64,000 nucleotides of DNA from a virus (IMGVR_UViG_3300021400_005610); one strand, 5' to 3'. Counted from the stretch's first letter, positions 1 to 64,000 are shown. Translations and numbers: made by a program. The notes: a model not told the origin generated them from the sequence alone.

Positions 1-1
1 T

Positions 2-1033
2 CGTACGATGCGCTTGTTCGGTCAGCGTGCTGCCCGTTCTGGTAAGGCGATGGAAGAGTTTGATGTTGCATCATCTACTTCTAAGGCAATGCAGGATTTG
101 TCAGCAATGTTGGTCCTTGGATCATTGGCTGGTGCTGCTCTGCAGAGCTATTATGCTGATACCAAGACGCTTCCGACAGATATTCTGAAGGTAGATGCTC
201 GTATTGCGATTGCTCTGCCGATTACAGAGTACAAGACGTATCGTAAGATGTATATTGATAAATTCCGTGGAATCAAGCACATGGTTTCTGTGCATAATTT
301 CGAGGAGATTGTTCGTATTGAGATTATGATCTCTGATGTGCAGGTTCTTGCAGAAGGTGCCTCTGCTCAGTTTGCTATCGTCCAGTATGGCGAGGATCTG
401 ATGAAGGTGATGATGGATGACCTGAAAGCGCATGGCGAGAATCTGAAGGGAATTACTGCGCAGGATATTCTCGCAGCATCCAATACGATTGGTATCGATA
501 TTGGTGAAGGTACTGTTAACTTCCCAGTCTTCCAGGATGGCAGATTCAATGTTGATGCATCGATTACCTTCCCGAAAGGTTATGGTACGATTTTGGAACA
601 GGCTCGTGAGCGTCTGCAGATGGAAGGTATTCCGTTTGCTTCTCGTAAGCAGTTGGCTGATTTTCTTCTGTCTCCTACAAATGCATTGACTATGGGTCGT
701 AAGAACAAGGTCGAGCAGATTGTAAATGAGGAAACGGAAGGATTCGTTCAGGAACTTGGTATTCAGTTCAGAAAGGTGCTGGCTCGTGTCGGGTCTTACA
801 CCGAGGTCGTTTACGTCTACGGTGGTGGTGCGAATGCTGTGAAGGAACAGTTGTATCCGTTCCTTATCGATACTGTCCGTCAGTATGGCGGCGGTGAGAT
901 TACTTACCCGATTTTGTATCTGGGTTCAAGCTATTCAAGGCATCTGAACAAAGAAGGTCTGTTCATTATCGCACAAGAAGTGGCACAGGCTGCGAATGCT
1001 GCAAATGCTGGGAAACCTGCGAATACGAAGTAA
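2..1033 (+). CDS. ParM/actin-like plasmid segregation ATPase (5' partial, runs off window start)
   Basis: Frame is open from window start with no upstream start. It has IDIGEGT and GGGANA actin-fold (ParM/Alp) signatures. A hairpin plus T-run terminator follows at 1064-1098. Confidence 0.55.
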   Translation, partial: RTMRLFGQRAARSGKAMEEFDVASSTSKAMQDLSAMLVLGSLAGAALQSYYADTKTLPTDILKVDARIAIALPITEYKTYRKMYIDKFRGIKHMVSVHNFEEIVRIEIMISDVQVLAEGASAQFAIVQYGEDLMKVMMDDLKAHGENLKGITAQDILAASNTIGIDIGEGTVNFPVFQDGRFNVDASITFPKGYGTILEQARERLQMEGIPFASRKQLADFLLSPTNALTMGRKNKVEQIVNEETEGFVQELGIQFRKVLARVGSYTEVVYVYGGGANAVKEQLYPFLIDTVRQYGGGEITYPILYLGSSYSRHLNKEGLFIIAQEVAQAANAANAGKPANTK

Positions 1034-1144
1034 GTAAATTTATAATACGATAATAGGAAGACTAACGGGCGGTCTTTTGACTGCCCGTGTCTTTTTTTAT
1101 TGTTAAAATTTGTAACTTGTTGAAGTTTTAAGGAGTTGATTATC

Positions 1145-1909
1145 ATGCTAATTACAATCATCACGGTGTGTGTGACGATTGCAAGTCTTCTTGCGAATCA
1201 TTTTGCCTTTCGATATAGGCTGAATCGGAAAGAAACGAATGTTAGGAAACGTATTTTTCATGGCATTGGTAATTTCATAATTGTAATTGTATCTGCAAAC
1301 ATCTGCTTGGCACAGTTTGAATTTGGTCGAGCTGTGCAAGATTATATGCTGAAGAATGCTGCCTTTTTAGTTGCAATTTTTAGTTTTTCTATGCAACAGG
1401 TTCTCAGCGATTTAATCGGTGGTATGATGGTTGCTTGGTCGAAGCCATATGATATCGGGGAAAGAATCAATTTAGCTACAAAGGATATTACAGGTATCGT
1501 AGAGGATATAACGATTCGACATACTGTAATTAAATGTTATGACAATACGAGGTTGATTATACCAAATAGTGTGATCAATAAGGAGATGCTTCGTAATGCA
1601 GATTATGCGGATTGTCTTTGCGGAAACTTTGTGACGGTAACTGTAGCATTTGATTCCGATTTAGATAGGGCGATTCTTTTGATGAAGACGATTATTTATA
1701 ATGACCAGGATACTTTGTATAAGGGTAAGAAGGAAGGCGTTCATAAAGAATTGGATGTGCAGGTTTCGCAATTTAATAAAGATGGAATTGAATTGAAAGC
1801 GATTGTCTGGACGCCTGATACCGATACGAATTTCGCGGCTTGTAGCCGTATTCGTAAGGAAATTTGGTCGCAGTTTAAGACGTTAGGTATTCAGATTACA
1901 AGTGGATAA
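1145..1909 (+). CDS. MscS-family mechanosensitive channel
   Basis: N-terminal TM helices precede a PYDIGERI...GIVEDITIRHTVIKCYDNTRLIIPNSVI MscS beta-domain signature. AGGAG sits 9 nt upstream of ATG 1145 (the ORF track starts at in-frame TTG 1136). Confidence 0.65.
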   Translation: MLITIITVCVTIASLLANHFAFRYRLNRKETNVRKRIFHGIGNFIIVIVSANICLAQFEFGRAVQDYMLKNAAFLVAIFSFSMQQVLSDLIGGMMVAWSKPYDIGERINLATKDITGIVEDITIRHTVIKCYDNTRLIIPNSVINKEMLRNADYADCLCGNFVTVTVAFDSDLDRAILLMKTIIYNDQDTLYKGKKEGVHKELDVQVSQFNKDGIELKAIVWTPDTDTNFAACSRIRKEIWSQFKTLGIQITSG

Positions 1910-2062
1910 TGTTGTTGATGTTATATATCGTGTAGATTTTCTATGCGATATATAATTTTTTCTTGACGGTGACCATCCTTTGGTGTATAATAAAATCACA
2001 TAAATGAGTGTTTTCTCATTTGATGTGTAGATTTTGATTGTCAAATGGAGGGTCGTATTCTG

Positions 2063-2827
2063 ATGGGAAAGATAATTGGATTGATGAACGAAAAGGGTGG
2101 CGTTGGTAAGTCAGCTCTGACGTTTTCATGTGCTTGGTACTTGATGGAATCGGGTAAGAAAGTTCTTATCGTAGATATGGACGGTCAGCAAGCCAATATT
2201 ACGTATTTAAGTGGATTGCAGACAGATACAGCGACCAAGACGATGGAAGATGTCTTGATGAAGGATGTTGATCCGAAGGACTGTTGCGTAAATGTCGCAT
2301 CGTCTGAGAATGGCCTGTTGGATATGTTGCCCGCAACGATTCAAATGGCTGGTTTACCATCTACTGCTAAGATTAGTAAGATGAAGAAAGCGATGAAGTC
2401 GCTTGCGTCGAAATATGATTATGTTTTTTTGGATGTGAATCCGTCGCCAGACTGGAGACACGCTTTGGTTTTATCTGTTTTGGATAAAGTCTATATTGTT
2501 ATGCTTCTTGATGTTCTTTCTTTAGAGGCGAATAAGGGTATCTTTGAGTCCATCGAAGAAGTTCAGGATAGCACCAATTCGAATCTTGAGATTGGTGGTA
2601 TTATTTTGAATCAGACGGATCTTCGAACAAAACTTGCGAATGCTGTTTTGGAGAAGGTTAAGGAAATGGCTGATTTCTATCACACTGATGTGTGCGAAGG
2701 GGCTTTTGTTCGGAAAGCTGTGGCTTTTGCGGAGTCCGTCGCAGCACATCAGGGTATCACGGCATATGCAGCGAAGTCTGGTGTTGCCGATGATATTCGT
2801 AAGTTGACTGAAATTATCGTACGATAA
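2063..2827 (+). CDS. parA: ParA/Soj-family partition ATPase
   Basis: Deviant Walker A KGGVGKS, a typical ParA. GGAGGG RBS precedes ATG 2063. Confidence 0.85.
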   Translation: MGKIIGLMNEKGGVGKSALTFSCAWYLMESGKKVLIVDMDGQQANITYLSGLQTDTATKTMEDVLMKDVDPKDCCVNVASSENGLLDMLPATIQMAGLPSTAKISKMKKAMKSLASKYDYVFLDVNPSPDWRHALVLSVLDKVYIVMLLDVLSLEANKGIFESIEEVQDSTNSNLEIGGIILNQTDLRTKLANAVLEKVKEMADFYHTDVCEGAFVRKAVAFAESVAAHQGITAYAAKSGVADDIRKLTEIIVR

Positions 2828-2843
2828 GAAAGGAAAGAATATT

Positions 2844-3134
2844 ATGGGAAAGTTTAATTTGAACGAATTCGATATGGGCAAAAAGAAGGAAAAGGCTGTC
2901 AAGCCTGTAGAAGAGACGCAGGTCGCTGAAAAAGTTGTGACCCAGACTTCTGCGAAAAAGGTGCCGATGATGAATATCAGATTTTCTCCTGAAAATTATG
3001 AATATATGCGTCGTGAGGCAGCGATGAGAGGTTTGTCGGTTATCAAGTTTACGAACTGGATTATTGATCAGTATCGTAGTGATCCTGCGCATGTTCATAA
3101 TAATGATCTTTATATGAATGAAGAGAACTGGTAA
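2844..3134 (+). CDS. small RHH DNA-binding protein, ParG/CopG-like partner of ParA
   Basis: 96 aa, immediately downstream of parA. The C-terminal NIRFSPENYEYMRREAAMRGLSVIKF is ribbon-helix-helix-like. Function is by position and fold guess. Confidence 0.55.
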   Translation: MGKFNLNEFDMGKKKEKAVKPVEETQVAEKVVTQTSAKKVPMMNIRFSPENYEYMRREAAMRGLSVIKFTNWIIDQYRSDPAHVHNNDLYMNEENW

Positions 3135-3185
3135 TTTTCATCCATATGGTGTATAATAAGGATGCTCCTTTTGGGGCGTCCTTAT

Positions 3186-3350
3186 TTTTTTGGCCTTTTA
3201 CGAAACATCGTATTCAAAAAGATGTAGTCTAATACTAGAAAGAATACGATGAATACGATATTTTGCCATTTTTCATATTTTTCTTTTGTAAAATATGATG
3301 GCGAATATTATTTTTTGCCTGATTTATGGCGAAACATCGATTTACGTGGA
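3186..3350. repeat. AT-rich repeat region (iteron/centromere-like)
   Basis: Direct repeats cgaaacatcg x2 (about 3192 and 3333). Tandem gaatacgat x2 with an inverted partner atcgtattc. AT-rich and non-coding, between the par genes and the next operon. Confidence 0.4.
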
Positions 3351-3368
3351 ATTATATTGATTTATGTG

Positions 3369-3397
3369 TTGACTTTCTCAGAGTAAGTGCTTATAAT
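3369..3397 (+). promoter_or_regulatory. sigma70-like promoter (TTGACT-17-TATAAT)
   Basis: -35 TTGACT at 3369-3374 and -10 TATAAT at 3392-3397 with a 17 bp spacer, about 45 nt upstream of the CDS at 3441. Confidence 0.6.
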
Positions 3398-3440
3398 ATG
3401 AAATGTACCCGCACAATGAAAGAAAGGTTGGTCGTAATTT

Positions 3441-3662
3441 ATGAAGGATGAAGCGAAAGTGAGTCGCAGGGATGATACTCCTCTGTGTGAGAAACTTTGT
3501 TTGACTGTTTCTGAGGCATCAAAGTATTCGGGAATTGGTATTAATAAGATTAGTGAGTTGCTGAATGACCCATCTTGTCCGTTCGTGATGCGTGTCGGTC
3601 GTAAACGCATGGTCAAGCGCGAAGCGTTTGAGGAATTTATTAAGTCTGTAGAACAGATTTAA
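3441..3662 (+). CDS. HTH DNA-binding protein, excisionase/MerR-like (HTH_17 type)
   Basis: 73 aa. The LTVSEASKYSGIGINKISELL helix-turn-helix is followed by a basic tail. GAAAGG RBS. Confidence 0.6.
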   Translation: MKDEAKVSRRDDTPLCEKLCLTVSEASKYSGIGINKISELLNDPSCPFVMRVGRKRMVKREAFEEFIKSVEQI

Positions 3663-3682
3663 CGAGCGGAAGAGGTGATAAT

Positions 3683-5389
3683 ATGTCTGATGTAAAAACC
3701 ACTATGGTGAATACTGTCGGACAGCCTGTTCCAGCAAAGACCCGTCTCTCCGTGATTCGTAAAGCTACGATGGACACGCTGCACGCATTAACTGCTGCTG
3801 AGTTGAAAGACCCAACGGTGGTAGAGTCACGTGTTTTGCAAGCTGTCCATAATGAAATCGAACTGGAAAATGCCGTCAGAAAGGCGTCAAAGCAAGATAC
3901 GTGGAAACATATCAATGAGTTGATGCCATCGCAGATTGCTGATATCATCGTGTATTCATATCCGATACGCCGTATAGCGGGTGCGGGAAAAAATGCCGAT
4001 GAAGATCAAGATATCTTGGCTATTTATCAGTATAGCGGAGAAGCCGAAGGTACGTATGTGACATCCAACGTGATGTTTAGGCAGTTAATGCGTAGTTATA
4101 ATTATGCAATAACGTCGAAGCAAGCAGAGGAAGTTACGCAGGCAATGATGGAACAACTGCCGCGTGTCACTGTTTGCAAGGAGCGGAATCTCGTTGCAGT
4201 AAATAACGGTATTTTCGATTATGACACGAAAACTTTGTCTCCGTTCGATCCGAATTATGTGTTCTTGACAAAGTCTGGGGTGAATTATAATCCGAATGCG
4301 ACCAACCCAGTCATTCATAATGATGATGATGGCACTGATTGGGACGTAGAGTCATGGATGAAAGAGTTGTCCGATGATCCTGAGATTGTAAATCTTCTTT
4401 GGGAGATTATCGGTGCGATTATTCGTCCTCTTGTTCCGTGGAATAAGTCCGCATGGTTCTATTCCGAGACAGGTAACAATGGTAAGGGTACATTGTGTGA
4501 ACTGATGCGCCAGATTGTTGGCGATGGAACGTATGCGTCGATTCAGTTGTCTGAATTCAGTAAGGACTTTATGTTGGAGCCTTTGCTTCGTTCTTCGGCA
4601 ATTATTGTTGATGAGAATGATGTTGGTACTTATATTGATAAGGCGGCTAACTTGAAGGCTGTCATTACGGGTGATGTTTTGTCAATCAACCGTAAATATA
4701 AGGCCCCTGTTGCGTTTCAGTTTCGAGGTTTTATGGTTCAGTGTTTGAACGAAATGCCTCGTATTAAGGATAGATCAGATTCGTTTTATAGACGACAGCT
4801 GTTCATTCCGTTCACGAAGTGCTTTACGGGCGTTGAGCGCAAATATATCAAAGAGGATTATTTGAAGCGTAAGGATGTTCTGGAATATGTTTTGAAACGT
4901 GTTTTGAACATGAATTACTATACGCTTTCCGAGCCTGCGGCGTGTAAGAATGCTCTTGAAGAATATAAAGATTTTGTCGATACGACAAGGTCGTTTATGC
5001 AAGAGATTATGCCGAAACTTCAGTGGACTTTGGTTCCTTTTGATTTTCTTTTTGACCTGTATAAGGTATGGTATAAAGATACGGTCGGTAACGACCATAA
5101 TCAAAAGAGTAAGCCTGGTTTCGTGAAGGATGTCAAGCAGATTGTAATGTCATCATATCCTGAATGGGAAGTTTGCATGAATCCTGTGAGACCTGCGAGC
5201 AATATGAATGCAACTGAACCTTTAATTTACGAATATCGGTTGGATAAATGGAAAAATCCGTCCTATCATGGAACGGATATTGAAAAGATTTGTCATCCGA
5301 CACTTAGTACATCGTATCGTGGTATTCGTAAGACGGGTCTTCCCTATAGTATGCGGAATAAAGCATCTGATGGGGATGATGACAAATGA
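3683..5389 (+). CDS. phage/plasmid primase P4-family C-terminal domain NTPase (D5-like)
   Basis: The P-loop ETGNNGKGT is followed by a VDEND Walker B, typical of P4 alpha/D5 C-terminal NTPases. No primase N-terminal motifs were recognised. Confidence 0.6.
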   Translation: MSDVKTTMVNTVGQPVPAKTRLSVIRKATMDTLHALTAAELKDPTVVESRVLQAVHNEIELENAVRKASKQDTWKHINELMPSQIADIIVYSYPIRRIAGAGKNADEDQDILAIYQYSGEAEGTYVTSNVMFRQLMRSYNYAITSKQAEEVTQAMMEQLPRVTVCKERNLVAVNNGIFDYDTKTLSPFDPNYVFLTKSGVNYNPNATNPVIHNDDDGTDWDVESWMKELSDDPEIVNLLWEIIGAIIRPLVPWNKSAWFYSETGNNGKGTLCELMRQIVGDGTYASIQLSEFSKDFMLEPLLRSSAIIVDENDVGTYIDKAANLKAVITGDVLSINRKYKAPVAFQFRGFMVQCLNEMPRIKDRSDSFYRRQLFIPFTKCFTGVERKYIKEDYLKRKDVLEYVLKRVLNMNYYTLSEPAACKNALEEYKDFVDTTRSFMQEIMPKLQWTLVPFDFLFDLYKVWYKDTVGNDHNQKSKPGFVKDVKQIVMSSYPEWEVCMNPVRPASNMNATEPLIYEYRLDKWKNPSYHGTDIEKICHPTLSTSYRGIRKTGLPYSMRNKASDGDDDK

Positions 5390-5406
5390 TACGTTCTGAT
5401 TTGAAT

Positions 5407-5441
5407 GATCGGGCTTGCATATATTTGCAGGCCCGATTTTA
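5407..5441 (+). terminator. rho-independent terminator
   Basis: cgggcttgca...tgcaggcccg hairpin followed by a T-run. Confidence 0.55.
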
Positions 5442-5623
5442 TTGTTTCGATTGAATATCTGTGTCAGAAGTGTTTCAGTATTAGAATCTAATACTGAGTG
5501 ACACAGCTTTTTCGAAAAAACATTTTCGGAAAAGAGTTGATAATTGTGATTAATTATGGTATTCTGTTAGAAACAATTGATTCATCTGCGTCAATTTTTT
5601 TTAAGGAAAAAGGGGGTTATGAA

Positions 5624-5974
5624 ATGGCCGAGAAGAAAGAATTTGTGAAGAAAAATCCAGATCTTCGAGAGCGTGTAACGCTTCGTATGACTAAAGATGA
5701 GAAAGATAAGTTAGAATATTGGGCGAATAAAGCTGGATATTCTATCAATGAATTTGTGCTTCGACTTTTAGAGCGTTGGGTGGATATCGAAAATGGAAAT
5801 TATCAGTTGCCGACTTTGGAAGTGCAGAGACTGAATCAGTTGATTGAATCACAGACTGTTATGTCGAGAAATATGCAGGCTTTGGAGCAGGTTGTTATTA
5901 ACGGATTTGATTCATTATTGAGTTTGACTCGTGGTGATAACTATCTGTTGGAACAAACTGATGATGGAGAGTGA
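5624..5974 (+). CDS. RHH-type small DNA-binding protein (MobC/CopG-like)
   Basis: AAGGGGG RBS precedes ATG 5624 (the ORF track frame from 5498 is extended upstream). RVTLRMTKDEKDKLEYWANKAGYSINEFV is RHH-like. Confidence 0.5.
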   Translation: MAEKKEFVKKNPDLRERVTLRMTKDEKDKLEYWANKAGYSINEFVLRLLERWVDIENGNYQLPTLEVQRLNQLIESQTVMSRNMQALEQVVINGFDSLLSLTRGDNYLLEQTDDGE

Positions 5975-5985
5975 GGTAGATAATT

Positions 5986-6582
5986 ATGGCACAGGAGATG
6001 GGTAAACTTTCTGAGGGTAAGAAAGGTATTGAGATTTCATCGGATGTAGCTGATCGTATTCATGGTAGGAAGCGTACGAAGGCAGCAGACAATGGAAATT
6101 ATAGTGTTGTAAGGGAATTTCCTACGTTTATTCTTCGTATGGCTCGTGCTGCTTTTCCGAATGCTACGAATAATACTGATGCGCTTGTTGCATATTTAGC
6201 AACGATGTGTCCTGATGTTCAGGATAGTTCTGATTTTAACAAGTATGTTACAGATAATCAGAAGGATTTGATTGATGATGCGAATGCTGGTATGTATAGT
6301 GAATTATCAGATCGTATGCTGATGGTTAAAAAGAAATTGGATGCTATGGCAAATAATGATACTACAATTAAATTGCTTTTATATCTGTTAGTTGCTGATC
6401 GTTATAATCTGTCTACTAAGTTGACAGATTCGACAGGTTTTGGTTCAAAGCATGATCTTTCGCAGGAGAGTTTGGGCCCATTTATGGATGAACTTTATGC
6501 GTTAAGTACGTTCTTCGATAAGGAATCTACTGAATTCAGTCACATAAAGTCGAGACGAGATGGTCGTCCAATGAATTTTTGA
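5986..6582 (+). CDS. hypothetical protein
   Basis: 198 aa ORF with a GAGG RBS and no recognisable motif. Confidence 0.5.
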   Translation: MAQEMGKLSEGKKGIEISSDVADRIHGRKRTKAADNGNYSVVREFPTFILRMARAAFPNATNNTDALVAYLATMCPDVQDSSDFNKYVTDNQKDLIDDANAGMYSELSDRMLMVKKKLDAMANNDTTIKLLLYLLVADRYNLSTKLTDSTGFGSKHDLSQESLGPFMDELYALSTFFDKESTEFSHIKSRRDGRPMNF

Positions 6583-6611
6583 TTTTATTTTGTGATGTTT
6601 GAGAAAATCGC

Positions 6612-6640
6612 TTGAAAAATGCGATGATTTGCTGTAAAAT
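6612..6640 (+). promoter_or_regulatory. sigma70-like promoter (TTGAAA-17-TAAAAT)
   Basis: Hexamers with a 17 bp spacer upstream of the topoisomerase gene. Confidence 0.5.
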
Positions 6641-6704
6641 GATAACAGCGCATATTTTGTGATTTATGTCGATTTGAAAGTGAATATTGAAAGGAGCTTT
6701 GGTT

Positions 6705-8960
6705 ATGATAGGTATTCTGACGGAGAAACCGTCTGCTGGACGTAATTTTGCAAAGGCTTTAGGCGGTGCGTCTGGGAGTTATAATGGCGAGCAGTATATT
6801 ATTGTTGCTGCGAGAGGCCATTTGTATGAGTTTGCTGATCCTGAGAAGCAGGTCGCAAAAGCATTGGCTGATCAGTATTATTCTTGGAATTTGAAGCATC
6901 TTCCTTGGAATGAAACGGATTTTACTTGGAAACGAGTAAAGAAGCAGGATGCTGATAGTGCTCTTGGTCCTATTCAGCAGCAGTTGTCTAAGTGTGATGA
7001 GATCACCATTGCAACTGATGTGGACCCTACGGGAGAAGGTGAGCTGTTAGCTTGGGAGATTCTGGATGAGCTTGGGCTTCATCCGAAGAAGTGGTCTCGT
7101 ATGTATTTTACAGATGAGGCTCCGAAGTCTATTCAGCAGGCATTTGTAAATCGTAAGCCGTTGAAAGATATGGCCACTGACATGGATTATGTCAAAGCGG
7201 ATTATCGTTCCAAGTTTGACTTCTTGACCATGCAGTTTACACGTATTGCTACGCTTAATGGCGATGGTAGGAGTGTTCTTAGACAGGGTCGTCTGAAGTC
7301 AGCGATGGTTCTGATTGTAGGCAATCAGCTGAAGGCGATTGCCGAGTATAAGAAGGTTCCTTTCTATCAGAATAGGTTCAAGGATGAGAATGGCGTTGTC
7401 TATACGAATCCTGATGAACCTCAATATAAATCCAAGGACGAAGTTCCGAACAATTTACATCCGTCATCTGTGACGGTAGACAGCAAGACGATGAAATCGT
7501 CTGCTCCTCCTAAGTTGCTCGACCTTGCGGCTCTGTCTGCACGGTTGAGTTCTCGTGGCTATAAGGCTAAAGATGTGCTGGCTGTTTATCAGAAGATGTA
7601 CGAATCACAGGTTGTTTCGTATCCTCGTACGGAAGATAAGGTGATTACACCTGAACAGTTCAACGAACTGCTTCCGAAGATTGACCAGATTGCTGCCGTT
7701 GTTGGTGTCAACGCATCTGTATTGACCCATAGACAGCCTCGTGCGACCCATGTTAAGACGGGTGGCGCTCACGGTGCAAACCGTCCTGGTCCATCTGTTC
7801 CGTCTTCTTTGGCTGAGTTGTCTAAGTATGATGCTCCGAATACGAAGGGGTTGGCCGCTGCGATCTATGAGATTTTGGCGCGAAATTATTTGGCGACTAT
7901 CGCTGAGGACTACGAGTATGAGGCTCAGAAGGGTCATGTAACGGATTTCCCGAAGTTTACAGGTTCGGCAAGTGTTCCGAAGAAACTGGGTTGGAAGGAA
8001 GTCTTTGATGCAGACGATATCGATGAAGATGATTCTTCTGCTGGTCTTGGTCAGAATGCAGAACCGTTTATCCACGAAGGTTTCCCGCCGAAGCCTACTC
8101 AGCCTACGATGAAGTGGCTGATGGGTCAGCTTGAAAAGCATGATGTAGGTACAGGTGCAACTCGTACCAGTATTTATGCGGATGTTACGAATGAGAAAGC
8201 GAAGTATCCGCTTCTTCTGGAAACGAAGGGTAAGATTTCTATGACGCCATATGGCGATATGTCTTATAAACTTCTTCCAGATACGCATATTGGTGATCTT
8301 AAGATCACTGAACAGTTGCAGGCTGATATGCGTGATATTGCGGCGGGTAAGGTTGATCCAGCCGTATGTTTGCATCGTATGCAGCAGATGGTCAAGGATG
8401 ACCTTGCTACGATGGCTGCGAATGGTCTGAAGATGCGTGAGGAACTTGGTATTAAGCTGGTGTCCGACGTTGAGTATGTCGAAGGTACATGGAACGGACA
8501 GCAGGTGAAGTTCAAGAAGGTATGGGGTGGCCATACATTTACCGATGAAGAAGCGAAGAAGCTTCTTGATGGCGAAGAGATTCTGATTTTCAATGTACAG
8601 AGCCCGAAGGGAACGTACAATGTAAAGGGTAAATTGGACAACCAGACCTTTAAGGGGAAGAAGTTCTTCGGTTTTGTTCCGACAGGTTTCGTGAATGATG
8701 ATGGTTCGGAACGGACATCCAATAAGAATATGGATGATTATTACGAAGGAACTTGGAAGAAGAAGAAGGTCACATTTAAGAGAGTGTGGGGCGAGCATCG
8801 TTTCACTGATCAGGAATGTGAGGATTTGTTGGCTGGTAAGGAGATTTCCTTTGAAGCCAAGTCAAAGGGTGGTAAGACATATACCGCCAAAGGTAAGCTT
8901 GCAAATCAGTCTTATAATGGCAACAAGTTTGTTGGCTTTAAGCCTGATTTCAATAAATAA
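6705..8960 (+). CDS. topB: DNA topoisomerase III with C-terminal Toprim_Crpt-type repeats
   Basis: Toprim N-terminus TEKPSAGRNFAKALGG and the topoisomerase IA core. The C-terminus carries two repeats of the type GTWNGQQVKFKKVWGGHTFTDEEAKKLLDGEEI. AAGGAG RBS precedes ATG 6705. Confidence 0.9.
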   Translation: MIGILTEKPSAGRNFAKALGGASGSYNGEQYIIVAARGHLYEFADPEKQVAKALADQYYSWNLKHLPWNETDFTWKRVKKQDADSALGPIQQQLSKCDEITIATDVDPTGEGELLAWEILDELGLHPKKWSRMYFTDEAPKSIQQAFVNRKPLKDMATDMDYVKADYRSKFDFLTMQFTRIATLNGDGRSVLRQGRLKSAMVLIVGNQLKAIAEYKKVPFYQNRFKDENGVVYTNPDEPQYKSKDEVPNNLHPSSVTVDSKTMKSSAPPKLLDLAALSARLSSRGYKAKDVLAVYQKMYESQVVSYPRTEDKVITPEQFNELLPKIDQIAAVVGVNASVLTHRQPRATHVKTGGAHGANRPGPSVPSSLAELSKYDAPNTKGLAAAIYEILARNYLATIAEDYEYEAQKGHVTDFPKFTGSASVPKKLGWKEVFDADDIDEDDSSAGLGQNAEPFIHEGFPPKPTQPTMKWLMGQLEKHDVGTGATRTSIYADVTNEKAKYPLLLETKGKISMTPYGDMSYKLLPDTHIGDLKITEQLQADMRDIAAGKVDPAVCLHRMQQMVKDDLATMAANGLKMREELGIKLVSDVEYVEGTWNGQQVKFKKVWGGHTFTDEEAKKLLDGEEILIFNVQSPKGTYNVKGKLDNQTFKGKKFFGFVPTGFVNDDGSERTSNKNMDDYYEGTWKKKKVTFKRVWGEHRFTDQECEDLLAGKEISFEAKSKGGKTYTAKGKLANQSYNGNKFVGFKPDFNK

Positions 8961-9005
8961 TTAGACTACGGTAAACGTTAAAACTGAAAGGAGTTTTAGA
9001 GAATT

Positions 9006-9458
9006 ATGGCAGATCGGTTTACAGGTATGTGGAATGGTGAGAACGTAAGTTTCCCGAAAGAATGGCGTGGTGTTACACTTACGGATGCACAGTGCGAGGA
9101 TTTGCTCGCAGGTAAAGTTATTGAGGTTGTTGGTTTGACCAGTCAGCGTACTGGCAATCCGTATGGTGTTACTGCAAAGCTGGGACACCTGGTTTCAAAG
9201 ACTACTGGTAATGAGTATGTCGGTATTGAGCAGGTTGATTTCCTGCCGAGAGAGACTTTGGTCGCTCATGGTGTAAAGTTCCCTGTTCCTCGTTCTTTCT
9301 GTCAGCATGAGTTCACTGAAGATGAACGTATCATGCTTGAGTCTGGACGTAAGGTCAAGATTGATAATGCATATTCCAAGAAGAATGATAAGTATTTTTC
9401 TTGCACAGTCCATTATGACGAGGCAGAGCAGAGGATTGTATTTGACAACGACAAGTAA
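9006..9458 (+). CDS. standalone topoisomerase C-terminal repeat (Toprim_Crpt-like) protein
   Basis: 150 aa containing two copies of the same WNGENVSF..W.GVTLTDAQCEDLLAGK repeat found at the Topo III C-terminus. GAAAGGAG RBS. Confidence 0.6.
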   Translation: MADRFTGMWNGENVSFPKEWRGVTLTDAQCEDLLAGKVIEVVGLTSQRTGNPYGVTAKLGHLVSKTTGNEYVGIEQVDFLPRETLVAHGVKFPVPRSFCQHEFTEDERIMLESGRKVKIDNAYSKKNDKYFSCTVHYDEAEQRIVFDNDK

Positions 9459-9513
9459 TTGATGCGTCGTTGATTTTATATCGGAAATTTACAGTAAAGG
9501 AGGAAACCGTAAT

Positions 9514-10392
9514 ATGGCTGTTAAACCGAGTTATAGAGTGCCGTATTCTCTGAACCAGTCTTATACTGACATGACTATTGCTTTGCAGTCGAAAGACGGC
9601 TCTGTTGGTCGTGTTATTCCGATGATGGCAATGTTGGCATATGTTGTTTCATTCGTTGCATGCTTGATGTTGGTTACGAAATCGTTCATTGGGACGATGG
9701 GTTCCACTGGGCAGATTATTATCTTCATCATCTTGTGGATTGCGATTACTGTCGTATTGTGTAAGTATGATGGTACTCGTCGAATGAATATGCAGCGGAT
9801 TACAACATTATTTAATTATCTTCCGAAATCAGCACGCTATGTGTATACTCGAAACACACGTTCAGCAGTACCGTTTTGGAAGATTGTCGGTATCGAATCT
9901 GTTGCACCCGATGGTCTTGTGACGTATGCTGATAAGACATATGGCTATTTCTATAGAGTTGTCGGTAGTGCTTCTATTCTGTTGTTTGAGTCAGACCAAG
10001 ATGCCATTATCACTCGTGTTGATAACTTCTTTAAGAAGTGGCAGACCGATTCAGAAGTAATATTCATTACCGCGAAGGAAGGTCAGAAGGTATATCGTCA
10101 GTTGGCTGCGTTGCAGAGACGATATGAAAACCTTCAGAACGATGATCAGGATCTTCGTGATTTAGCGGAAGAGCAGTTCCGTATTTTGAGAGATTATGTC
10201 GGTAAGGAATTCAAATCTATTCACCAGTATATGGTGATTAAGTCCGACAATAAAGAGGCCCTTCGTGTTGCGAATGGTATTCTGCAGAACGAAGTCGAGA
10301 ACTCTGCTTTGTTTATCAAGCAGTGTGTGCCTCTTGAGAAAGAAGATACTCTTGAGTTTCTTCGTTCTATTTATCAGAAAGGAGGGGCGTAA
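9514..10392 (+). CDS. conjugation-module membrane protein (two TM helices near N-terminus)
   Basis: The hydrophobic segments MMAMLAYVVSFVACLMLV and IIFIILWIAITVVLC sit upstream of the large protein occupying the VirB4 position. AAAGGAGG RBS. Confidence 0.5.
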   Translation: MAVKPSYRVPYSLNQSYTDMTIALQSKDGSVGRVIPMMAMLAYVVSFVACLMLVTKSFIGTMGSTGQIIIFIILWIAITVVLCKYDGTRRMNMQRITTLFNYLPKSARYVYTRNTRSAVPFWKIVGIESVAPDGLVTYADKTYGYFYRVVGSASILLFESDQDAIITRVDNFFKKWQTDSEVIFITAKEGQKVYRQLAALQRRYENLQNDDQDLRDLAEEQFRILRDYVGKEFKSIHQYMVIKSDNKEALRVANGILQNEVENSALFIKQCVPLEKEDTLEFLRSIYQKGGA

Positions 10393-10395
10393 GTT

Positions 10396-12441
10396 ATGGC
10401 ACTTAAGAGAAGGAATGCGAATGGCGAGACCGAGGAGGTCATCGTCGATAATACTGCGCAGCGCTCCTTGGGTGGAAAGTTTGGTAAATCCAAATCTCGT
10501 GATAAGGTAGATGAAGAAACGGAAAAGAAGGGTCTCTTTGGTCGTAAAAAGAACAAAGATGAAGCTGATTTGAGTGATGTTGATTTTGAGTCGTATCCTC
10601 ATTTGCTGTATTTAAAGCCGAAAGAGCGTTATATTTTCCACTCTGATTATTTTGATATTGATAATCAGGTGGCAACGATTGTTGCGTTCTTCCATACAGA
10701 TGGTGCTTCTGATAACTTTGGTCCGTTCTGGGGCATTAACCGTATTCCTGCAGGACTTGGTGATAATATCGTCACATTTTCGTTCGAGCAGATTAGCCGT
10801 ATGTCTGAGGCTTGGATTCAAGACCATCAGACGAAGGCTGAAGGTATTGCTGCTACAGATGAACAGGAAACGGCTCGTGCTGGTACGACTACATCCAAAC
10901 AGCAGGCAAGTAGAAAGAGTTATGATTTTGAAGTCATTGCTCGTGAGTTGCAGGAAGGTGCAGCCTATCTGCAAGTTCATTATCGTCTGTTGATTAAAGC
11001 ACCGACAATTGATGATTTGGATTATGCTTTGGATCAGCTGAAGCGTTTGTATATGGACCGTTTCGGTACGTTGAGTATCGCTGCGTATGCTGGTGATGAG
11101 CGTACTGAACTTTCCACATTGTTCTCGAAGAATGCGAGAAAGATTGGTCGTGGATTCAACTTTACATCCACTGAGTATGCGGGTTCTTATAGTTTGGTAA
11201 CGCATGGTCTGGAAGACCCTCGTGGTGAATATGTTGGATACATGGTCGGTGATGTTAATAACTCTGCTGTGTTGTTTGATACGGATGGGTATTCACATCA
11301 TGCGGTTATCGTTAACGAGAACTATTTCGAGAAATTGGGTCGTGCGCACGTATCTGACATGTGGTGTTCAAAAATTAGCCAATCGGCGTTATTGAACAAC
11401 CATCGTGTCGTTCATATTTTGATGAACGGTTGTGATATCAATAAGCTCGGTCCGAAGTTTGAATCTCTGACATCTATTATTGATATGCAGCATGGTGCTG
11501 TTAATATGTTTGAGATGTTTGGTGAAGATGGCGATGAAATGACTATCTTCCCAGCGCAGATGCAGAAATTGATTTTGATGGCTGAACAGGCTTATGCTGC
11601 TACAGACAGTGACCGTTCCATCATTCGTGGTTCTTTGGAGGAAATTGCTACACAGTTCTATATTGATAGACGTATGTGGCGTGCGAATGCTAAGGAACAT
11701 CGTGAAGACCTTCGTGTTGTAGGTATTCCGCACTCTGAGATTCCTCTTTTACAGGAATTTGTTTCATACCTGGAGACAGGTTATAAGAAACAGGCTATGT
11801 CTGCCGCACGAGATGATGAAAAGTTGCACGCTATGAGCGTTTTGCTTTTGACTTTCCGTAACATGCTTTCGAATAATGGTGACTTGTTTAACATGATTAC
11901 CAGCGATGAGATTGATAATGCGGTCAATGGTCAGCGTGTACTTTACGATTTCAATGGTTTGATGCGTCGTGGTAAAGGTGTTGCTATGGCTCAGCTTGTA
12001 AATATCATCGGTTTTGCCGTTGGTACGTTGGGCGAAGGTGATGTTGTTATTTTCCACGGAGCGGATTTGATTGATAACGGTGTCAAGGATTACATTAATC
12101 AACAGCTTGCACATTTACATTCTCGTGGCGGTCGTGTCTTGTATTCTTATGACAATACTGATATAATGTTGGCAGATAAGAGTTTCTGTCGTTTTGATAA
12201 GGCTGATTTTACGATTTTCGGAAATCTGACCGATACGGCGGTGGTTGCTTATCAAGAAGAATTGGGGCAGACCATTCCGCCTGATCTTTCCCGCTTGATT
12301 ACATCGAAATCTGAGAGCGTATGTTATATTCGCCGTGGATTTGATAATGTTGTATTCAAGCAAGATTTGGCACTTGGCATCAGCTCTCGTAAGAGTACGA
12401 CAAAGAAAGGAGGCATGAAACGAAATGGTTTGGTGTCGTAA
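10396..12441 (+). CDS. large cytoplasmic conjugation protein in VirB4 position (no canonical Walker A found)
   Basis: 681 aa with a GGAGGGG RBS. Its position after the membrane protein and before the VirB6-like gene suggests a VirB4/TraE-like role. I found no GxxxxGK[ST] motif, so the ATPase call is uncertain. Confidence 0.5.
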   Translation: MALKRRNANGETEEVIVDNTAQRSLGGKFGKSKSRDKVDEETEKKGLFGRKKNKDEADLSDVDFESYPHLLYLKPKERYIFHSDYFDIDNQVATIVAFFHTDGASDNFGPFWGINRIPAGLGDNIVTFSFEQISRMSEAWIQDHQTKAEGIAATDEQETARAGTTTSKQQASRKSYDFEVIARELQEGAAYLQVHYRLLIKAPTIDDLDYALDQLKRLYMDRFGTLSIAAYAGDERTELSTLFSKNARKIGRGFNFTSTEYAGSYSLVTHGLEDPRGEYVGYMVGDVNNSAVLFDTDGYSHHAVIVNENYFEKLGRAHVSDMWCSKISQSALLNNHRVVHILMNGCDINKLGPKFESLTSIIDMQHGAVNMFEMFGEDGDEMTIFPAQMQKLILMAEQAYAATDSDRSIIRGSLEEIATQFYIDRRMWRANAKEHREDLRVVGIPHSEIPLLQEFVSYLETGYKKQAMSAARDDEKLHAMSVLLLTFRNMLSNNGDLFNMITSDEIDNAVNGQRVLYDFNGLMRRGKGVAMAQLVNIIGFAVGTLGEGDVVIFHGADLIDNGVKDYINQQLAHLHSRGGRVLYSYDNTDIMLADKSFCRFDKADFTIFGNLTDTAVVAYQEELGQTIPPDLSRLITSKSESVCYIRRGFDNVVFKQDLALGISSRKSTTKKGGMKRNGLVS

Positions 12442-15064
12442 GAAATCTGTAGTTCGATTTCTAACGTTGATTCTTGTGTTTGTAATGAGTTTCAGCATGT
12501 TTGTCGTACCAACATATGCGTCTGGTTCTCAAGCGTCGACTGAAGACGGGGTTGGAACATCGCTTTACGATGTAACGACTGCATTGACTGCTTACGCAAG
12601 TAATGTCGTTGGTTCAAATACCAACGATAAGCAGGTTGATGAGTCTAACAGTCCTGTAAGTGCGCATCAAGTTTGGATTCTGAAAAATGCGGATGTCGGA
12701 GATGCTGGTGCTATTGTTGGTTATGGTGATAAGCAAAAAGGATTTATTGCTTTCGTTACAGCAAATGAAACTCGATCAGTTACGACCTCGAACTACGCAG
12801 CGTATAAGAACATTGGTGATAATAATAAAACCTATGCATATGTGCGCTATGGTCGTTTGCTGACTACATTGGGTTTGGATGAGACTGGTAACCCTGCGTC
12901 CGCGGATTATCTTCGCTTTGCGGGTTATTTGGTCGAAGGCGCTCACATGGTTTCGCGTGCTGTGCCTTGGTTGTTTAGTGTTTCAATTAATATTTTAAGG
13001 TTTTTGAATCCATTCAGATTTTTGGTGGATTCCAGAGCAGTTAATGGTGTTATTACTGATGTAAGCGCCAGTAATGCTTATAATGCTGTAGATCCGTTTA
13101 ATCAGAGTCAAGGTTTACAGGGTGCCAGTGGTTTGGTTACTGGTGCTGCGCATGCTGACCCGATGACAGGTGTCAATGAATATAATGGCGCTTCGTCAAC
13201 CATTCAGTATGGTGGTAGTAAGTCATTTAATGTTGCAACGAGTGGTTTACAAAAGGTTGCTCGTATTACAACCATGCTTTATGTGTGGTGTCGAAATATC
13301 GGTATGTTTATTATTGTACCGTTCCTTACTTTGTTGTTGATTGCCAGCTTATTGCTGACACGTAGCAATGATAAGTGGGGTAAAGTCGCAACATATGCAA
13401 AGCGTTTGTTCTTTATTTTCGTAGGTGTGCCTTTCTTGGGTATTATTTATACTTCAGTGCTGGACACTGTCGAAGAAAATATTGTTACAAATGCACCGTC
13501 GTCACGTATTGTTGCAGCGACATTTGTTGACTTTGAAAACTGGGCGAAAATTGCTCGTTTGGATCCACCTGCCAGCATGACATCTGAAGTAGCAGATGAT
13601 ACGCCAGGTGGTAAGCCGAGTGCGGACACAATTCGTACTGTTCGTGACTATGCTTACACAGTCAATCGGAAAACTAACTTGTATTATTTACCAGTAAGTT
13701 CTGGTTTGGGTATTGGTTCTTCTGGTAGAAGTTTTGGCTTGAATGCAGGTATGTGGGACGATAATGGTTGGAAGACCATGGGAAGTTCTGGTGGTACTAT
13801 TCAAGCACAGTTTGATCGTATGAATGCTTTGCTGAGTACGTATGCCGCTGGTCATTTTTATACGGCTTCTGCTTGGGAGTCTGCAATTAATACTACATTG
13901 AAGGCGCTGTATGCGTCTGATATGGGTAGTTCACCGACTACGAGTGGTGCATCACCGAATAAGAACACAGTTTATCAGATGTATTTTGATACAGATGAAG
14001 TTGAAGACTGGATGAACCGTGCGGCAGTAGAAAGCCAGCATATTTTTAAGGGTGATTCTGCACCTGAGGAAGCACAATGGGCACCATCTTCGTTTAATAT
14101 CTTTAAGAATGGTGGTTCGCTTGGTCTTGGTGATGCAAGTGGTGGTGGCGATTATGAATATAGTGGTAGCGGTTGGGGTGGCCGTGTAGGTCTTGCTACT
14201 ACGGGCGCACAATTTGGATTATCAACTGTATCGATGTATAATTATTTGGCATCTGCCTTTAATGCATCAAATATCGCTGTATATTCTGCCGCGAATACGA
14301 CATCTGAATATACGAGAGTTCAGCATTATTCTGTTAATGCAGTTGGCTCTGGTTTGTTAGGTGCTCTGTTCATTATCAATACGATTGTGGTTCTTGGTAT
14401 CTTCTCGTTGGTTGCTTTGTGTTATTGCTTGGGTATGATTGGTCATAACTTGAAGACTGGTTTCTCCATGATTATGGCAATTCCTGGCGCAATGTTCGGT
14501 ATTATGAAGTCCATCGTGCAAGTTGTCGTATATGTCATTAATATGATCATTACGATTATCGCAACTGCAATTTTGTATAGTTTTATTTGCGATTTGATTA
14601 TCATCTTCGCATCGTTAATTGAATCGCCTGTCCAGTCGATAGTAGAGAATGTTACTGAAACGTCTATAGCTGGTGGCTTGTTTGCTTCTCTGGGCAGTTC
14701 CAATTTTGTGATGTCATTTGCAGAAAATACGAACTTGTTCGTTCTTGGCATTGGTGTTGTTACACTTGCCACTTTGGTTCTTGGTGTTGGCATGTATGCT
14801 ACACGTAGATGTGTATTGGTGGCAGAGGCTTATGCCTTTGACTATGCACTTAGATGTCAGACAGCTCGTGAGTTCTTGCCTGTATTTGATGAAATCATGG
14901 CAAAGAGAAAGTCAATGTACTTCTGGGATGAGTTGGCTTATGACGTAGATGATGTTGCATCAGCAAGTAAAGAAATTTTGGACGGTTTGTTGCCTGATGC
15001 CTTGCCTGAAGTTCAGGTTGTTCCTCAGGTTGTTCCGTCAGGAAGGAGTGTGGCTGGATTATGA
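12425..15064 (+). CDS. VirB6/TrbL-like polytopic membrane protein with large N-terminal extracytoplasmic domain
   Basis: An N-terminal signal/anchor MVWCRKKSVVRFLTLILVFVMSF, then a Gly/Ser-rich soluble region, then at least 6 predicted TM helices in the C-terminal half. The start overlaps the upstream stop. Confidence 0.55.
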   Translation: MVWCRKKSVVRFLTLILVFVMSFSMFVVPTYASGSQASTEDGVGTSLYDVTTALTAYASNVVGSNTNDKQVDESNSPVSAHQVWILKNADVGDAGAIVGYGDKQKGFIAFVTANETRSVTTSNYAAYKNIGDNNKTYAYVRYGRLLTTLGLDETGNPASADYLRFAGYLVEGAHMVSRAVPWLFSVSINILRFLNPFRFLVDSRAVNGVITDVSASNAYNAVDPFNQSQGLQGASGLVTGAAHADPMTGVNEYNGASSTIQYGGSKSFNVATSGLQKVARITTMLYVWCRNIGMFIIVPFLTLLLIASLLLTRSNDKWGKVATYAKRLFFIFVGVPFLGIIYTSVLDTVEENIVTNAPSSRIVAATFVDFENWAKIARLDPPASMTSEVADDTPGGKPSADTIRTVRDYAYTVNRKTNLYYLPVSSGLGIGSSGRSFGLNAGMWDDNGWKTMGSSGGTIQAQFDRMNALLSTYAAGHFYTASAWESAINTTLKALYASDMGSSPTTSGASPNKNTVYQMYFDTDEVEDWMNRAAVESQHIFKGDSAPEEAQWAPSSFNIFKNGGSLGLGDASGGGDYEYSGSGWGGRVGLATTGAQFGLSTVSMYNYLASAFNASNIAVYSAANTTSEYTRVQHYSVNAVGSGLLGALFIINTIVVLGIFSLVALCYCLGMIGHNLKTGFSMIMAIPGAMFGIMKSIVQVVVYVINMIITIIATAILYSFICDLIIIFASLIESPVQSIVENVTETSIAGGLFASLGSSNFVMSFAENTNLFVLGIGVVTLATLVLGVGMYATRRCVLVAEAYAFDYALRCQTAREFLPVFDEIMAKRKSMYFWDELAYDVDDVASASKEILDGLLPDALPEVQVVPQVVPSGRSVAGL

Positions 15065-18000
15065 TAAACGGTAGTTTGGCATTAGCTTCATCCATTTTCA
15101 ATGGTGAAGTAATGATGATCCTTGTACTTCTGTTGACAAGCGTCCTTCTGGTGTTGTTTGGCATTATGGCTATCCGCTTGCGTAAAGGTCTGATTGGTGC
15201 CTTGGGCGAGATTACGGACAATGTTGTTTCGAAATTTGTCCAGGGTACTGGTTCAGGCGGAGCTTCAGCTACTGTAGCCGCTGCATCTGGTGGTGTTATT
15301 TCTGGCGCTGGCGGTTCTTCAGGAGGCGGTGGTGGCGGCGGTTCTCTTACAGGTAATGTAATGGGAGCTAACACCATGGTATCGGCAGCAACTGGTGGTA
15401 AATCCAGTTTGGGCAAGATTGCTCTTGCTGGTGTTGGCGCGGCTGCTGGTGGTACATTGCTTGGCGGTGCGTTCGGACAGCGTGGCGAAGGTACTTCAAA
15501 CGAAGGTGAACATGGTATGGTTGCCACAGGTGCACTTGAAAATGAAGAAACGACACAAAATGTCGGCGAAGGCGAAGGTGCATTCTTCGGACAGGCTGGT
15601 ACAGCAGGTCAGGGAGGCCAAGGTGGCGAAGCTGGTCAGGCTGGTGCAGCAGCTCAGGTTACAGGCGAAGCTGGTGTTGATGGTCAGGCTGGCGTGAATG
15701 GTCAGGCTGGTGCTGATGCGACAACAATGAATGCTGACGGAACAGTTAATGCTAGGAATAGCAGTGTTGCGAATGTGGATTCCGCCGCTGAGATGTCTGG
15801 TTCTCGTAATGCATATTACGGTCAGGCTGGTGGATCAGACCATATGGTCGCTACTGGTGCTATGACGATAAAGAGTATGGCATCCGAGTCCAGTATGGAA
15901 CGTATGGATCGTCAGAATCAGAATGTTTATGAACAGGCTGATTCGTTGGCTGCTTTGTCAAGTAAGAAAACTGTTGGTCAGGCTGCATCTGGTGTATCTG
16001 CAGGTGCGAATGGCTTAAGTGGTGTGAACGGTATTGCTGGCGAGAACGCTCAGATTGGTAGTGCTAATGTTGGCGGTACAGTTAATGCTCAGAATGCAAA
16101 TGCTGTTAAGGGCGTTGTCGCTCAAGCTGCTCCTGGCGTCGGTGGTTACGCAACTTCTGTTGGCGGACAGGGCGTTGGCAGTCGAGGTGCAGGTGCTACA
16201 GCTGTTGCCGCAGGTTCAGTACAGAATGCTTCTGCACAGAATGTATCTGCGGGTCAAGCAGGTATTCGTGGAGTCTCTGCTCAGCAGAGTAATAATAATA
16301 TGGCCGTTGGCTCTGTCAATGGAGTGGACGGTGTGAATGGTCAAGGCGCTTCTGTACAATCGCAGTCTAAGACGCTTTCTGGCGGTTCTGTACACGGTGG
16401 TGTCAATGTGGCTTCTGCCGATGTAAATGGCGGTTTGAAGACCGTTAGTCCACAGAATGGTGTGTATCGTCAGAATGGTGCCGCTCAAGCAGCCGCTATT
16501 GGTGGTGTTGCAGGTGGCATGGTCGCAGGTGCGAATGGACAGGGTAGTCAAGTTGGACAGTCTGGTATCCGTGGTGTTTCCGCACAGGTTGCCGCAAATG
16601 CTAATGGTGTCGGTGGTCAGTCAGGTTCTGCTTCTGCATATGGACAGCAGGGAGCGAATGGTTTGGCTGGATCCGCACAGGCTGTTGCAGATGGTGAATA
16701 TCGTCATAGTGTTAATTCTGGTATCCGTGGCGTTTCTGCCCAGAGTACTGGCAATAGAATGACAGTGATGGGCGGTACCGTAAATGCGCAGGGTATTGGT
16801 GGTCAAGTAGGTTCTGCTGCAGCTTATGGACAGAATGGAGCCAATGGTGTTGCTGGTTCAGCACAGGCTGTTGCTTCTGGCGTATATCGTCAGAATGATG
16901 CAGGACTCCGCGGTGTTGCTGTTGGTGGTAATGCAAATGCCGTTGGTGCAAGTGGTGCAAACGGTGGTGTAGGTGCCGATGGTGGTATCCGTGGTGTGAG
17001 TGCTCAGAGTTCTGGTAACAGGATGGTTGTTGGCGGCGTTGTCGCTGGTGGAGCAAACGCACAGGCTACAGGTGGTCAGTCTGGTTTTGCAGCTGCGTAT
17101 GGACAGAATGGCGCAAATGGTGCTGGCGGTCCTGCAGGTGCGAATGGTACTGGAGCATATTATCGTCAGGGTGCTGATTCTGGTATCCGTGGGGTTGGAG
17201 CGCAGGTTTCAGCTAACGGTGGATATGGTGTTGGTGGTAATGGTGCAGGTGCGAATGCAAATGCAACTGGATCTAATGCTCATAAATCTAGTTCTGAACA
17301 GCGTAATGTAATGGCTGCTGGTATGGTTGTGCCTGGTAGTCAAGGAGTTACTGGACCGAATGGTACCGCTGGTGTAAACGGTGGACAGGGCGCAGATGCG
17401 GGTATCCGTGGAGTTGGTGCTCAGTCGTCCAATAATCGTATGTATGGCGGTGGAATGGCTGCTGGTACTGTACAGGGTGCTTCTGCTGCGGCACATGGTA
17501 TGAGTGTTGCTAATGGTGCTACTGGTCAGTCTGTTGGGTCTGGTGCGTATAGGGCTAGTTCTGAACAGCGTAACGTCATGGCAGCAGGTATGGTAATGCC
17601 TGGTGGTCAGACTGGTGCAAACGGTCGTGATGGTGTCAATGGCGTTGGTACAGACAGTGGTGTACGTGGTGTCGGTGCTCAGACAAGTCGTGATGTTGCA
17701 TCCGTTGGTGCACAGGGTGGTAGCGTGATTGCTTCTGCTCGTGGCGTGAACGGTGGTGCAGGTGCTAATGGTTATGCCAGTGCAAATGCTAATGGCGTTG
17801 GTGGTCAAGGACAGGGCGGTGCTTATTATAGAGCAGGCGCTGATCAGAGATCTGCTATTGGTGCTGGTACTGTGGCTGGTGTGGCTGGTGGTGCTGTACA
17901 GGGCCGTGATGGCGCATCTGGACGTGGTGCAGATACAGTTCGTAATGTTAATGGTCAAGTTGGAGCAAGTCATGAATATGCAGTTCCTGGTTCCGTAGGC

Positions 18001-19608
18001 GCATCAGGTGCTGGTGCATCCGCTCGTAGTGTTAATGGACAGAACGGTAGTAATGGCGTTGGTGGAGCTGCATTTGTCGCTGGCGGTATGTATAGAGCAA
18101 GCTCTGATGGACGTGGTGGTGTTGGAGCCGATGGTCGTGGCGGCGTAGGTCGTGACGGTCAGGGTGGTACAACTTCCGAACGTGGCGGTTCCGTAGGTTC
18201 TGTGGATCACAGAAATATTGGCAGTGGACAGTCTGGACCTGTACATTCTGGTGTTCCTGGTGCAAATAGCTATGCTTATGCAGTAGGTGGTGTTGGCGGA
18301 GCAGCAGGCGGTATGAGTGGTTCAGGTTCTCTGAGCCGTTCTGGTTCCAGTGTTTCGGATCGTGAGAGAAGTAACGAACATGATGCAGAATCTGATTATC
18401 GTCAGGTTGGTGGCTCAGTTGGTGCTTCTTCTGGTAGAGTTCGTACTGCTTCTGCATCGGCAAATCGTACTCCAGGTGGTGTGGATCGTCTGAATACGTC
18501 GTCTGATACAGCAGGTCGTTATACGGCTCGTTCTGGTGGTGTTGGTAGTGAACATGATGGTTTCGCTTCTGCTATTGGTGAGAGTGGTCGTGCAGGTGCT
18601 GCAGGAGCCGATGGTACAGCAGGACGTGATGGATTTGCAGGTAATGCAGGACGTGATGGTATGGCTGGTTCCGCAGGTTCCGTTGGTTCAAATAGCATGA
18701 ATGGTGCTCATGTCGCATCTTATGTCAATAATGCATCTTCAGGTGGTTATAGACAGGATGGCGCTGGTAGTGCTCATGGCGGTGTTGGCGGCGTAGGTCG
18801 CGACGGTCGTGATGCGAATGCAACAGCTTCTGGTATTGCAGGAGGTATTGCAGGAACGTCTGGCGCAGTTGCTAGTGCATCAGGACGTAACGGATTTGCA
18901 GGTAATGCAAGACGTGATGGTGCTGCAGGATCCGTAGGTTCCGCTGGTGCAAATGGCATGAATGGTGTTCATGTCGCATCTTATGTCAATAATGCACCTG
19001 TAGGTGGTCATAGAGAGGTTGGCGCTGGTAGTGCTAATGGCGGTGTTGGTGGCGTAGGCCGTGATGGTCGTGATGCGAATGCAACAGCTTCTGGTATTGC
19101 AGGAGCAGCTGGAGCAGCCGCTAATGCACGTGGCGGTCGTTCTGGTGCATCCAGTAGGGATACCGTTGGTGGATCGAGTCGTCAGGTTGGTTCTTACGCA
19201 TCTCGCGAAGGCGGTATGTTGCGTGGAGAATCTGAACGTAGTTTCGAACGTGCCTTTGGCAGTGATGGTGGACAGATGGGTGCTACTGGAGCCGCAGGTT
19301 CGACGGTTGTTAATAACACTAATACCACAGCTCGTTATGAGAGTGGTTCTGGCACTGGTACTGTTGTTCAGGGTCAGAGTAGACCGATGTCTGACCGTCC
19401 TATTGATAGAGAGAAAGAGAAAGAGAAGAAACCTGAGGTGCGTCGTCGTTCCTCGAATACAGGTGATAATGCCGACTTAGGTCATCTGAAAGGTATTGAC
19501 TTAGGCGAGAATGCATATGGACCTGGTAGTGAACAGGGTAACATGGAAATGAACCGTTCATTACATCGTGATGGTAGTAGTGATGCTGATGATGATGGAT
19601 TCATTTAA
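15061..19608 (+). CDS. giant Gly/Ala/Ser-rich repetitive membrane-anchored protein
   Basis: 1515 aa with an N-terminal TM MMILVLLLTSVLLVLFGIMAI. About 8 degenerate repeats are seeded by SGIRGVSAQ, and a collagen-like G-R-D-G region with a near-identical ~86 aa duplication lies near the C-terminus. The start overlaps the VirB6-like stop. Confidence 0.7.
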   Translation: MINGSLALASSIFNGEVMMILVLLLTSVLLVLFGIMAIRLRKGLIGALGEITDNVVSKFVQGTGSGGASATVAAASGGVISGAGGSSGGGGGGGSLTGNVMGANTMVSAATGGKSSLGKIALAGVGAAAGGTLLGGAFGQRGEGTSNEGEHGMVATGALENEETTQNVGEGEGAFFGQAGTAGQGGQGGEAGQAGAAAQVTGEAGVDGQAGVNGQAGADATTMNADGTVNARNSSVANVDSAAEMSGSRNAYYGQAGGSDHMVATGAMTIKSMASESSMERMDRQNQNVYEQADSLAALSSKKTVGQAASGVSAGANGLSGVNGIAGENAQIGSANVGGTVNAQNANAVKGVVAQAAPGVGGYATSVGGQGVGSRGAGATAVAAGSVQNASAQNVSAGQAGIRGVSAQQSNNNMAVGSVNGVDGVNGQGASVQSQSKTLSGGSVHGGVNVASADVNGGLKTVSPQNGVYRQNGAAQAAAIGGVAGGMVAGANGQGSQVGQSGIRGVSAQVAANANGVGGQSGSASAYGQQGANGLAGSAQAVADGEYRHSVNSGIRGVSAQSTGNRMTVMGGTVNAQGIGGQVGSAAAYGQNGANGVAGSAQAVASGVYRQNDAGLRGVAVGGNANAVGASGANGGVGADGGIRGVSAQSSGNRMVVGGVVAGGANAQATGGQSGFAAAYGQNGANGAGGPAGANGTGAYYRQGADSGIRGVGAQVSANGGYGVGGNGAGANANATGSNAHKSSSEQRNVMAAGMVVPGSQGVTGPNGTAGVNGGQGADAGIRGVGAQSSNNRMYGGGMAAGTVQGASAAAHGMSVANGATGQSVGSGAYRASSEQRNVMAAGMVMPGGQTGANGRDGVNGVGTDSGVRGVGAQTSRDVASVGAQGGSVIASARGVNGGAGANGYASANANGVGGQGQGGAYYRAGADQRSAIGAGTVAGVAGGAVQGRDGASGRGADTVRNVNGQVGASHEYAVPGSVGASGAGASARSVNGQNGSNGVGGAAFVAGGMYRASSDGRGGVGADGRGGVGRDGQGGTTSERGGSVGSVDHRNIGSGQSGPVHSGVPGANSYAYAVGGVGGAAGGMSGSGSLSRSGSSVSDRERSNEHDAESDYRQVGGSVGASSGRVRTASASANRTPGGVDRLNTSSDTAGRYTARSGGVGSEHDGFASAIGESGRAGAAGADGTAGRDGFAGNAGRDGMAGSAGSVGSNSMNGAHVASYVNNASSGGYRQDGAGSAHGGVGGVGRDGRDANATASGIAGGIAGTSGAVASASGRNGFAGNARRDGAAGSVGSAGANGMNGVHVASYVNNAPVGGHREVGAGSANGGVGGVGRDGRDANATASGIAGAAGAAANARGGRSGASSRDTVGGSSRQVGSYASREGGMLRGESERSFERAFGSDGGQMGATGAAGSTVVNNTNTTARYESGSGTGTVVQGQSRPMSDRPIDREKEKEKKPEVRRRSSNTGDNADLGHLKGIDLGENAYGPGSEQGNMEMNRSLHRDGSSDADDDGFI
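16250..17700 (+). repeat. tandem degenerate coding repeats (GIRGVSAQ-seeded, ~60-70 aa period)
   Basis: The DNA motif ggtatccgtggtgt(t/g)tc(c/t)gc(a/t)cag recurs at about 16561, 16723, 16981, 17173, 17401 and 17641. Confidence 0.6.
18625..19108 (+). repeat. ~258 bp near-identical internal duplication in the Gly-rich gene
   Basis: Copy 18625-18850 and copy 18883-19108 share long identical runs, e.g. catgtcgcatcttatgtcaataatgca and gatgcgaatgcaacagcttctggtattgcagga. Confidence 0.7.
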
Positions 19609-19667
19609 GAATCCATCATCAATCAGATGGTAAAAACTTGATAAAAGTTTTTTTGAAAAAACATGTA

Positions 19668-19696
19668 TTGACAAACGAATATGCCCTGTTTATAAT
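19668..19696 (+). promoter_or_regulatory. sigma70-like promoter (TTGACA-17-TATAAT) for pilin-like gene copy 1
   Basis: Perfect consensus hexamers with a 17 bp spacer. The downstream 5'UTR contains the 12 bp palindrome ATTGACGTCAAT (about 19738-19749). Confidence 0.65.
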
Positions 19697-19780
19697 TATA
19701 GTGATCAGAGGGGGAGTGGGGTTTTCTTCCCGTACTGATTGACGTCAATCGTAAAATTTCGAAGAAAGGAGGAAGACGCC

Positions 19781-20122
19781 ATGTATAATGTTATCTTAAG
19801 TGCAACGATTGGTAAGTTTATCGGTGCTCTGCAGGGTTCCCTTGCTAACTATGCACTGATGATTGCTTCTCTGATTGGTATCGCGATGGTTGTCGTAGGT
19901 ATCTTCCAGCTTGCAAAGAACCTTATCTCCCATGGTAAGGGTCAGGCGAACTGGGCTGTTACATTTGGACTGATTATCGTTGGTTCCATGGTTGCCATGG
20001 GAACTGGTTGGAAGTTCGTTGGTGACATGGGTAAGACTGGTGGTAAAACTCTTGATGACGCAGCTATTAGTGGTCAGGCTGATGATTCCACTGGTGACTT
20101 CACAAGCGACCCGTTCAATTAA
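19781..20122 (+). CDS. small two-TM membrane protein, VirB2/TrbC- or TcpE-like (copy 1)
   Basis: 113 aa with two hydrophobic helices separated by HGKGQ and a Gly-rich acidic tail. AAAGGAGG RBS. About 90% identical to the downstream paralog. Confidence 0.6.
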   Translation: MYNVILSATIGKFIGALQGSLANYALMIASLIGIAMVVVGIFQLAKNLISHGKGQANWAVTFGLIIVGSMVAMGTGWKFVGDMGKTGGKTLDDAAISGQADDSTGDFTSDPFN

Positions 20123-20143
20123 TTTGATTTGATTTGATTGGAC

Positions 20144-20178
20144 AGACCCTTAATGTTCATCATTAAGGGTCTTTTTTC
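20144..20178 (+). terminator. rho-independent terminator
   Basis: gacccttaatg...cattaagggtc hairpin plus TTTTTT. Confidence 0.7.
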
Positions 20179-20227
20179 CAGTAAGGAATTATGTTGATTG
20201 TTGCAAAATAAAGTTTTATTTTGTGAC

Positions 20228-20255
20228 TTGCGAATTTAAAAACATGTGATATAAT
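20228..20255 (+). promoter_or_regulatory. promoter (TTGCGA-16-TATAAT) for paralog 2
   Basis: -10 TATAAT at 20250-20255 with a TG extension, and -35 TTGCGA. Confidence 0.45.
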
Positions 20256-20336
20256 GTAGTAGAAGCAGTTGATAAGATTGCTTTTGTTTATATTATTGAA
20301 ATCACATGGAATGCGTGTAGAAAGGAGAAAGACGCC

Positions 20337-20678
20337 ATGTACAATGTTATCTTAAGTGCAACGATTGGTAAGTTTATCGGTGCTTTGCAGGGTTCTCTTG
20401 CTAACTATGCACTGATGATTGCTTCGTTGATTGGTATCGCGATGGTTGTCGTTGGTATCTTCCAGCTTGCTAAGAACCTTATCTCTCATGGTAAGGGTCA
20501 GACTAACTGGGCTGTTACCTTTGGATTGATTATCGTTGGTTCCATGGTTGCCATGGGTACTGGTTGGAAGTTCGTCGGTGATATGGGTAAGACTGGTGGT
20601 AAGACACTTAGTAGTGCAGCAATCACTGGTAAGGCCGATGATCAGAAGGGCGACTTTACGAGCGATCCATTTAACTAA
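20337..20678 (+). CDS. small two-TM membrane protein, VirB2/TcpE-like (copy 2, tandem paralog)
   Basis: Near-identical to 19781-20122 including the RBS region. It has its own terminator at 20701-20740. Confidence 0.6.
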   Translation: MYNVILSATIGKFIGALQGSLANYALMIASLIGIAMVVVGIFQLAKNLISHGKGQTNWAVTFGLIIVGSMVAMGTGWKFVGDMGKTGGKTLSSAAITGKADDQKGDFTSDPFN

Positions 20679-20700
20679 TTTTATTATAATTTGATTGGAT

Positions 20701-20740
20701 AGACCCTTAAAGATTTTTCTTTAAGGGTCTTTTTTTTTCT
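20701..20740 (+). terminator. rho-independent terminator
   Basis: agacccttaaag...ctttaagggtct hairpin plus T9. Confidence 0.7.
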
Positions 20741-20818
20741 TTTTTTGTGTGTTATAATGTTTCTAGCATTTACTTGATAAATGAGAGCAAATTGTTTTTA
20801 TGAAAGGAGTTCATACAT

Positions 20819-22153
20819 ATGTCGTTTCTGCGAAAGGTCGTTGGATCTCATTATGCTATTGAGCGCTTTGGTATTTTATTCCTTACATTGATGTTTTGTA
20901 TGGGCTTATTGGTAAGCTCTATTTTCGGAAAACAAGTGGAATATAATAACAAGGCTTTGTCTGGTAATGCGATTTATACACGTAGTTTTACGATGTCCCA
21001 GACAAAGAGTACAGGTTCTGTCATTGGTGTTTATACGAACAATGATAGGACAAAATGTTTTGTGCTTTTGCAATTTCAAGATATGTCAATGCTGCCTATT
21101 GATGCTAATGATTATACTATGTTCTTGACAGGTTCATCCAAGGGTGGTGCAAATGAAGAATTGAAGTCTACTCCGTCAGGAATGTTTTATCTGTTTGGTA
21201 GTACTGGCTATGCGGGTATTTATCTGCAAGATATTAATGGTTTCCCGTCACAGATTGTGAATCTGTATTTGCGTGCTACATCAAACTTTACAGGTAGTAC
21301 AGCGTCTGGTTATTCTGATAAAACTTTTGAAAATTATAATCAGGCATCTATTTATTTCAATCCAGGGGGATTGTATGCTACACATGCTAACTTCTTGGAA
21401 GGTCAGTGGTCTATCTTCGACATGGTTGAAGAAATTATGACTCGTTCAAGAGAGAAATCTATTCGTACTCAGTTACGTTCAGATTTGTATGAAATGGCAA
21501 AACAGCAGTTGTTAATTCAGGAATATAAGACTCGTTTGGATAGTTACGGTGTTGTTATTCCAGAACTTCCTGAATCTGTCGATGATGAGATTTATGCGAT
21601 TTCTTCGAAAGATTCCACAAAGAGCCGTCTGCATTATATTTCCGAATATGGTGGCGGCTGGGTCAGTGATGATGGCAAAGTTGCAGAAAAGTCAGTCGAG
21701 AATTTGGTATTCTATTTGGATAGTGATTATGTGCTTCCGAAGGGATATGATTTCAACTGGCAAGATGGTCGTATTTTAACGGGTTATCTTGAATATCTGT
21801 CTGGATATTCTGATTTGCAGCATTGGCTGTCATACATGTATGAAGTAGCGAATGATTCCAGAAAGGATACATTCCTTGATACTATGTCACGTATGTCGTG
21901 GGTTATGACAGATGGTTCTGTTGCGCCTACATTGATAGGAAATGCTGCTGCCAATTATTCTCAGAGAGAGAAAGAGATTTCGACTACGATCGATGCATTT
22001 AAGACTGCATTGACGCAGTATCATACTCTGAAGGAACAGTATGAATTGACAGATTTGAATTCATTGTTGCAGTTGGAATTGGACGGTCGTACATCTCTTG
22101 ATTCTTACACCGTTAATACAGGTGAGAAGGGTCCTGTTCTGACAATTTGGTAA
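20819..22153 (+). CDS. membrane-anchored conjugation-module protein, hypothetical
   Basis: 444 aa with an N-terminal TM FGILFLTLMFCMGLLVSSIF followed by a soluble domain. Confidence 0.5.
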   Translation: MSFLRKVVGSHYAIERFGILFLTLMFCMGLLVSSIFGKQVEYNNKALSGNAIYTRSFTMSQTKSTGSVIGVYTNNDRTKCFVLLQFQDMSMLPIDANDYTMFLTGSSKGGANEELKSTPSGMFYLFGSTGYAGIYLQDINGFPSQIVNLYLRATSNFTGSTASGYSDKTFENYNQASIYFNPGGLYATHANFLEGQWSIFDMVEEIMTRSREKSIRTQLRSDLYEMAKQQLLIQEYKTRLDSYGVVIPELPESVDDEIYAISSKDSTKSRLHYISEYGGGWVSDDGKVAEKSVENLVFYLDSDYVLPKGYDFNWQDGRILTGYLEYLSGYSDLQHWLSYMYEVANDSRKDTFLDTMSRMSWVMTDGSVAPTLIGNAAANYSQREKEISTTIDAFKTALTQYHTLKEQYELTDLNSLLQLELDGRTSLDSYTVNTGEKGPVLTIW

Positions 22154-22211
22154 TGATAGTTGAGTTCAGAACGGCATATATTAAATTCTCAAGAAAGGAG
22201 GACGGTGTATA

Positions 22212-24059
22212 ATGGCTGAGACAGATAATAATCTCAAGAAGGCACAACCTGTATCTGCAGATCCTGTATCAGATGGTTCAGGTAGTGATTCTGGTGCAGA
22301 AAAGCCTGTTGCTCATACCAATGCTGGTAATTTTGTTGCACAGGCTAAAGATTTTGCAGGTTCAGCTGCCAACACGGCTGGTGGTGCTATGAAAAATGCT
22401 TTTTATAGCGCAAAGAACAGTTGGTTTGGTATTAGACCTGTGACTGTAGCCATTTCTAACGGTGTTGGAAAGGCTGCATCATTCATGAATATTTCAAAGA
22501 AATCAATGGGCATCGCATTGGCAGTGATCCTCTTGGGCGGTGGTTCAGCAGGTGTAATTGGTCTTGTTAATTATCAGCATCAACAGTTGATTTTTAAGCA
22601 GGAGGATTATTATGATCCTTGTGCAGACGAGTTAGCTGATGCTGAGAAAGGTAAAAAGGTTACTACAGCACCTGGTGATGTAAATGCTCAGGTTATGGAA
22701 AATGCAAAGATTGCGTGGGCTCTTGGTAAAGCATATGGTATGACGGACGAACAGTGTGCTGGTATGCTTGGTAATATGCAGCAGGAGTCTGGTTTTGATC
22801 CATATTCAGTTGAAGCTATTTTTGATGAACCGTTCCAGATTGGACCGAGGAAAGCGGCTTTGTTTACGAGTGATTTTAATAATATCACGCCAGCTATGGA
22901 AGAATGGACAAAGGCTTTGCCTGGAAAGTATTCGGTGTCGATTAACTTAGAGGCGTATCGTTTTAGTGATGGCCGTTATTGTGCAGGTCTTGGTCTGATT
23001 GGTTTTACAGGCCCATATGCCGAGGATTTGATGGCAACGGCAGCATCTGAAGGCAAGGAATGGTTCGATTATAATATTCAGTTAGCTGAAATGATTAGTG
23101 GTGGTGAGCATAATTCTTGGCGTTTTAATAAGTTTTTGCAGGATGATGCTCATGCAAATTCGGTTGATGATGCGACCGCCGCTTGGTATGGTTATATGGA
23201 ACGTGGTATGGACCATCCTGTTTACGATACTATGACTGGTGGTTTTACTCAGCGTGCTCGTTATGCACACGACTGGTATGAGAGATTGTCACCAATGTCG
23301 AATCAGATTGCTCGTGAGTATGGTGATGTAGCTGATGATGTTATGGCATTGGTTGAAAAGTTGAATGCTGCTCATGGCGCTGGTGTTTTGACACGTAAGG
23401 CTGCTGGTAAGCATGCTGATATGCTGTCCGAAGAGTGTGGTCTTGAAGAAGAAAAGTATGATAATTCTTCATTGGCTGCCGCAGCGGTTGCGTATGCATG
23501 GCCAACGAGAGAAGCTGGTCGTTGTAATGATGGTACTCAGTTATATCAAGAGGTTCATGATGCTGTAGCGCCTGGTGATCCTTGGTATCAGTCTTGTGAC
23601 CGTGGTGTCACAACGGCGGTTCGTTGGTCTGGTGCTGACGATAATATGGACATGGGTGCTTGTACGAATATTATGGCTCATTGTGTTGCAAATCCAGATT
23701 TGTGGGACGATCTTGGTGTATATGGTTCTTCTATCACATATGACCAGTTGGAGCCTGGTGATATTCTTTGTGGTCCTCACCATGTTCATATGTATACAGG
23801 CTATGAAGAAATTGCTAAGAAGTATCCTGATGCACCGAGTGATTACAATACGGTATCTGCTTCTATTGGTGATCAGCAGCGGAATGGTGGTCCTGGCACA
23901 GGTACAACGAGTAGATCGCCTGGTTGTTGTAATGGTATTGGCCCGTCCAATATTGAAAATATGAGTGACTGGGGTGTTGCGCATATCTATCGTTATAAAG
24001 GCGATTATAGTGGTGCATTGAAAAATGCTTATACAGGTAATGCCAGTGGTACTTCTTAA
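22212..24059 (+). CDS. bifunctional peptidoglycan hydrolase (lysozyme-like domain + C-terminal NlpC/P60-CHAP-like domain), VirB1/CwlT analogue
   Basis: TM anchor MGIALAVILLGGGSAGVIGLV, then the AWALGKAYGMTDEQCAGMLGNMQQESGFDPY phage-tail-lysozyme-like motif. The C-terminal Cys/His papain-like segment is ...QSCDRGV...HHVHMYTG. Confidence 0.7.
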   Translation: MAETDNNLKKAQPVSADPVSDGSGSDSGAEKPVAHTNAGNFVAQAKDFAGSAANTAGGAMKNAFYSAKNSWFGIRPVTVAISNGVGKAASFMNISKKSMGIALAVILLGGGSAGVIGLVNYQHQQLIFKQEDYYDPCADELADAEKGKKVTTAPGDVNAQVMENAKIAWALGKAYGMTDEQCAGMLGNMQQESGFDPYSVEAIFDEPFQIGPRKAALFTSDFNNITPAMEEWTKALPGKYSVSINLEAYRFSDGRYCAGLGLIGFTGPYAEDLMATAASEGKEWFDYNIQLAEMISGGEHNSWRFNKFLQDDAHANSVDDATAAWYGYMERGMDHPVYDTMTGGFTQRARYAHDWYERLSPMSNQIAREYGDVADDVMALVEKLNAAHGAGVLTRKAAGKHADMLSEECGLEEEKYDNSSLAAAAVAYAWPTREAGRCNDGTQLYQEVHDAVAPGDPWYQSCDRGVTTAVRWSGADDNMDMGACTNIMAHCVANPDLWDDLGVYGSSITYDQLEPGDILCGPHHVHMYTGYEEIAKKYPDAPSDYNTVSASIGDQQRNGGPGTGTTSRSPGCCNGIGPSNIENMSDWGVAHIYRYKGDYSGALKNAYTGNASGTS

Positions 24060-24073
24060 TGAGGTGAATGTCT

Positions 24074-24832
24074 ATGAAAAAGCGTGTTGATTATATTCGA
24101 GTCGTTTGGACTTGTATATGTGCTGTTCTGTGCATTGTGGGGGCTGTGTTCTTCATGAATGCACAGAACGCAGTCAACAGAGTTGGCGATGAAGAGATTG
24201 TTGATCGTCCTGATGTCGTACAACCTGTTACAAATGTTCCAAAGGCTGTTGTTGGTCAGACGGTTACGGCTGAACAACGTCATTTAGATTATACTGAGGT
24301 AGAAAAATCTGTTGAACATGTGGCTACCCTTCAGAATGAATATGCTGTAATTGTTCATGGTTGGGATGAAAAGCCCGAAACTTATGATGCATGGGCAAAT
24401 GGTATTCGTGAGTGTGCTGATGAGCTTCGTGCAATGTCTTCCGATATCGGATGGTTTGTTGATGTTTGGTTCCCTTGGGATAAGAAATTTGATGACCGTG
24501 TGCATTGGGAAGGTTATGTAGATCATTCTGATGTGTTAACAGATTATATTCCTGTGGTATGGCTTTGTCGTAATGATAAAGGCGAGATTTTAGGATATAC
24601 CAAAGCATTTTATGGTTGTGCTGATGGGTTGTATTCAGGCGGTACTCGTACATATACGATATATGGTAGCGCTTGGTTAGCCTATACAGATGAACGACCT
24701 GTAGATTCAGCGAAAGATGAACGTACAGTGCTTGGTAATGTTTACGATATTTTGGAGCGTAAGGGAGCATTACCTCCTGGAACGAACAAAGAGGATTTTG
24801 TTTCGTATGGAGAGGATGGTGATGCAGAATGA
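24074..24832 (+). CDS. bitopic membrane protein, hypothetical (T4SS scaffold candidate)
   Basis: N-terminal TM VWTCICAVLCIVGAVFF. ATG 24074 has better RBS spacing than ATG 24068. Confidence 0.5.
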   Translation: MKKRVDYIRVVWTCICAVLCIVGAVFFMNAQNAVNRVGDEEIVDRPDVVQPVTNVPKAVVGQTVTAEQRHLDYTEVEKSVEHVATLQNEYAVIVHGWDEKPETYDAWANGIRECADELRAMSSDIGWFVDVWFPWDKKFDDRVHWEGYVDHSDVLTDYIPVVWLCRNDKGEILGYTKAFYGCADGLYSGGTRTYTIYGSAWLAYTDERPVDSAKDERTVLGNVYDILERKGALPPGTNKEDFVSYGEDGDAE

Positions 24833-25482
24833 ATAAAGTAACAGCTTTTTTTCAGAGTAATTTTTGGAAGCGTTTTGGTATAGGTTTCGTGTTGCTTGTA
24901 TTAACTGGTGGATTTTTTCTGGCAGGTGTGATTACAACGTCACGAGCAGCAAAGACGGATGTCGATCAGACGCAACAGGGTGTAACGGATGAAGAACAGC
25001 AAGCGATTGTTGATAATCGTGCGCAAACTATCGCAGACGTGAAGACCGTTTCTGGTGCGGATGTCAGTCGAAAAGACAATGATGATAGGATTGCATCATC
25101 TTTATTTCAGTATGCCACTACGTGGGATTCTGAAGATTCGTATGCGGTATCAAGAAGTAATCTTCTTCGTAAATTTGAATATTTAGACGAAGATTGCATG
25201 CTGTTAAGTCAGTTTTTTCCGCCTCTCGAATCTATGATTACAAAGGATGCTTCTGGTAATGTTATATATAACCCATTTAATTATGGTATCAATTTGCAGT
25301 TTGTTTCTATGCAAACATGGGTTATTGCTATTGATGGTGATATATATACGTATTTCGGGGAAGTAGAAGTTCAGTCCAGTGGACCGTATGGCGGTTCTGC
25401 AACAGGTCATGTTGCAACGATGTATAGCACGGATAAGGATGGGCACATCATTAATCCTATATGTTATATGGTTGGAGTGTAA
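24829..25482 (+). CDS. bitopic membrane protein, hypothetical
   Basis: N-terminal TM FGIGFVLLVLTGGFFLAGVI. Start overlaps the upstream stop. Confidence 0.5.
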   Translation: MNKVTAFFQSNFWKRFGIGFVLLVLTGGFFLAGVITTSRAAKTDVDQTQQGVTDEEQQAIVDNRAQTIADVKTVSGADVSRKDNDDRIASSLFQYATTWDSEDSYAVSRSNLLRKFEYLDEDCMLLSQFFPPLESMITKDASGNVIYNPFNYGINLQFVSMQTWVIAIDGDIYTYFGEVEVQSSGPYGGSATGHVATMYSTDKDGHIINPICYMVGV

Positions 25483-25555
25483 TTTTCTATTGATTTTGAA
25501 ATATAGACGTGCTATAATATTTTCATAAATGAGAGTTTTTTGGAGGACTGAGCTT

Positions 25556-26203
25556 ATGGGTGATTTAACCAAAAAGATTGTTCGATATGGTGCGATCGCT
25601 GTGGGCATTATCTTTCTGATTATCGTGGTATTACGTTTTGGTAAGGCATTTACGAGTTTTCAAACAGATATGAGTGATGCAGACTTGCGTATTGCAAACT
25701 ATCAAAAAGAGATTATGTCCGAAAACGCAAAGTTAGAAGAAGCTGATAACGCGTTGGAGGCTTCAAAGACTGGCGTATATAGCATGAAAGATCCTGGTAC
25801 CGCTGTGGCTGTGTTACAGACCAAGATGGTTACCATGCCAATATCAATTAAATTGGCTAAACAAGAGGAATTGAATGATAAGCAACAGTCGTTAACGGAT
25901 GCGCAACATTCGTTAGGCGATTATTTCTCGGACAATGAATCTCGTGTTTGGTTTTCATATAATCAGCCAAATACAGGTCGTCTGGTTTGGAAGTGTATTA
26001 CAACGTATGATACGAAACAAACCGATTTGAAGGGTGTATGGATTTGTTACGCAAATAATGCGACAGATACACAGTTGGTCGCATATGCAACTGCTGATTA
26101 TAATGTAGAAACGAAGCTCTTTTCAAATGCTAAGGTCTATGTTACGGAGTATGGTAAAACTCTTTTGTTAGTAGATGAGGAGGGCGACGAATATGGCGAT
26201 TAA
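25556..26203 (+). CDS. bitopic membrane protein, hypothetical
   Basis: GGAGGA RBS. TM YGAIAVGIIFLIIVVL. Preceded by a TTGATT-18-TGcTATAAT promoter-like site. Confidence 0.5.
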   Translation: MGDLTKKIVRYGAIAVGIIFLIIVVLRFGKAFTSFQTDMSDADLRIANYQKEIMSENAKLEEADNALEASKTGVYSMKDPGTAVAVLQTKMVTMPISIKLAKQEELNDKQQSLTDAQHSLGDYFSDNESRVWFSYNQPNTGRLVWKCITTYDTKQTDLKGVWICYANNATDTQLVAYATADYNVETKLFSNAKVYVTEYGKTLLLVDEEGDEYGD

Positions 26204-26867
26204 ACGAGGTCGTAAGAGAAATTCAATGACTACGGCCATTTGGCGTGAACGTATTCAATGGGTTGGTGAGTTCATTAAGAATGGTCTTATTGGTTGGTTG
26301 ATTTGTTTTGTTGCTATAGGTTTCTTGATTGCCTCCAATATTGTTATTGGTGGTTGGAATCAGCAATTACAAACAAAATTGGCTGAGGTGAACAGTCTTG
26401 CCGCATCGTTGAATGATGTTTTGGTTCGTAATCAGCGTGCTACGGATTCTGTAAAATATCAGTTAACTAGTATTGACTTGGATCGTGTGGCACAAGATAA
26501 TTCTGTATATGAACCTTTGGTTCAGAAGATGTTCACTTGGGATAACACGACATATCGTTCTGTGGCGGATGAGATTGACACTCGATATGATTTCGATGAT
26601 ACTTACGTGCGTTTTGCACAACGTAGTATTAGAGAATGGTATAGTCGACATCCGAATGATAAGACGACAATTTTCTGGTCAGAATTTGTTTCATACCGTT
26701 CTTATGTTAAGAGTTATGCTGCAGAAACGTATGTATATGTTGGAGAGATTGAAACTCGTCAGATGGATGCTGATCAGGTCGAAAAAACTGTCAGATATGT
26801 TATGACATATGCTGTACAGAAGGACGGTGCAATTCGTATTGATGGGTTACAAAAAATTGTAGATTGA
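26193..26867 (+). CDS. bitopic membrane protein, VirB8-like candidate
   Basis: GAGGAGGG RBS. N-terminal TM GLIGWLICFVAIGFLIASNIVIGGW followed by a soluble domain. Function is by architecture only. Confidence 0.45.
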   Translation: MAIKRGRKRNSMTTAIWRERIQWVGEFIKNGLIGWLICFVAIGFLIASNIVIGGWNQQLQTKLAEVNSLAASLNDVLVRNQRATDSVKYQLTSIDLDRVAQDNSVYEPLVQKMFTWDNTTYRSVADEIDTRYDFDDTYVRFAQRSIREWYSRHPNDKTTIFWSEFVSYRSYVKSYAAETYVYVGEIETRQMDADQVEKTVRYVMTYAVQKDGAIRIDGLQKIVD

Positions 26868-26905
26868 TAGTTATTAATTGAAAGGTATTGAAAGGGTCGT
26901 GAATT

Positions 26906-27340
26906 ATGAGCGTTAAGAACAAAGATGTTAATGTAGAAAACAAGTCGAATGATACGGTTACTGCTTCAAAGACAGGTGGCAATCATGCATCTCTGCTCCG
27001 CAAAGTAATTGCGGTAATGATTACATTTGTTGCGATGATTTTATTGATTGCTGAGACATATACTTATGTCACATGGTTTGTGCCATGGATTTCCATCAAT
27101 ATTTTTCAGATTACTGGCATTGCGGTGGCCGATGGCTTGACATTTTCCGAATTTTCCGTTGGTGATACGGTAGTCATGATTATGATGTGGTTGTTACCAT
27201 CTTTGGCTATGGTTGGTATCACAACGGCTTGCCAGTGGGTATTTATTAAATGGGTTGTTCGTAAGTTAAAAAAGATTTGTACGAACGCTTTTTTCAGGAA
27301 GTATACAAATGATATTAACACGAATAATAAAACGCTGTGA
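26906..27340 (+). CDS. small polytopic membrane protein, hypothetical
   Basis: 144 aa with three hydrophobic helices. Confidence 0.5.
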   Translation: MSVKNKDVNVENKSNDTVTASKTGGNHASLLRKVIAVMITFVAMILLIAETYTYVTWFVPWISINIFQITGIAVADGLTFSEFSVGDTVVMIMMWLLPSLAMVGITTACQWVFIKWVVRKLKKICTNAFFRKYTNDINTNNKTL

Positions 27341-27389
27341 CAGAGTTTGTTGCGAAGCGTAAGTGAAAAGAAAGGAGCAAATTACAGTT

Positions 27390-29045
27390 ATGAGTATGCG
27401 ACTTCAGGCGAAACTTCTCGACAAGCTTTCGTCCCATATTGAAGAATCGTACTTGAGGAACGAAGATACGATTATTCTTCACAATGTACCTGCTGAGATG
27501 GTTTTTGTGGCCTCGCAGGGTTTCATGGAACATGAATCTCAGAAACACGATTACCTGCCTTGTTATCATATGACGGGTAAGATTACGGAAGTTCGTGGTG
27601 ATTTTCCGTTTAATGTTTCAGCTGTCTATTTTAGTGCGGCAGATGACCAGAGGATGATGAAGGATATTATTTATTATCCGAGTCCTGAGGAATTGGCACA
27701 TATTATTCAGACAGGTAAGTTTTATTCAAAACACTTTCAGATTCCGCAGATTTTAAGTCAGAATACTTATAATCTGCCGTGTTTGGTAGATTTGATGATT
27801 GTTCCGCCACCAAATCAGGTTGCGTATGAGAACAATCTCGCCAACAACTTTGTGGATCTTGAAGAGGAAGACAAGGTGAACCTTCCGATTGTTTATATCG
27901 GTATTTTGGGTACAGGTGTCGATCGTCGTAGAGATAAGTTGCTGGATTATTATGGTATTGATGTTGAGCCAGGATATCAGAGTTTCTTGTTGACGGCTGA
28001 ATCGTCTGGTTATACAGACCCTCCGTTGCTTGCATATATGCAGGAACCTGTTATCGAAGAGCAGGAAGAGCGCGAGAATATGGCTCAGTATTACATCACT
28101 CCAGAAGAAGAAGCACAGATGCTTCATTCTCAGCAGGAACAGAGAGCGAGAGAAGAGAAAGCAGCTATGGCTCAGGTTTCTCTCGATGCTCAGGCAGATT
28201 TCCATCAGGCGTCGCCAGAAGATGCAGTTATTGCACAGGCAGACCGTGCCGTTCTGCGTCGTATGGAAGCCAAGTTTGGCAATACCCGCGTAATGTCGCT
28301 TGATGCAAAGCGTGAGTTTGATAAGCAACAGGCTGCACAGGAAGCTGCGGAAGCGTTAGCTGAACCTGAGGAGCAGAAGTTGACTGAACCTGATACGAAT
28401 GAGCAGAAGGCAGAAGTCAAGATGGATCTTAGCGCCGAATCGAATACTTATGTAACAGAGGCTCGTGAAGAGAAGAAGGAACATGAAGAACAGGGAGAAC
28501 CTGTTGAGGATCATTATGAAGTAGCGAAAGAGCAGGGTGCTGATGTCAAGGATGCTGAAGAGCAGACGAAGATTGATGAAGCCCATGCAAAGGATATTGC
28601 TCTTGATGCGGCTCGTGAGAAGCAGCAGGCTGCAGTTGCAGCGGATGATGCACAGAAGGCTGGTCAGAATGGTGTAGCGGAATCTCGTTTGGGTGAGCCC
28701 GATACACCTCAGAAGAAGGCTGATGTTAAGATGGATCTGAATCCAGAGTTTAATCAGCAGACTCAGCCTGGTGGTCAGAAGAAGGACAAGGCTAATACTC
28801 AACAGACTCAGGATGTTATGAAGGCTGATAATTTCGAGCTGGAGCATAAGGAAGGTGCTGATGTATCGGATGCTCGTGCGCAGACGAAGGTTGATGAAGC
28901 TCGTGCAAGGGATGCCGCAAGGGATACCGCTGTTGGCAAGCAGCAGGAGCATCGTGAAGCGCCTGACACAATGAAAGATATTACGGAGCAGTATGATAAA
29001 TCGAAATCTGACGCTCAGGCAGGGAACGAATCGGAGTACATTTAA
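27390..29045 (+). CDS. acidic protein with ~100 aa internal repeats, hypothetical
   Basis: AAAGGAG RBS. The C-terminal half is highly acidic with two related repeats (EPDT(N/P)..K(A/K)(E/D)VKMDL... ending Q/TKVDEAR/HAKD). A GC-rich terminator hairpin follows at 29059-29092. Confidence 0.55.
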   Translation: MSMRLQAKLLDKLSSHIEESYLRNEDTIILHNVPAEMVFVASQGFMEHESQKHDYLPCYHMTGKITEVRGDFPFNVSAVYFSAADDQRMMKDIIYYPSPEELAHIIQTGKFYSKHFQIPQILSQNTYNLPCLVDLMIVPPPNQVAYENNLANNFVDLEEEDKVNLPIVYIGILGTGVDRRRDKLLDYYGIDVEPGYQSFLLTAESSGYTDPPLLAYMQEPVIEEQEERENMAQYYITPEEEAQMLHSQQEQRAREEKAAMAQVSLDAQADFHQASPEDAVIAQADRAVLRRMEAKFGNTRVMSLDAKREFDKQQAAQEAAEALAEPEEQKLTEPDTNEQKAEVKMDLSAESNTYVTEAREEKKEHEEQGEPVEDHYEVAKEQGADVKDAEEQTKIDEAHAKDIALDAAREKQQAAVAADDAQKAGQNGVAESRLGEPDTPQKKADVKMDLNPEFNQQTQPGGQKKDKANTQQTQDVMKADNFELEHKEGADVSDARAQTKVDEARARDAARDTAVGKQQEHREAPDTMKDITEQYDKSKSDAQAGNESEYI

Positions 29046-29096
29046 TTTGTCTCTCTGTAAACGGGGGCGGGAATGTCTGCCCGTCCCCGTTATTTT

Positions 29097-29303
29097 ATGA
29101 GAAGAAGGGAGGATGAACTTGTGGGTCCGAATTCAAAGAAAATGACACGTAAACAGTACGTGAATTATCGCCTGCGTGTTCTCCGTGAGTTATATATCGC
29201 TCCGCCCCCTAAAGAAAAGATTGAAGAAATGTTAGATGAAAAGAAAATGTCTGAGATAGCGGTTGATGCTGTATTTCTTCAGTGTATAAAGAATGCGAGG
29301 TGA
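29097..29303 (+). CDS. small basic protein, hypothetical (start uncertain; GTG 29121 or ATG 29142 alternatives)
   Basis: The ORF track frame is 29073-29303 and no strong RBS was found for any candidate start. Confidence 0.3.
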   Translation: MRRREDELVGPNSKKMTRKQYVNYRLRVLRELYIAPPPKEKIEEMLDEKKMSEIAVDAVFLQCIKNAR

Positions 29304-29310
29304 ATGAGCG

Positions 29311-31410
29311 ATGGGCTTGAAACAGGATATCGTGGTAAGGAGTCGTTTTTCTGTACCGTCAAGCCCTGGTCACGGTTCAAGAGGCGGTACTCCAGGCGAG
29401 TTTATTATGAGATACATGTCTCGTCCGACGGCTATTGAGAATATTATGCCGACACGTGTGTCTGAGGCTGAAGAGGCTTTGCATCGTTTTGAAGTGCGAG
29501 ATGCAGCTTCGAAGGAAGAGGACGATGTACCGTCTATTCGACATCGTATTCGTAAGTCCCAGAAGAAAGGTGGCGTAGCATTTTGCAATGACGATCCGTC
29601 ATTGTCTGACGCAAAGTTAAAGGTCGTCAGTAAAGAAATGCAAGACCGTTTTGATCGAGGACATACTGCCATTGAAACGATTATTTCGTTTACGGATGAT
29701 TATCTTCGTGATAATGGCGTTTTGGATCCAGATGTTGTATTAGAAAAACCTGGTGATTTTGCAGGGCATGTTGATCAATTGAAATTGCGTAGAGCCATTA
29801 TGAATGGCATGGATAAGCTTGGTCGCAATTTTGATGATTTGCGATATGTTGGTGTTATTCAGGTAGATACGAAGAAGATACATTGTCATATCGTAATGTC
29901 TGATTTCGGTTATGGTCGTCGTATGGATGATGGTTCGCAAAAAGGTAAGTTATCTTCTAAGGATAAGATGACGATTCGTCGTGGTATTGATACCTTTTTG
30001 GACGATAAGCAGTCCGTGCGTATGATGAGTAGTTCGGTAATGCATGATAAGCGTAATGCTTTATGTTATATCAAACGATTTACGCATAAGACTATGGCAC
30101 AGCAAGGTTTGCCACAATTTTTGTTAGCTTGTTTGCCTGATAATCGAAATTATTGGTCTGCAAATTCTAATAGACAAGAGATGCGTAAGGCAAATGCTAT
30201 TGTTCGAGAATTTGTTTCGGACATTTTGCAGCCTGTAGGCCAGCAACCTTCACCAATGTATCGAAAAGCACATCAGAGTATCGTAGATTATGCAGATACA
30301 AGAAAGGCTCGTGAGGGCATTTCGGATGATGAGTACATGAAGTTGATACGTGATGGTGAAGAGCGTTTGATTACGGATTGTATGAATGGTGTGTATTCGG
30401 TTTTGAAACAGATTCCAAAGGAACAGATGACTGTACGAACACCGATGCTGGAGGCTATGTCGATGGATTATGAATCCATGGCAATGGCTGTGCAATCTCG
30501 AACAGTTGAAGATCCGATGATGGAATTTGGTTTTAAGTTAAGGTCTTATGCAAGTCGTTTAGATTATCATAGGCGTGAATATCATCGGTTTAAACAGGAA
30601 TACGAGGAATATGAGAATACGCCTGATAAGAGCGAAGAGTCAAAGGCTCTTGGCGATCATCTTGCATTAGAACGTGATTATCAGATGATGTTGATGGTTA
30701 AGTATCAACATTTCCTGACTTTCTTGCCACCAGATGATGATTTCGAAGATGATTTTGATGCTTTGATGAAACAGCAAGAACGTATCGTTAAGATGGATCA
30801 GATGGGGCGAGACCCTTCGTTTATGAGGATGGGAACGATTGCAGCGGATAATTATGGTTTATCTGTATATGGTATTCCGCGTGGATCGATGATTAAGTCT
30901 CTTCCAGCGGTTTGGGAACGACGTGTGGAAAATGAACAGCACAAGTATGATGCGATGCTTAGTTCATTTAATGATAAGTTACTTGATGCTGGTTTACATT
31001 TCGATGGTAAAGGTGTTACGAAGGAAAAGGCGTTTCCGTTTGATGATGTGAAAGCGTTAGATTTACATCATCTTGGATATGATTTTCCAACAGATATTAT
31101 GATTAGTAAACGAAATATCGATCGTTTTGTAGAAGTGGCGAATCATCGTTACCAATCATTCTTGGGAGCAAAAGAGTATCTGGAACGTACAGGTCAGTCG
31201 GCTGGCTTGTCTGCTTTGTTAGACCGTGATGTTATGGTCATGAAGGAAATGGCCGATAAGTTTAGTGCAGGTGATTACAGATTGACATCGGTTAGACCGA
31301 ATGAAGGTCTGTCACATGACGGTTCGACGGTACGTCTCGGAGTTGATTATGCAACGAATATGCGTGAAGCTGTGCGTTCAACGGTTGAAGCTACTCGTGT
31401 ATTTGAATAA
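29311..31410 (+). CDS. conjugative relaxase (MOBP/MOBQ-like nuclease domain)
   Basis: N-terminal Tyr-containing region MRYMSRP. The motif-III-like stretch VIQVDTKKIHCHIVMSDF matches the H/QxDTxxxHxH pattern. GAGGTG RBS. Confidence 0.6.
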   Translation: MGLKQDIVVRSRFSVPSSPGHGSRGGTPGEFIMRYMSRPTAIENIMPTRVSEAEEALHRFEVRDAASKEEDDVPSIRHRIRKSQKKGGVAFCNDDPSLSDAKLKVVSKEMQDRFDRGHTAIETIISFTDDYLRDNGVLDPDVVLEKPGDFAGHVDQLKLRRAIMNGMDKLGRNFDDLRYVGVIQVDTKKIHCHIVMSDFGYGRRMDDGSQKGKLSSKDKMTIRRGIDTFLDDKQSVRMMSSSVMHDKRNALCYIKRFTHKTMAQQGLPQFLLACLPDNRNYWSANSNRQEMRKANAIVREFVSDILQPVGQQPSPMYRKAHQSIVDYADTRKAREGISDDEYMKLIRDGEERLITDCMNGVYSVLKQIPKEQMTVRTPMLEAMSMDYESMAMAVQSRTVEDPMMEFGFKLRSYASRLDYHRREYHRFKQEYEEYENTPDKSEESKALGDHLALERDYQMMLMVKYQHFLTFLPPDDDFEDDFDALMKQQERIVKMDQMGRDPSFMRMGTIAADNYGLSVYGIPRGSMIKSLPAVWERRVENEQHKYDAMLSSFNDKLLDAGLHFDGKGVTKEKAFPFDDVKALDLHHLGYDFPTDIMISKRNIDRFVEVANHRYQSFLGAKEYLERTGQSAGLSALLDRDVMVMKEMADKFSAGDYRLTSVRPNEGLSHDGSTVRLGVDYATNMREAVRSTVEATRVFE

Positions 31411-31448
31411 TATAATGATATTTGATTTTATAAAGGAGGATATGAAAT

Positions 31449-32558
31449 ATGCCGTGGTTAATTATCATTCTGGTGCTGATTATTACGGTTATCGCATTTA
31501 ACGTTCGAATTGTTCCGCAGGCGAATTGTTTCGTTATCGAACGTCTTGGTGAATATCATGCGACGTGGAATGCTGGTTTGCACGTAAAGATTCCTATCAT
31601 TGATCGCATTGTTCGTCGAGTCAATTTGAAGGAACAAGTGCTGGATTTTCCACCTCAGCCTGTTATTACAAAAGATAACGTCACAATGAATATTGATTCT
31701 GTTGTGTATGCACATGTTTTTGATCCAGCAAAATTCCAGTATGGTATTGTTGATGCAAGAGTTGGTTTAATGAATCTGACTGCTACGACTTTGAGAAGTG
31801 TTATTGGTGAAATGGAATTGGACCAGACCTTGTCATCTCGTGCAGAAATTAATAGTAAGATGCAGACCATTCTTGATGAAGCTACAGATAACTGGGGTTT
31901 GAAAGTTACTCGTGTTGAAATTAAGAATATTCAACCTCCGAAAGAGATTGAAGAGGTCATGACGAAGCAGATGCGTGCTGAGCGTGAACGTCGTCAGACG
32001 ATTTTGGAAGCACAGGCTCACCAGGAAGCTGTCGTTTCGAGAGCAAAGGGTGATAAGGAGGCTAAGGTGCTTGCAGCTGAAGCTGAGAGAGATGCTCAGA
32101 TTGCATTGGCAATTGGTCGTGCAGAGGCCATCGAAAAGATTTCGATTGCTGAAGCGGCTAGTTTGAAGCGTCTTGCTGATTCTGGTATGACACAGGAAGT
32201 TCTTCGTCTGAAGTCTATTGAAGCAATGAAGGATATTGCTGATGGTCAGGCAACAAAGATTTTTATTCCGAATGATTTGGCTAATAATTTAGCTACATTC
32301 GGTGTTATGGGCGATATGCTTGGTACTACTAAGGATATGCCGTCTCAGCCGAGAGCACAGGTTCGTCGTGATGCAGTTGCGTCTGCTGCTCGTGCATCTG
32401 TGGCTGAGGATGATTGCATCAAGTCTGGTACGACTGCAGCGTCCCGTTCGGCAGCTAATGTGAATGCTCATAATGATGCTGTTGCATCGTTGAGATCACA
32501 GAATCCAAATAGTCGTCCCATTTCACAATCTCCGTCATCTAAATATTTAGATAAGTAA
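31449..32558 (+). CDS. SPFH/band-7 (stomatin/HflK-like) membrane protein
   Basis: N-terminal TM, then a VIERLGEYHATWNAGLHVKIPIIDR...TKDNV SPFH signature. The C-terminus is a coiled coil. AAAGGAGGA RBS. Confidence 0.85.
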   Translation: MPWLIIILVLIITVIAFNVRIVPQANCFVIERLGEYHATWNAGLHVKIPIIDRIVRRVNLKEQVLDFPPQPVITKDNVTMNIDSVVYAHVFDPAKFQYGIVDARVGLMNLTATTLRSVIGEMELDQTLSSRAEINSKMQTILDEATDNWGLKVTRVEIKNIQPPKEIEEVMTKQMRAERERRQTILEAQAHQEAVVSRAKGDKEAKVLAAEAERDAQIALAIGRAEAIEKISIAEAASLKRLADSGMTQEVLRLKSIEAMKDIADGQATKIFIPNDLANNLATFGVMGDMLGTTKDMPSQPRAQVRRDAVASAARASVAEDDCIKSGTTAASRSAANVNAHNDAVASLRSQNPNSRPISQSPSSKYLDK

Positions 32559-32720
32559 TTTTTCGGTGTTGTATAGACGGATTGGGTTTAGTTTTATACT
32601 AAACCCGTCCGTCTTTAGAAAAATTGTTGATATATCAGTTTGATTGTGTTAAAATGGGGGAGATGGCAATTGTGCTATAGATGTTTGGATAGGCCGAATT
32701 ATCCGAAAGGAGTATATTTC

Positions 32721-33200
32721 ATGCTTAAAAGGGTATTAGCATTTATCCTGTGTTGTTTGATGATTGTATCATTATCAGCATGTGGAAATGATGAACCAAA
32801 AACAAAAGAATATGCGATTACGAATAGTCTTGGTACACAAATTGATGTTTCTCTTTTAGTAGGACTCGGAACCAAAGTTAAGACAGAAGGCGATTCGATT
32901 TCTATTTCGACTCGGGCTGGTGATGTTAAAGGTAAAGCTCTTACATTTGAGGATATTAATTCGTATCGTGTAGATCATTATAATGATATGGATTTTTTTG
33001 AATACACCATAAATGGTTTCGATTGCTTTGGTTATGGCGGCGAAGGTGATGGTGCGACGGCATTTACGCATGTTATTGTCGTAAGTGATAACGCTGGTGT
33101 TATCTTAGTTGCATCAAGCCAAGACGCTATGTATGACGCTGAAGCGACAGTAACCTTTAGTGTTGAGGGCGCTGTAGCAAGTACAGAAAGTGAGTCCTAA
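32721..33200 (+). CDS. lipoprotein, hypothetical
   Basis: The signal peptide has an LSAC lipobox. GAAAGGAG RBS. Confidence 0.6.
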   Translation: MLKRVLAFILCCLMIVSLSACGNDEPKTKEYAITNSLGTQIDVSLLVGLGTKVKTEGDSISISTRAGDVKGKALTFEDINSYRVDHYNDMDFFEYTINGFDCFGYGGEGDGATAFTHVIVVSDNAGVILVASSQDAMYDAEATVTFSVEGAVASTESES

Positions 33201-33341
33201 GAGTTTCTTGTTATTTTTTCTTTATGATAATAAGATTTCTTTGATTTATGAGTTGATTTTAAAAGCAATTCATGATAAAATAATGAGTAGTTACAAGGAA
33301 TTGTTCTTTGTATTAGTGATATAAGGAGTGGGAAACGGCAT

Positions 33342-35144
33342 ATGATTTTTGATAGAAAATTTCCGCGTGATGCTGATGATAAGCCGTTATATCCGTTTCT
33401 GGAAACCTATACGTCGCCTGTAAAACGGGCTGAGAGAGAGATTGTTGGACGTGAAGTAGAGAAAGCAAGAGTTATGGCTGCTATGCAGCGTCCTGAATTG
33501 TGTAACGTTATTCTCTTGGCTGAAGCTGGTTCTGGTAAAACGGCATTGGTACAAGGTATTATGTTAGATGATCCTGACAGGTATTATCTGGAAGTAGACT
33601 TGTCCCATATGATTGCCGATTTGCGTGATAAGAACCAAATGGCTGATAAGTTGAAAAATCTTTTTGATGAAACTCAGCGATACTGTAAGCAAGAGTCTTG
33701 CCAAGTAGTTCTGTTTATAGATGAGTTTCATCAGGTTGTAGAACTTTCTCCTGCAGCCGTTGAAGCACTGAAGCCTTTGTTGGCTGATTCAGGTACACGT
33801 GGTATTCGTGTTATTGCCGCCACGACGTTCGTAGAGTTCCGTAAATGGATTTCACCTAACCAGCCGTTGGTTGAACGTTTGCAGCGTATCAATTTGGAAC
33901 CACCGTCAAAGAAGATGGTTGTAGCCATCTTAAGGGGTATGGCGAGACGCTATGGTGTTGAGCAACAATTCTATAATGATATGCTCTTTGAAGATATATT
34001 CGATTTAACAAACCGATATATTCCTGCTAACGCACAGCCTCGTAAGTCCATTCTTGTGTTGGATGCTATGGTTGGTTGGTACAGGTACAGCAGACGTAGG
34101 CTTGATAGGAAACTGTTAGCTGATGTTATTTACGAATCTGAGGGCGTTAATATCGCATTCCGTGTGGATGCAACAAGGATTAAGCAAGAACTGGATGCGC
34201 ATGTGTATGCACAGGAACTTGCATCAACTATTATTCAAGATCGTTTGCAGATTTGTGTTGCGGACTTGAATGATAAGAGTAAGCCAATGAGTTCGTTCCT
34301 GTTTACAGGATCTACTGGTGTCGGTAAAACTGAAATGACGAAACAGTTGGCTCAGATCTTATTTAATGATAGTCGTAGATTGATTCGTTTCGATATGACG
34401 GAATATGCTAATGAGAGTTCGCTTGATTTGTTCCGTCATGAGCTTACGAACCGTGTTTGGGAGCGTCCTTACAGTATTATTCTGTTGGACGAGGTTGAAA
34501 AAGCTTGTGCTCCTGTTACACGTATTCTTTTGCAGGTATTGGATGATGGTCGTTTGACTGACGAAAATAACCGTGAGGTGCCATTTGTCAACTCATATAT
34601 TGTTATGACCACGAACGCAGGTAATGAGGTTTATAAGGACATTGCACAATACGCGGCATCTGATACAGGTTCGGGTGAGAACCTGAAGAAATATGAGAAG
34701 TTAATTCGTAATTCAATCAGTCAGACAACGGGTGACAATAGGTTCCCGCCTGAATTGTTAGGACGTATAGACTGTATCGTTCCGTTCCAGCCGTTGTCAG
34801 AAAATACACAGAAACTGATTGTTAAGAATAAGTTGACCAAGCTGAGAGACCAGGTTAAAGAGAAGCATGGTATCGAGCTGAAGATTAAGGAACGTATTGT
34901 AGACTATATTGTCAAAGACAATTTGGATACAGAATCTGACGCTGGTGGTGCTCGTGCTGTTATTTCCAAACTGGAATCTGAAGTGGTTACAGCGGTCGCA
35001 CAGGCGATTAACACTTATCCAGATGTACAGGCATTACTGATTGATTACGAAGGTACGCCTGCTTATCAGAACAAGCATCAGCTTGAGTCATCTGCACGTA
35101 TTGTGGTGACACCTGTTACAGTTAATTCTGCGGCACGCAGATAA
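33342..35144 (+). CDS. ClpA/ClpB-like AAA+ ATPase with two NBDs but lacking N-terminal and middle domains
   Basis: NBD1 Walker A LLAEAGSGKTAL and Walker B LFIDEFHQV. NBD2 Walker A FLFTGSTGVGKTEMTKQLAQ and Walker B ILLDEVEKA. It is only 600 aa. Confidence 0.7.
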   Translation: MIFDRKFPRDADDKPLYPFLETYTSPVKRAEREIVGREVEKARVMAAMQRPELCNVILLAEAGSGKTALVQGIMLDDPDRYYLEVDLSHMIADLRDKNQMADKLKNLFDETQRYCKQESCQVVLFIDEFHQVVELSPAAVEALKPLLADSGTRGIRVIAATTFVEFRKWISPNQPLVERLQRINLEPPSKKMVVAILRGMARRYGVEQQFYNDMLFEDIFDLTNRYIPANAQPRKSILVLDAMVGWYRYSRRRLDRKLLADVIYESEGVNIAFRVDATRIKQELDAHVYAQELASTIIQDRLQICVADLNDKSKPMSSFLFTGSTGVGKTEMTKQLAQILFNDSRRLIRFDMTEYANESSLDLFRHELTNRVWERPYSIILLDEVEKACAPVTRILLQVLDDGRLTDENNREVPFVNSYIVMTTNAGNEVYKDIAQYAASDTGSGENLKKYEKLIRNSISQTTGDNRFPPELLGRIDCIVPFQPLSENTQKLIVKNKLTKLRDQVKEKHGIELKIKERIVDYIVKDNLDTESDAGGARAVISKLESEVVTAVAQAINTYPDVQALLIDYEGTPAYQNKHQLESSARIVVTPVTVNSAARR

Positions 35145-35168
35145 ATTTAAAGAAAGGAATGTAAAGAA

Positions 35169-37442
35169 ATGGCACTTTTTGGTAAGAAAAACGCCGCTGC
35201 TGAAGCAGCAGAAGATTCTGCACAGGTTTCTTCTAAGGGCAAAGCCTCAAAGAAGAAGTCATCTGGCATGTCGCAGATTCTTCACGAGTCAGTTCTCGAA
35301 ACTGCGCTCGACAAGTTTAAGGAGAATGATGCGTTCATTCGCTATGAACATGGCGAACAGAAGTATGTGGGTCTTGTTCTCGATACCGCCGATATTGGCG
35401 GCTTAGATAAGAAGTCACGGAAAGATGAAGCTAAGGGTAGCATCATTGAATGCATTAACTCTGGTCGAATTCAGACTTATATCACACAGGACTTAATGGA
35501 TGCAGAGTGTATTTGTATCATTCCTGATGCAGGCACTTTGACTGCTATGGATGAGTTCAGTCTTTTGACTGATGCTCCATATGAGTTCTGTCAGGTTGAT
35601 GAATCTGGTGATATTGAGTTGCTGGGTGTGAAGACTACGTTCGCACAGGTGAGCGATCTGGTCGCAGATGACGGTCACATCGATGATATTCTCGGAGATT
35701 CTGATGATGATGCCTCTGGAGATGATGACGACGATTTTTTCGGGGCAGAGATGGACGACGCAAGCGCTACGTCTGGTAACACTGAAGTTCCTGCTGAGAC
35801 TGTAGAGGAAGATATCCCTGCGGAGGATGATATTCCTTCCGTTGATGATGATATCCCAGCATTTGATGATACATCAGCTGATGCATGGACTGCTCAGTCG
35901 TCGGATATGGGTGTTGCGGAAGAAGATGTTCCGCAGGAAGATGATGCATATGATCCATATGCCGCTGCTTTAGCTGCTGATGAAGTCCCAGAGCAGACTA
36001 TTCCTGAGGACTTTAGTAATCAGGTCGTTGTTCGTAAATTCTATTCTGAAGACCTTGGTCTTGAGGTTACGTCTGAGCCGTTTGATGCTCAGTTTATGCA
36101 GAGTAACCCGTATATTCCGTTTGAGGAACATCGTGGACCTGGTTGGATTAACGACCAGTTGAACGAGATGAGCCGTGCTGCTAATGTCGAGCTTGCGAGA
36201 TTGCATAGCGAGAACCAGTGGCAGATGCGTGAACGTTACTTCAAGCTTGTTTCTATGGCTTGTGAACGTATTCGTGAATCTCTTGATATTCACGATCCTG
36301 ATACACAGTATGGTCAGATGTATAATGGTATCGAAGCTGATAAGCGCGAAGCCATGGATGGCATTGACCGTCGTATCATGAAACGTAAGGAAGAGATTGA
36401 GACGAACTGGAGACAGCGTCTGCAGGAAGTCGGTATGGAAGCCGCTCGTGCTGCTCAGCATCAGTATCGTGAGCGTTATGGTCGTCAGCATGACCTTGAG
36501 ATTTATAATATTGAGGCTTCTGAAAAGGCCGCTATCGAAGATGAATATCAGGATGCTCTGCATGATATGTATGAGCGCCGTCGTATTGAGGCGGCTTCAT
36601 TGCTCGACCTGAATATCACGGAAGTTCTGGATGAGATTTCAGATATGTATCTGACTTCTCTTACTGACGAGAGACAGCGTTATAAGGAACTTGACGATGA
36701 GATGCGTAAGTTCGTTGACGATAATCGTCAGGATGATGTGGCTCGTAGTGCAGTTCTTGCTGAGGAGCTTCGTCAGAGCGAACGTGCCGATAAGGTTCTT
36801 GCAGAACAGACGGCTAAGATGCAGGCTCTCTCTGAGGAATATCGTCAGAAGAGAGAAGGTCTGCTTGAGGATATCGAACAGCTTAAGCGTGAGAATGCTC
36901 AGCGTATTGCTTCCCTTAAGGAAGATAACGATCATAACATGGAGCGTGCTGCTAACGAGCGTAAGGCTCTTGAAGCGAAGTATGATGAACTTCTTGATAA
37001 GTATCAGAAGCTCGATGCTACAAAGGATGCCGAGTATGCTACTCGTTTTGAGCAGATGCGTGATATGAACGATGCTCTTGAAGATAGATGTGATCATCTT
37101 ATGGAAGTTCATCGTCGTAGTAACCTTGTTTCTACCTTCCTTATTATCGCTATTGCGATTGCTACTCTGGCTATCGGCTTTATCGGTGGTGAGTATATTA
37201 ATACTCAGCATCAGACGAAGATGCAACAGCAGGAGATTCTTGACGAGTTCAAGACTAATCAGAATACGACTGTTGAGCCTTCTGAGTCTGAGGTTCAGAC
37301 CGATGAGAAGGTTGATGAGAAGAAGGTTGAAAATGCAGCTGATAGTGCTGAAGAGGCAAAGGATGAAGCAAATTCTGATACAGAGGATGCTGCTGATGCT
37401 CAGCCCGAAGCCAATGAAGCTGATGCCGAAGGTCAGAACTAA
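35169..37442 (+). CDS. acidic coiled-coil protein with C-terminal TM anchor, hypothetical
   Basis: 757 aa. An Asp/Glu-rich N-terminal third is followed by a long coiled-coil region and the TM LVSTFLIIAIAIATLAIGFIGG near the C-terminus. Confidence 0.5.
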   Translation: MALFGKKNAAAEAAEDSAQVSSKGKASKKKSSGMSQILHESVLETALDKFKENDAFIRYEHGEQKYVGLVLDTADIGGLDKKSRKDEAKGSIIECINSGRIQTYITQDLMDAECICIIPDAGTLTAMDEFSLLTDAPYEFCQVDESGDIELLGVKTTFAQVSDLVADDGHIDDILGDSDDDASGDDDDDFFGAEMDDASATSGNTEVPAETVEEDIPAEDDIPSVDDDIPAFDDTSADAWTAQSSDMGVAEEDVPQEDDAYDPYAAALAADEVPEQTIPEDFSNQVVVRKFYSEDLGLEVTSEPFDAQFMQSNPYIPFEEHRGPGWINDQLNEMSRAANVELARLHSENQWQMRERYFKLVSMACERIRESLDIHDPDTQYGQMYNGIEADKREAMDGIDRRIMKRKEEIETNWRQRLQEVGMEAARAAQHQYRERYGRQHDLEIYNIEASEKAAIEDEYQDALHDMYERRRIEAASLLDLNITEVLDEISDMYLTSLTDERQRYKELDDEMRKFVDDNRQDDVARSAVLAEELRQSERADKVLAEQTAKMQALSEEYRQKREGLLEDIEQLKRENAQRIASLKEDNDHNMERAANERKALEAKYDELLDKYQKLDATKDAEYATRFEQMRDMNDALEDRCDHLMEVHRRSNLVSTFLIIAIAIATLAIGFIGGEYINTQHQTKMQQQEILDEFKTNQNTTVEPSESEVQTDEKVDEKKVENAADSAEEAKDEANSDTEDAADAQPEANEADAEGQN

Positions 37443-37581
37443 TCTAAGTTGAATAGTTTGACACAATTGTTGAAAGTACGGAATTGTTGAGAGTACGGCG
37501 ACGGTGATCATAAATTGATGGTTGCCGCCGCCGTTTCTAATATGCTTTGTATTATTTTATGGGAAGGAGGCGCTGACAAAT

Positions 37582-40500
37582 ATGCCAAAGTCTACGTCGA
37601 ATTGGGACCGACTGCGTGGTAGGAATGTTCAAGACACGATGCAATTTCGTGACGTATATGAAGATCAGCAGCTTGAGCGTACCAGGATAGGCGAGAAGCA
37701 AACAATGACATCGCGTAATATTTTGAATGCGGTGTTGACTGTGGTTGTGTTCTTTGTGTCATATTATATGATTGGTATTGTAAAGGCCATATCGTCATAT
37801 CTGTATGGCTACGATCAGCAGTCACACTCGTTCGCATATTATGTCGGTCATTTCTCGTTCACTCGTGTATTAATCTGTTTGATTATTTCAGCAGTGTTTT
37901 ATGGCGTCATGTATTTGGTGCTGAAGCATAATTTGGATGTTCAGAACGGTACGTTAGATACATCTGATATTAACCAGTATCAGAACGACCAACATATTGC
38001 ATTGCCTGAAGAAATTCAGAGAAAATTCGACTGGTTCCCTGATGTCGGTGCTACATCTGATGTGCAATTTTCTTCTATGATTTCGCATTGTGCTTTAAGT
38101 AATAAAGGGTTGAATGAAGTTGAGGTTGCTCGTCGTGTTCCACAGGATATTAAAGATGATGATGGTGATGTAGTCTTATATAAAGGTGAGATTCTTCGTG
38201 ATGAAGATGATAATATCTTGTATGAGACGAAACCGATGATTGATATTGATTTCATGAATGCGTTGTATGACGCTTCAGGCTTGCCGAATGTCAAGGGTTT
38301 GCGTAAGTTCTATAACGCAACGATGATTCCTTATAATCCTGATAATAAAGACCGTGATAAGCTGAAAGGTTATGACACGGTCGCAGATTTGATTAACGGT
38401 GACTGGCAATTACCTGCTTACGAGCCGCAGAGACCAGGCGGAGCGTATCTGGTTGATACGGCACCTGTCAACACGATGGTGTTGGCTATTACTCGTGCTG
38501 GTAAAGGTCAGACGGTTATCGAGCCTACGCTCGATATGTGGACGAGAGAACGTAGACCAAATAATATGGTCATTAACGATCCTAAGGGTGAGTTGTTGGT
38601 TAAGTTCTATGTGCGTTCCACGGTGCGTGGTTTCCAAGTTGTTCAGTTCAACTTGATTAACGCTATGAAGACGGATATTTATAATCCGCTCGGTTTGGCT
38701 GCTGAGGCGGCTCGTGAAGGTGACTTTACGAAAGCTGCACTGTATGTTGAAAATATTGCGGACGTTTTCTTCCCTGTTGATGGCGGTGATGACCCTGTGT
38801 GGCCGAACGCTGCTAATAACGCATTTAAGCGTGCTGCATATGGTCTTATTGACTATTATCTGGAAGAAGAGAAAGAACTTCGTAGTTTCGCTGAAAAGAC
38901 CCGTATGGATGAGAAGGTTTTGGAAACAAAACTGGATGCTATGTGGGGCAAAGTCACACTGTATAATACCTATCAGTTATTCGTACAGTTGACATCCAGA
39001 AAGCTTAAGAACCCTGCTGTTGAGTTTACAAAAGACGCAAAGGCAGGTAAGTTCGACTCTATGTCGGATGAAGAATATCAGGACAAACTGGCAGAAGTAG
39101 AAGCCAAGTCGAAGTTGTGGGAAGATAAGCCAGAGGCTGACTTGTTGACGTTGTATTTTAATGCAACGGATACGCTTCCTACGAACTCAATGAGACGACT
39201 TGTTAGTAACGCTAACAATGCGTTGCGTTCAATGGCTGGTGCTGAAAAGATGTTGGCATCCGTTTACGGTATTGCTATTACGGCTATGTCGTTCTTTACA
39301 GACCCGACGATTTCAACACTTACTTCTGGTACTCCTTCGCAGAATGCTGACCTTCCAGGTTTGTCGTTCCCAAGAACATTTGGTATTCGATTCCATTCTG
39401 ATTTCTTGGCTAAGTACCATTTGATTGGTATGCAGGCACAGTGGATGTCTTATCATGATAAGGACTTCACACAAGAAATGGGTAAAGATTTCTACCACGA
39501 GGATACGATTTCTCGTGAAGGTTGGGCGAAATATTATTTCAAGGGCAAATATCCGAAGGATATTGCTTATGTGAGATTGCAGATTGTCAATCCACAGACG
39601 GGTATGTTAATTCGCTCCTTCTATTTCCAGTTCAAGAAGTCGTATCAGACTTCTTTGGATGCGAGATATTATATAACGGATCCTATTCTTGGCGATAAGA
39701 TCGTAAAGAATGGTGTTTTGGTTGAGCTGCGTCAGTTCAAAACGAAAGATGGTAAGATTGTCTATCGTAAAGCAAAGACTCAGTTCAAGCAAATGAAGAT
39801 TCCTGATGTTTTGACCAGTAAGCGTTTAGAGTCTGTAAATACAGTGGCAATTATCAGAACGCAAGTGCGTTACAGTGAGAAGCCAAAGATGGTGTTCCTC
39901 GTTACGCCTCCGCATTTGATGAAATACGCCAAATTGATTCTTATTTTGGTCAAACAGTTGGTTGACTTGAATTTTGATAAGTCATACATGACAAAGTCGA
40001 ATCAGAAACCTTTGTATAAGACACGATTCATGCTTGATGAGTTGGGTAACTTACAGTCTGAAGGACATGGTATCTCTGGTTTTGCTACGATGCTTTCCAT
40101 CGGACTTGGTCAGGAACAGCAGTTTACTTTGATTCTGCAGACGTTGCAGCAGTTAAGAGACGTTTACGGTGATTCTGTTGATAAGATTGTTCAAGGTAAT
40201 ACCTCGAACATCGTGTTCCTTAAGTCTACCGATGACTCGATGCTTGATACATTGCAGAAGATGTCTGGTACGACACATAGGACGTTCAAAGATAGTAAGA
40301 CAATTACGGTCGATAAAGAGCGTCTGTTTATGCAGAACGATCCGAAGCAGACTGTAACTATGACGACGAAGGAAGTTCCTGTTATTTCTTACAACGATAT
40401 GGCGTTTATTTCGGAACGTAACTCTATCGTGTTCCGTGCTGGCGATAGTCCTGTTTGGAACCGTAATGAAATGATTCTTCCGATGTCTTGGCGTCTGTTT

Positions 40501-41313
40501 AGTAATACGATTGTTCATGCTGGTCATGACTATTCGTTGCAGACGATTCCTACGTTGTCTTCCGCTTTGGACTTTGACGTTCGTAAGAATCAGCCTGATT
40601 TTATGAAGATGTTGAATAAGCGTATCGAACAGTCTACGATGTCTGAACCTGCTAAGATTGCGTATCAGCAAGCTTATGGTTATTCTGATTATGAGATTGA
40701 ACAGCTTGACCCAGATAACTATGCAGATGAGATTATGACGATTATCAATAATTATCTGCGTAAGAGGGAAGAAGCTACGAATGAGCAGGACGAGAATGAG
40801 TTCGAGATGGATTTTTCTGATGATTGGATGGGCGACGTTGAGGAGAACACGGAGCAGTTACAGGCTAATGCCGAGGCTGCTGCACAACAGTCCAATAAGG
40901 ATCAGAAGCGTTATGCTGGCAATATGCTGTCTCGTGAAGACCTCGTATCTTCAACGTCTGGTGTTAACCACTCGTTAGATAAGGATATTATCGAGAGTTA
41001 TCTTGAAGTGAAGCGTTATATGTGGAACGATACTACGAAGTTCGTTAATATGCATGGCGATTTGTATGGCTTGAATAGCGAACCGTATATCATTCGTTCG
41101 TCTACATCTGAAGATTTGGCTGAATTGCAGAAAGCCGCTGAGGATAAGGATTCTAAGGTTTATTCCGAGGGTAAGATTAACGAGAAAGATTTGAATTCTC
41201 TTGGTTCTTACGAGGTAACAGATGCGTTCTATCGTTTCTTGGTGTCGCTTGACCGTTGGGATTTTGCACAGGGTCGTTTTGATACAGAAATGGCGCGTCG
41301 TATGAATGCTTAA
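37582..41313 (+). CDS. type IV coupling protein (TraG/VirD4 family)
   Basis: Two N-terminal TM helices. Walker A AITRAGKGQT matches the T4CP APTRSGKG type, and Walker B is FMLDELGNL. GGAAGGAGG RBS precedes ATG 37582. Confidence 0.8.
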   Translation: MPKSTSNWDRLRGRNVQDTMQFRDVYEDQQLERTRIGEKQTMTSRNILNAVLTVVVFFVSYYMIGIVKAISSYLYGYDQQSHSFAYYVGHFSFTRVLICLIISAVFYGVMYLVLKHNLDVQNGTLDTSDINQYQNDQHIALPEEIQRKFDWFPDVGATSDVQFSSMISHCALSNKGLNEVEVARRVPQDIKDDDGDVVLYKGEILRDEDDNILYETKPMIDIDFMNALYDASGLPNVKGLRKFYNATMIPYNPDNKDRDKLKGYDTVADLINGDWQLPAYEPQRPGGAYLVDTAPVNTMVLAITRAGKGQTVIEPTLDMWTRERRPNNMVINDPKGELLVKFYVRSTVRGFQVVQFNLINAMKTDIYNPLGLAAEAAREGDFTKAALYVENIADVFFPVDGGDDPVWPNAANNAFKRAAYGLIDYYLEEEKELRSFAEKTRMDEKVLETKLDAMWGKVTLYNTYQLFVQLTSRKLKNPAVEFTKDAKAGKFDSMSDEEYQDKLAEVEAKSKLWEDKPEADLLTLYFNATDTLPTNSMRRLVSNANNALRSMAGAEKMLASVYGIAITAMSFFTDPTISTLTSGTPSQNADLPGLSFPRTFGIRFHSDFLAKYHLIGMQAQWMSYHDKDFTQEMGKDFYHEDTISREGWAKYYFKGKYPKDIAYVRLQIVNPQTGMLIRSFYFQFKKSYQTSLDARYYITDPILGDKIVKNGVLVELRQFKTKDGKIVYRKAKTQFKQMKIPDVLTSKRLESVNTVAIIRTQVRYSEKPKMVFLVTPPHLMKYAKLILILVKQLVDLNFDKSYMTKSNQKPLYKTRFMLDELGNLQSEGHGISGFATMLSIGLGQEQQFTLILQTLQQLRDVYGDSVDKIVQGNTSNIVFLKSTDDSMLDTLQKMSGTTHRTFKDSKTITVDKERLFMQNDPKQTVTMTTKEVPVISYNDMAFISERNSIVFRAGDSPVWNRNEMILPMSWRLFSNTIVHAGHDYSLQTIPTLSSALDFDVRKNQPDFMKMLNKRIEQSTMSEPAKIAYQQAYGYSDYEIEQLDPDNYADEIMTIINNYLRKREEATNEQDENEFEMDFSDDWMGDVEENTEQLQANAEAAAQQSNKDQKRYAGNMLSREDLVSSTSGVNHSLDKDIIESYLEVKRYMWNDTTKFVNMHGDLYGLNSEPYIIRSSTSEDLAELQKAAEDKDSKVYSEGKINEKDLNSLGSYEVTDAFYRFLVSLDRWDFAQGRFDTEMARRMNA

Positions 41314-41423
41314 TGAGAAGTCGGTGAGATTTTTATCTCACCGACTTTTTTATTGATTTTTGGTTGATAAATGAATATAATGATAATGTATTATCAATAA
41401 ATAAATAGCGAGGTGGGTTTGAA

Positions 41424-41603
41424 ATGTTTGATCGAGCGTATGTGAAAGATATTACATTTAATGAGGATAAAACGAGAGCTACGTTACATTATAGTGACGG
41501 TGATTCGTTTGATGTGAAATATGAGGACTATGCACGTGCTCTTATGACGTTGGTGAATTCCAATAAGGAAGATATCCGTCGAGATTTTGCGATTGCTTCT
41601 TAA
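41424..41603 (+). CDS. small hypothetical protein (59 aa)
   Basis: GAGGTGGG RBS. Below the ORF-track size cutoff. Confidence 0.35.
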   Translation: MFDRAYVKDITFNEDKTRATLHYSDGDSFDVKYEDYARALMTLVNSNKEDIRRDFAIAS

Positions 41604-41625
41604 TTTTTAAATAGAAGGTGCTGCC

Positions 41626-41883
41626 ATGTTGAGGGTGAAGTTGCGGAGTAAGGCTGAACGAAAATATCGGCAGAAGAAGAAACTTCTTCGAAAACAGAAA
41701 CTTAGATATAAGACTGTTGGAGAGGCGATTGATGATAATCCTGAATGTGATTATGTTGCTGTCATGACGTCGTATGAGGACGATATTTATTTAGGTCCGA
41801 TTCAGTGTATGCCGATAATAGTGAGAGATAGAACGGTAAATCATGCAGATCTTGATGGACGAACATTACTTTTGATGACATGA
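41626..41883 (+). CDS. small basic hypothetical protein
   Basis: 85 aa with a GAAGGTG RBS. Followed by the terminator at 41886-41915. Confidence 0.45.
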   Translation: MLRVKLRSKAERKYRQKKKLLRKQKLRYKTVGEAIDDNPECDYVAVMTSYEDDIYLGPIQCMPIIVRDRTVNHADLDGRTLLLMT

Positions 41884-41885
41884 AA

Positions 41886-41915
41886 AAACCGTGACATGAG
41901 TCACGGTTTTTCTTC
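41886..41915. terminator. bidirectional rho-independent terminator
   Basis: aaaaaaccgtgac atga gtcacggttttt is an A-run, hairpin, T-run arrangement that can serve the convergent + and - transcripts. Confidence 0.65.
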
Positions 41916-42152
41916 GTTTATTGGTTTGCCACATAAGCGATCTTTGCAATTTGAGCATCGTAATGCACAATTTGTGATTTCATGAAATCGTTCTGGGTGC
42001 AATGTACATGCAACTTCCCAAACGATAAGGATTACAATGGATAATGCAAGTAATGTATACGTCCATATGCCTGGAATTGCGATGAGCGGTAGAAACATCA
42101 TGGCATGGTCCCAATTGAAGATTCGACATGTGGTACAACATTTGTTGTGCAT
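41901..42152 (-). CDS. small Cys-rich membrane protein, hypothetical
   Basis: 83 aa with CCTTC and C..C..C motifs flanking a hydrophobic core. One of the only two minus-strand ORFs with a plausible context. Weak RBS. Confidence 0.3.
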   Translation of the reverse strand: MHNKCCTTCRIFNWDHAMMFLPLIAIPGIWTYTLLALSIVILIVWEVACTLHPERFHEITNCALRCSNCKDRLCGKPINEEKP

Positions 42153-42267
42153 GAAGAATGCTTTGAAAGGACACCATATGATGACGCAAATTAAATCACA
42201 GACATAAAAAGCTGTTGTGCATAAAATGACGACTTGATATGATATTGTGTGGGTGAGATAAAGAATA

Positions 42268-42477
42268 TCAATGATTGCACAGTTGCAATATCATATCTAT
42301 CATCCATATACCCCATAGAATGTGCAGGGGTGAAAATTTGGTTATGAAATTGAAACCCGTAGCTACATCAAAGTCATTTTTGCGGAAGATGTATAGTAAT
42401 ATCATGCTTATAAAAATGAGGCTTCGAAAGATGAGCCGACGGATATAAAGGGTTCGAAATCTTGATTTGGTACTCAT
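42268..42477 (-). CDS. small membrane protein, hypothetical
   Basis: 69 aa. A GAGG RBS and a TTGAAA-17-TGcTACAAT promoter lie on the minus strand at 42480-42530. Confidence 0.35.
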   Translation of the reverse strand: MSTKSRFRTLYIRRLIFRSLIFISMILLYIFRKNDFDVATGFNFITKFSPLHILWGIWMIDMILQLCNH

Positions 42478-42563
42478 TAGATTCGCCTCATTTATGTGAA
42501 ATTTCTTTTATCATTGTAGCATAAAAAAGTTCGTATTTCAATGAATTTTTTTTATTAAACCTG

Positions 42564-42592
42564 TTGACAATGCTTTGGGGAAAGAGTATAAT
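42564..42592 (+). promoter_or_regulatory. sigma70-like promoter (TTGACA-17-TATAAT) driving the leader of the tRNA array
   Basis: Consensus hexamers at 42564-42569 and 42587-42592. Divergent from the minus-strand promoter described above. Confidence 0.65.
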
Positions 42593-42668
42593 ACGGATAG
42601 GTGGTATGGAATAGCGGTTTCGTCTGATATATCCGTCCTCACTAAATTCAAAGAAGGAGAGCAAAACG

Positions 42669-42839
42669 ATGATTACACGTATTTCTGTTATAAGAAATCA
42701 TAAGTCATTTGAGGCGTACCTTGGTATGCCTGGTTTTGCATGCCCGAATTTAGAAGGACAGGATACACTGGCCAACTTGTATAAAGATGGAAAGTTTAAT
42801 AGGACACACAGGAACCGCAGCGTTGTAAGGCTGACGTAA
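42669..42839 (+). CDS. small ORF (56 aa) in tRNA-array leader transcript
   Basis: Strong RBS AGAAGGAGAG 7 nt upstream of the ATG. The protein is MITRISVIRNHKSFEAYLGMPGFACPNLEGQDT... Confidence 0.4.
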   Translation: MITRISVIRNHKSFEAYLGMPGFACPNLEGQDTLANLYKDGKFNRTHRNRSVVRLT

Positions 42840-42879
42840 GTCACCTGAAGCCCATGCACCTTTTCACATAAGGACCGAA

Positions 42880-42950
42880 GTATGGAAAGGAAATATGGGT
42901 AGAGCATATGGAACCGACATATGGAAACGACATGTGGAATTGAATCGCCT
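42880..42950 (+). repeat. short direct repeats (c)atatggaa x4-5 at ~15 bp spacing
   Basis: agtATGGAAagg aaATATGGGtag agcATATGGAAccgac ATATGGAAacgac ATGTGGAAttgaa, immediately upstream of the terminator. Confidence 0.45.
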
Positions 42951-42952
42951 GT

Positions 42953-42998
42953 GTGAGGAAACTCGAAAGAGACCAAAGCACAGGCGATTTTTATTTCA
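42953..42998 (+). terminator. rho-independent terminator
   Basis: cgcctgtg ...25 nt loop... cacaggcg followed by atttttattt. Confidence 0.6.
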
Positions 42999-43006
42999 TT
43001 GAATAT

Positions 43007-43081
43007 TGGTTCGTAGCTCAATGGCAGAGCAATCGGCTGTTAACCGATAGGTTGGGGGTTCGAGTCCCCCCGTTCCAGCCA
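43007..43081 (+). tRNA. tRNA-Asn (GTT)
   Basis: Cloverleaf with D-stem gctc/gagc and anticodon loop ctGTTaa. T-arm ggggg-ttcgagt-ccccc and an encoded CCA. The acceptor stem has two central U-U mismatches. Confidence 0.5.
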
Positions 43082-43101
43082 TGGTTCATAGGAGGTACGA
43101 T

Positions 43102-43368
43102 ATGAAATTACGACATGTGTGCGAAGTCTGTGGGAAAGAGGAAGTATTGACTCCTGATGAAGCATTTGAAAAAGGATGGGATTATCCTCCGAGAATGGGG
43201 ATGTTTGGAGTGTTATCGCCAAGAACCTGTGGTGATTGTGCGATGGTCGATACGATCTGGTGGAAATTGATGTATCAGAATGTGAAATCTGAAGATTTAT
43301 CTGATAAAGATAAGTTGACTTTGTCTCGTATCTTGAATGAACCAGCAAGTATTTTAGTTGATGAGTGA
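43102..43368 (+). CDS. Zn-ribbon protein (CxxC...CxxC), hypothetical
   Basis: AGGAGG RBS precedes ATG 43102. Contains CEVCGK...CGDC. Confidence 0.5.
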   Translation: MKLRHVCEVCGKEEVLTPDEAFEKGWDYPPRMGMFGVLSPRTCGDCAMVDTIWWKLMYQNVKSEDLSDKDKLTLSRILNEPASILVDE

Positions 43369-43376
43369 ATGGGTAT

Positions 43377-43453
43377 GGACTGGAAGCTAACTCGGTAGAA
43401 GCGCTTGGTTGAAGCCCAAGAGGAGCGGGTTCGACTCCTTGCCTAGTCCACCA
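43377..43453 (+). tRNA. aberrant tRNA-like element (Phe-like GAA anticodon arm), possible pseudo-tRNA
   Basis: Ends in CCA. The anticodon arm is cttgg-ttGAAgc-ccaag. The T-like arm aggag-cgggttcga-ctcct has a 9-nt loop. The acceptor ggactgg/cc(t)agtcc needs a 1-nt bulge and there is no variable loop. Confidence 0.3.
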
Positions 43454-43467
43454 TAGTTTGAAAGGAG

Positions 43468-43977
43468 ATGTTTAATTTGGGCGAAATGTTTATGAGGCCA
43501 AATGGTCAAGCAGTATTGCTGCAGGACATTGCGAAAATCGCAGCGGAATATATGGCGCGTAGTCCTATGTCACATTATGAGGTGACGGTAGGTACCGATA
43601 GCCAGAATTTCGATAAGACAAAGATGGTTGAGGTTATCGCATTACACCGTGTTGGTAGCGGTGGCATCTTCTTCTATCGTGTGAACTATGTGCGTCGTAT
43701 TGATAATCTGCGTCAGAAGATTCAAGAAGAAACGCAACGTAGTTTGTCCGTGGCGGACGGTTTGTTTAGTGAGATTGAAACGCAGTTAACTCACTTTGGT
43801 GTGGACATCAATGATATGGATATTCATTTCCAGATTCATTGCGACGTCGGCTACAACGGAAGCACGAAGGCTCTGATCCAAGAAATTGTTGGATGGGTTC
43901 AAGCAATGGGCTATGATTGTGCAATTAAGCCAAACAGCTATGCTGCAAGCGGAATTGCCAATAAATATAGCAAATAA
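43468..43977 (+). CDS. DUF458/YkuK-like RNase-H-fold protein (tentative)
   Basis: AAAGGAG RBS. TVGTDSQNF...MVEVIALHRVGSGGIFFY resembles the YkuK family. The family assignment is from memory and not verified. Confidence 0.45.
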   Translation: MFNLGEMFMRPNGQAVLLQDIAKIAAEYMARSPMSHYEVTVGTDSQNFDKTKMVEVIALHRVGSGGIFFYRVNYVRRIDNLRQKIQEETQRSLSVADGLFSEIETQLTHFGVDINDMDIHFQIHCDVGYNGSTKALIQEIVGWVQAMGYDCAIKPNSYAASGIANKYSK

Positions 43978-43981
43978 AAGG

Positions 43982-44014
43982 TTTCGGAGCGGAGATTTCG
44001 CTCCCGTTCCGAAA
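43982..44014 (+). terminator. stem-loop terminator
   Basis: tttcggagcgg agattt cgctcccg ttccgaaa is a nested inverted repeat. Confidence 0.45.
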
Positions 44015-44020
44015 TCATAT

Positions 44021-44098
44021 GTTGGCGGTAGCTCAATTGGTGAGAGCATCGGGTTGTGGCCCCGAAGGTTGCGAGTTCGAGTCTCGTCCGTCACCCCA
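44021..44098 (+). tRNA. tRNA-His (GTG)
   Basis: Anticodon loop ttGTGgc. An extra 5' G(-1) pairs with discriminator C, the His hallmark. T-arm gcgag-ttcgagt-ctcgt and an encoded CCA. Confidence 0.75.
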
Positions 44099-44136
44099 TG
44101 ATGGCGTAAGTCATCAAAAGAAAGGACTTTATTGGA

Positions 44137-44733
44137 ATGTTTTCAGAGAAAAATAGAAAGTTGGTCGAAGCATACCAGAATGGGTATCATCCGACAGGAC
44201 AAAATTATGAATATTATGTTGCTTGTGAATTTGAAGCATTGGGCTATAAGACCTATGTTACTCGTGCAACAGGGGATTTTGGTACGGATGTGATTGTGGA
44301 GATCAATCGCTATTTTAAGATCATTTTTCAATGTAAGTATTATAGTTCAAAGATTGGAAATCATGCTGTACAGGAGATATGTGCAGCAAAAGAGTATTAC
44401 AAGGCACAATTGTGTGTTGTAATTACAAATAACACATATACAGAAGCAGCTATGCAACTTGCTGAAGCAAATCATATACTTTTGATTCAAAATTTTGACG
44501 TAGGCGATAATATTGAGTCGGTATGTGAAGTGTTAGGGTTAATCCCTGAAAAGTACGTTACGTTAAACAAATTGAAGCTAAATGATGCATCTGCGGAGCG
44601 AGATTATCTTGTGAAACAAGTGCATGCTTTGGAAGAGGAGTTATTTGATTATCGAGTGGATCCGTGGTGGAATCCTGTTTCGATGTGGGATGACGAACCT
44701 GAGATTGAAGAGTCTGATGAAAATAGTGGTTAA
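44137..44733 (+). CDS. Mrr-cat (restriction endonuclease-like) domain protein
   Basis: GDFGTDVIVE...FQCKYY is the D-(E/Q)xK PD-(D/E)xK-like core typical of the Mrr N-terminal catalytic domain. Confidence 0.55.
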   Translation: MFSEKNRKLVEAYQNGYHPTGQNYEYYVACEFEALGYKTYVTRATGDFGTDVIVEINRYFKIIFQCKYYSSKIGNHAVQEICAAKEYYKAQLCVVITNNTYTEAAMQLAEANHILLIQNFDVGDNIESVCEVLGLIPEKYVTLNKLKLNDASAERDYLVKQVHALEEELFDYRVDPWWNPVSMWDDEPEIEESDENSG

Positions 44734-44734
44734 T

Positions 44735-44809
44735 GCGTGTGTCGTCTAACGGTGAGGATATCAGCCTTCCAAGCTGAGGGTACGGGTTCAATTCCCGTTA
44801 CACGCTCCA
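44735..44809 (+). tRNA. tRNA-Gly (TCC)
   Basis: Acceptor gcgtgtg/tacacgc, anticodon loop ctTCCaa, T-arm acggg-ttcaatt-cccgt, CCA. Confidence 0.8.
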
Positions 44810-44810
44810 T

Positions 44811-44886
44811 GGCAGAGTTAAGGAAGTGGTTGCCTTGCAGGTCTCATAAACCTGATATACGGGTTCGAATCCCGTCTCTGCTACCA
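44811..44886 (+). tRNA. tRNA-Met (CAT) elongator (or Ile-lysidine)
   Basis: Anticodon loop ctCATaa, T-arm acggg-ttcgaat-cccgt, CCA. Confidence 0.75.
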
Positions 44887-44889
44887 TAT

Positions 44890-44965
44890 GCTCTTGTAGC
44901 GCAACAGGTAGCGCGGCTGATTTGTAATCAGTAGGTTGCAGGTTCGATTCCTGTCGGGAGCTCCA
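44890..44965 (+). tRNA. tRNA-Thr (TGT)
   Basis: D-arm gcgc-aacaggta-gcgc, anticodon loop ttTGTaa, T-arm gcagg-ttcgatt-cctgt, CCA. Confidence 0.8.
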
Positions 44966-45053
44966 GCTGTTGTGGCGGAATGGAAGACGCGATAGGCTCA
45001 AACCCTATTGTCATGGAAATGGCGTGTGAGTTCAAATCTCACCAACAGTACCA
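44966..45053 (+). tRNA. tRNA-Leu (CAA), type II
   Basis: Long variable arm. Anticodon arm atagg-ctCAAac-cctat, T-arm gtgag-ttcaaat-ctcac, CCA. Confidence 0.75.
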
Positions 45054-45141
45054 GCCGATGTGGTGGAATCTGGTAGACACCCCAGACTTAAAATCTGGTG
45101 TTCGTATGAGCGTACGGGTTCGAGTCCCGTCATCGGTACCA
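45054..45141 (+). tRNA. tRNA-Leu (TAA), type II
   Basis: Anticodon arm ccaga-ctTAAaa-tctgg, long variable arm, T-arm cggg-ttcgagt-cccg, CCA. Confidence 0.75.
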
Positions 45142-45162
45142 CGAACATTAGAGAAAGGATGT

Positions 45163-45305
45163 ATGAAAAGATGTGCAAGCAGCTATCTATGGATGATATA
45201 GGATATTTTCTCTATATGCAGTCGCAAGAAGAGAAAGATGAAGATTTAGAAAATACAGAAGATGAAACATGCATCAGTGACGGAATGGAAGACGTGACAG
45301 GCTAA
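45163..45305 (+). CDS. small acidic ORF (47 aa), doubtful
   Basis: GAAAGGA RBS plus an ATG between two tRNAs. The longer track ORF 45060-45305 overlaps a tRNA and is rejected. Confidence 0.25.
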
Positions 45306-45358
45306 GAACCTGTTGTCCTTAACGGGGCGTGTGAGTTCGAATCTCACCTGATGTACCA
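45271..45358 (+). tRNA. tRNA-Leu with apparent AAG anticodon, type II
   Basis: Same architecture as the Leu(CAA) gene. The anticodon arm acagg-ctAAGaa-cctgt reads AAG at 34-36, which is unusual for bacteria. T-arm gtgag-ttcgaat-ctcac, CCA. Confidence 0.6.
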
Positions 45359-45444
45359 GGGTCGGTGAGCGGAATTGGTAACGCAGCGGGCTGTAACCCC
45401 GTGGCCTTTTGGCATTCCTGGTTCAAGTCCAGGTCGACTCACCA
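45359..45444 (+). tRNA. tRNA-Tyr (GTA), type II
   Basis: Acceptor gggtcgg/tcgactc with two G-U pairs. Anticodon loop ctGTAac, long variable arm, T-arm cctgg-ttcaagt-ccagg, CCA. Confidence 0.75.
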
Positions 45445-45450
45445 ATATTT

Positions 45451-45538
45451 GCACGAATGGCGGAACGGAAGACGCGCTGGTTTCAGAGGCCAGTGTCACG
45501 AAAGTGGCGTGAGAGTTCAAATCTCTCTTTGTGCACCA
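45451..45538 (+). tRNA. tRNA-Leu (CAG), type II
   Basis: Anticodon arm ctggt-ttCAGag-gccag, long variable arm, T-arm gagag-ttcaaat-ctctc, CCA. Confidence 0.75.
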
Positions 45539-45630
45539 GGGTTGGTGTGGCGAATTGGTGAAGCCAGCGGACTGTAAATCCGTCACCCACAGGGTAAACA
45601 TTGGAGGTCCGAGTCCTCCCCAGCCCACCA
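45539..45630 (+). tRNA. tRNA-Tyr (GTA) second copy, type II
   Basis: Acceptor gggttgg/ccagccc, anticodon loop ctGTAaa, long variable arm with a ccc-aca-ggg hairpin, T-arm ggagg-tccgagt-cctcc, CCA. Confidence 0.7.
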
Positions 45631-45633
45631 TAT

Positions 45634-45710
45634 GGCTCTGAGGGAAAACAGGTTGATCCGCCTGCCTGTCACGCAGGAGATAGCGGGTTCGAGCCCCGCC
45701 AGAGTCGCCA
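45634..45710 (+). tRNA. tRNA-Asp (GTC)
   Basis: Acceptor ggctctg/cagagtc, anticodon arm cctgc-ctGTCac-gcagg, T-arm gcggg-ttcgagc-cccgc, CCA. Confidence 0.75.
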
Positions 45711-45711
45711 T

Positions 45712-45802
45712 GACTGTGTGGTGTAATGGAAGTCGACTTAAATATATAGCACACCAAGTGGTCTCTTAGGAGGTTCAGGTTCGATTCCTGACACAGTCGC
45801 CA
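45712..45802 (+). tRNA. aberrant ~91 nt tRNA-like element (acceptor and T-arm intact, no canonical anticodon arm found)
   Basis: Acceptor gactgtg/cacagtc, T-arm tcagg-ttcgatt-cctga and CCA are all clean. The internal ~60 nt contains a ggtgt...acacc helix and I could not locate a 5-7-5 anticodon stem-loop. Confidence 0.3.
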
Positions 45803-45862
45803 AGTCCATAGGGCAATAGCAGAGGTATCGTGACAATCACTATTGCCGACGATCTATGGACT
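45803..45862 (+). ncRNA. 60-nt perfect extended hairpin (not a tRNA)
   Basis: agtccatag-ggcaatag ... ctattgcc-gacgat-ctatggact forms 9 bp + 8 bp helices around a 20 nt loop, wedged between two tRNAs. Confidence 0.35.
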
Positions 45863-45867
45863 AATCT

Positions 45868-45943
45868 GGGGTTGTAGCTCAACTGGGAGAGCGCCTGCCT
45901 TGCAAGCAGGAGGTAGAGGGTTCGACACCCTTCAGCTCCACCA
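45868..45943 (+). tRNA. tRNA-Ala (TGC)
   Basis: A G3-U70 pair (Ala identity) is present. Anticodon arm cctgc-ctTGCaa-gcagg, T-arm gaggg-ttcgaca-ccctt, CCA. Confidence 0.85.
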
Positions 45944-46032
45944 GGTTAGGAAAGCCGTTAAGAAACGAGATATCTGTTTCGATGTTACTGATATGGACGG
46001 ACAAGTGAGTTGTGATGGTTCGGCTCACATAT

Positions 46033-46108
46033 GGATTGATAGCTCAGATGGTAGAGCAGGGGACTGAAAATCCCCGTGTCGCTGGTTCAATTCCAGCTCA
46101 ATCCACCA
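46033..46108 (+). tRNA. tRNA-Phe (GAA)
   Basis: Acceptor ggattga/tcaatcc, D-arm gctc-agatggta-gagc, anticodon arm gggga-ctGAAaa-tcccc, T-arm gctgg-ttcaatt-ccagc, CCA. Confidence 0.85.
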
Positions 46109-46185
46109 GGACCGTTAGGTCAATTGGTTAGACCACTCGGCTCATAACCGAATAGTTCTGGGTTCGAGTCCCAGGCGGTCCACCA
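46109..46185 (+). tRNA. tRNA-Met (CAT) second copy (elongator, or Ile2-lysidine)
   Basis: Anticodon loop ctCATaa. It lacks the initiator GGG/CCC anticodon-stem signature. T-arm ctggg-ttcgagt-cccag, CCA. Confidence 0.7.
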
Positions 46186-46190
46186 TCGAT

Positions 46191-46267
46191 GTCCCATTAG
46201 CTCAGTGGACAAGAGTAGTACTCTCCTAAAGTACAAGTCGATGGTTCGAATCCATCATGGGACGCCA
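46191..46267 (+). tRNA. tRNA-Arg (CCT)
   Basis: Acceptor gtcccat/atgggac, anticodon arm gtact-ctCCTaa-agtac, T-arm gatgg-ttcgaat-ccatc, CCA. Confidence 0.8.
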
Positions 46268-46276
46268 AATAAATAT

Positions 46277-46354
46277 GGTGCCATAGTCGAACTGGTTGAA
46301 GACACTGGCCTTTCAAGCCAGAGAGTCGGGGTTCAAGTCCCCGTGGCATCACCA
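46277..46354 (+). tRNA. tRNA-Glu (TTC)
   Basis: Acceptor ggtgcca/tggcatc, anticodon arm ctggc-ctTTCaa-gccag, T-arm cgggg-ttcaagt-ccccg, CCA. Confidence 0.8.
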
Positions 46355-46357
46355 TAT

Positions 46358-46433
46358 GCGGTAGTAGCGCAATTGGTAGCGCACCACCTTGCCAAGGTGG
46401 ATGTTGCGGGTTCAAGCCCCGTCTACCGCTCCA
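46358..46433 (+). tRNA. tRNA-Gly (GCC)
   Basis: Acceptor gcggtag/ctaccgc, anticodon arm ccacc-ttGCCaa-ggtgg, T-arm gcggg-ttcaagc-cccgt, CCA. Confidence 0.85.
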
Positions 46434-46511
46434 GGTCCCTTCTTCTAATTGGTTTAGGAAGTTGGCCTCTCAAGCCAAAAATGCTGAGTTCGAGTCTCGC
46501 AGGGATCACCA
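46434..46511 (+). tRNA. tRNA-Glu (CTC)
   Basis: Acceptor ggtccct/agggatc, anticodon arm ttggc-ctCTCaa-gccaa. The T-arm has one mismatch. CCA. A C34 Glu isoacceptor is uncommon in low-GC bacteria. Confidence 0.65.
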
Positions 46512-46588
46512 GTGCCCGTAACTCAATGGAATAGAGTAACGGTCTTCTAAACCGTAAGTTATGGGTTCGAATCCCATCGGGCATGCCA
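46512..46588 (+). tRNA. tRNA-Arg (TCT)
   Basis: Anticodon arm acggt-ctTCTaa-accgt, T-arm atggg-ttcgaat-cccat, CCA. Confidence 0.8.
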
Positions 46589-46622
46589 TGGGTTTGTATA
46601 AATCAAAGAAAGGATGTGAAAA

Positions 46623-46859
46623 ATGGTATCTGTAAGGGTGTTATTGAATTCATTGGAAAAGGTTAAGTCTTTTGTTTCGATTGTCGGTAAGTTTGATGCA
46701 GATATGGAAATTGTTTCTGGTAAGTATATTGTTGATGCAAAGTCTATTATGGGTTTATTCAGTATGAATTTGTTAGAGCCAATGACGTTGGTTATTAAAG
46801 CAGACAATCCTGCTTGTGTGAATGTATTGGATGATATTAGACCATATGTTTATGGTTGA
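46623..46859 (+). CDS. HPr/Crh-like phosphocarrier-fold protein lacking the His15 active site
   Basis: 78 aa with a GAAAGGA RBS. GKYIVDAKSIMGLFSMNL matches the HPr Ser46 region (KSIMG), but the His15 position is replaced (LNSLEK), as in Crh. Confidence 0.55.
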   Translation: MVSVRVLLNSLEKVKSFVSIVGKFDADMEIVSGKYIVDAKSIMGLFSMNLLEPMTLVIKADNPACVNVLDDIRPYVYG

Positions 46860-46862
46860 TAT

Positions 46863-46940
46863 GCGCTTGTAGCTTAATTGGTAGAGCAGCGGACTCTTAA
46901 TCCGAAGGTTTTGGGGGTTCAAGTCCCTTCAGGCGCACCA
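46863..46940 (+). tRNA. tRNA-Lys (CTT)
   Basis: Acceptor gcgcttg/caggcgc, D-arm gctt-aattggta-gagc, anticodon arm gcgga-ctCTTaa-tccga, T-arm ggggg-ttcaagt-ccctt, CCA. Confidence 0.75.
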
Positions 46941-46988
46941 TCGAGTCCTACTATTGTCATTAGGCTGTTGAGCCGTAAGGAGGACATT

Positions 46989-47585
46989 ATGAGTTATTAC
47001 TATAATTATTATGTCGGATATAAGAAAGATGGAAAGATTTATCCGTGGGGTCCTTACAATGCGAATGGTAAGTTAGAACCAATGGTCAGTCGTTCCAGAT
47101 CTTTTGCTTCGGATTTACATGAGGAGTTTGATACTGTATCTGATAAGGAAGTTTCAGAAGAACTTCGTAAAGAATTTGAGTATGAGGATTGGAATAAGGT
47201 CAAGCATCTTGATGTAAAATATCTTTCCGAAAAGGATTTACCGACAGGAAGTTATATTAGGACAGGTTATTTTTTGATTAAAGATGTCCAAGCATATGAG
47301 CATGATGAGTATGGTAATTTCGAAGGTTTTTATGATGTCCTTAGTCCTGAAGTTTATGCGGCAAAATTACAGCATGAAATGATGTTTGGTAAGAATCAAC
47401 CTGAGAAAGACGATGAAGGCAATGAATATACAGAGCCAAATGCATCGGATTATATGTACTATGCGTATCCTAATTATGAGACGAAAGAGTACGAATCGTT
47501 CATTCTTCGGCAGTTAATTGAGGCTTTGCGTGATTATCGTTTGGGTAATGATATTGAGTATGTCGTTTTAGAAACGGAAGGTTGA
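46989..47585 (+). CDS. hypothetical protein (Tyr-rich N-terminus)
   Basis: Strong RBS GTAAGGAGG. The track ORF start at 46878 overlaps the tRNA and is rejected in favour of ATG 46989. Confidence 0.55.
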   Translation: MSYYYNYYVGYKKDGKIYPWGPYNANGKLEPMVSRSRSFASDLHEEFDTVSDKEVSEELRKEFEYEDWNKVKHLDVKYLSEKDLPTGSYIRTGYFLIKDVQAYEHDEYGNFEGFYDVLSPEVYAAKLQHEMMFGKNQPEKDDEGNEYTEPNASDYMYYAYPNYETKEYESFILRQLIEALRDYRLGNDIEYVVLETEG

Positions 47586-47596
47586 TCCTTTCGTAT

Positions 47597-47670
47597 CGAG
47601 ATGGTGGTGTAATGGTAGCACGCATCGTTCGGGACGATGAGGCGACGTTCAAATCGTACCATTTCGACCA
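47597..47670 (+). tRNA. tRNA-Pro (CGG)
   Basis: Acceptor cgagatg/catttcg, anticodon arm catcg-ttCGGga-cgatg with G37. The T-arm is weak at 3 bp. CCA. Confidence 0.6.
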
Positions 47671-47696
47671 ATTTCTTATGTAAAGGGGTTAACGGT

Positions 47697-47966
47697 ATGT
47701 TCCATAACATTGTGATTGGCAGACCTTTGGTTGAGCCGTGGAAGTTAATTTCAAGTTCTAAAGAAGAGTTTGAAAGATTTGATAAACGCGATACGTTATT
47801 TACCAATGAGAGGTTTCTTCCAGCTGTGCTTGTAGAAGCAAATGTCGTATCTTCTCGTGGAGAAGTTCGAAGAAATAAACCAGAATTATGTAAGGAACTG
47901 AATAATTTGGATTGTTTGTGGGTAAAATGGGGGAAACAGAAGATTTATGTGATTGTTGGTGAGTAA
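47697..47966 (+). CDS. hypothetical protein
   Basis: ATG 47697 is preceded by AAAGGGG. The track ORF start at 47637 overlaps the tRNA. Confidence 0.45.
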   Translation: MFHNIVIGRPLVEPWKLISSSKEEFERFDKRDTLFTNERFLPAVLVEANVVSSRGEVRRNKPELCKELNNLDCLWVKWGKQKIYVIVGE

Positions 47967-47969
47967 TTT

Positions 47970-48045
47970 GCGTCTGTAGCTTAGGCGGTAGAGCAGCGGA
48001 CTTTTAATCCGAAGGTCGGGAGTTCAAGTCTCCCCAGACGCACCA
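47970..48045 (+). tRNA. tRNA-Lys (TTT)
   Basis: Perfect acceptor gcgtctg/cagacgc, anticodon arm gcgga-ctTTTaa-tccga, T-arm gggag-ttcaagt-ctccc, CCA. Confidence 0.85.
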
Positions 48046-48340
48046 GTGTGTTGGTAGCCAAGCAATAAAAGGCAGTAAGACAATAGCGGTTCCATTAAGC
48101 AGAACACTTGGAGAACGAACTCCAGAGCGCATGGCGGCTAAGAGAGACTCTGTATAGTAAAATGACCGAGTGCTGAAGCATTTATATTATGCAGAGGGAG
48201 ACCCAATCGACAAGGTGAATGAGGTCGAGCCTACGCAGTTTCACCAAATAACGTTGTGTCACTCTGTATGGAACGTCGTGTGATTGATGTCGAAACCTGC
48301 GTCGTGGATGCAGAAGTCGACTACTGCACACCCAACACAC
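48046..48340 (+). ncRNA. candidate ~295-nt structured non-coding RNA between tRNA-Lys and tRNA-Pro
   Basis: No credible ORF on either strand. A terminal 9-bp helix gtgtgttgg(48046)/ccaacacac(48332) closes the element. Internal helices are tggag-aacgaa-ctcca, tcgac-13nt-gtcga, a long-range acgcagtttc/gaaac-c-tgcgt pairing (48234/48292), and tgcag-10nt-ctgca. Confidence 0.4.
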
Positions 48341-48345
48341 ATTAT

Positions 48346-48421
48346 CTGGGTGTAGTGCAATTGGTAGCATGCGTGATTTGGGATCACGTGGTTGTGGGTT
48401 CAAATCCCGCCACTCAGACCA
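48346..48421 (+). tRNA. tRNA-Pro (TGG)
   Basis: Acceptor ctgggtg/cactcag, anticodon arm cgtga-ttTGGga-tcacg with G37, T-arm gtggg-ttcaaat-cccgc, CCA. Confidence 0.8.
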
Positions 48422-48498
48422 AATTTGTGTATTGTGTTATCTCCGTGGCGGATTTATAATTTTTGTAGAAATAAATCCAGAAAGGATGGTAAGTTGAT

Positions 48499-48972
48499 AT
48501 GGCAAATGAAATCAAAAACGGAAGATTGCATGTTGATGGGAAGAGAATTCCGTTGTCTATGGATGAAGCTCGTTCTATGAAGATGAATGCCTTTACAGGA
48601 CGACAGGTATCTGAAGAAGCATCGGTTGAAATTCCTGAAGATAAGAAGGGTCAATATGCTTTTACACAGGATATTCTGCAGAAGAAGATGAAGCCTGATA
48701 AGGAATTGTCGTATACGGAAGATGAATATAAAGCTGCTGAAGATGTGTATGGCAGAATGCGTACAGCACAATCCATGGCTATGGATAGTTTGATGCCATC
48801 TGATGAAGAGTTTAAGGCTTTAAATACCGATGCGTTTACGGCTGTTACGAGGGATGCTGCTGAGAGAGAAGCTGAAGCAAAGCGTCAGGAGCGTTTGAAG
48901 AAAGCCGAAGAATTGTCGTCACGTGTTAGTGAACCGACAGAATCTCCACTGGCAGAGTACGGAATTTATTAA
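48499..48972 (+). CDS. hypothetical protein
   Basis: 157 aa with an AAAGGATGG RBS. Charged and probably helical. Confidence 0.5.
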   Translation: MANEIKNGRLHVDGKRIPLSMDEARSMKMNAFTGRQVSEEASVEIPEDKKGQYAFTQDILQKKMKPDKELSYTEDEYKAAEDVYGRMRTAQSMAMDSLMPSDEEFKALNTDAFTAVTRDAAEREAEAKRQERLKKAEELSSRVSEPTESPLAEYGIY

Positions 48973-49220
48973 AACTTTTTTCTCGAAATCTATTGATTTC
49001 TGAGTAAAAGTATGGTATTATATAGTTGCGTCGGAAAGACGAGAAGAAATGAGAAAGGATGTCACGAAAATGATGAATTTCACTATGAGTCAAAGTTCAC
49101 AGGTCATTATTCGCTGGTCGCAGGTATGCTCCCAGTTTATTTGTCGTGGACGGGTAACTCATTCCTAATGTGAGATCATCTGATTTTCTTTGTGATATTT
49201 GAGAAAAAGGGGAATCACAA

Positions 49221-49270
49221 CACCGTTCGCGATAGGATAGGATTATCCGAAGCGAGCGGTGTTTTTTATT
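49221..49270 (+). terminator. rho-independent terminator
   Basis: caccgttcgc ...21 nt... gcgagcggtg followed by ttttttatt. Confidence 0.6.
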
Positions 49271-49277
49271 AAAAAAT

Positions 49278-49366
49278 GGTAGTGTCGCTCAATGGTGGAG
49301 CAACTGCCTTGAAAGCAGCCAGTCGAGGGCCTCGACCTGCAGGTTCGAATCCTGCCACTACCGCCA
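49278..49366 (+). tRNA. tRNA-Ser (TGA), type II
   Basis: Perfect acceptor ggtagtg/cactacc. Anticodon loop ctTGAaa. Variable-arm hairpin gtcgagg-gcc-tcgac. T-arm gcagg-ttcgaat-cctgc, CCA. Confidence 0.8.
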
Positions 49367-49461
49367 GGTGATATAAACCTAATTGGTAAGGTCCCTGTCT
49401 CGAAAACAGGTAGTAGCCCTGTTAAAGGGGTGTTTCGGTTCAAGTCCGAATATCACCGCCA
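49367..49461 (+). tRNA. tRNA-Ser (CGA), type II
   Basis: Acceptor ggtgata/tatcacc, anticodon arm cctgt-ctCGAaa-acagg, long variable arm, T-arm ttcgg-ttcaagt-ccgaa, CCA. Confidence 0.8.
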
Positions 49462-49466
49462 CAAAT

Positions 49467-49560
49467 GGAGTCGTAAGCCTAATTGGTAAGGCGCCGATTT
49501 GGAAGGTCGGTAGTAATCCTGCTGAGGGGTGTGTTGGTTCGAGTCCAATCGACTCCGCCA
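49467..49560 (+). tRNA. tRNA-Ser (GGA), type II
   Basis: Acceptor ggagtcg/cgactcc, anticodon arm ccgat-ttGGAag-gtcgg, long variable arm, T-arm gttgg-ttcgagt-ccaat, CCA. Confidence 0.8.
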
Positions 49561-49580
49561 TTTGAAAGGATGTGTGAAGT

Positions 49581-49871
49581 TTGACAGAACAAAGAGTATT
49601 GGAATTTATTCATAGACGCTTTCCTCAGGATTGTAACTGGAAGAATGGAAATTGTTATTTCTTTGCAGTGATTCTAAAAAGTAGATTTCCAGAAGGAATT
49701 ATTCTTTACGATGTGATTGACGGTCATTTTGTGACACACATCGATGGACGAAATTATGACTGGTCGGGTGTTGTTTCTGATGAAGGAAAGCATTATTATG
49801 TTGAGTGGGATTATTTCGATGAGTATGATTCTAATCAGAAGAAATCTGTGATTGACGGATGTATTCTTTGA
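49581..49871 (+). CDS. hypothetical protein (TTG start)
   Basis: GAAAGGA RBS 10 nt upstream of TTG 49581. The only upstream in-frame ATG is immediately followed by a stop. Confidence 0.45.
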   Translation: MTEQRVLEFIHRRFPQDCNWKNGNCYFFAVILKSRFPEGIILYDVIDGHFVTHIDGRNYDWSGVVSDEGKHYYVEWDYFDEYDSNQKKSVIDGCIL

Positions 49872-49876
49872 TAAAT

Positions 49877-49951
49877 AGGGGTATGGTGTTAACGGTAGCA
49901 TATCGGTCTCCAAAACCGCAGGTGAGGGTTCGAGTCCTTCTGCCCCTGCCA
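49877..49951 (+). tRNA. tRNA-Trp (CCA)
   Basis: Acceptor aggggta/tgcccct, anticodon loop ctCCAaa on a 4 bp stem, T-arm gaggg-ttcgagt-ccttc, CCA. Confidence 0.7.
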
Positions 49952-50093
49952 CGTTCAGAGTCATGAACTGAACGATATCTTAACGATTCGTAAGTGACGT
50001 AATCAGCTGTAAAGACGTGCCACCTGAAGCATTCGATATGTACGGTGCTTTGGGTGAGATCCGACTATGAATCGGCGAAGACGAATCGGATAT

Positions 50094-50170
50094 AGGGTGT
50101 TAGCTCAGCTGGGACGAGCATTTGTCTTACAAGCAAAAGGTCGTGGGTTCGATCCCCACACACCCTACCA
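50094..50170 (+). tRNA. tRNA-Val (TAC)
   Basis: D-arm gctc-agctgggac-gagc, anticodon arm tttgt-ctTACaa-gcaaa, T-arm gtggg-ttcgatc-cccac, CCA. Confidence 0.8.
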
Positions 50171-50245
50171 TGGGATATGGCGTAATTGGTAACGCATCGG
50201 ACTCTGACTCCGAAGTTACAGGTTCAAGTCCTGTTGTCCCAGCCA
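50171..50245 (+). tRNA. tRNA-Gln (CTG)
   Basis: A U1-A72 pair as in bacterial tRNA-Gln. Anticodon arm tcgga-ctCTGac-tccga, T-arm acagg-ttcaagt-cctgt, CCA. Confidence 0.8.
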
Positions 50246-50320
50246 TGGGTTATAGCGTAAGTGGTAGCGCACGGGACTTTGACTCCCGACGTACAGGTTC
50301 GAGCCCTGTTAGCCCAGCCA
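50246..50320 (+). tRNA. tRNA-Gln (TTG)
   Basis: Acceptor tgggtta/tagccca, anticodon arm cggga-ctTTGac-tcccg, T-arm acagg-ttcgagc-cctgt, CCA. Confidence 0.8.
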
Positions 50321-50414
50321 GGAGACGTAGCATAGTCGGTCGAATGCACCCGCCTGCTAAGCGGGAGAACGGTGAATAATCGTTCCGAGGGTTCGAATCC
50401 CTCCGTCTCCGCCA
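50321..50414 (+). tRNA. tRNA-Ser (GCT), type II
   Basis: Perfect acceptor ggagacg/cgtctcc, anticodon arm cccgc-ctGCTaa-gcggg, long variable arm, T-arm gaggg-ttcgaat-ccctc, CCA. Confidence 0.85.
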
Positions 50415-50453
50415 TGTTGTATTGATTGGCTTTTATTATGAAAGGTTGTGATT

Positions 50454-50960
50454 ATGAGTATAGAAACTGCAGAAGCGTTATTTAAGAAATATGATGGTCA
50501 TATTAATCTTTTACGGAAAAACGAACCGTCATCGTATGCAATCATAAGCGCTGCGTGCTTGAGTGATGATTGTTACGAAGAGTGGCGTAAAGAAATTTTG
50601 GACGGCATAACGCAAATGGGTGTTTCTGATATTTTCAATATTACATGGTTTATTCGTTTTGTGTCTGTATTTAAAGAAATGAATCGGAATGAAACATATC
50701 GGTTTGATTGTTTGGTTGATTTATTGAGAGCATATGTGAAGAGCAATGATTCTTGTAAGATCGAGATATTGCGTAAGATGGTTGGTAATGTTCGTTTCGG
50801 TTATCGAGATGGCTTGCTTTATTGGGTGTTACGAAATACTTCTGGATTTAGTGTCGTAGAGGCTATTATGCAGCAGAATTATGTAAATGTAGATTCTAAT
50901 AATCCTTCTTTAGTTGATCTGAGTGAGCAATATAAGAAGGCTGTATATAAATTTGTGTGA
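50454..50960 (+). CDS. hypothetical protein
   Basis: ATG 50454 has a GAAAGG RBS. The track start GTG 50448 is also possible. Confidence 0.5.
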   Translation: MSIETAEALFKKYDGHINLLRKNEPSSYAIISAACLSDDCYEEWRKEILDGITQMGVSDIFNITWFIRFVSVFKEMNRNETYRFDCLVDLLRAYVKSNDSCKIEILRKMVGNVRFGYRDGLLYWVLRNTSGFSVVEAIMQQNYVNVDSNNPSLVDLSEQYKKAVYKFV

Positions 50961-50965
50961 TATTT

Positions 50966-51042
50966 GACTGCGTACCCAAGTGGCTTAAGGGGGCAGACTG
51001 CAAATCTGTTATTCGTTGGTTCGAATCCAACCGTAGTCTCCA
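50966..51042 (+). tRNA. tRNA-Cys (GCA)
   Basis: Acceptor gactgcg/cgtagtc, anticodon arm gcaga-ctGCAaa-tctgt, T-arm gttgg-ttcgaat-ccaac, CCA. Confidence 0.75.
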
Positions 51043-51119
51043 TCTGGAGTAGCTCAGACGGTTAGAGCGTCCGCCTGATAAGCGGGAGGTCGGCAGTTCA
51101 AGTCTGCCCTTCAGAACCA
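51043..51119 (+). tRNA. tRNA-Ile (GAT)
   Basis: D-arm gctc-agacggtta-gagc, anticodon arm tccgc-ctGATaa-gcggg, T-arm ggcag-ttcaagt-ctgcc, CCA. U1-A72 is unusual. Confidence 0.75.
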
Positions 51120-51195
51120 GTCCCCATAGGCTAATGGAATAGACCCTTCGGCTACGAACCGAACAGTGGAGGTTCGAATCCTCCTGGGGATGCCA
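51120..51195 (+). tRNA. tRNA-Arg (ACG)
   Basis: Acceptor gtcccca/tggggat, anticodon arm ttcgg-ctACGaa-ccgaa, T-arm ggagg-ttcgaat-cctcc, CCA. Confidence 0.8.
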
Positions 51196-51261
51196 TTGCA
51201 TAAGACGTTATGCAATCACATGTTATGGTATACCAGAAATTGAGAAAGGAGCTCCTGTGTA

Positions 51262-51912
51262 ATGAAAGAAAATTTAACTGAGTTGGTGTTTATTCTGGAT
51301 AGAAGCGGTTCTATGAGTGCTTTGACAGATGACACAATTGGTGGGTTCAATTCTTTGATTGAGTCCCAGAAAGCAGAAGAGGGCGAAGCGTTCGTCACAA
51401 CTGTATTGTTTGACGATAAGTACGAATTATTGCATGATCATGTGAATATCAAGGATGTTCTGCCTTTGACACGGAAAGAGTATTTCGCAAGAGGTATGAC
51501 AGCATTGTTAGATGCGATTGGTCGTACCATCAATACGATTGGTGAGAGACTTGCAAAGACGCCTGAAGAGGAACGTCCGAGTCGTGTTGTAATTGCCATC
51601 ACGACAGATGGCTTTGAAAATGCAAGTAAGGAATTTACGAAGAAACAGATTAAGGACATGATTGAGCATCAGCAGTCCAAGTATTCTTGGGTGTTTATGT
51701 TCCTTGGTGCAAATATGGACGCTGTTTCTGAGGCTGAGTCTCTTGGTATTCGTGGAACGATGGCAAGAACGTATACGAATTCGAGCAGAGGTGTGGAAAC
51801 TGTTTACACAGCAATGTCTGCTTCGATGAGCTTGGCTCGTGAGGCTAAGTCTTCTGTATGTTTGGATGATTTGGCTGCAGAAATGAGTTCTGCATTGGAT
51901 GAAGTCGAATAA
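51262..51912 (+). CDS. von Willebrand factor type A (vWA) domain protein
   Basis: MIDAS motif DRSGSMS near the N-terminus (ILDRSGSMSALTDD), then conserved T and D positions. GAAAGGAG RBS. Confidence 0.8.
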   Translation: MKENLTELVFILDRSGSMSALTDDTIGGFNSLIESQKAEEGEAFVTTVLFDDKYELLHDHVNIKDVLPLTRKEYFARGMTALLDAIGRTINTIGERLAKTPEEERPSRVVIAITTDGFENASKEFTKKQIKDMIEHQQSKYSWVFMFLGANMDAVSEAESLGIRGTMARTYTNSSRGVETVYTAMSASMSLAREAKSSVCLDDLAAEMSSALDEVE

Positions 51913-52058
51913 TTTGATGATTCTGGATGGCGAGAAGTCTTTTGGCTTCTCGCTATTTTTGTTGGAAATGATATATTGCGTTATTACAGAAACGCATTTA
52001 TAATTAAGTTTAGAAATGAATGTATTTTTAATGTTTGACAGAAAGTGAGGTTATTCTT

Positions 52059-52889
52059 ATGTTATCGGATTCCACTGTTGGAAAGTTTTTAGAGTCTACG
52101 GGTGAAAATCCTATATTTGCACAAGTTGATCTCTACGATACACCGTCGTTTTATCGTGATGATTTTGAAGTGCCATATGCTCGTGCTCAGGTTGCTGTTT
52201 TAAATTGCAGTCGTGATCTAGCAGATGATAATGTTTATGCACGTATGGCAGTTTTAGATGTTGATAATATTGGTACGAGTTATATTTATCGTCAATTGTC
52301 TCATGGTGACTATTTGACGCGTGATGTTACGGATCTTGAGGGTTCTATTTTGGAACCGACTAAAGATTTGAAAAATAAGTATAATGATTTTATAGCATTG
52401 CATGAGCAGTCTCCCTATGTGGTGCATGGTTGTCTTTATGAGCCAACGAAACCAAATATGGAACATGTTGAACCGATTCCAGGTACGGAACGTGAGTTTG
52501 ATTTGGAAGGTAAGACATTAAAAGATGGTCGTGCAATTACGTCAGTGGATTTAGCATGTCAGTGGCTTTTGGAAAATCAGCATGCATATATTCAGGGTGC
52601 TCATTTTTCTCAACATTATCCTGGTGATGTGAATAGACCTATTCCATCAGGAAATTTCTTGTATGTTGAAGTTCCTCATGGATGCAGTTCGTATCCAGAT
52701 GGTGCGTTTGAGACTTTTGAAAATCGTCGTAAATATGCTGAGATTCAGGCTCAGAATTTTGGTACAAAGATTGGTGGTCCAACAGCAGAAGAAATTCTTA
52801 GAGAACAGAGGACGAAGGAACGTCCTTTACCTGTCAGTCCTAATAAGTATGGTCAGAAACAGACTGAAGGTCAGTTGACTTTAGAGTAA
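52059..52889 (+). CDS. hypothetical protein
   Basis: ATG 52059 has a GTGAGG RBS. A TTGCGT-17-TATAAT promoter lies at 51976-52004. The terminator hairpin at 52953-52987 follows. Confidence 0.55.
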   Translation: MLSDSTVGKFLESTGENPIFAQVDLYDTPSFYRDDFEVPYARAQVAVLNCSRDLADDNVYARMAVLDVDNIGTSYIYRQLSHGDYLTRDVTDLEGSILEPTKDLKNKYNDFIALHEQSPYVVHGCLYEPTKPNMEHVEPIPGTEREFDLEGKTLKDGRAITSVDLACQWLLENQHAYIQGAHFSQHYPGDVNRPIPSGNFLYVEVPHGCSSYPDGAFETFENRRKYAEIQAQNFGTKIGGPTAEEILREQRTKERPLPVSPNKYGQKQTEGQLTLE

Positions 52890-52952
52890 TTCTATACGAA
52901 AATAATGCGACAATTATGGGTCCAAAACCTAGTTTTTGAGTTGTTGAAATTG

Positions 52953-52987
52953 AAACGGAGAGGTTTTTATCCTCTCCGTTTTTTTAT
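52953..52987 (+). terminator. rho-independent terminator
   Basis: aaacggagagg-ttttat-cctctccgttt plus a T-run. Confidence 0.7.
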
Positions 52988-53030
52988 TGTGTTTCAGACT
53001 ATGTTTTTTGGAAATATCTTATATTTTTTA

Positions 53031-53059
53031 TTGATAAATGAGCCTTTCTATGCTATAAT
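53031..53059 (+). promoter_or_regulatory. sigma70-like promoter (TTGATA-17-TGcTATAAT)
   Basis: Extended -10 with consensus -35, upstream of the helicase gene. Confidence 0.6.
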
Positions 53060-53110
53060 ATTTGTAGCTTAAATGGGCTTTAGTTCGCATTTAGGAAAGG
53101 ATTGAATGGA

Positions 53111-55672
53111 ATGTCGGAACACATTGAAGGAATTATTACTCGTTTAGTAAAAGGTACTCCGAAAGCAAACCGTTGGTTTGCAGGTAGTGTTCGTTTATCC
53201 GATGGAAGTTACGTTCGTGTTGCTGGTACAGCTAACGTGCGTGTAAATATAGGAATGACCATTGAGTTTAATGGTGATTTGGTTAGCACCAATTATGGTG
53301 ATCAGTATGAGCCTGTTTCAGGTGAATTGATTCGTCGTCGTTTAGTGACGAAATTTGAAATAATTTCGTTTTTGACGAGTCCTGTTTTTCCTGGTATTGG
53401 TGAGAAATCAGCAAAGCTGATTTATGAGAAATATAAAGACCAAACGATGCCTATGCTGGAACAGCATATGGATCAAGTTATTGCAGATTGTAAGCTGAAT
53501 AAGTCTCAAGCTGCTGGTTTGGTCAAAGGTATTTCTTCTACTTCTGGTTTGGCAAAGCTGAAGTATACATTTCCGCATATGAAGCAGTATCTTTTGGATA
53601 GAATTTTAGATACTGTCGATGTACGTCATTTGGATGATGTTGTCGATAGGATTTGTAGAAATCCATATACTGCGTTATATGGTGATACTGGTTTCAATGT
53701 GTCATTGTATGATACAGATGAGATTGCCCTTTTGGATGTTGGTTTTGATGAATATGCGAAAGAACGTATTGATTTGGTGGTGTATGCTGCTTTGTCAGAA
53801 TTTATGGGTGACAAGAACGCTACTTACGTGAAGATTGATTATGATCATAATTTTGCGGAATATACTTGGTTTTTTAACAAGTATGTTCGTGCGGTTAGAC
53901 TTTTCAAGCCGTTGCCGATATATTGGGATGGCATGTTGTTTGATGCCAACTGTTTAGCTATGAAGTTTCAACAGTATTGGGATGATATTCATAGTTTTTC
54001 GTCCTGTGTTTGTTCGGATAGACGAATCAACCCTGATGGAACAGGGGAGTTTGATTTGTATCAGAAGAAAATTTATTTGGCAGAAAAGTCTTTAGTGGAA
54101 CAAATCAATCGTTCTTACAATGATACGATGAATACGGCTTATATGAAGAGAACGGTTAAGTTCGTTCAATGGTATAAGGCGATGAAAGCGGAAGGTGTTT
54201 ACACAAACACGAATCCTGATCAAGATCAAGTTGCTGCTGTAAGGCAAGTATTTGGTTCTTGTATGTCATTTTTGTCAGGCGGACCTGGTCGTGGTAAGAC
54301 CGCAACCATTGGTTTTTTGATTAATGCGTGGAAACAGTCTGTTGGTAATCATATTCTGTTGCTTGCACCTACAGGTAAGGCTGTGAATAAGGTGAAGGAT
54401 GCAACGAAGTACGTGAATGCTGAGACCATTCGTCGTTTCATTTTAATCAATAAATTGAAACGTACTAAAGATTCAGATTATATCTTGGATATGTATGGCG
54501 ATAAGATGCCTATTGGTCTGAATACATTAGTTGTTATTGATGAAACGTCCATGTTGGACTTTGTGGAAGCAAGCGATCTGTTGTCTGTTATTGACGGTTG
54601 TACGATTGTGTTTTCTGGTGATAAGGATCAGTTATCTCCGATTAGTCCTGGTTCATTTCTTTCGGAAATGTTGGATAGTCATAAGATTAATCTGTCTCTT
54701 TTGACACATAACTATCGTACTGATGTCCCTGAGTTGGGCGAGAATGCAGATAAGATATTAGCTGGTTGTAAGGTTACGGATTTGACTTTGACAGATAATT
54801 TTAGTATTATTCCATCAAAGGAACGTGCGGATGATGGCGGTTTGTCGCCAGCTGAAAAGTACATTCTGAATGAATATGCTGATCGCATGGCAGAAGGTGC
54901 TGATTTTTCGGACATTCTTGTTGTTGCGCCATTTACGAATAGTAAGTATGGTTTGTCAGCAGGCCATTTGAATTATGTCTTACAGGCAAGATTTAATCCA
55001 CAAGATGATAAGGCGTATTATAAGTATGGCCAGGATGATTACGGACGGTATATCGATAAGAGAGGTAAGGAATGCCCTGTCTTAGATAAGTCTGGTAATC
55101 GTGTGCGTCTTGGTGATCGTGTTATTAACAATCGTAATAACATGGATGCGTCTTGGCATAGTTTTAAGAATGATAATGTTGGTTACGAATCGTCTTTGGA
55201 CGATCCAATAGATAGTGCGATTAACACGGGTGTGTTTAATGGCGATATGGGTACCATCGAGCGTTATTACGAAGCAACGGATTCTGATGGTCCGAGGATT
55301 TTGGTCTGTTTGGATCAGCTTTCTCCGTATGGAAAGCGTCGTTATGTGTGGGTTGATTGCGAGTCTGATTTTCATGGTGTATGGCATTTAGCCGATTGGA
55401 CTTTAGGTTATGCACTTAGCGTACACAAAGCACAGGGTAGTGAGGCTCGCCATGTAATTGTGGCTTTATCTGAAGAAGGTTATAAAGCCGTCAGTTGGCG
55501 TGTTATGAATGGTTCAGCTCCATTCTTGACGAGAAACATGTTGTATACAGCTGTGACTCGTGCAAAAGAATCAGTACGGATTATCGGTAGTTTAGTTGCG
55601 TTGCAAGCTTGTTTAGATATGCCGTATTACTACTGTAATGTTCGTTTGGCTGAGGCGTTAGATAAAGCATAA
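53111..55672 (+). CDS. RecD2-like superfamily-1 DNA helicase
   Basis: Walker A SGGPGRGKTATIG and Walker B VVIDETSMLD. The C-terminal VHKAQGSEARHVIV is a RecD/TraA-like motif. The N-terminal ~300 aa extension includes an HhH-like segment. Confidence 0.85.
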   Translation: MSEHIEGIITRLVKGTPKANRWFAGSVRLSDGSYVRVAGTANVRVNIGMTIEFNGDLVSTNYGDQYEPVSGELIRRRLVTKFEIISFLTSPVFPGIGEKSAKLIYEKYKDQTMPMLEQHMDQVIADCKLNKSQAAGLVKGISSTSGLAKLKYTFPHMKQYLLDRILDTVDVRHLDDVVDRICRNPYTALYGDTGFNVSLYDTDEIALLDVGFDEYAKERIDLVVYAALSEFMGDKNATYVKIDYDHNFAEYTWFFNKYVRAVRLFKPLPIYWDGMLFDANCLAMKFQQYWDDIHSFSSCVCSDRRINPDGTGEFDLYQKKIYLAEKSLVEQINRSYNDTMNTAYMKRTVKFVQWYKAMKAEGVYTNTNPDQDQVAAVRQVFGSCMSFLSGGPGRGKTATIGFLINAWKQSVGNHILLLAPTGKAVNKVKDATKYVNAETIRRFILINKLKRTKDSDYILDMYGDKMPIGLNTLVVIDETSMLDFVEASDLLSVIDGCTIVFSGDKDQLSPISPGSFLSEMLDSHKINLSLLTHNYRTDVPELGENADKILAGCKVTDLTLTDNFSIIPSKERADDGGLSPAEKYILNEYADRMAEGADFSDILVVAPFTNSKYGLSAGHLNYVLQARFNPQDDKAYYKYGQDDYGRYIDKRGKECPVLDKSGNRVRLGDRVINNRNNMDASWHSFKNDNVGYESSLDDPIDSAINTGVFNGDMGTIERYYEATDSDGPRILVCLDQLSPYGKRRYVWVDCESDFHGVWHLADWTLGYALSVHKAQGSEARHVIVALSEEGYKAVSWRVMNGSAPFLTRNMLYTAVTRAKESVRIIGSLVALQACLDMPYYYCNVRLAEALDKA

Positions 55673-55692
55673 AGTTTGGAGGTTTGTGATTA

Positions 55693-57075
55693 ATGGCTGA
55701 TGTTTTTATAAGAGATGATAATTCGCTTGATGATTCTCAAGCGTATTACAAAGTAAAGATTAAGAAAGCATGGTTTCGTGGTCGAGACGTTTTTACGGAA
55801 CGACTGCATTACTATGAAAAGCAGTTGATTCGCAATCCTGTTGTGTATATTCCGCTGAATGCAGGAAATATGATTTATACCATGATGCACCGTCTTGAGA
55901 CGGGTGTTGAATGGGAAAAGCAGGCGGCTCTTATGGCATCGTATAGAAATCTGGTGTATCGTTTGTCGTACACACAGGTTTCTTGGCATAAGGATGATGC
56001 TCAATTTATTGTTTTTGAGGGTCAGAAGTCTGACGTTATGTGGTCTATGGCTTTCATCACGCAGGTCTTCTTTGAAGATCCTATGCTGTGTATGACGATT
56101 CCATCTCGTCCAGACGAACCTGTGATTGCGTTTGCAATTCAGAATGGTGAGTATGTTGGTAAGAACGCTGTGATTTCACAGAAGACAAATGCTCTTCCAG
56201 ACATTTGGTCTACAGAAGCGGCGGGTGTTGTTACTGATGATATGCAGTATGATCCGACACATGAACCACAAGGTGGCGAAGTATTTGCTATTCCTGATGG
56301 TCGTATTGCTCAGTATATTCGTATGGATGAACGGTTCTATCATGCGAATCGTACAGGTCCAAAGACCGATGCTATTACACGGCATAACATTTCTGCGAGT
56401 CTTATTAAAGACTTTGAAGACCTTATTTATTCGCAGACAAAGACTGCGTTTGATGTCTATCAGTTGCGTTATGTAGCGTTCATGAATAAGGTACATGATT
56501 TGGAAAACAAGCTTGGCGGTTTGGAAATTACATGTTATGATGTGCTGCCTATCGCTGAGAGAGGTTTGCCACTTGCGTCTATTGATACGATTTCCCGTAC
56601 CAATTCTTTGGATTGTAACTCTTTGAAATACATTTTGGATTCTATTCAACGAGATGGTGTGGAGGAGTCTGAGCGAAAGATGATTGCGAAGAATGCGGCT
56701 CGATCTGTGTCGATGCGTCAGAAAGGATACGAAGATGAATATCGTATGTATTTAGCGACAGGTACGCCTGAGAATCTGGCTGCTGAAATGTATAAACGTA
56801 TGATTTCTGAATTGTATAATGATTTCGCTCGTTTGGATGCTATTAGAGCATTTGGTTTCTCTCCAAATATTTATCGTGATTTGTGTAATGTGCCTGCATC
56901 AGGTGGTCCTGTTATGACAGACTGGGAGCGTCAGCGTATTCGTCTGTTTGGCAAAGGTTATTTGGACTTTTTGAATTATCAGATTAAGATGAGTCAAAAT
57001 AAGGCAAAAGGTCGTGTTTGGGTAGAAGCAAAGCGTCTTTTAGATGCCCGATTTATGAGGGCTGTTCGAAAATAG
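55693..57075 (+). CDS. hypothetical protein co-transcribed with helicase
   Basis: 460 aa. Starts 21 nt after the helicase stop with a GGAGG RBS. No recognisable motifs. Confidence 0.5.
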   Translation: MADVFIRDDNSLDDSQAYYKVKIKKAWFRGRDVFTERLHYYEKQLIRNPVVYIPLNAGNMIYTMMHRLETGVEWEKQAALMASYRNLVYRLSYTQVSWHKDDAQFIVFEGQKSDVMWSMAFITQVFFEDPMLCMTIPSRPDEPVIAFAIQNGEYVGKNAVISQKTNALPDIWSTEAAGVVTDDMQYDPTHEPQGGEVFAIPDGRIAQYIRMDERFYHANRTGPKTDAITRHNISASLIKDFEDLIYSQTKTAFDVYQLRYVAFMNKVHDLENKLGGLEITCYDVLPIAERGLPLASIDTISRTNSLDCNSLKYILDSIQRDGVEESERKMIAKNAARSVSMRQKGYEDEYRMYLATGTPENLAAEMYKRMISELYNDFARLDAIRAFGFSPNIYRDLCNVPASGGPVMTDWERQRIRLFGKGYLDFLNYQIKMSQNKAKGRVWVEAKRLLDARFMRAVRK

Positions 57076-57175
57076 TTTGACTATTTAAGAAAAAGCGGTT
57101 GATATATGAATAAAATCGTGTTATACTTTCCTGTGAAAATGTTGGTTTTGACAACAAGAAGGGAGTTGAATCACG

Positions 57176-57367
57176 ATGGGCATTGGACATAAACTTTTGC
57201 TTGTTACTTGTGGTGTCGGATTAGGATTCGGCCTTGCAAAATTACTTGATAATGTGTGTGTCATCAAAATTGAAGATGATGACAAAGAAGTTCCTGATGA
57301 GGAACTGGAAGATGAAGATGATTCTATCTTTGAAAACGAAGAGGGAAAAACGACTGCGGAAGCGTAA
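57176..57367 (+). CDS. small membrane/acidic-tail peptide
   Basis: 63 aa with an AAGGGAG RBS. One hydrophobic helix is followed by a poly-acidic tail. Confidence 0.45.
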   Translation: MGIGHKLLLVTCGVGLGFGLAKLLDNVCVIKIEDDDKEVPDEELEDEDDSIFENEEGKTTAEA

Positions 57368-57477
57368 ACGCTCCGTGTCTGGTTGGCGAATGTCAGAGGG
57401 GGCAGCGGGTTACGTATCACTGCCCCTCTCTTTATCGCAAAAAAAAAAATACGCAGTAGTTGGAAAGGATGTTAGAC

Positions 57478-60051
57478 ATGCCAAAGAAAGATCATAAGGT
57501 ATCGTCCAATGGACAACAGGGTGGTAAATCATCTTCGGTTCGTATTAAGAGCTGGGATGATTGGTTTAATCTTTGTGGCACGTTAATTGCTGATTTACAA
57601 GCGTATGAAAAGTTAATGCAAGAGTATTATTTTGATACTCAGTATCAGAATGATAGTGACTCACAACATGCTGCGCAGTTAGCTTATCAATCAAAGCATA
57701 ATAAACGATTCTTTGAGTCGGATAGGCAGATTCCGAAATGGATGCAGACAAAAGCTTTGACGAGCGGTGCGGTTGGTGTAGTTGTTGGTCTTGTTGTTGC
57801 AGCTTTTCTTAGTATTATAGCTGGTATGAAAGCAACTGGTGGTATAGCTTTCACTGGTTTCGGTTGGCGTGCTATTGTATTTGGACTGATTTTTGGTGGC
57901 TTGTTCGGTTATCTGCCGATTTTCTTACATAAGAACAAGTTACGGAAGATTTTCTCACAGATGCGGGTTATCGAAGATCGTATCTCAGATAAGATTACGT
58001 ATATTCCGCCGAAATATAGAAATAGTCAATCTGTCAATACCTTTTACGATTTGTATTGTAGTTATGGTATTGTGACGTTCAATCAGGCAATTGAAGCTTG
58101 TGATGATTATCTGACGAGCAACAATTTGGTTGGTGCATATATGGCGGAATTATTTGATTTGCCTTATATGAACGGTTTATCTGCAGATGAACGTAATGGT
58201 TTTGATAAAGATGAGGCTCTGAAAGATCCGAATCTTCCTGATGATATTGCAAGCAAAACCTTTACTGGTGTTGAGAATGCAGACGAACAGTTGGATGCAT
58301 TGATTGGTCTTTCCAATGTGAAAGAACAGATTCGTCAGATGAAGAACCGTATGAATTTTTATGGTTCAAAAGGAACTGCAGATAGTATTTCAGGAAATCA
58401 TATGGTCTTCCTTGGCCCTCCAGGTACAGGTAAAACGACAGTTGCTCGTATCATCACACGTATTCTTTATGACTTTGGTTATATCAAAGAGAATAAATGC
58501 GTCGAGATTGACGGTGGATATTTGAAGTCTCCGTATTCTGGTCAGACAACAGAACGTGCAAATGCGATTATTAAATACGCATTGGGTGGTGTTTTGTTGA
58601 TTGATGAAGCTTATATTTTGACTGAGGATAAGAATGGTTCTCAGGGTGCCGAGGCTGTTGGTGTTCTGTTGAAAGCAATGGAAGATCATAAGAATGACTT
58701 CGTTTGTATTCTTGCTGGTTATGAGGACAATATGAATAGAATGTTGGCTTCAAACGAAGGTTTCCAGTCTCGTATTAAATATAAGATTTATTTTGAGAAT
58801 TTCACTGTTGATGAAATGGGTGAGATTTTCCGTCAGCTTATGAAGAAGGGAAGTTCCCATAGGTATAAGATTGAGAAAGAAGCATTTGAGACGTTGAAAC
58901 AGCATTTTGCTCGTGAGCGTCGTATTGCTGGTTTCGGTAATGCTCGTGTTGTTCGTACTGCGTGGGATTCCATCTTGGATGTTCATGCTGATCGTTATAT
59001 GCGGAAGGAAGTAGACGAAGAGCACAAGTTTGTTATTACGAAGGAAGATATTGAGCAATATACAGAGGTTCGTCGTAAACAGATGGTGGAAGACGGACGT
59101 AACTTTATTGCAAGTCGTAATCTTGATTCGACGGTTATTTCTCTGACTGAGTTAAAGCAGAAGACAAAGCCTGGTTCAGAGGATCCTGATAAGGACCTTG
59201 CTGCCTTGACAGGTTTGAATGTGGTTAAGGATGAGATCAAGCGTATGAAGGCGCAGTTTGCTTTCTATGATGGTAATCTTGAAAACAATGGTTACCACAT
59301 GGTATTCCTTGGTCCTCCTGGAACGGGTAAGACGACTGTTGCTGGTATCATGACTGGTTATCTGTATCAGATGGGCTTGATTCAGGAGAACAGTTATGTT
59401 GATATCAACGGTGATTTCTTGAGAGGTATGTATCTTGGACATACTGGTAAGCGTACAGAAGCTGTTGTTCAGTATGCACAAGGAATGGTTTTGTTTGTTG
59501 ATGAAGCATATTTGCTGACGTCATCTGGCGGTCAGTCTGACTCGTTTGGTCAGGAAGCTGTTGGTGTATTGATTGATGCGATGGAGAAGTATCGTCATAA
59601 TTTTGTGGTTATTTTTGCGGGTTATGAAAAGGAAATGTCTAATTTCTTAGATATGAACTCAGGTCTTCGTAGCCGTATCAATCTGGAATTCCATTTTGAA
59701 TCTTATACACCACATGAACTTGCTGGCATGTTTAGGAATGTTGCTAAGAATGAAGGATTTACGGTTGCTAAGGATGTTTGGGTTCCGATGCAACGCTACT
59801 TTAAGGATAAAGTGGCTGATCCGAAGTTTGGTAATGGTCGTTTCGTTCGTCAGTTCTTTGAGTCAATGAAGAAGCAGCATATTTTGAATTTTGCTGATGG
59901 CATGTATAGTGCCGATGAAAAGTATGTGTTTACATTAGACGATTTGAAGTCTGTTATCGATGCTGATACGGCTTTGACGGAACCAACGCCATATAATGAA
60001 TCTGCAAATGGTTCAGCATATGGTGGGGAAGAGGGTAACGATATTGTATGA
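57478..60051 (+). CDS. membrane-anchored tandem AAA+ ATPase (two SpoVK/CbbX-like modules)
   Basis: Two hydrophobic helices around aa 95-160. Module 1 has Walker A MVFLGPPGTGKTTVARI and Walker B LLIDEAY. Module 2 has MVFLGPPGTGKTTVAGI and LFVDEAY. GGAAAGGA RBS precedes ATG 57478 (the track starts at in-frame TTG 57460). Confidence 0.8.
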   Translation: MPKKDHKVSSNGQQGGKSSSVRIKSWDDWFNLCGTLIADLQAYEKLMQEYYFDTQYQNDSDSQHAAQLAYQSKHNKRFFESDRQIPKWMQTKALTSGAVGVVVGLVVAAFLSIIAGMKATGGIAFTGFGWRAIVFGLIFGGLFGYLPIFLHKNKLRKIFSQMRVIEDRISDKITYIPPKYRNSQSVNTFYDLYCSYGIVTFNQAIEACDDYLTSNNLVGAYMAELFDLPYMNGLSADERNGFDKDEALKDPNLPDDIASKTFTGVENADEQLDALIGLSNVKEQIRQMKNRMNFYGSKGTADSISGNHMVFLGPPGTGKTTVARIITRILYDFGYIKENKCVEIDGGYLKSPYSGQTTERANAIIKYALGGVLLIDEAYILTEDKNGSQGAEAVGVLLKAMEDHKNDFVCILAGYEDNMNRMLASNEGFQSRIKYKIYFENFTVDEMGEIFRQLMKKGSSHRYKIEKEAFETLKQHFARERRIAGFGNARVVRTAWDSILDVHADRYMRKEVDEEHKFVITKEDIEQYTEVRRKQMVEDGRNFIASRNLDSTVISLTELKQKTKPGSEDPDKDLAALTGLNVVKDEIKRMKAQFAFYDGNLENNGYHMVFLGPPGTGKTTVAGIMTGYLYQMGLIQENSYVDINGDFLRGMYLGHTGKRTEAVVQYAQGMVLFVDEAYLLTSSGGQSDSFGQEAVGVLIDAMEKYRHNFVVIFAGYEKEMSNFLDMNSGLRSRINLEFHFESYTPHELAGMFRNVAKNEGFTVAKDVWVPMQRYFKDKVADPKFGNGRFVRQFFESMKKQHILNFADGMYSADEKYVFTLDDLKSVIDADTALTEPTPYNESANGSAYGGEEGNDIV

Positions 60052-60530
60052 CATCGACATTAGAGTTCCAAACGGTTGCTAAACAGTGGTTATATAATGA
60101 GAAGATTGAGCAGATGCGAGATCTGGAGCATCATAGAGGAACTACTATTTATGATCATGTGTGTCATGTAGCTCAAAAGAGTTATAATTTTGCTAAGCGC
60201 TGTCCGTTCCATGTGGATACGGACAGTGTCTTAACAATCGCATTCTTGCATGATTATTTTCTGTATGATAGGAAGGTTCCGCATAGCAGGTTGTATCATA
60301 GTTATCGACATCCTGTGATTGCTGCAGAAAATGCATTGCGTGATTTTAATATAGGGAAAAAAGAATATCTTGGTATTCTTACACATATGTGGCCTCAGGT
60401 GCCTTGGTTGTTTCCACGAAGTAGGGAGGCTTGGATTGTTTGCTTTGCCGACAAAGTGTGTGCGATTCAAGAATATGCAAGACGTGATTGTGCACGGAAT
60501 CGTAAAGTCCAGAAAAAACCTCATAAATGA
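60048..60530 (+). CDS. HD-domain phosphohydrolase
   Basis: H..H (HRGTTIYDHVCHV) and the HD motif (AFLHDY). The start ATG overlaps the AAA+ stop (ATGA), implying translational coupling. Confidence 0.7.
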   Translation: MTSTLEFQTVAKQWLYNEKIEQMRDLEHHRGTTIYDHVCHVAQKSYNFAKRCPFHVDTDSVLTIAFLHDYFLYDRKVPHSRLYHSYRHPVIAAENALRDFNIGKKEYLGILTHMWPQVPWLFPRSREAWIVCFADKVCAIQEYARRDCARNRKVQKKPHK

Positions 60531-60634
60531 GGTGAAAATACTGGACTTTATTTTAATTATCTGATATAATGTATATGAACCTATGATGAAATATTCTTGT
60601 GAAAACAAGTTTTGTGTTAGAGGAGTTTTGAAAT

Positions 60635-63064
60635 ATGGCCGTTGATTTAAAAAGTGTTGATAGCAAGAGCAGGTATATGCTTAAAAGAGATATGTCTCTT
60701 TTAAAGAAGGTAAATGATTTATCTGATTCGATTAGCAGTATGACCGATGACGGTTTGCGTGAATTGGCAAGAGATTTGCGTAAGCGTTCACTTCGTTGTA
60801 AATCTTTGGATGAATTGTTACCTGAAGCGTTTGCGTTGGTGCGTGAAGCGTCTCTGCGTACAACAGGTTTGTATCCTTATGATGTTCAGATTCTTGGTGG
60901 AATTGAACTCTATCGAGGACGTATTGCTGAGATGAAAACAGGTGAAGGTAAAACTCTCGTTGCTGCTATGCCGTCATTTTTAATGGCTTTGTCGGGAAAA
61001 GGCGTACATGTGGTTACGGTCAATGATTATTTGGCAAAGCGTGATGCTGCAGACATTGGACGAATTCATACGTTCCTTGGATTGAGTGTTGGTTGTGTAA
61101 CAAACGATACTAATCCGACTGACCGTAAGAAAGCATATCAGTGCGATATCACGTATGTGACAAACACAGAACTTGGGTTTGATTATTTGCGTGATAATAT
61201 GGTTGTAAAGCCTGAGCGTAGAGTTCAGAGAGGTTTGCATTATTGTATCATTGATGAGGTCGATTCAATTTTGATTGATGAGGCTCGTACACCTTTGATT
61301 ATTTCTGGAGCACAGACGAAAGAAATGAATATCTATCAGCATTGTGATATGATTGCTAGTATGCTGGTGAAGGGCAAGAAAAGTCCTGAAGTTTCAAAGG
61401 TTGATATGATTTCTGGTGTTCGTGAACAAGAAGAAGGCGATTATATCGTCGATGAGAAGGAACATACGGTTCATTTGACAGATGCAGGTGTTGCAAAAGT
61501 CGAAAAAATGCTTGGTATTTCAAATTATTCTTCTGATCGATATGGTGACGTGAGACACCATTTACAGATGGCTTTGCAAGCACATGGTTTGATGCATCGA
61601 GATAAAGATTATATCGTGCGTGATGGCGAGGTTGTTATTGTTGATGAATTCACAGGTCGTGTGATGCCTGGTCGTGTTTTTTCTGATGGTTTACATCAGG
61701 CGATTGAGGCCAAGGAGCACGTAGAGGTTCATCCAGAGACGAACACTTTGGCGACAATCACGTATCAGAATTTCTTTAATAAATATGCCATTAAGTGTGG
61801 AATGACGGGTACGGCGAAGACATCTGCTGAAGAATTTAAGACCATTTATGGCTTGGTCGTTTGTGTTGTGCCGACAAATGTTCCTGTTCGGCGTGTTGAC
61901 GAAGGCGATGTTGTTTTTTTAACACGAGAGGCGAAGCGTAAAGCCGTAGTTAATGAGATTTTAGATGCGTATAAGAGACGACAGCCTGTTTTGGTTGGTA
62001 CTACTACCATTAAGGAATCAGAGATTTTATCAGAACATTTGAAGGCGTTTAATATTCCGCATAATGTTTTAAATGCAAAATATCATAAGCAAGAAGCTGA
62101 GATTATTTCTCATGCTGGTGAGGCTGGTCGTATTACGATTGCTACGAATATGGCTGGTCGAGGAACGGATATTAAGTTGACAGACGAGGCAAAAGAAGCT
62201 GGTGGTCTTTATGTGATTGGTACGGAACGTCATGAGGCTCGTCGTATCGACAATCAGCTGAGGGGTCGTTCTGGTAGGCAGGGGGATCCTGGTAAGTCTA
62301 AGTTCTTTTTGTCTTTAGATGATGATGTAATGAGACTGTTTGGCTCATCTAAGATTTTGGATATGCTGAAGTCGATGGGTCTTGATGAATGGGCACCAAT
62401 TGAACATAAATCAATCACAGGACTTGTTGATAAGGCACAGAAGAAGATTGAAGGTGTTAACTTCGGTATTCGTAAGTCTCTGTTAGATTTTGATGAGGTT
62501 AACAATGAGCAGCGTGAGTTGATTTATGCTCAGAGGAATGCCATCATGAATGGTGGCGATCCATCAAAAGCTATTACCGATATGATGATTGCCGTTGCTT
62601 GTGCAAAAGGTAAGAAGTATTTCGTGAAGAATTCGCCGAAAGAGTGGGATCTTTATCATTTCGGTAAGGATTGGAGCGATGTATTCCCGAAGCAACCTGT
62701 GATTGGAAAGAACAGAGCGAAGATGTTTGACAATTTGGAAGCATCTGTTTATACGCAGTATCAAGAACATTTTGCGGAGTTCGGTACGACAGAGCAGGGT
62801 CGAGAGTCTTTGAGATATGTACTGTTGAAGTGCATTGATCGAAATTGGATCAAACATTTGAATACATTGGAACATTTGAAACAAGCTGTAAATTTTGTTG
62901 GCTATGGTCAGAAAAATCCTGTGACGGTATATCGTGACAAATCGTATGATGCGTTTGAAGATATGCTCAAGACGATTCAGTATGAAACGGCTAAGTTCTG
63001 GTTTGTTATCAGACCGATGGCTGTTGAAGTTGTTTCGGCTGAGGGAAGTTCACCAAAATCATAA
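60635..63064 (+). CDS. secA2: SecA-family translocase ATPase, short form lacking C-terminal Zn-finger tail (SecA2-like)
   Basis: The N-terminus matches SecA DEAD motor motifs (KTGEGKTLVA, TVNDYLAKRDA, DEVDSILIDEARTPLIISG). It is 809 aa and ends without the Cys-rich CTD, like accessory SecA2. AGGAG RBS. Confidence 0.8.
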   Translation: MAVDLKSVDSKSRYMLKRDMSLLKKVNDLSDSISSMTDDGLRELARDLRKRSLRCKSLDELLPEAFALVREASLRTTGLYPYDVQILGGIELYRGRIAEMKTGEGKTLVAAMPSFLMALSGKGVHVVTVNDYLAKRDAADIGRIHTFLGLSVGCVTNDTNPTDRKKAYQCDITYVTNTELGFDYLRDNMVVKPERRVQRGLHYCIIDEVDSILIDEARTPLIISGAQTKEMNIYQHCDMIASMLVKGKKSPEVSKVDMISGVREQEEGDYIVDEKEHTVHLTDAGVAKVEKMLGISNYSSDRYGDVRHHLQMALQAHGLMHRDKDYIVRDGEVVIVDEFTGRVMPGRVFSDGLHQAIEAKEHVEVHPETNTLATITYQNFFNKYAIKCGMTGTAKTSAEEFKTIYGLVVCVVPTNVPVRRVDEGDVVFLTREAKRKAVVNEILDAYKRRQPVLVGTTTIKESEILSEHLKAFNIPHNVLNAKYHKQEAEIISHAGEAGRITIATNMAGRGTDIKLTDEAKEAGGLYVIGTERHEARRIDNQLRGRSGRQGDPGKSKFFLSLDDDVMRLFGSSKILDMLKSMGLDEWAPIEHKSITGLVDKAQKKIEGVNFGIRKSLLDFDEVNNEQRELIYAQRNAIMNGGDPSKAITDMMIAVACAKGKKYFVKNSPKEWDLYHFGKDWSDVFPKQPVIGKNRAKMFDNLEASVYTQYQEHFAEFGTTEQGRESLRYVLLKCIDRNWIKHLNTLEHLKQAVNFVGYGQKNPVTVYRDKSYDAFEDMLKTIQYETAKFWFVIRPMAVEVVSAEGSSPKS

Positions 63065-63234
63065 TAAGTTTCGTCTTAGTATAGCCCCATGGAACTTTTT
63101 GTTCTCTGGGGCTAATTTTTTATCATTCTTAACATTATTTCTTATTGATTTATCACAGTTTTTGTGGTAAACTTCAGCTTGTAGAAACCCTGTGAAAATC
63201 TAATACATCATCATTCTTGGAAGGAGATAGTGCT

Positions 63235-64000
63235 ATGAAGAGGATGAGAACAAAATGGATGGCTATGTCATCCGTCTTTTTGGTGTTGTCGTTGTTGTTA
63301 GTAACTGTTCTCCCCGCATCAATAGCTGGTGCCGAAGAATCGGCGTCTGGAAATATTGCGGAGGCTATTGCGGATCCAGATACATCCGACATGTATGTGG
63401 ATTATTTTGATGATATTGATGTCTCTCCAAGGTTTTGGAGTGACAAGAGTGTTACGGCTAATGAAGATGGCAGTATGTCGGTTGTCTATTCATTAATGGT
63501 CCGTAACAGCGTAACTGAAGACGAGACAATGTTGTCTGTCTTAAACCAAGAATCTGATGTTGAAATCAAGGATGTTATTGGGAAAGGTTTTGAACTTGGT
63601 TCCGATATTGTGATTCGCAATGAGGACGGTGTATTTACTGCACAGAAAGACGAGTTCAATGTGACGTCGGAGATGAGCGGCGACAGCGAGGCGGTGCCTT
63701 CTGTATCGTATGATTATGATACGAAAGAAATAGTCGTAAATATGCGTGCTGCATCAATAGGAAATATTGATAATGGTTCATGTACGACGATTGCATTTTC
63801 ACTTGTTCCGAATCCTGAGGAGTTTGAGAGTGGTACACTTGAGTATTATGCTGATGGTAATTCTGTTGTAACTGGACTGTTGTCAGACGGTGTTGTGTTA
63901 GAACCTGAGACTCTTGAGAAATCGGAAGATGTGACTGGTCTTACATCTTTGTATAAGACGAGAGAAGTCTTTGATGGTTATGTTGTAGATACAATCTACA
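63235..64000 (+). CDS. secreted protein with N-terminal signal peptide (3' partial, runs off window)
   Basis: GGAAGGAG RBS. Signal peptide MKRMRTKWMAMSSVFLVLSLLLVTVLPASIAGA. The frame is open to the window end. Confidence 0.65.
   Translation, partial: MKRMRTKWMAMSSVFLVLSLLLVTVLPASIAGAEESASGNIAEAIADPDTSDMYVDYFDDIDVSPRFWSDKSVTANEDGSMSVVYSLMVRNSVTEDETMLSVLNQESDVEIKDVIGKGFELGSDIVIRNEDGVFTAQKDEFNVTSEMSGDSEAVPSVSYDYDTKEIVVNMRAASIGNIDNGSCTTIAFSLVPNPEEFESGTLEYYADGNSVVTGLLSDGVVLEPETLEKSEDVTGLTSLYKTREVFDGYVVDTIY

Follow-up and report, generated by a model that had tools for sequence, protein, structure and literature searches.

Two settings are known for accessory SecA proteins: a few Gram-positive pathogens have them as chromosomal paralogues, and others belong to the SecA2/SecY2 islands dedicated to adhesin export. 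What these latter (aSec) systems export is a serine-rich-repeat glycoprotein whose signal peptide is extended, to ~90 aa. Adhesins of the LPXTG type also occur on Gram-positive conjugative elements (e.g. PrgB-type). SecA2-only systems combine a second SecA with an essential SecA1 and export a certain set of proteins via SecYEG. Their SecA2 is generally smaller than SecA1, with its C-terminal linker and tail truncated (PMC9736482). By contrast, we here describe a separate, monophyletic SecA lineage that seems to have long resided on giant conjugative elements, keeping its motor motifs and losing the regulatory tail. The representative studied lies within a 64,000-nt stretch of DNA (the window; Table 1), which an initial, sequence-only reading had interpreted as a mobile element carrying a SecA2-like ATPase and, possibly, its dedicated substrate. 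The accompanying premise that SecA2 proteins are normally chromosomal was overstated, given that PLSDB contains plasmid-borne secA2 genes from Staphylococcus, Lactiplantibacillus, Enterococcus, Clostridium estertheticum and Gordonia.

The element and its SecA protein

The presumed mobile-element setting was borne out. The window encodes a MobL/MobP2-like relaxase and a VirD4-type coupling protein, which together mark the replicon as a conjugative element, along with a VirB4 fragment, ParA and a ParM-like protein. The element's contig measures 284,210 bp, and the element is thus at least 284 kb long; our reading covered ~74 kb of this contig, and the negative results on partner genes given below hold for that part. 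Its GC content is ~41%, and its host is probably an uncultured, Lachnospiraceae-like Firmicute. According to a crude hydropathy heuristic, many proteins of the transfer region (~9.5-29 kb) possess TM segments or an N-terminus resembling a signal peptide. In the neighbourhood of secA, PADLOC returned just generic RecD and AAA matches, and a PHROGs search of the neighbouring proteins gave no structural phage match.

Table 1. Features of the window (positions counted from its first nucleotide)
Feature	Position	Strand	Remarks
ParM/ALP-like protein	8-1033		
ParA	2045-2827		
D5-type primase-helicase	3683-5389		
VirB4, N-terminal fragment	9514-10392		
MobL/MobP2-like relaxase	29311-31410	+	
SPFH protein and ClpB-like AAA+ protein	between relaxase and coupling protein (29311..41313)	+	
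VirD4-type coupling protein	37522-41313	+	
RecD2-like SF1B helicase	53102-55672	+	backbone block upstream of SecA
460-aa protein without known domain	55693-57075	+	best-conserved marker of the element family
Double AAA+ ATPase, SpoVK/EccA/CbbX type	57460..60051	+	2 TM segments at ~aa 97-149, membrane-anchored
160-aa protein, weak HD-domain match	60048..60530	+	start overlaps stop of the AAA+ gene
Promoter-like site before secA	60542..60570	+	TGGACT, 17-nt spacer, TATAAT with TG extension; weak consensus match
secA	60635..63064	+	809 aa; assigned by Pfam domains, NCBIfam scores, tree and motif alignment
Terminator-like hairpin	63082..63114, UUUUUU at 63116-63121	+	8+5 bp stem; starts 18 nt past the secA stop
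Adhesin gene, 5' part (255 codons)	63235..64000, then past the window end	+	whole protein 976 aa, L001:12601-15531

The SecA comprises a full motor of NBD1, PPXD, NBD2 and HSD/HWD, with Pfam matches to SecA_DEAD (PF07517), SecA_PP_bind (PF01043), P-loop_SecA (PF21090) and SecA_SW (PF07516). Its Walker A (MKTGEGKT), Walker B (DEVD), TGTA and TNMAGRGTDI motifs are all present, as are an arginine-finger motif (LRGRSGRQGDPG) and the two-helix-finger tyrosine. The ATPase motifs and this tyrosine are invariant in nine clade members whose mutual identity is only 57-64%, which points to purifying selection on SecA. What the protein lacks is the C-terminal zinc-finger tail: a search for an overlooked zinc finger yielded neither a Pfam match to the SEC-C motif (PF02810) nor a CxC...C[CH] pattern in the last 60 residues, so that the complete motor and the missing Cys-rich tail, both noticed at the outset, stand. 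Chromosomal SecA relatives, unlike the element protein, end in a CPCGSGKKYKQCCG zinc finger and are 848-929 aa long. Every member of the element clade is devoid of the zinc finger, which 11 of the 12 chromosomal relatives checked have kept, the SEC-C zinc-binding motif being common but not universal in SecA1. A GAGGAG ribosome-binding site (60620-60625) lies 9 nt 5' of the secA ATG; promoter-like sites, such as the one preceding it, are no more numerous in the secA region than in shuffled sequence.

Descent and backbone position of the element SecA

The label 'SecA2-like' proved apt for the missing tail and misleading as to descent. The element SecA passed three NCBIfam cut-offs for canonical SecA (NF009538, 1005.5 vs 814; TIGR00963, 954.3 vs 800; NF006630, 899.2 vs 862), whereas it missed all four for SecA2, namely those of the models for B. 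anthracis (TIGR04397, 856.5 vs 1085), aSec (TIGR03714, 743.2 vs 930), Listeria (NF012136, 636.2 vs 1100) and mycobacterial SecA2 (TIGR04221, 608 vs 725). In trees built by neighbour-joining on corrected p-distances, not by maximum likelihood, the tail-less, element-borne SecAs form one clade with 100% bootstrap that includes the window's protein; its sister is the Lachnospiraceae-type chromosomal SecA in 79% of replicates (64% in an enlarged tree), and only 10% of bootstraps join it to any SecA2. Identity to the window SecA amounts to 52-54% for Lachnospiraceae housekeeping SecA and to 32-40% for annotated SecA2s (35-38% for the aSec SecA2s among these). The best match among solved structures is B. 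subtilis SecA at 732 bits, with C. difficile SecA2 (6sxh) reaching 699 bits. A SecA scan of genome contigs gave, among the matches listed, only chromosomal proteins of at most 52% identity, mostly with a zinc finger and mostly from Lachnospiraceae MAGs. Judging from these comparisons, the element SecA belongs to none of the known SecA2 families and appears to be of Clostridia-type SecA1 descent. The suspicion that phylogeny might reveal a captured housekeeping SecA1 was hence half right: the origin seems SecA1-like, but the capture appears to be ancient, and the lineage would since have diverged and lost its tail.

Two other candidates were considered and rejected. As for a phage gene, tblastn matches in the phage collection did not exceed 52% identity; the best one checked is MT835502, which, with its zinc-finger SecA of 856 aa (start-codon ORF), is probably bacterial DNA. 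The 305 kb Subdoligranulum 'plasmid' OY725868 carries a 920-aa zinc-finger SecA and is unrelated to the element family. Besides, the window SecA matches PHROG phrog_32805 (806 positions, function 'unknown') at 801.7 bits.

The element clade has evolved faster than its chromosomal counterparts, as seen from distances to outgroups of 0.91-0.94 vs 0.65-0.76, and SecA also evolves faster than a neighbouring backbone gene (58-63% vs 73-76% identity). This excess divergence sits mainly in the N-terminus, the HWD and the IRA1/two-helix-finger region, the acceleration being mild in the PPXD and in either nucleotide-binding domain. So concentrated a divergence could reflect an altered partner or function instead of simple export through SecYEG.

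Nine element lineages (contigs of 244-364 kb) have a tail-less SecA at one and the same place in the backbone, and its ORF is full length in all nine, with identities down to 45-64%. Two of these lineages, L111 and L112, are distant, their backbone marker being ~46-48% identical to the window's 460-aa marker; because their SecAs nevertheless join the element clade at 96%, the elements appear to have acquired SecA in one old event. SecA is thus a backbone gene of an element superfamily, and appears to be an old one, gained before the lineages split. The 460-aa marker itself had no match in PLSDB or INPHARED, and scans with peptide patterns, only two each for IMG/VR and the GTDB species representatives and thus a weak negative, found nothing.

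Alternative readings and proposed function

The gene following secA was expected to encode a secreted protein, and its full sequence and domain search agree with this: the product is a secreted, wall-anchored, adhesin-type surface protein. The ORF starts at an ATG (63235) with its own GGAGA ribosome-binding site, and the N-terminus, MKRMRTKWMAMSSVFLVLSLLLVTVLPASIAGA|EE, forms a 33-aa signal peptide with an n-region of +4 and an AXA site (AGA|EE). The earlier description of this signal peptide as long and positively charged is accurate for the charge only, 33 aa being an ordinary Gram-positive length. An N-terminal domain, an acidic SE/PE linker, six SHIRT repeats, a Cna_B domain, and MPETG with a TM helix and a KKK tail follow in this order, the last five features falling outside the window, in L001:12601-15531. 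The C-terminus, MPETGSLTAILLAIGGGIIVIGGVIWFIISKKKDDEEDDD, combines sorting motif, hydrophobic helix and positive tail; the motif begins with M, not L, and the L005 ortholog matches PF00746 (Gram_pos_anchor). A Pfam search of the N-terminal domain gave no match, and its single-sequence AlphaFold2 model (pLDDT 37) was unusable. The 976-aa protein has neither an extended leader of the SRR type nor regions of serine-rich repeats, its only Ser-rich stretch being the linker of ~25 aa. The RNA between the two genes folds at -44.3 kcal/mol (z = -3.3), and with a terminator-like hairpin lying there, secA and the adhesin gene are predicted to be transcribed separately. A simple terminator scan of the region did not list the hairpin at 63082-63121, probably owing to its interrupted stem.

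The sequence-only reading took this adhesin for a possible dedicated substrate of the SecA. The two genes do adjoin in the window, and in the closest lineage, P0003, only a DUF5684 gene separates them; moreover, the adhesins of both are orthologous and share the unusual MPETG motif, and the SecA is tail-less as SecA2s are. Yet an adhesin lies downstream of SecA in only two of the nine SecA-bearing lineages and is absent there from the other seven, the hairpin with its U-run and the adhesin's own ribosome-binding site separate the genes, and the signal peptide is a standard one on a protein of non-SRR type. Neither SecY2 nor Asp1-3 nor GtfA/B is encoded within 10 kb on either side of SecA or among the window ORFs scanned with Pfam, and each SecA2 HMM score is under its cut-off. 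A SecA2 dedicated to this adhesin is therefore quite improbable. It is highly improbable that SecA is a passenger devoid of a selected export role, be it a captured housekeeping gene in decay or a protein that has taken on a non-secretory function. Its rapid evolution relative to both chromosomal SecA and the neighbouring backbone gene, the lost tail and its absence from this position in the abundant related lineage L110 would fit such a scenario, but the ORF has stayed full length in nine of nine lineages despite sequence divergence, the catalytic motifs are all invariant, the PPXD and both nucleotide-binding domains are just mildly accelerated, and the gene seems to have been kept since before the lineages split.

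Alternatively, SecA might work in a specialised export module with the membrane-anchored double AAA+ ATPase and, ancestrally, DUF5684, the AAA+ protein acting, for instance, as an unfoldase or chaperone that feeds SecA at a dedicated membrane site. This we regard as rather unlikely, even though the double AAA+ gene is upstream of SecA in eight of nine SecA-bearing lineages, L111 and L112 included, either directly or with one small gene in between (a gene like the 160-aa one was called in five of nine lineages, with an HD match only in the window's and L002's, weak in both). Besides, in five of seven close lineages the gene for a 3-TM DUF5684 protein comes directly after SecA (spacing -1 to 45 nt), and in L112 it lies near SecA; the AAA+ protein, with its two TM segments, is similar to EccA, SpoVK and CbbX; and the excess divergence of SecA is concentrated in the regulatory and SecY-facing C-domain. 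However, since gene order is collinear overall among the elements and a single strand bears every gene, adjacency may be mere backbone synteny. In P0028, SecA occurs but the AAA+ gene and DUF5684 are missing, and L110 possesses the AAA+ gene but no SecA at this position. SecA moreover seems to be served by a promoter-like site and a terminator of its own, and no known system pairs these families. Signal peptidase I is encoded within 10 kb of SecA in relatives and a sortase in one lineage, yet tblastn detected no sortase, signal peptidase or DUF5684 homologue in the window and L001, so that the 'export toolkit' is documented in relatives and not in the window's element. That the AAA+ protein, the tail-less SecA and the ancestral DUF5684 constitute an unrecognised, element-encoded pathway, inherited vertically within a superfamily of conjugative elements (250-360 kb, with complete tRNA sets) that is as yet undescribed, and exporting surface and transfer proteins independently of host SecA, likewise seems unlikely; such a pathway would also be a separate mobile-element origin of a 'SecA2-like' system.

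The reading we favour, with a probability of about 0.5, is that of an accessory SecA which evolved independently, works through the SecYEG channel of the host and serves many element-encoded envelope substrates. It would derive, in a single event, from a Clostridia-type housekeeping SecA; linker and zinc finger at the C-terminus would have been lost subsequently, and the protein would have diverged thereafter along with the element. For a long time it would have been a backbone gene of conjugative elements that measure 250-360 kb and live in uncultured Firmicutes. Inside its host it would act as an active translocation ATPase, a second or accessory SecA, whose co-residence with the host SecA1 we infer solely from the universality of SecA in bacteria. 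It would bind signal-peptide-bearing preproteins and drive them through host SecYEG; candidate substrates are parts of the type IV secretion apparatus, a cell-wall hydrolase and adhesins anchored by sortase, including the adjoining one. The element might thereby gain added export capacity, or export independent of the host's own SecA. Of all this, the intact gene, its conserved motifs, its place in the tree and in the backbone, and the conjugative setting are observed, while the use of host SecYEG, the range of substrates and the advantage to the element are deduced. Functionally, this would amount to a multi-substrate, 'SecA2-only'-style motor that arose apart from the known SecA2 families. 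If very large elements do bring export genes of their own, they may remodel the surface of their host cells and so influence adhesion, the formation of mating pairs and possibly the range of hosts. This SecA lineage would also offer a natural experiment on SecA function without the C-terminal tail. Its practical value is modest until a host is identified.

Comparison with described export and surface systems

Closest by sequence and tree is the SecA1 of Clostridia/Lachnospiraceae, with which the element SecA shares the four-domain architecture and identical ATPase motifs. It differs in that it has no C-terminal linker and no CPCGSGKKYKQCCG zinc finger, which nearly all these relatives retain, in being mobile-borne, and in its longer branch and diverged N-terminus, HWD and IRA1. 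With the SecA2-only systems of Listeria, B. anthracis, C. difficile and mycobacteria it has in common the smaller size, the C-terminal truncation, the absence of a nearby SecY2 and, presumably, the use of SecYEG, yet it falls outside their families and is encoded by a conjugative element rather than a chromosome. Loci of the aSec type, e.g. on S. saprophyticus pSSAP1, likewise place an extra SecA beside an LPXTG-type adhesin gene and can be plasmid-borne; here, however, SecY2, Asp1-3 and GtfA/B are missing within 10 kb, and the adhesin is of the SHIRT/Cna_B type instead of a serine-rich-repeat glycoprotein. Tail-less SecAs of ~800 aa without a zinc finger are also annotated on Firmicute megaplasmids of 400-500 kb (B. 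thuringiensis Bt407 BTB_502p, C. perfringens pJFP838A, Alkaliphilus pB6464), but these are 45-47% identical, sit on a separate branch nearer the SecA2 groups, and belong to another backbone, the 460-aa marker having no PLSDB match. The adhesin resembles 'periscope'-type SHIRT adhesins in its signal peptide, N-terminal domain, six SHIRT repeats, Cna_B domain and a sorting motif that precedes a TM helix and a charged tail, and departs from SHIRT/LPXTG adhesins in its MPETG motif and an N-terminal domain without Pfam match. Full-text literature searches yielded no paper on a plasmid- or phage-encoded SecA of this kind.

Among giant (>250 kb) or conjugative Firmicute elements with secretion or surface-anchoring genes, two described groups compare best. 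In 'Hodor' megaplasmids, genes for SecY/E/G, trigger factor and sortases are accompanied by ones for giant surface proteins; these megaplasmids have Rep_3, a MOBH-like HD relaxase with a separate helicase, a SecY/G/E-trigger factor-sortase B module and a GC content of 44.6-47.1% (PMC12934698). 'Inocle' elements encode a signal peptidase, a sortase and LPXTG proteins at 24-32% GC (PMC12340149). SecA goes unmentioned in the main text of both papers. The window's element differs from Hodor, compared by description only, in its MobL/MobP2-like relaxase, D5-type primase-helicase and GC content of ~41%, neither Rep_3 nor SecY being found in the window's 64 kb; the higher GC content also sets it apart from Inocle. 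Together with the SecYEG and trigger factor of Hodor (PMC12934698) and the signal peptidase and sortase of Inocle (PMC12340149), the element SecA suggests that very large Firmicute elements routinely bring along their own pieces for export and surface display.

An intact SecA motor without the C-terminal tail

The window SecA is an intact, selectively maintained motor of SecA1 ancestry that lacks the C-terminal tail. Pfam recovered SecA_DEAD, SecA_PP_bind, P-loop_SecA and SecA_SW domains but no SEC-C motif, and Walker A, Walker B, TGTA, TNMAGRGTDI, the arginine-finger motif and the two-helix-finger tyrosine were each found. The protein ends in ...FWFVIRPMAVEVVSAEGSSPKS, without a Cys cluster, while its chromosomal relatives end in CPCGSGKKYKQCCG. 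This agrees with the sequence-only reading, which had described complete motor motifs and a missing Cys-rich tail. That reading had also proposed an accessory, SecA2-like ATPase, of which the tail-less architecture holds and the affiliation does not: the protein scored above the curated NCBIfam cut-offs of canonical SecA equivalogs and below those of all four SecA2 models (aSec, Listeria, B. anthracis-type and mycobacterial), and its clade grouped with any SecA2 in only 10% of neighbour-joining replicates.

A search of 5.8 billion proteins returned tail-less SecAs of 798-841 aa with 57-64% identity to the window SecA, all of them metagenomic and on contigs of up to 296 kb. The next-closest set comprised hundreds of mostly 858-aa zinc-finger SecAs from Lachnospiraceae/Eubacteriales (53-54% identity), and annotated SecA2s shared 32-40%. 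In a distance-based neighbour-joining tree (775-779 trimmed columns) that included reference SecA1s and annotated SecA2s from PLSDB records, the tail-less element SecAs formed a clade with 100% support, sister to Lachnospiraceae-type SecA1 in 79% of replicates (64% with more taxa added). SecAs of two distant lineages, L111 (364 kb contig) and L112 (296 kb contig), share 45-51% identity with the window SecA and fall within its clade with 96% support. The clade sits on a long branch, with a mean outgroup distance of 0.91-0.94 versus 0.65-0.76 in its chromosomal sisters; the excess divergence is located in the first 25 residues, the helical wing domain and the IRA1/two-helix-finger region, and the motor domains and PPXD show mild acceleration only. 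The simplest history would be one ancient SecA acquisition, after which the tail was lost and the gene co-diverged with the element.

A fixed place in the backbone of giant conjugative elements

An exact-protein look-up placed the window SecA on a 284,210-bp metagenomic scaffold, scaffold_28 of ENA ERZ28612966. Going by their names, the sample codes may refer to rumen studies of sheep and cattle. The window (GC ~41%) encodes plasmid functions (a ParM/ALP-like protein, ParA, a D5-type primase-helicase, a NikA-like protein and topoisomerase III) together with a MobL/MobP2-like relaxase and a 1263-aa VirD4-type coupling protein. Thus, the mobile-element setting suggested earlier was borne out: this is a conjugative plasmid or ICE of giant size. 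An N-terminal VirB4-type fragment and the ORF adjoining it may represent a split or highly divergent VirB4. Besides, genes for membrane and secreted proteins form a block in the window, which also encodes a cell-wall hydrolase.

Several further features of the window are of note. GC skew is strongly positive over all 64 kb (+0.17 to +0.32), with every substantial ORF on the plus strand. GC content rises from about 0.41 to 0.49-0.53 in the 16-20 kb stretch, which lies within an ORF matching collagen-like repeats. An array of 36 tRNAs decodes all 20 amino acids (ARAGORN), with 36 tRNA matches over the Rfam gathering score, and small ORFs are found among these tRNAs. Cell-physiology genes atypical of plasmids are likewise present.

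Synteny was compared across the window, six further members of the SecA clade and three distant elements found via a highly conserved 460-aa neighbour protein. Tail-less SecA occupies one shared backbone position in nine lineages, on contigs of 244-364 kb. On its 5' side lie the gene of a RecD2-like helicase and that of the 460-aa marker; on its 3' side, the seven close lineages each carry most genes of a block that encodes deaminase, RNase H, DUF2130 and DUF4349 proteins. SecA is hence fixed in the backbone of a giant conjugative element family. The marker is the best-conserved backbone gene, with 73-76% identity between elements whose SecAs share 58-63%. It comprises 77 protein clusters, all metagenomic and on contigs of up to 364 kb, and had no match in Pfam, NCBIfam, PHROG or PADLOC, nor in PLSDB, INPHARED, IMG/VR or the scanned GTDB representatives, the last two being covered with two peptide patterns each. 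In L110 (249 kb contig), the most abundant related lineage, the site after the double AAA+ gene is devoid of SecA and is occupied by the gene of a 142-aa protein with the SEC-C zinc-finger motif (PF02810), precisely the module missing from the element SecAs.

Features of the window and of related elements (L numbers denote loci of the latter)
Feature	Position	Strand	Remarks
N-terminal VirB4-type fragment	9514-10392	+	292 aa; NF045975 profile positions 25-277 of 894 only
ORF adjoining VirB4 fragment	10396-12441	+	681 aa; no family match
ORF with collagen-like repeat match	15061-19608		1515 aa
SPFH/Band 7 protein, ClpB-like double AAA+ chaperone (600 aa), MscS-type mechanosensitive channel	31449-35144 and 1136-1909	+	plasmid-atypical
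tRNA array	43007-51195	+	36 tRNAs
RNaseH_like protein	43468-43977		among tRNAs
Mrr-type nuclease	44137-44733		among tRNAs
Backbone marker	55693-57075	+	460 aa; also in L002, L005, L008, L110-L113
Double AAA+ protein	57460-60051	+	863 aa; two TM segments (about aa 97-149), then two SpoVK/EccA/CbbX-type AAA+ modules
Promoter-like site of secA	60542-70		extended -10; weak consensus match
secA ribosome-binding site			GAGGAG, 9 nt 5' of ATG
secA	60635-63064	+	809 aa
Terminator-like hairpin and U6	63082-63114 (hairpin), 63116-63121 (U6)		starts 18 nt past secA stop codon
Adhesin gene	starts 63235		own GGAGA ribosome-binding site
DUF5684 genes	L002:12542-13024, L005:12479-13018, L008:12457-12966, L024:12471-12863, L028:12471-12983, L112:17994-18464		in relatives
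SEC-C motif protein	L110:14577-15005		142 aa
Giant surface protein	L112:1-7158		>6000 aa

The adhesin gene and the putative role of the element SecA

The protein encoded next to SecA is a stalk-type, sortase-anchored adhesin; the sequence-only reading had correctly guessed an adhesin. A look-up reaching 10 kb past the window gave a full length of 976 aa: a signal peptide (+4 n-region, AGA|EE cleavage), an N-terminal region (about 230 aa) for which no Pfam match was found, an acidic SE/PE linker, six SHIRT repeats, a Cna_B domain and an MPETG sorting signal followed by a hydrophobic helix and a KKK tail. The adhesin of the closest relative shares 37% identity and likewise carries MPETG.

The same reading had considered this protein a possible dedicated substrate of the window SecA, a model that synteny, the terminator and the signal peptide all weaken. 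Adjacency in the window speaks for it, yet a SHIRT/Cna_B adhesin follows SecA in only two of the nine lineages, the window and its closest relative. A terminator-like hairpin separates the two genes, and the RNA between them folded better than 200/200 shuffles (z = -3.3). Moreover, all hallmarks of accessory-Sec substrates are absent from the adhesin, and its signal peptide, previously described as long, has 33 aa, an ordinary length for Gram-positives.

Rather, the element SecA might act as a second SecA of the host cell that would drive export through the host SecYEG channel, a partnership suggested because no SecY was seen nearby, and would serve many element-encoded envelope proteins instead of one. 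By a crude hydropathy screen, many proteins of the transfer region begin with a signal-peptide-like stretch or a TM segment. Signal peptidase I is encoded 8-10 kb 3' of SecA in relatives, and a sortase in one lineage; neither was found in the 74 kb read of the window's element. The next-rated explanation is a specialised module of SecA, the adjacent membrane AAA+ ATPase and a DUF5684 protein, for which recurrent adjacency is the main support. A TM-anchored double AAA+ ATPase precedes SecA directly or with one small gene between in 8/9 lineages (best PHROG match of the window protein: phrog_4339, a family of unknown function); the small gene was called in five of the nine, with a weak HD match in two (window and L002). 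In five of the seven close lineages, the gene that follows SecA, at a distance of -1 to 45 nt, encodes a 3-TM DUF5684 protein whose C-terminal tail is charged; in L112, a DUF5684 gene also lies near SecA. However, such adjacency could also be explained by collinearity of the whole element, and some lineages hold only one of these partners; in the window, the terminator and the adhesin gene take the place of a DUF5684 gene. A second SecA with many substrates remains our preferred reading, under which the element SecA would be a functional analogue, of independent origin, of the multi-substrate 'SecA2-only' systems (PMC9736482).

Relation to known systems

PLSDB already holds plasmid-borne secA2 genes, full aSec loci among them, and several Firmicute megaplasmids carry annotated tail-less SecAs. 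Zinc-finger-less SecAs are found on three unrelated 400-500 kb Firmicute megaplasmids, B. thuringiensis Bt407 BTB_502p, C. perfringens pJFP838A and Alkaliphilus pB6464; two are annotated (798 and 810 aa), and that of pJFP838A (about 760+ aa) is unannotated. This last copy, absent from the gene table, may be disrupted. The three share 45-47% identity with the window SecA and branch separately both from SecA1 and from the window's clade. One PHROG labelled 'unknown function' likewise proves to be a SecA family.

Among recently described giant Firmicute elements, 'Hodor' elements encode SecYEG, trigger factor and sortases (PMC12934698), and 'Inocle' elements encode signal peptidase, sortase and LPXTG proteins (PMC12340149); SecA is unmentioned in the main text of either paper, and our literature search found no publication on an element-specific SecA lineage of this kind. 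Just 5' of the RecD2/marker/AAA+/SecA block, L112 encodes a surface protein with CHAP, DUF285, LRR_5, SpaA and Cna_B domains that resembles the giant surface proteins of Hodor megaplasmids. Against this background of known systems, it is mainly the element family marked by the window SecA that raises the significance of this protein.
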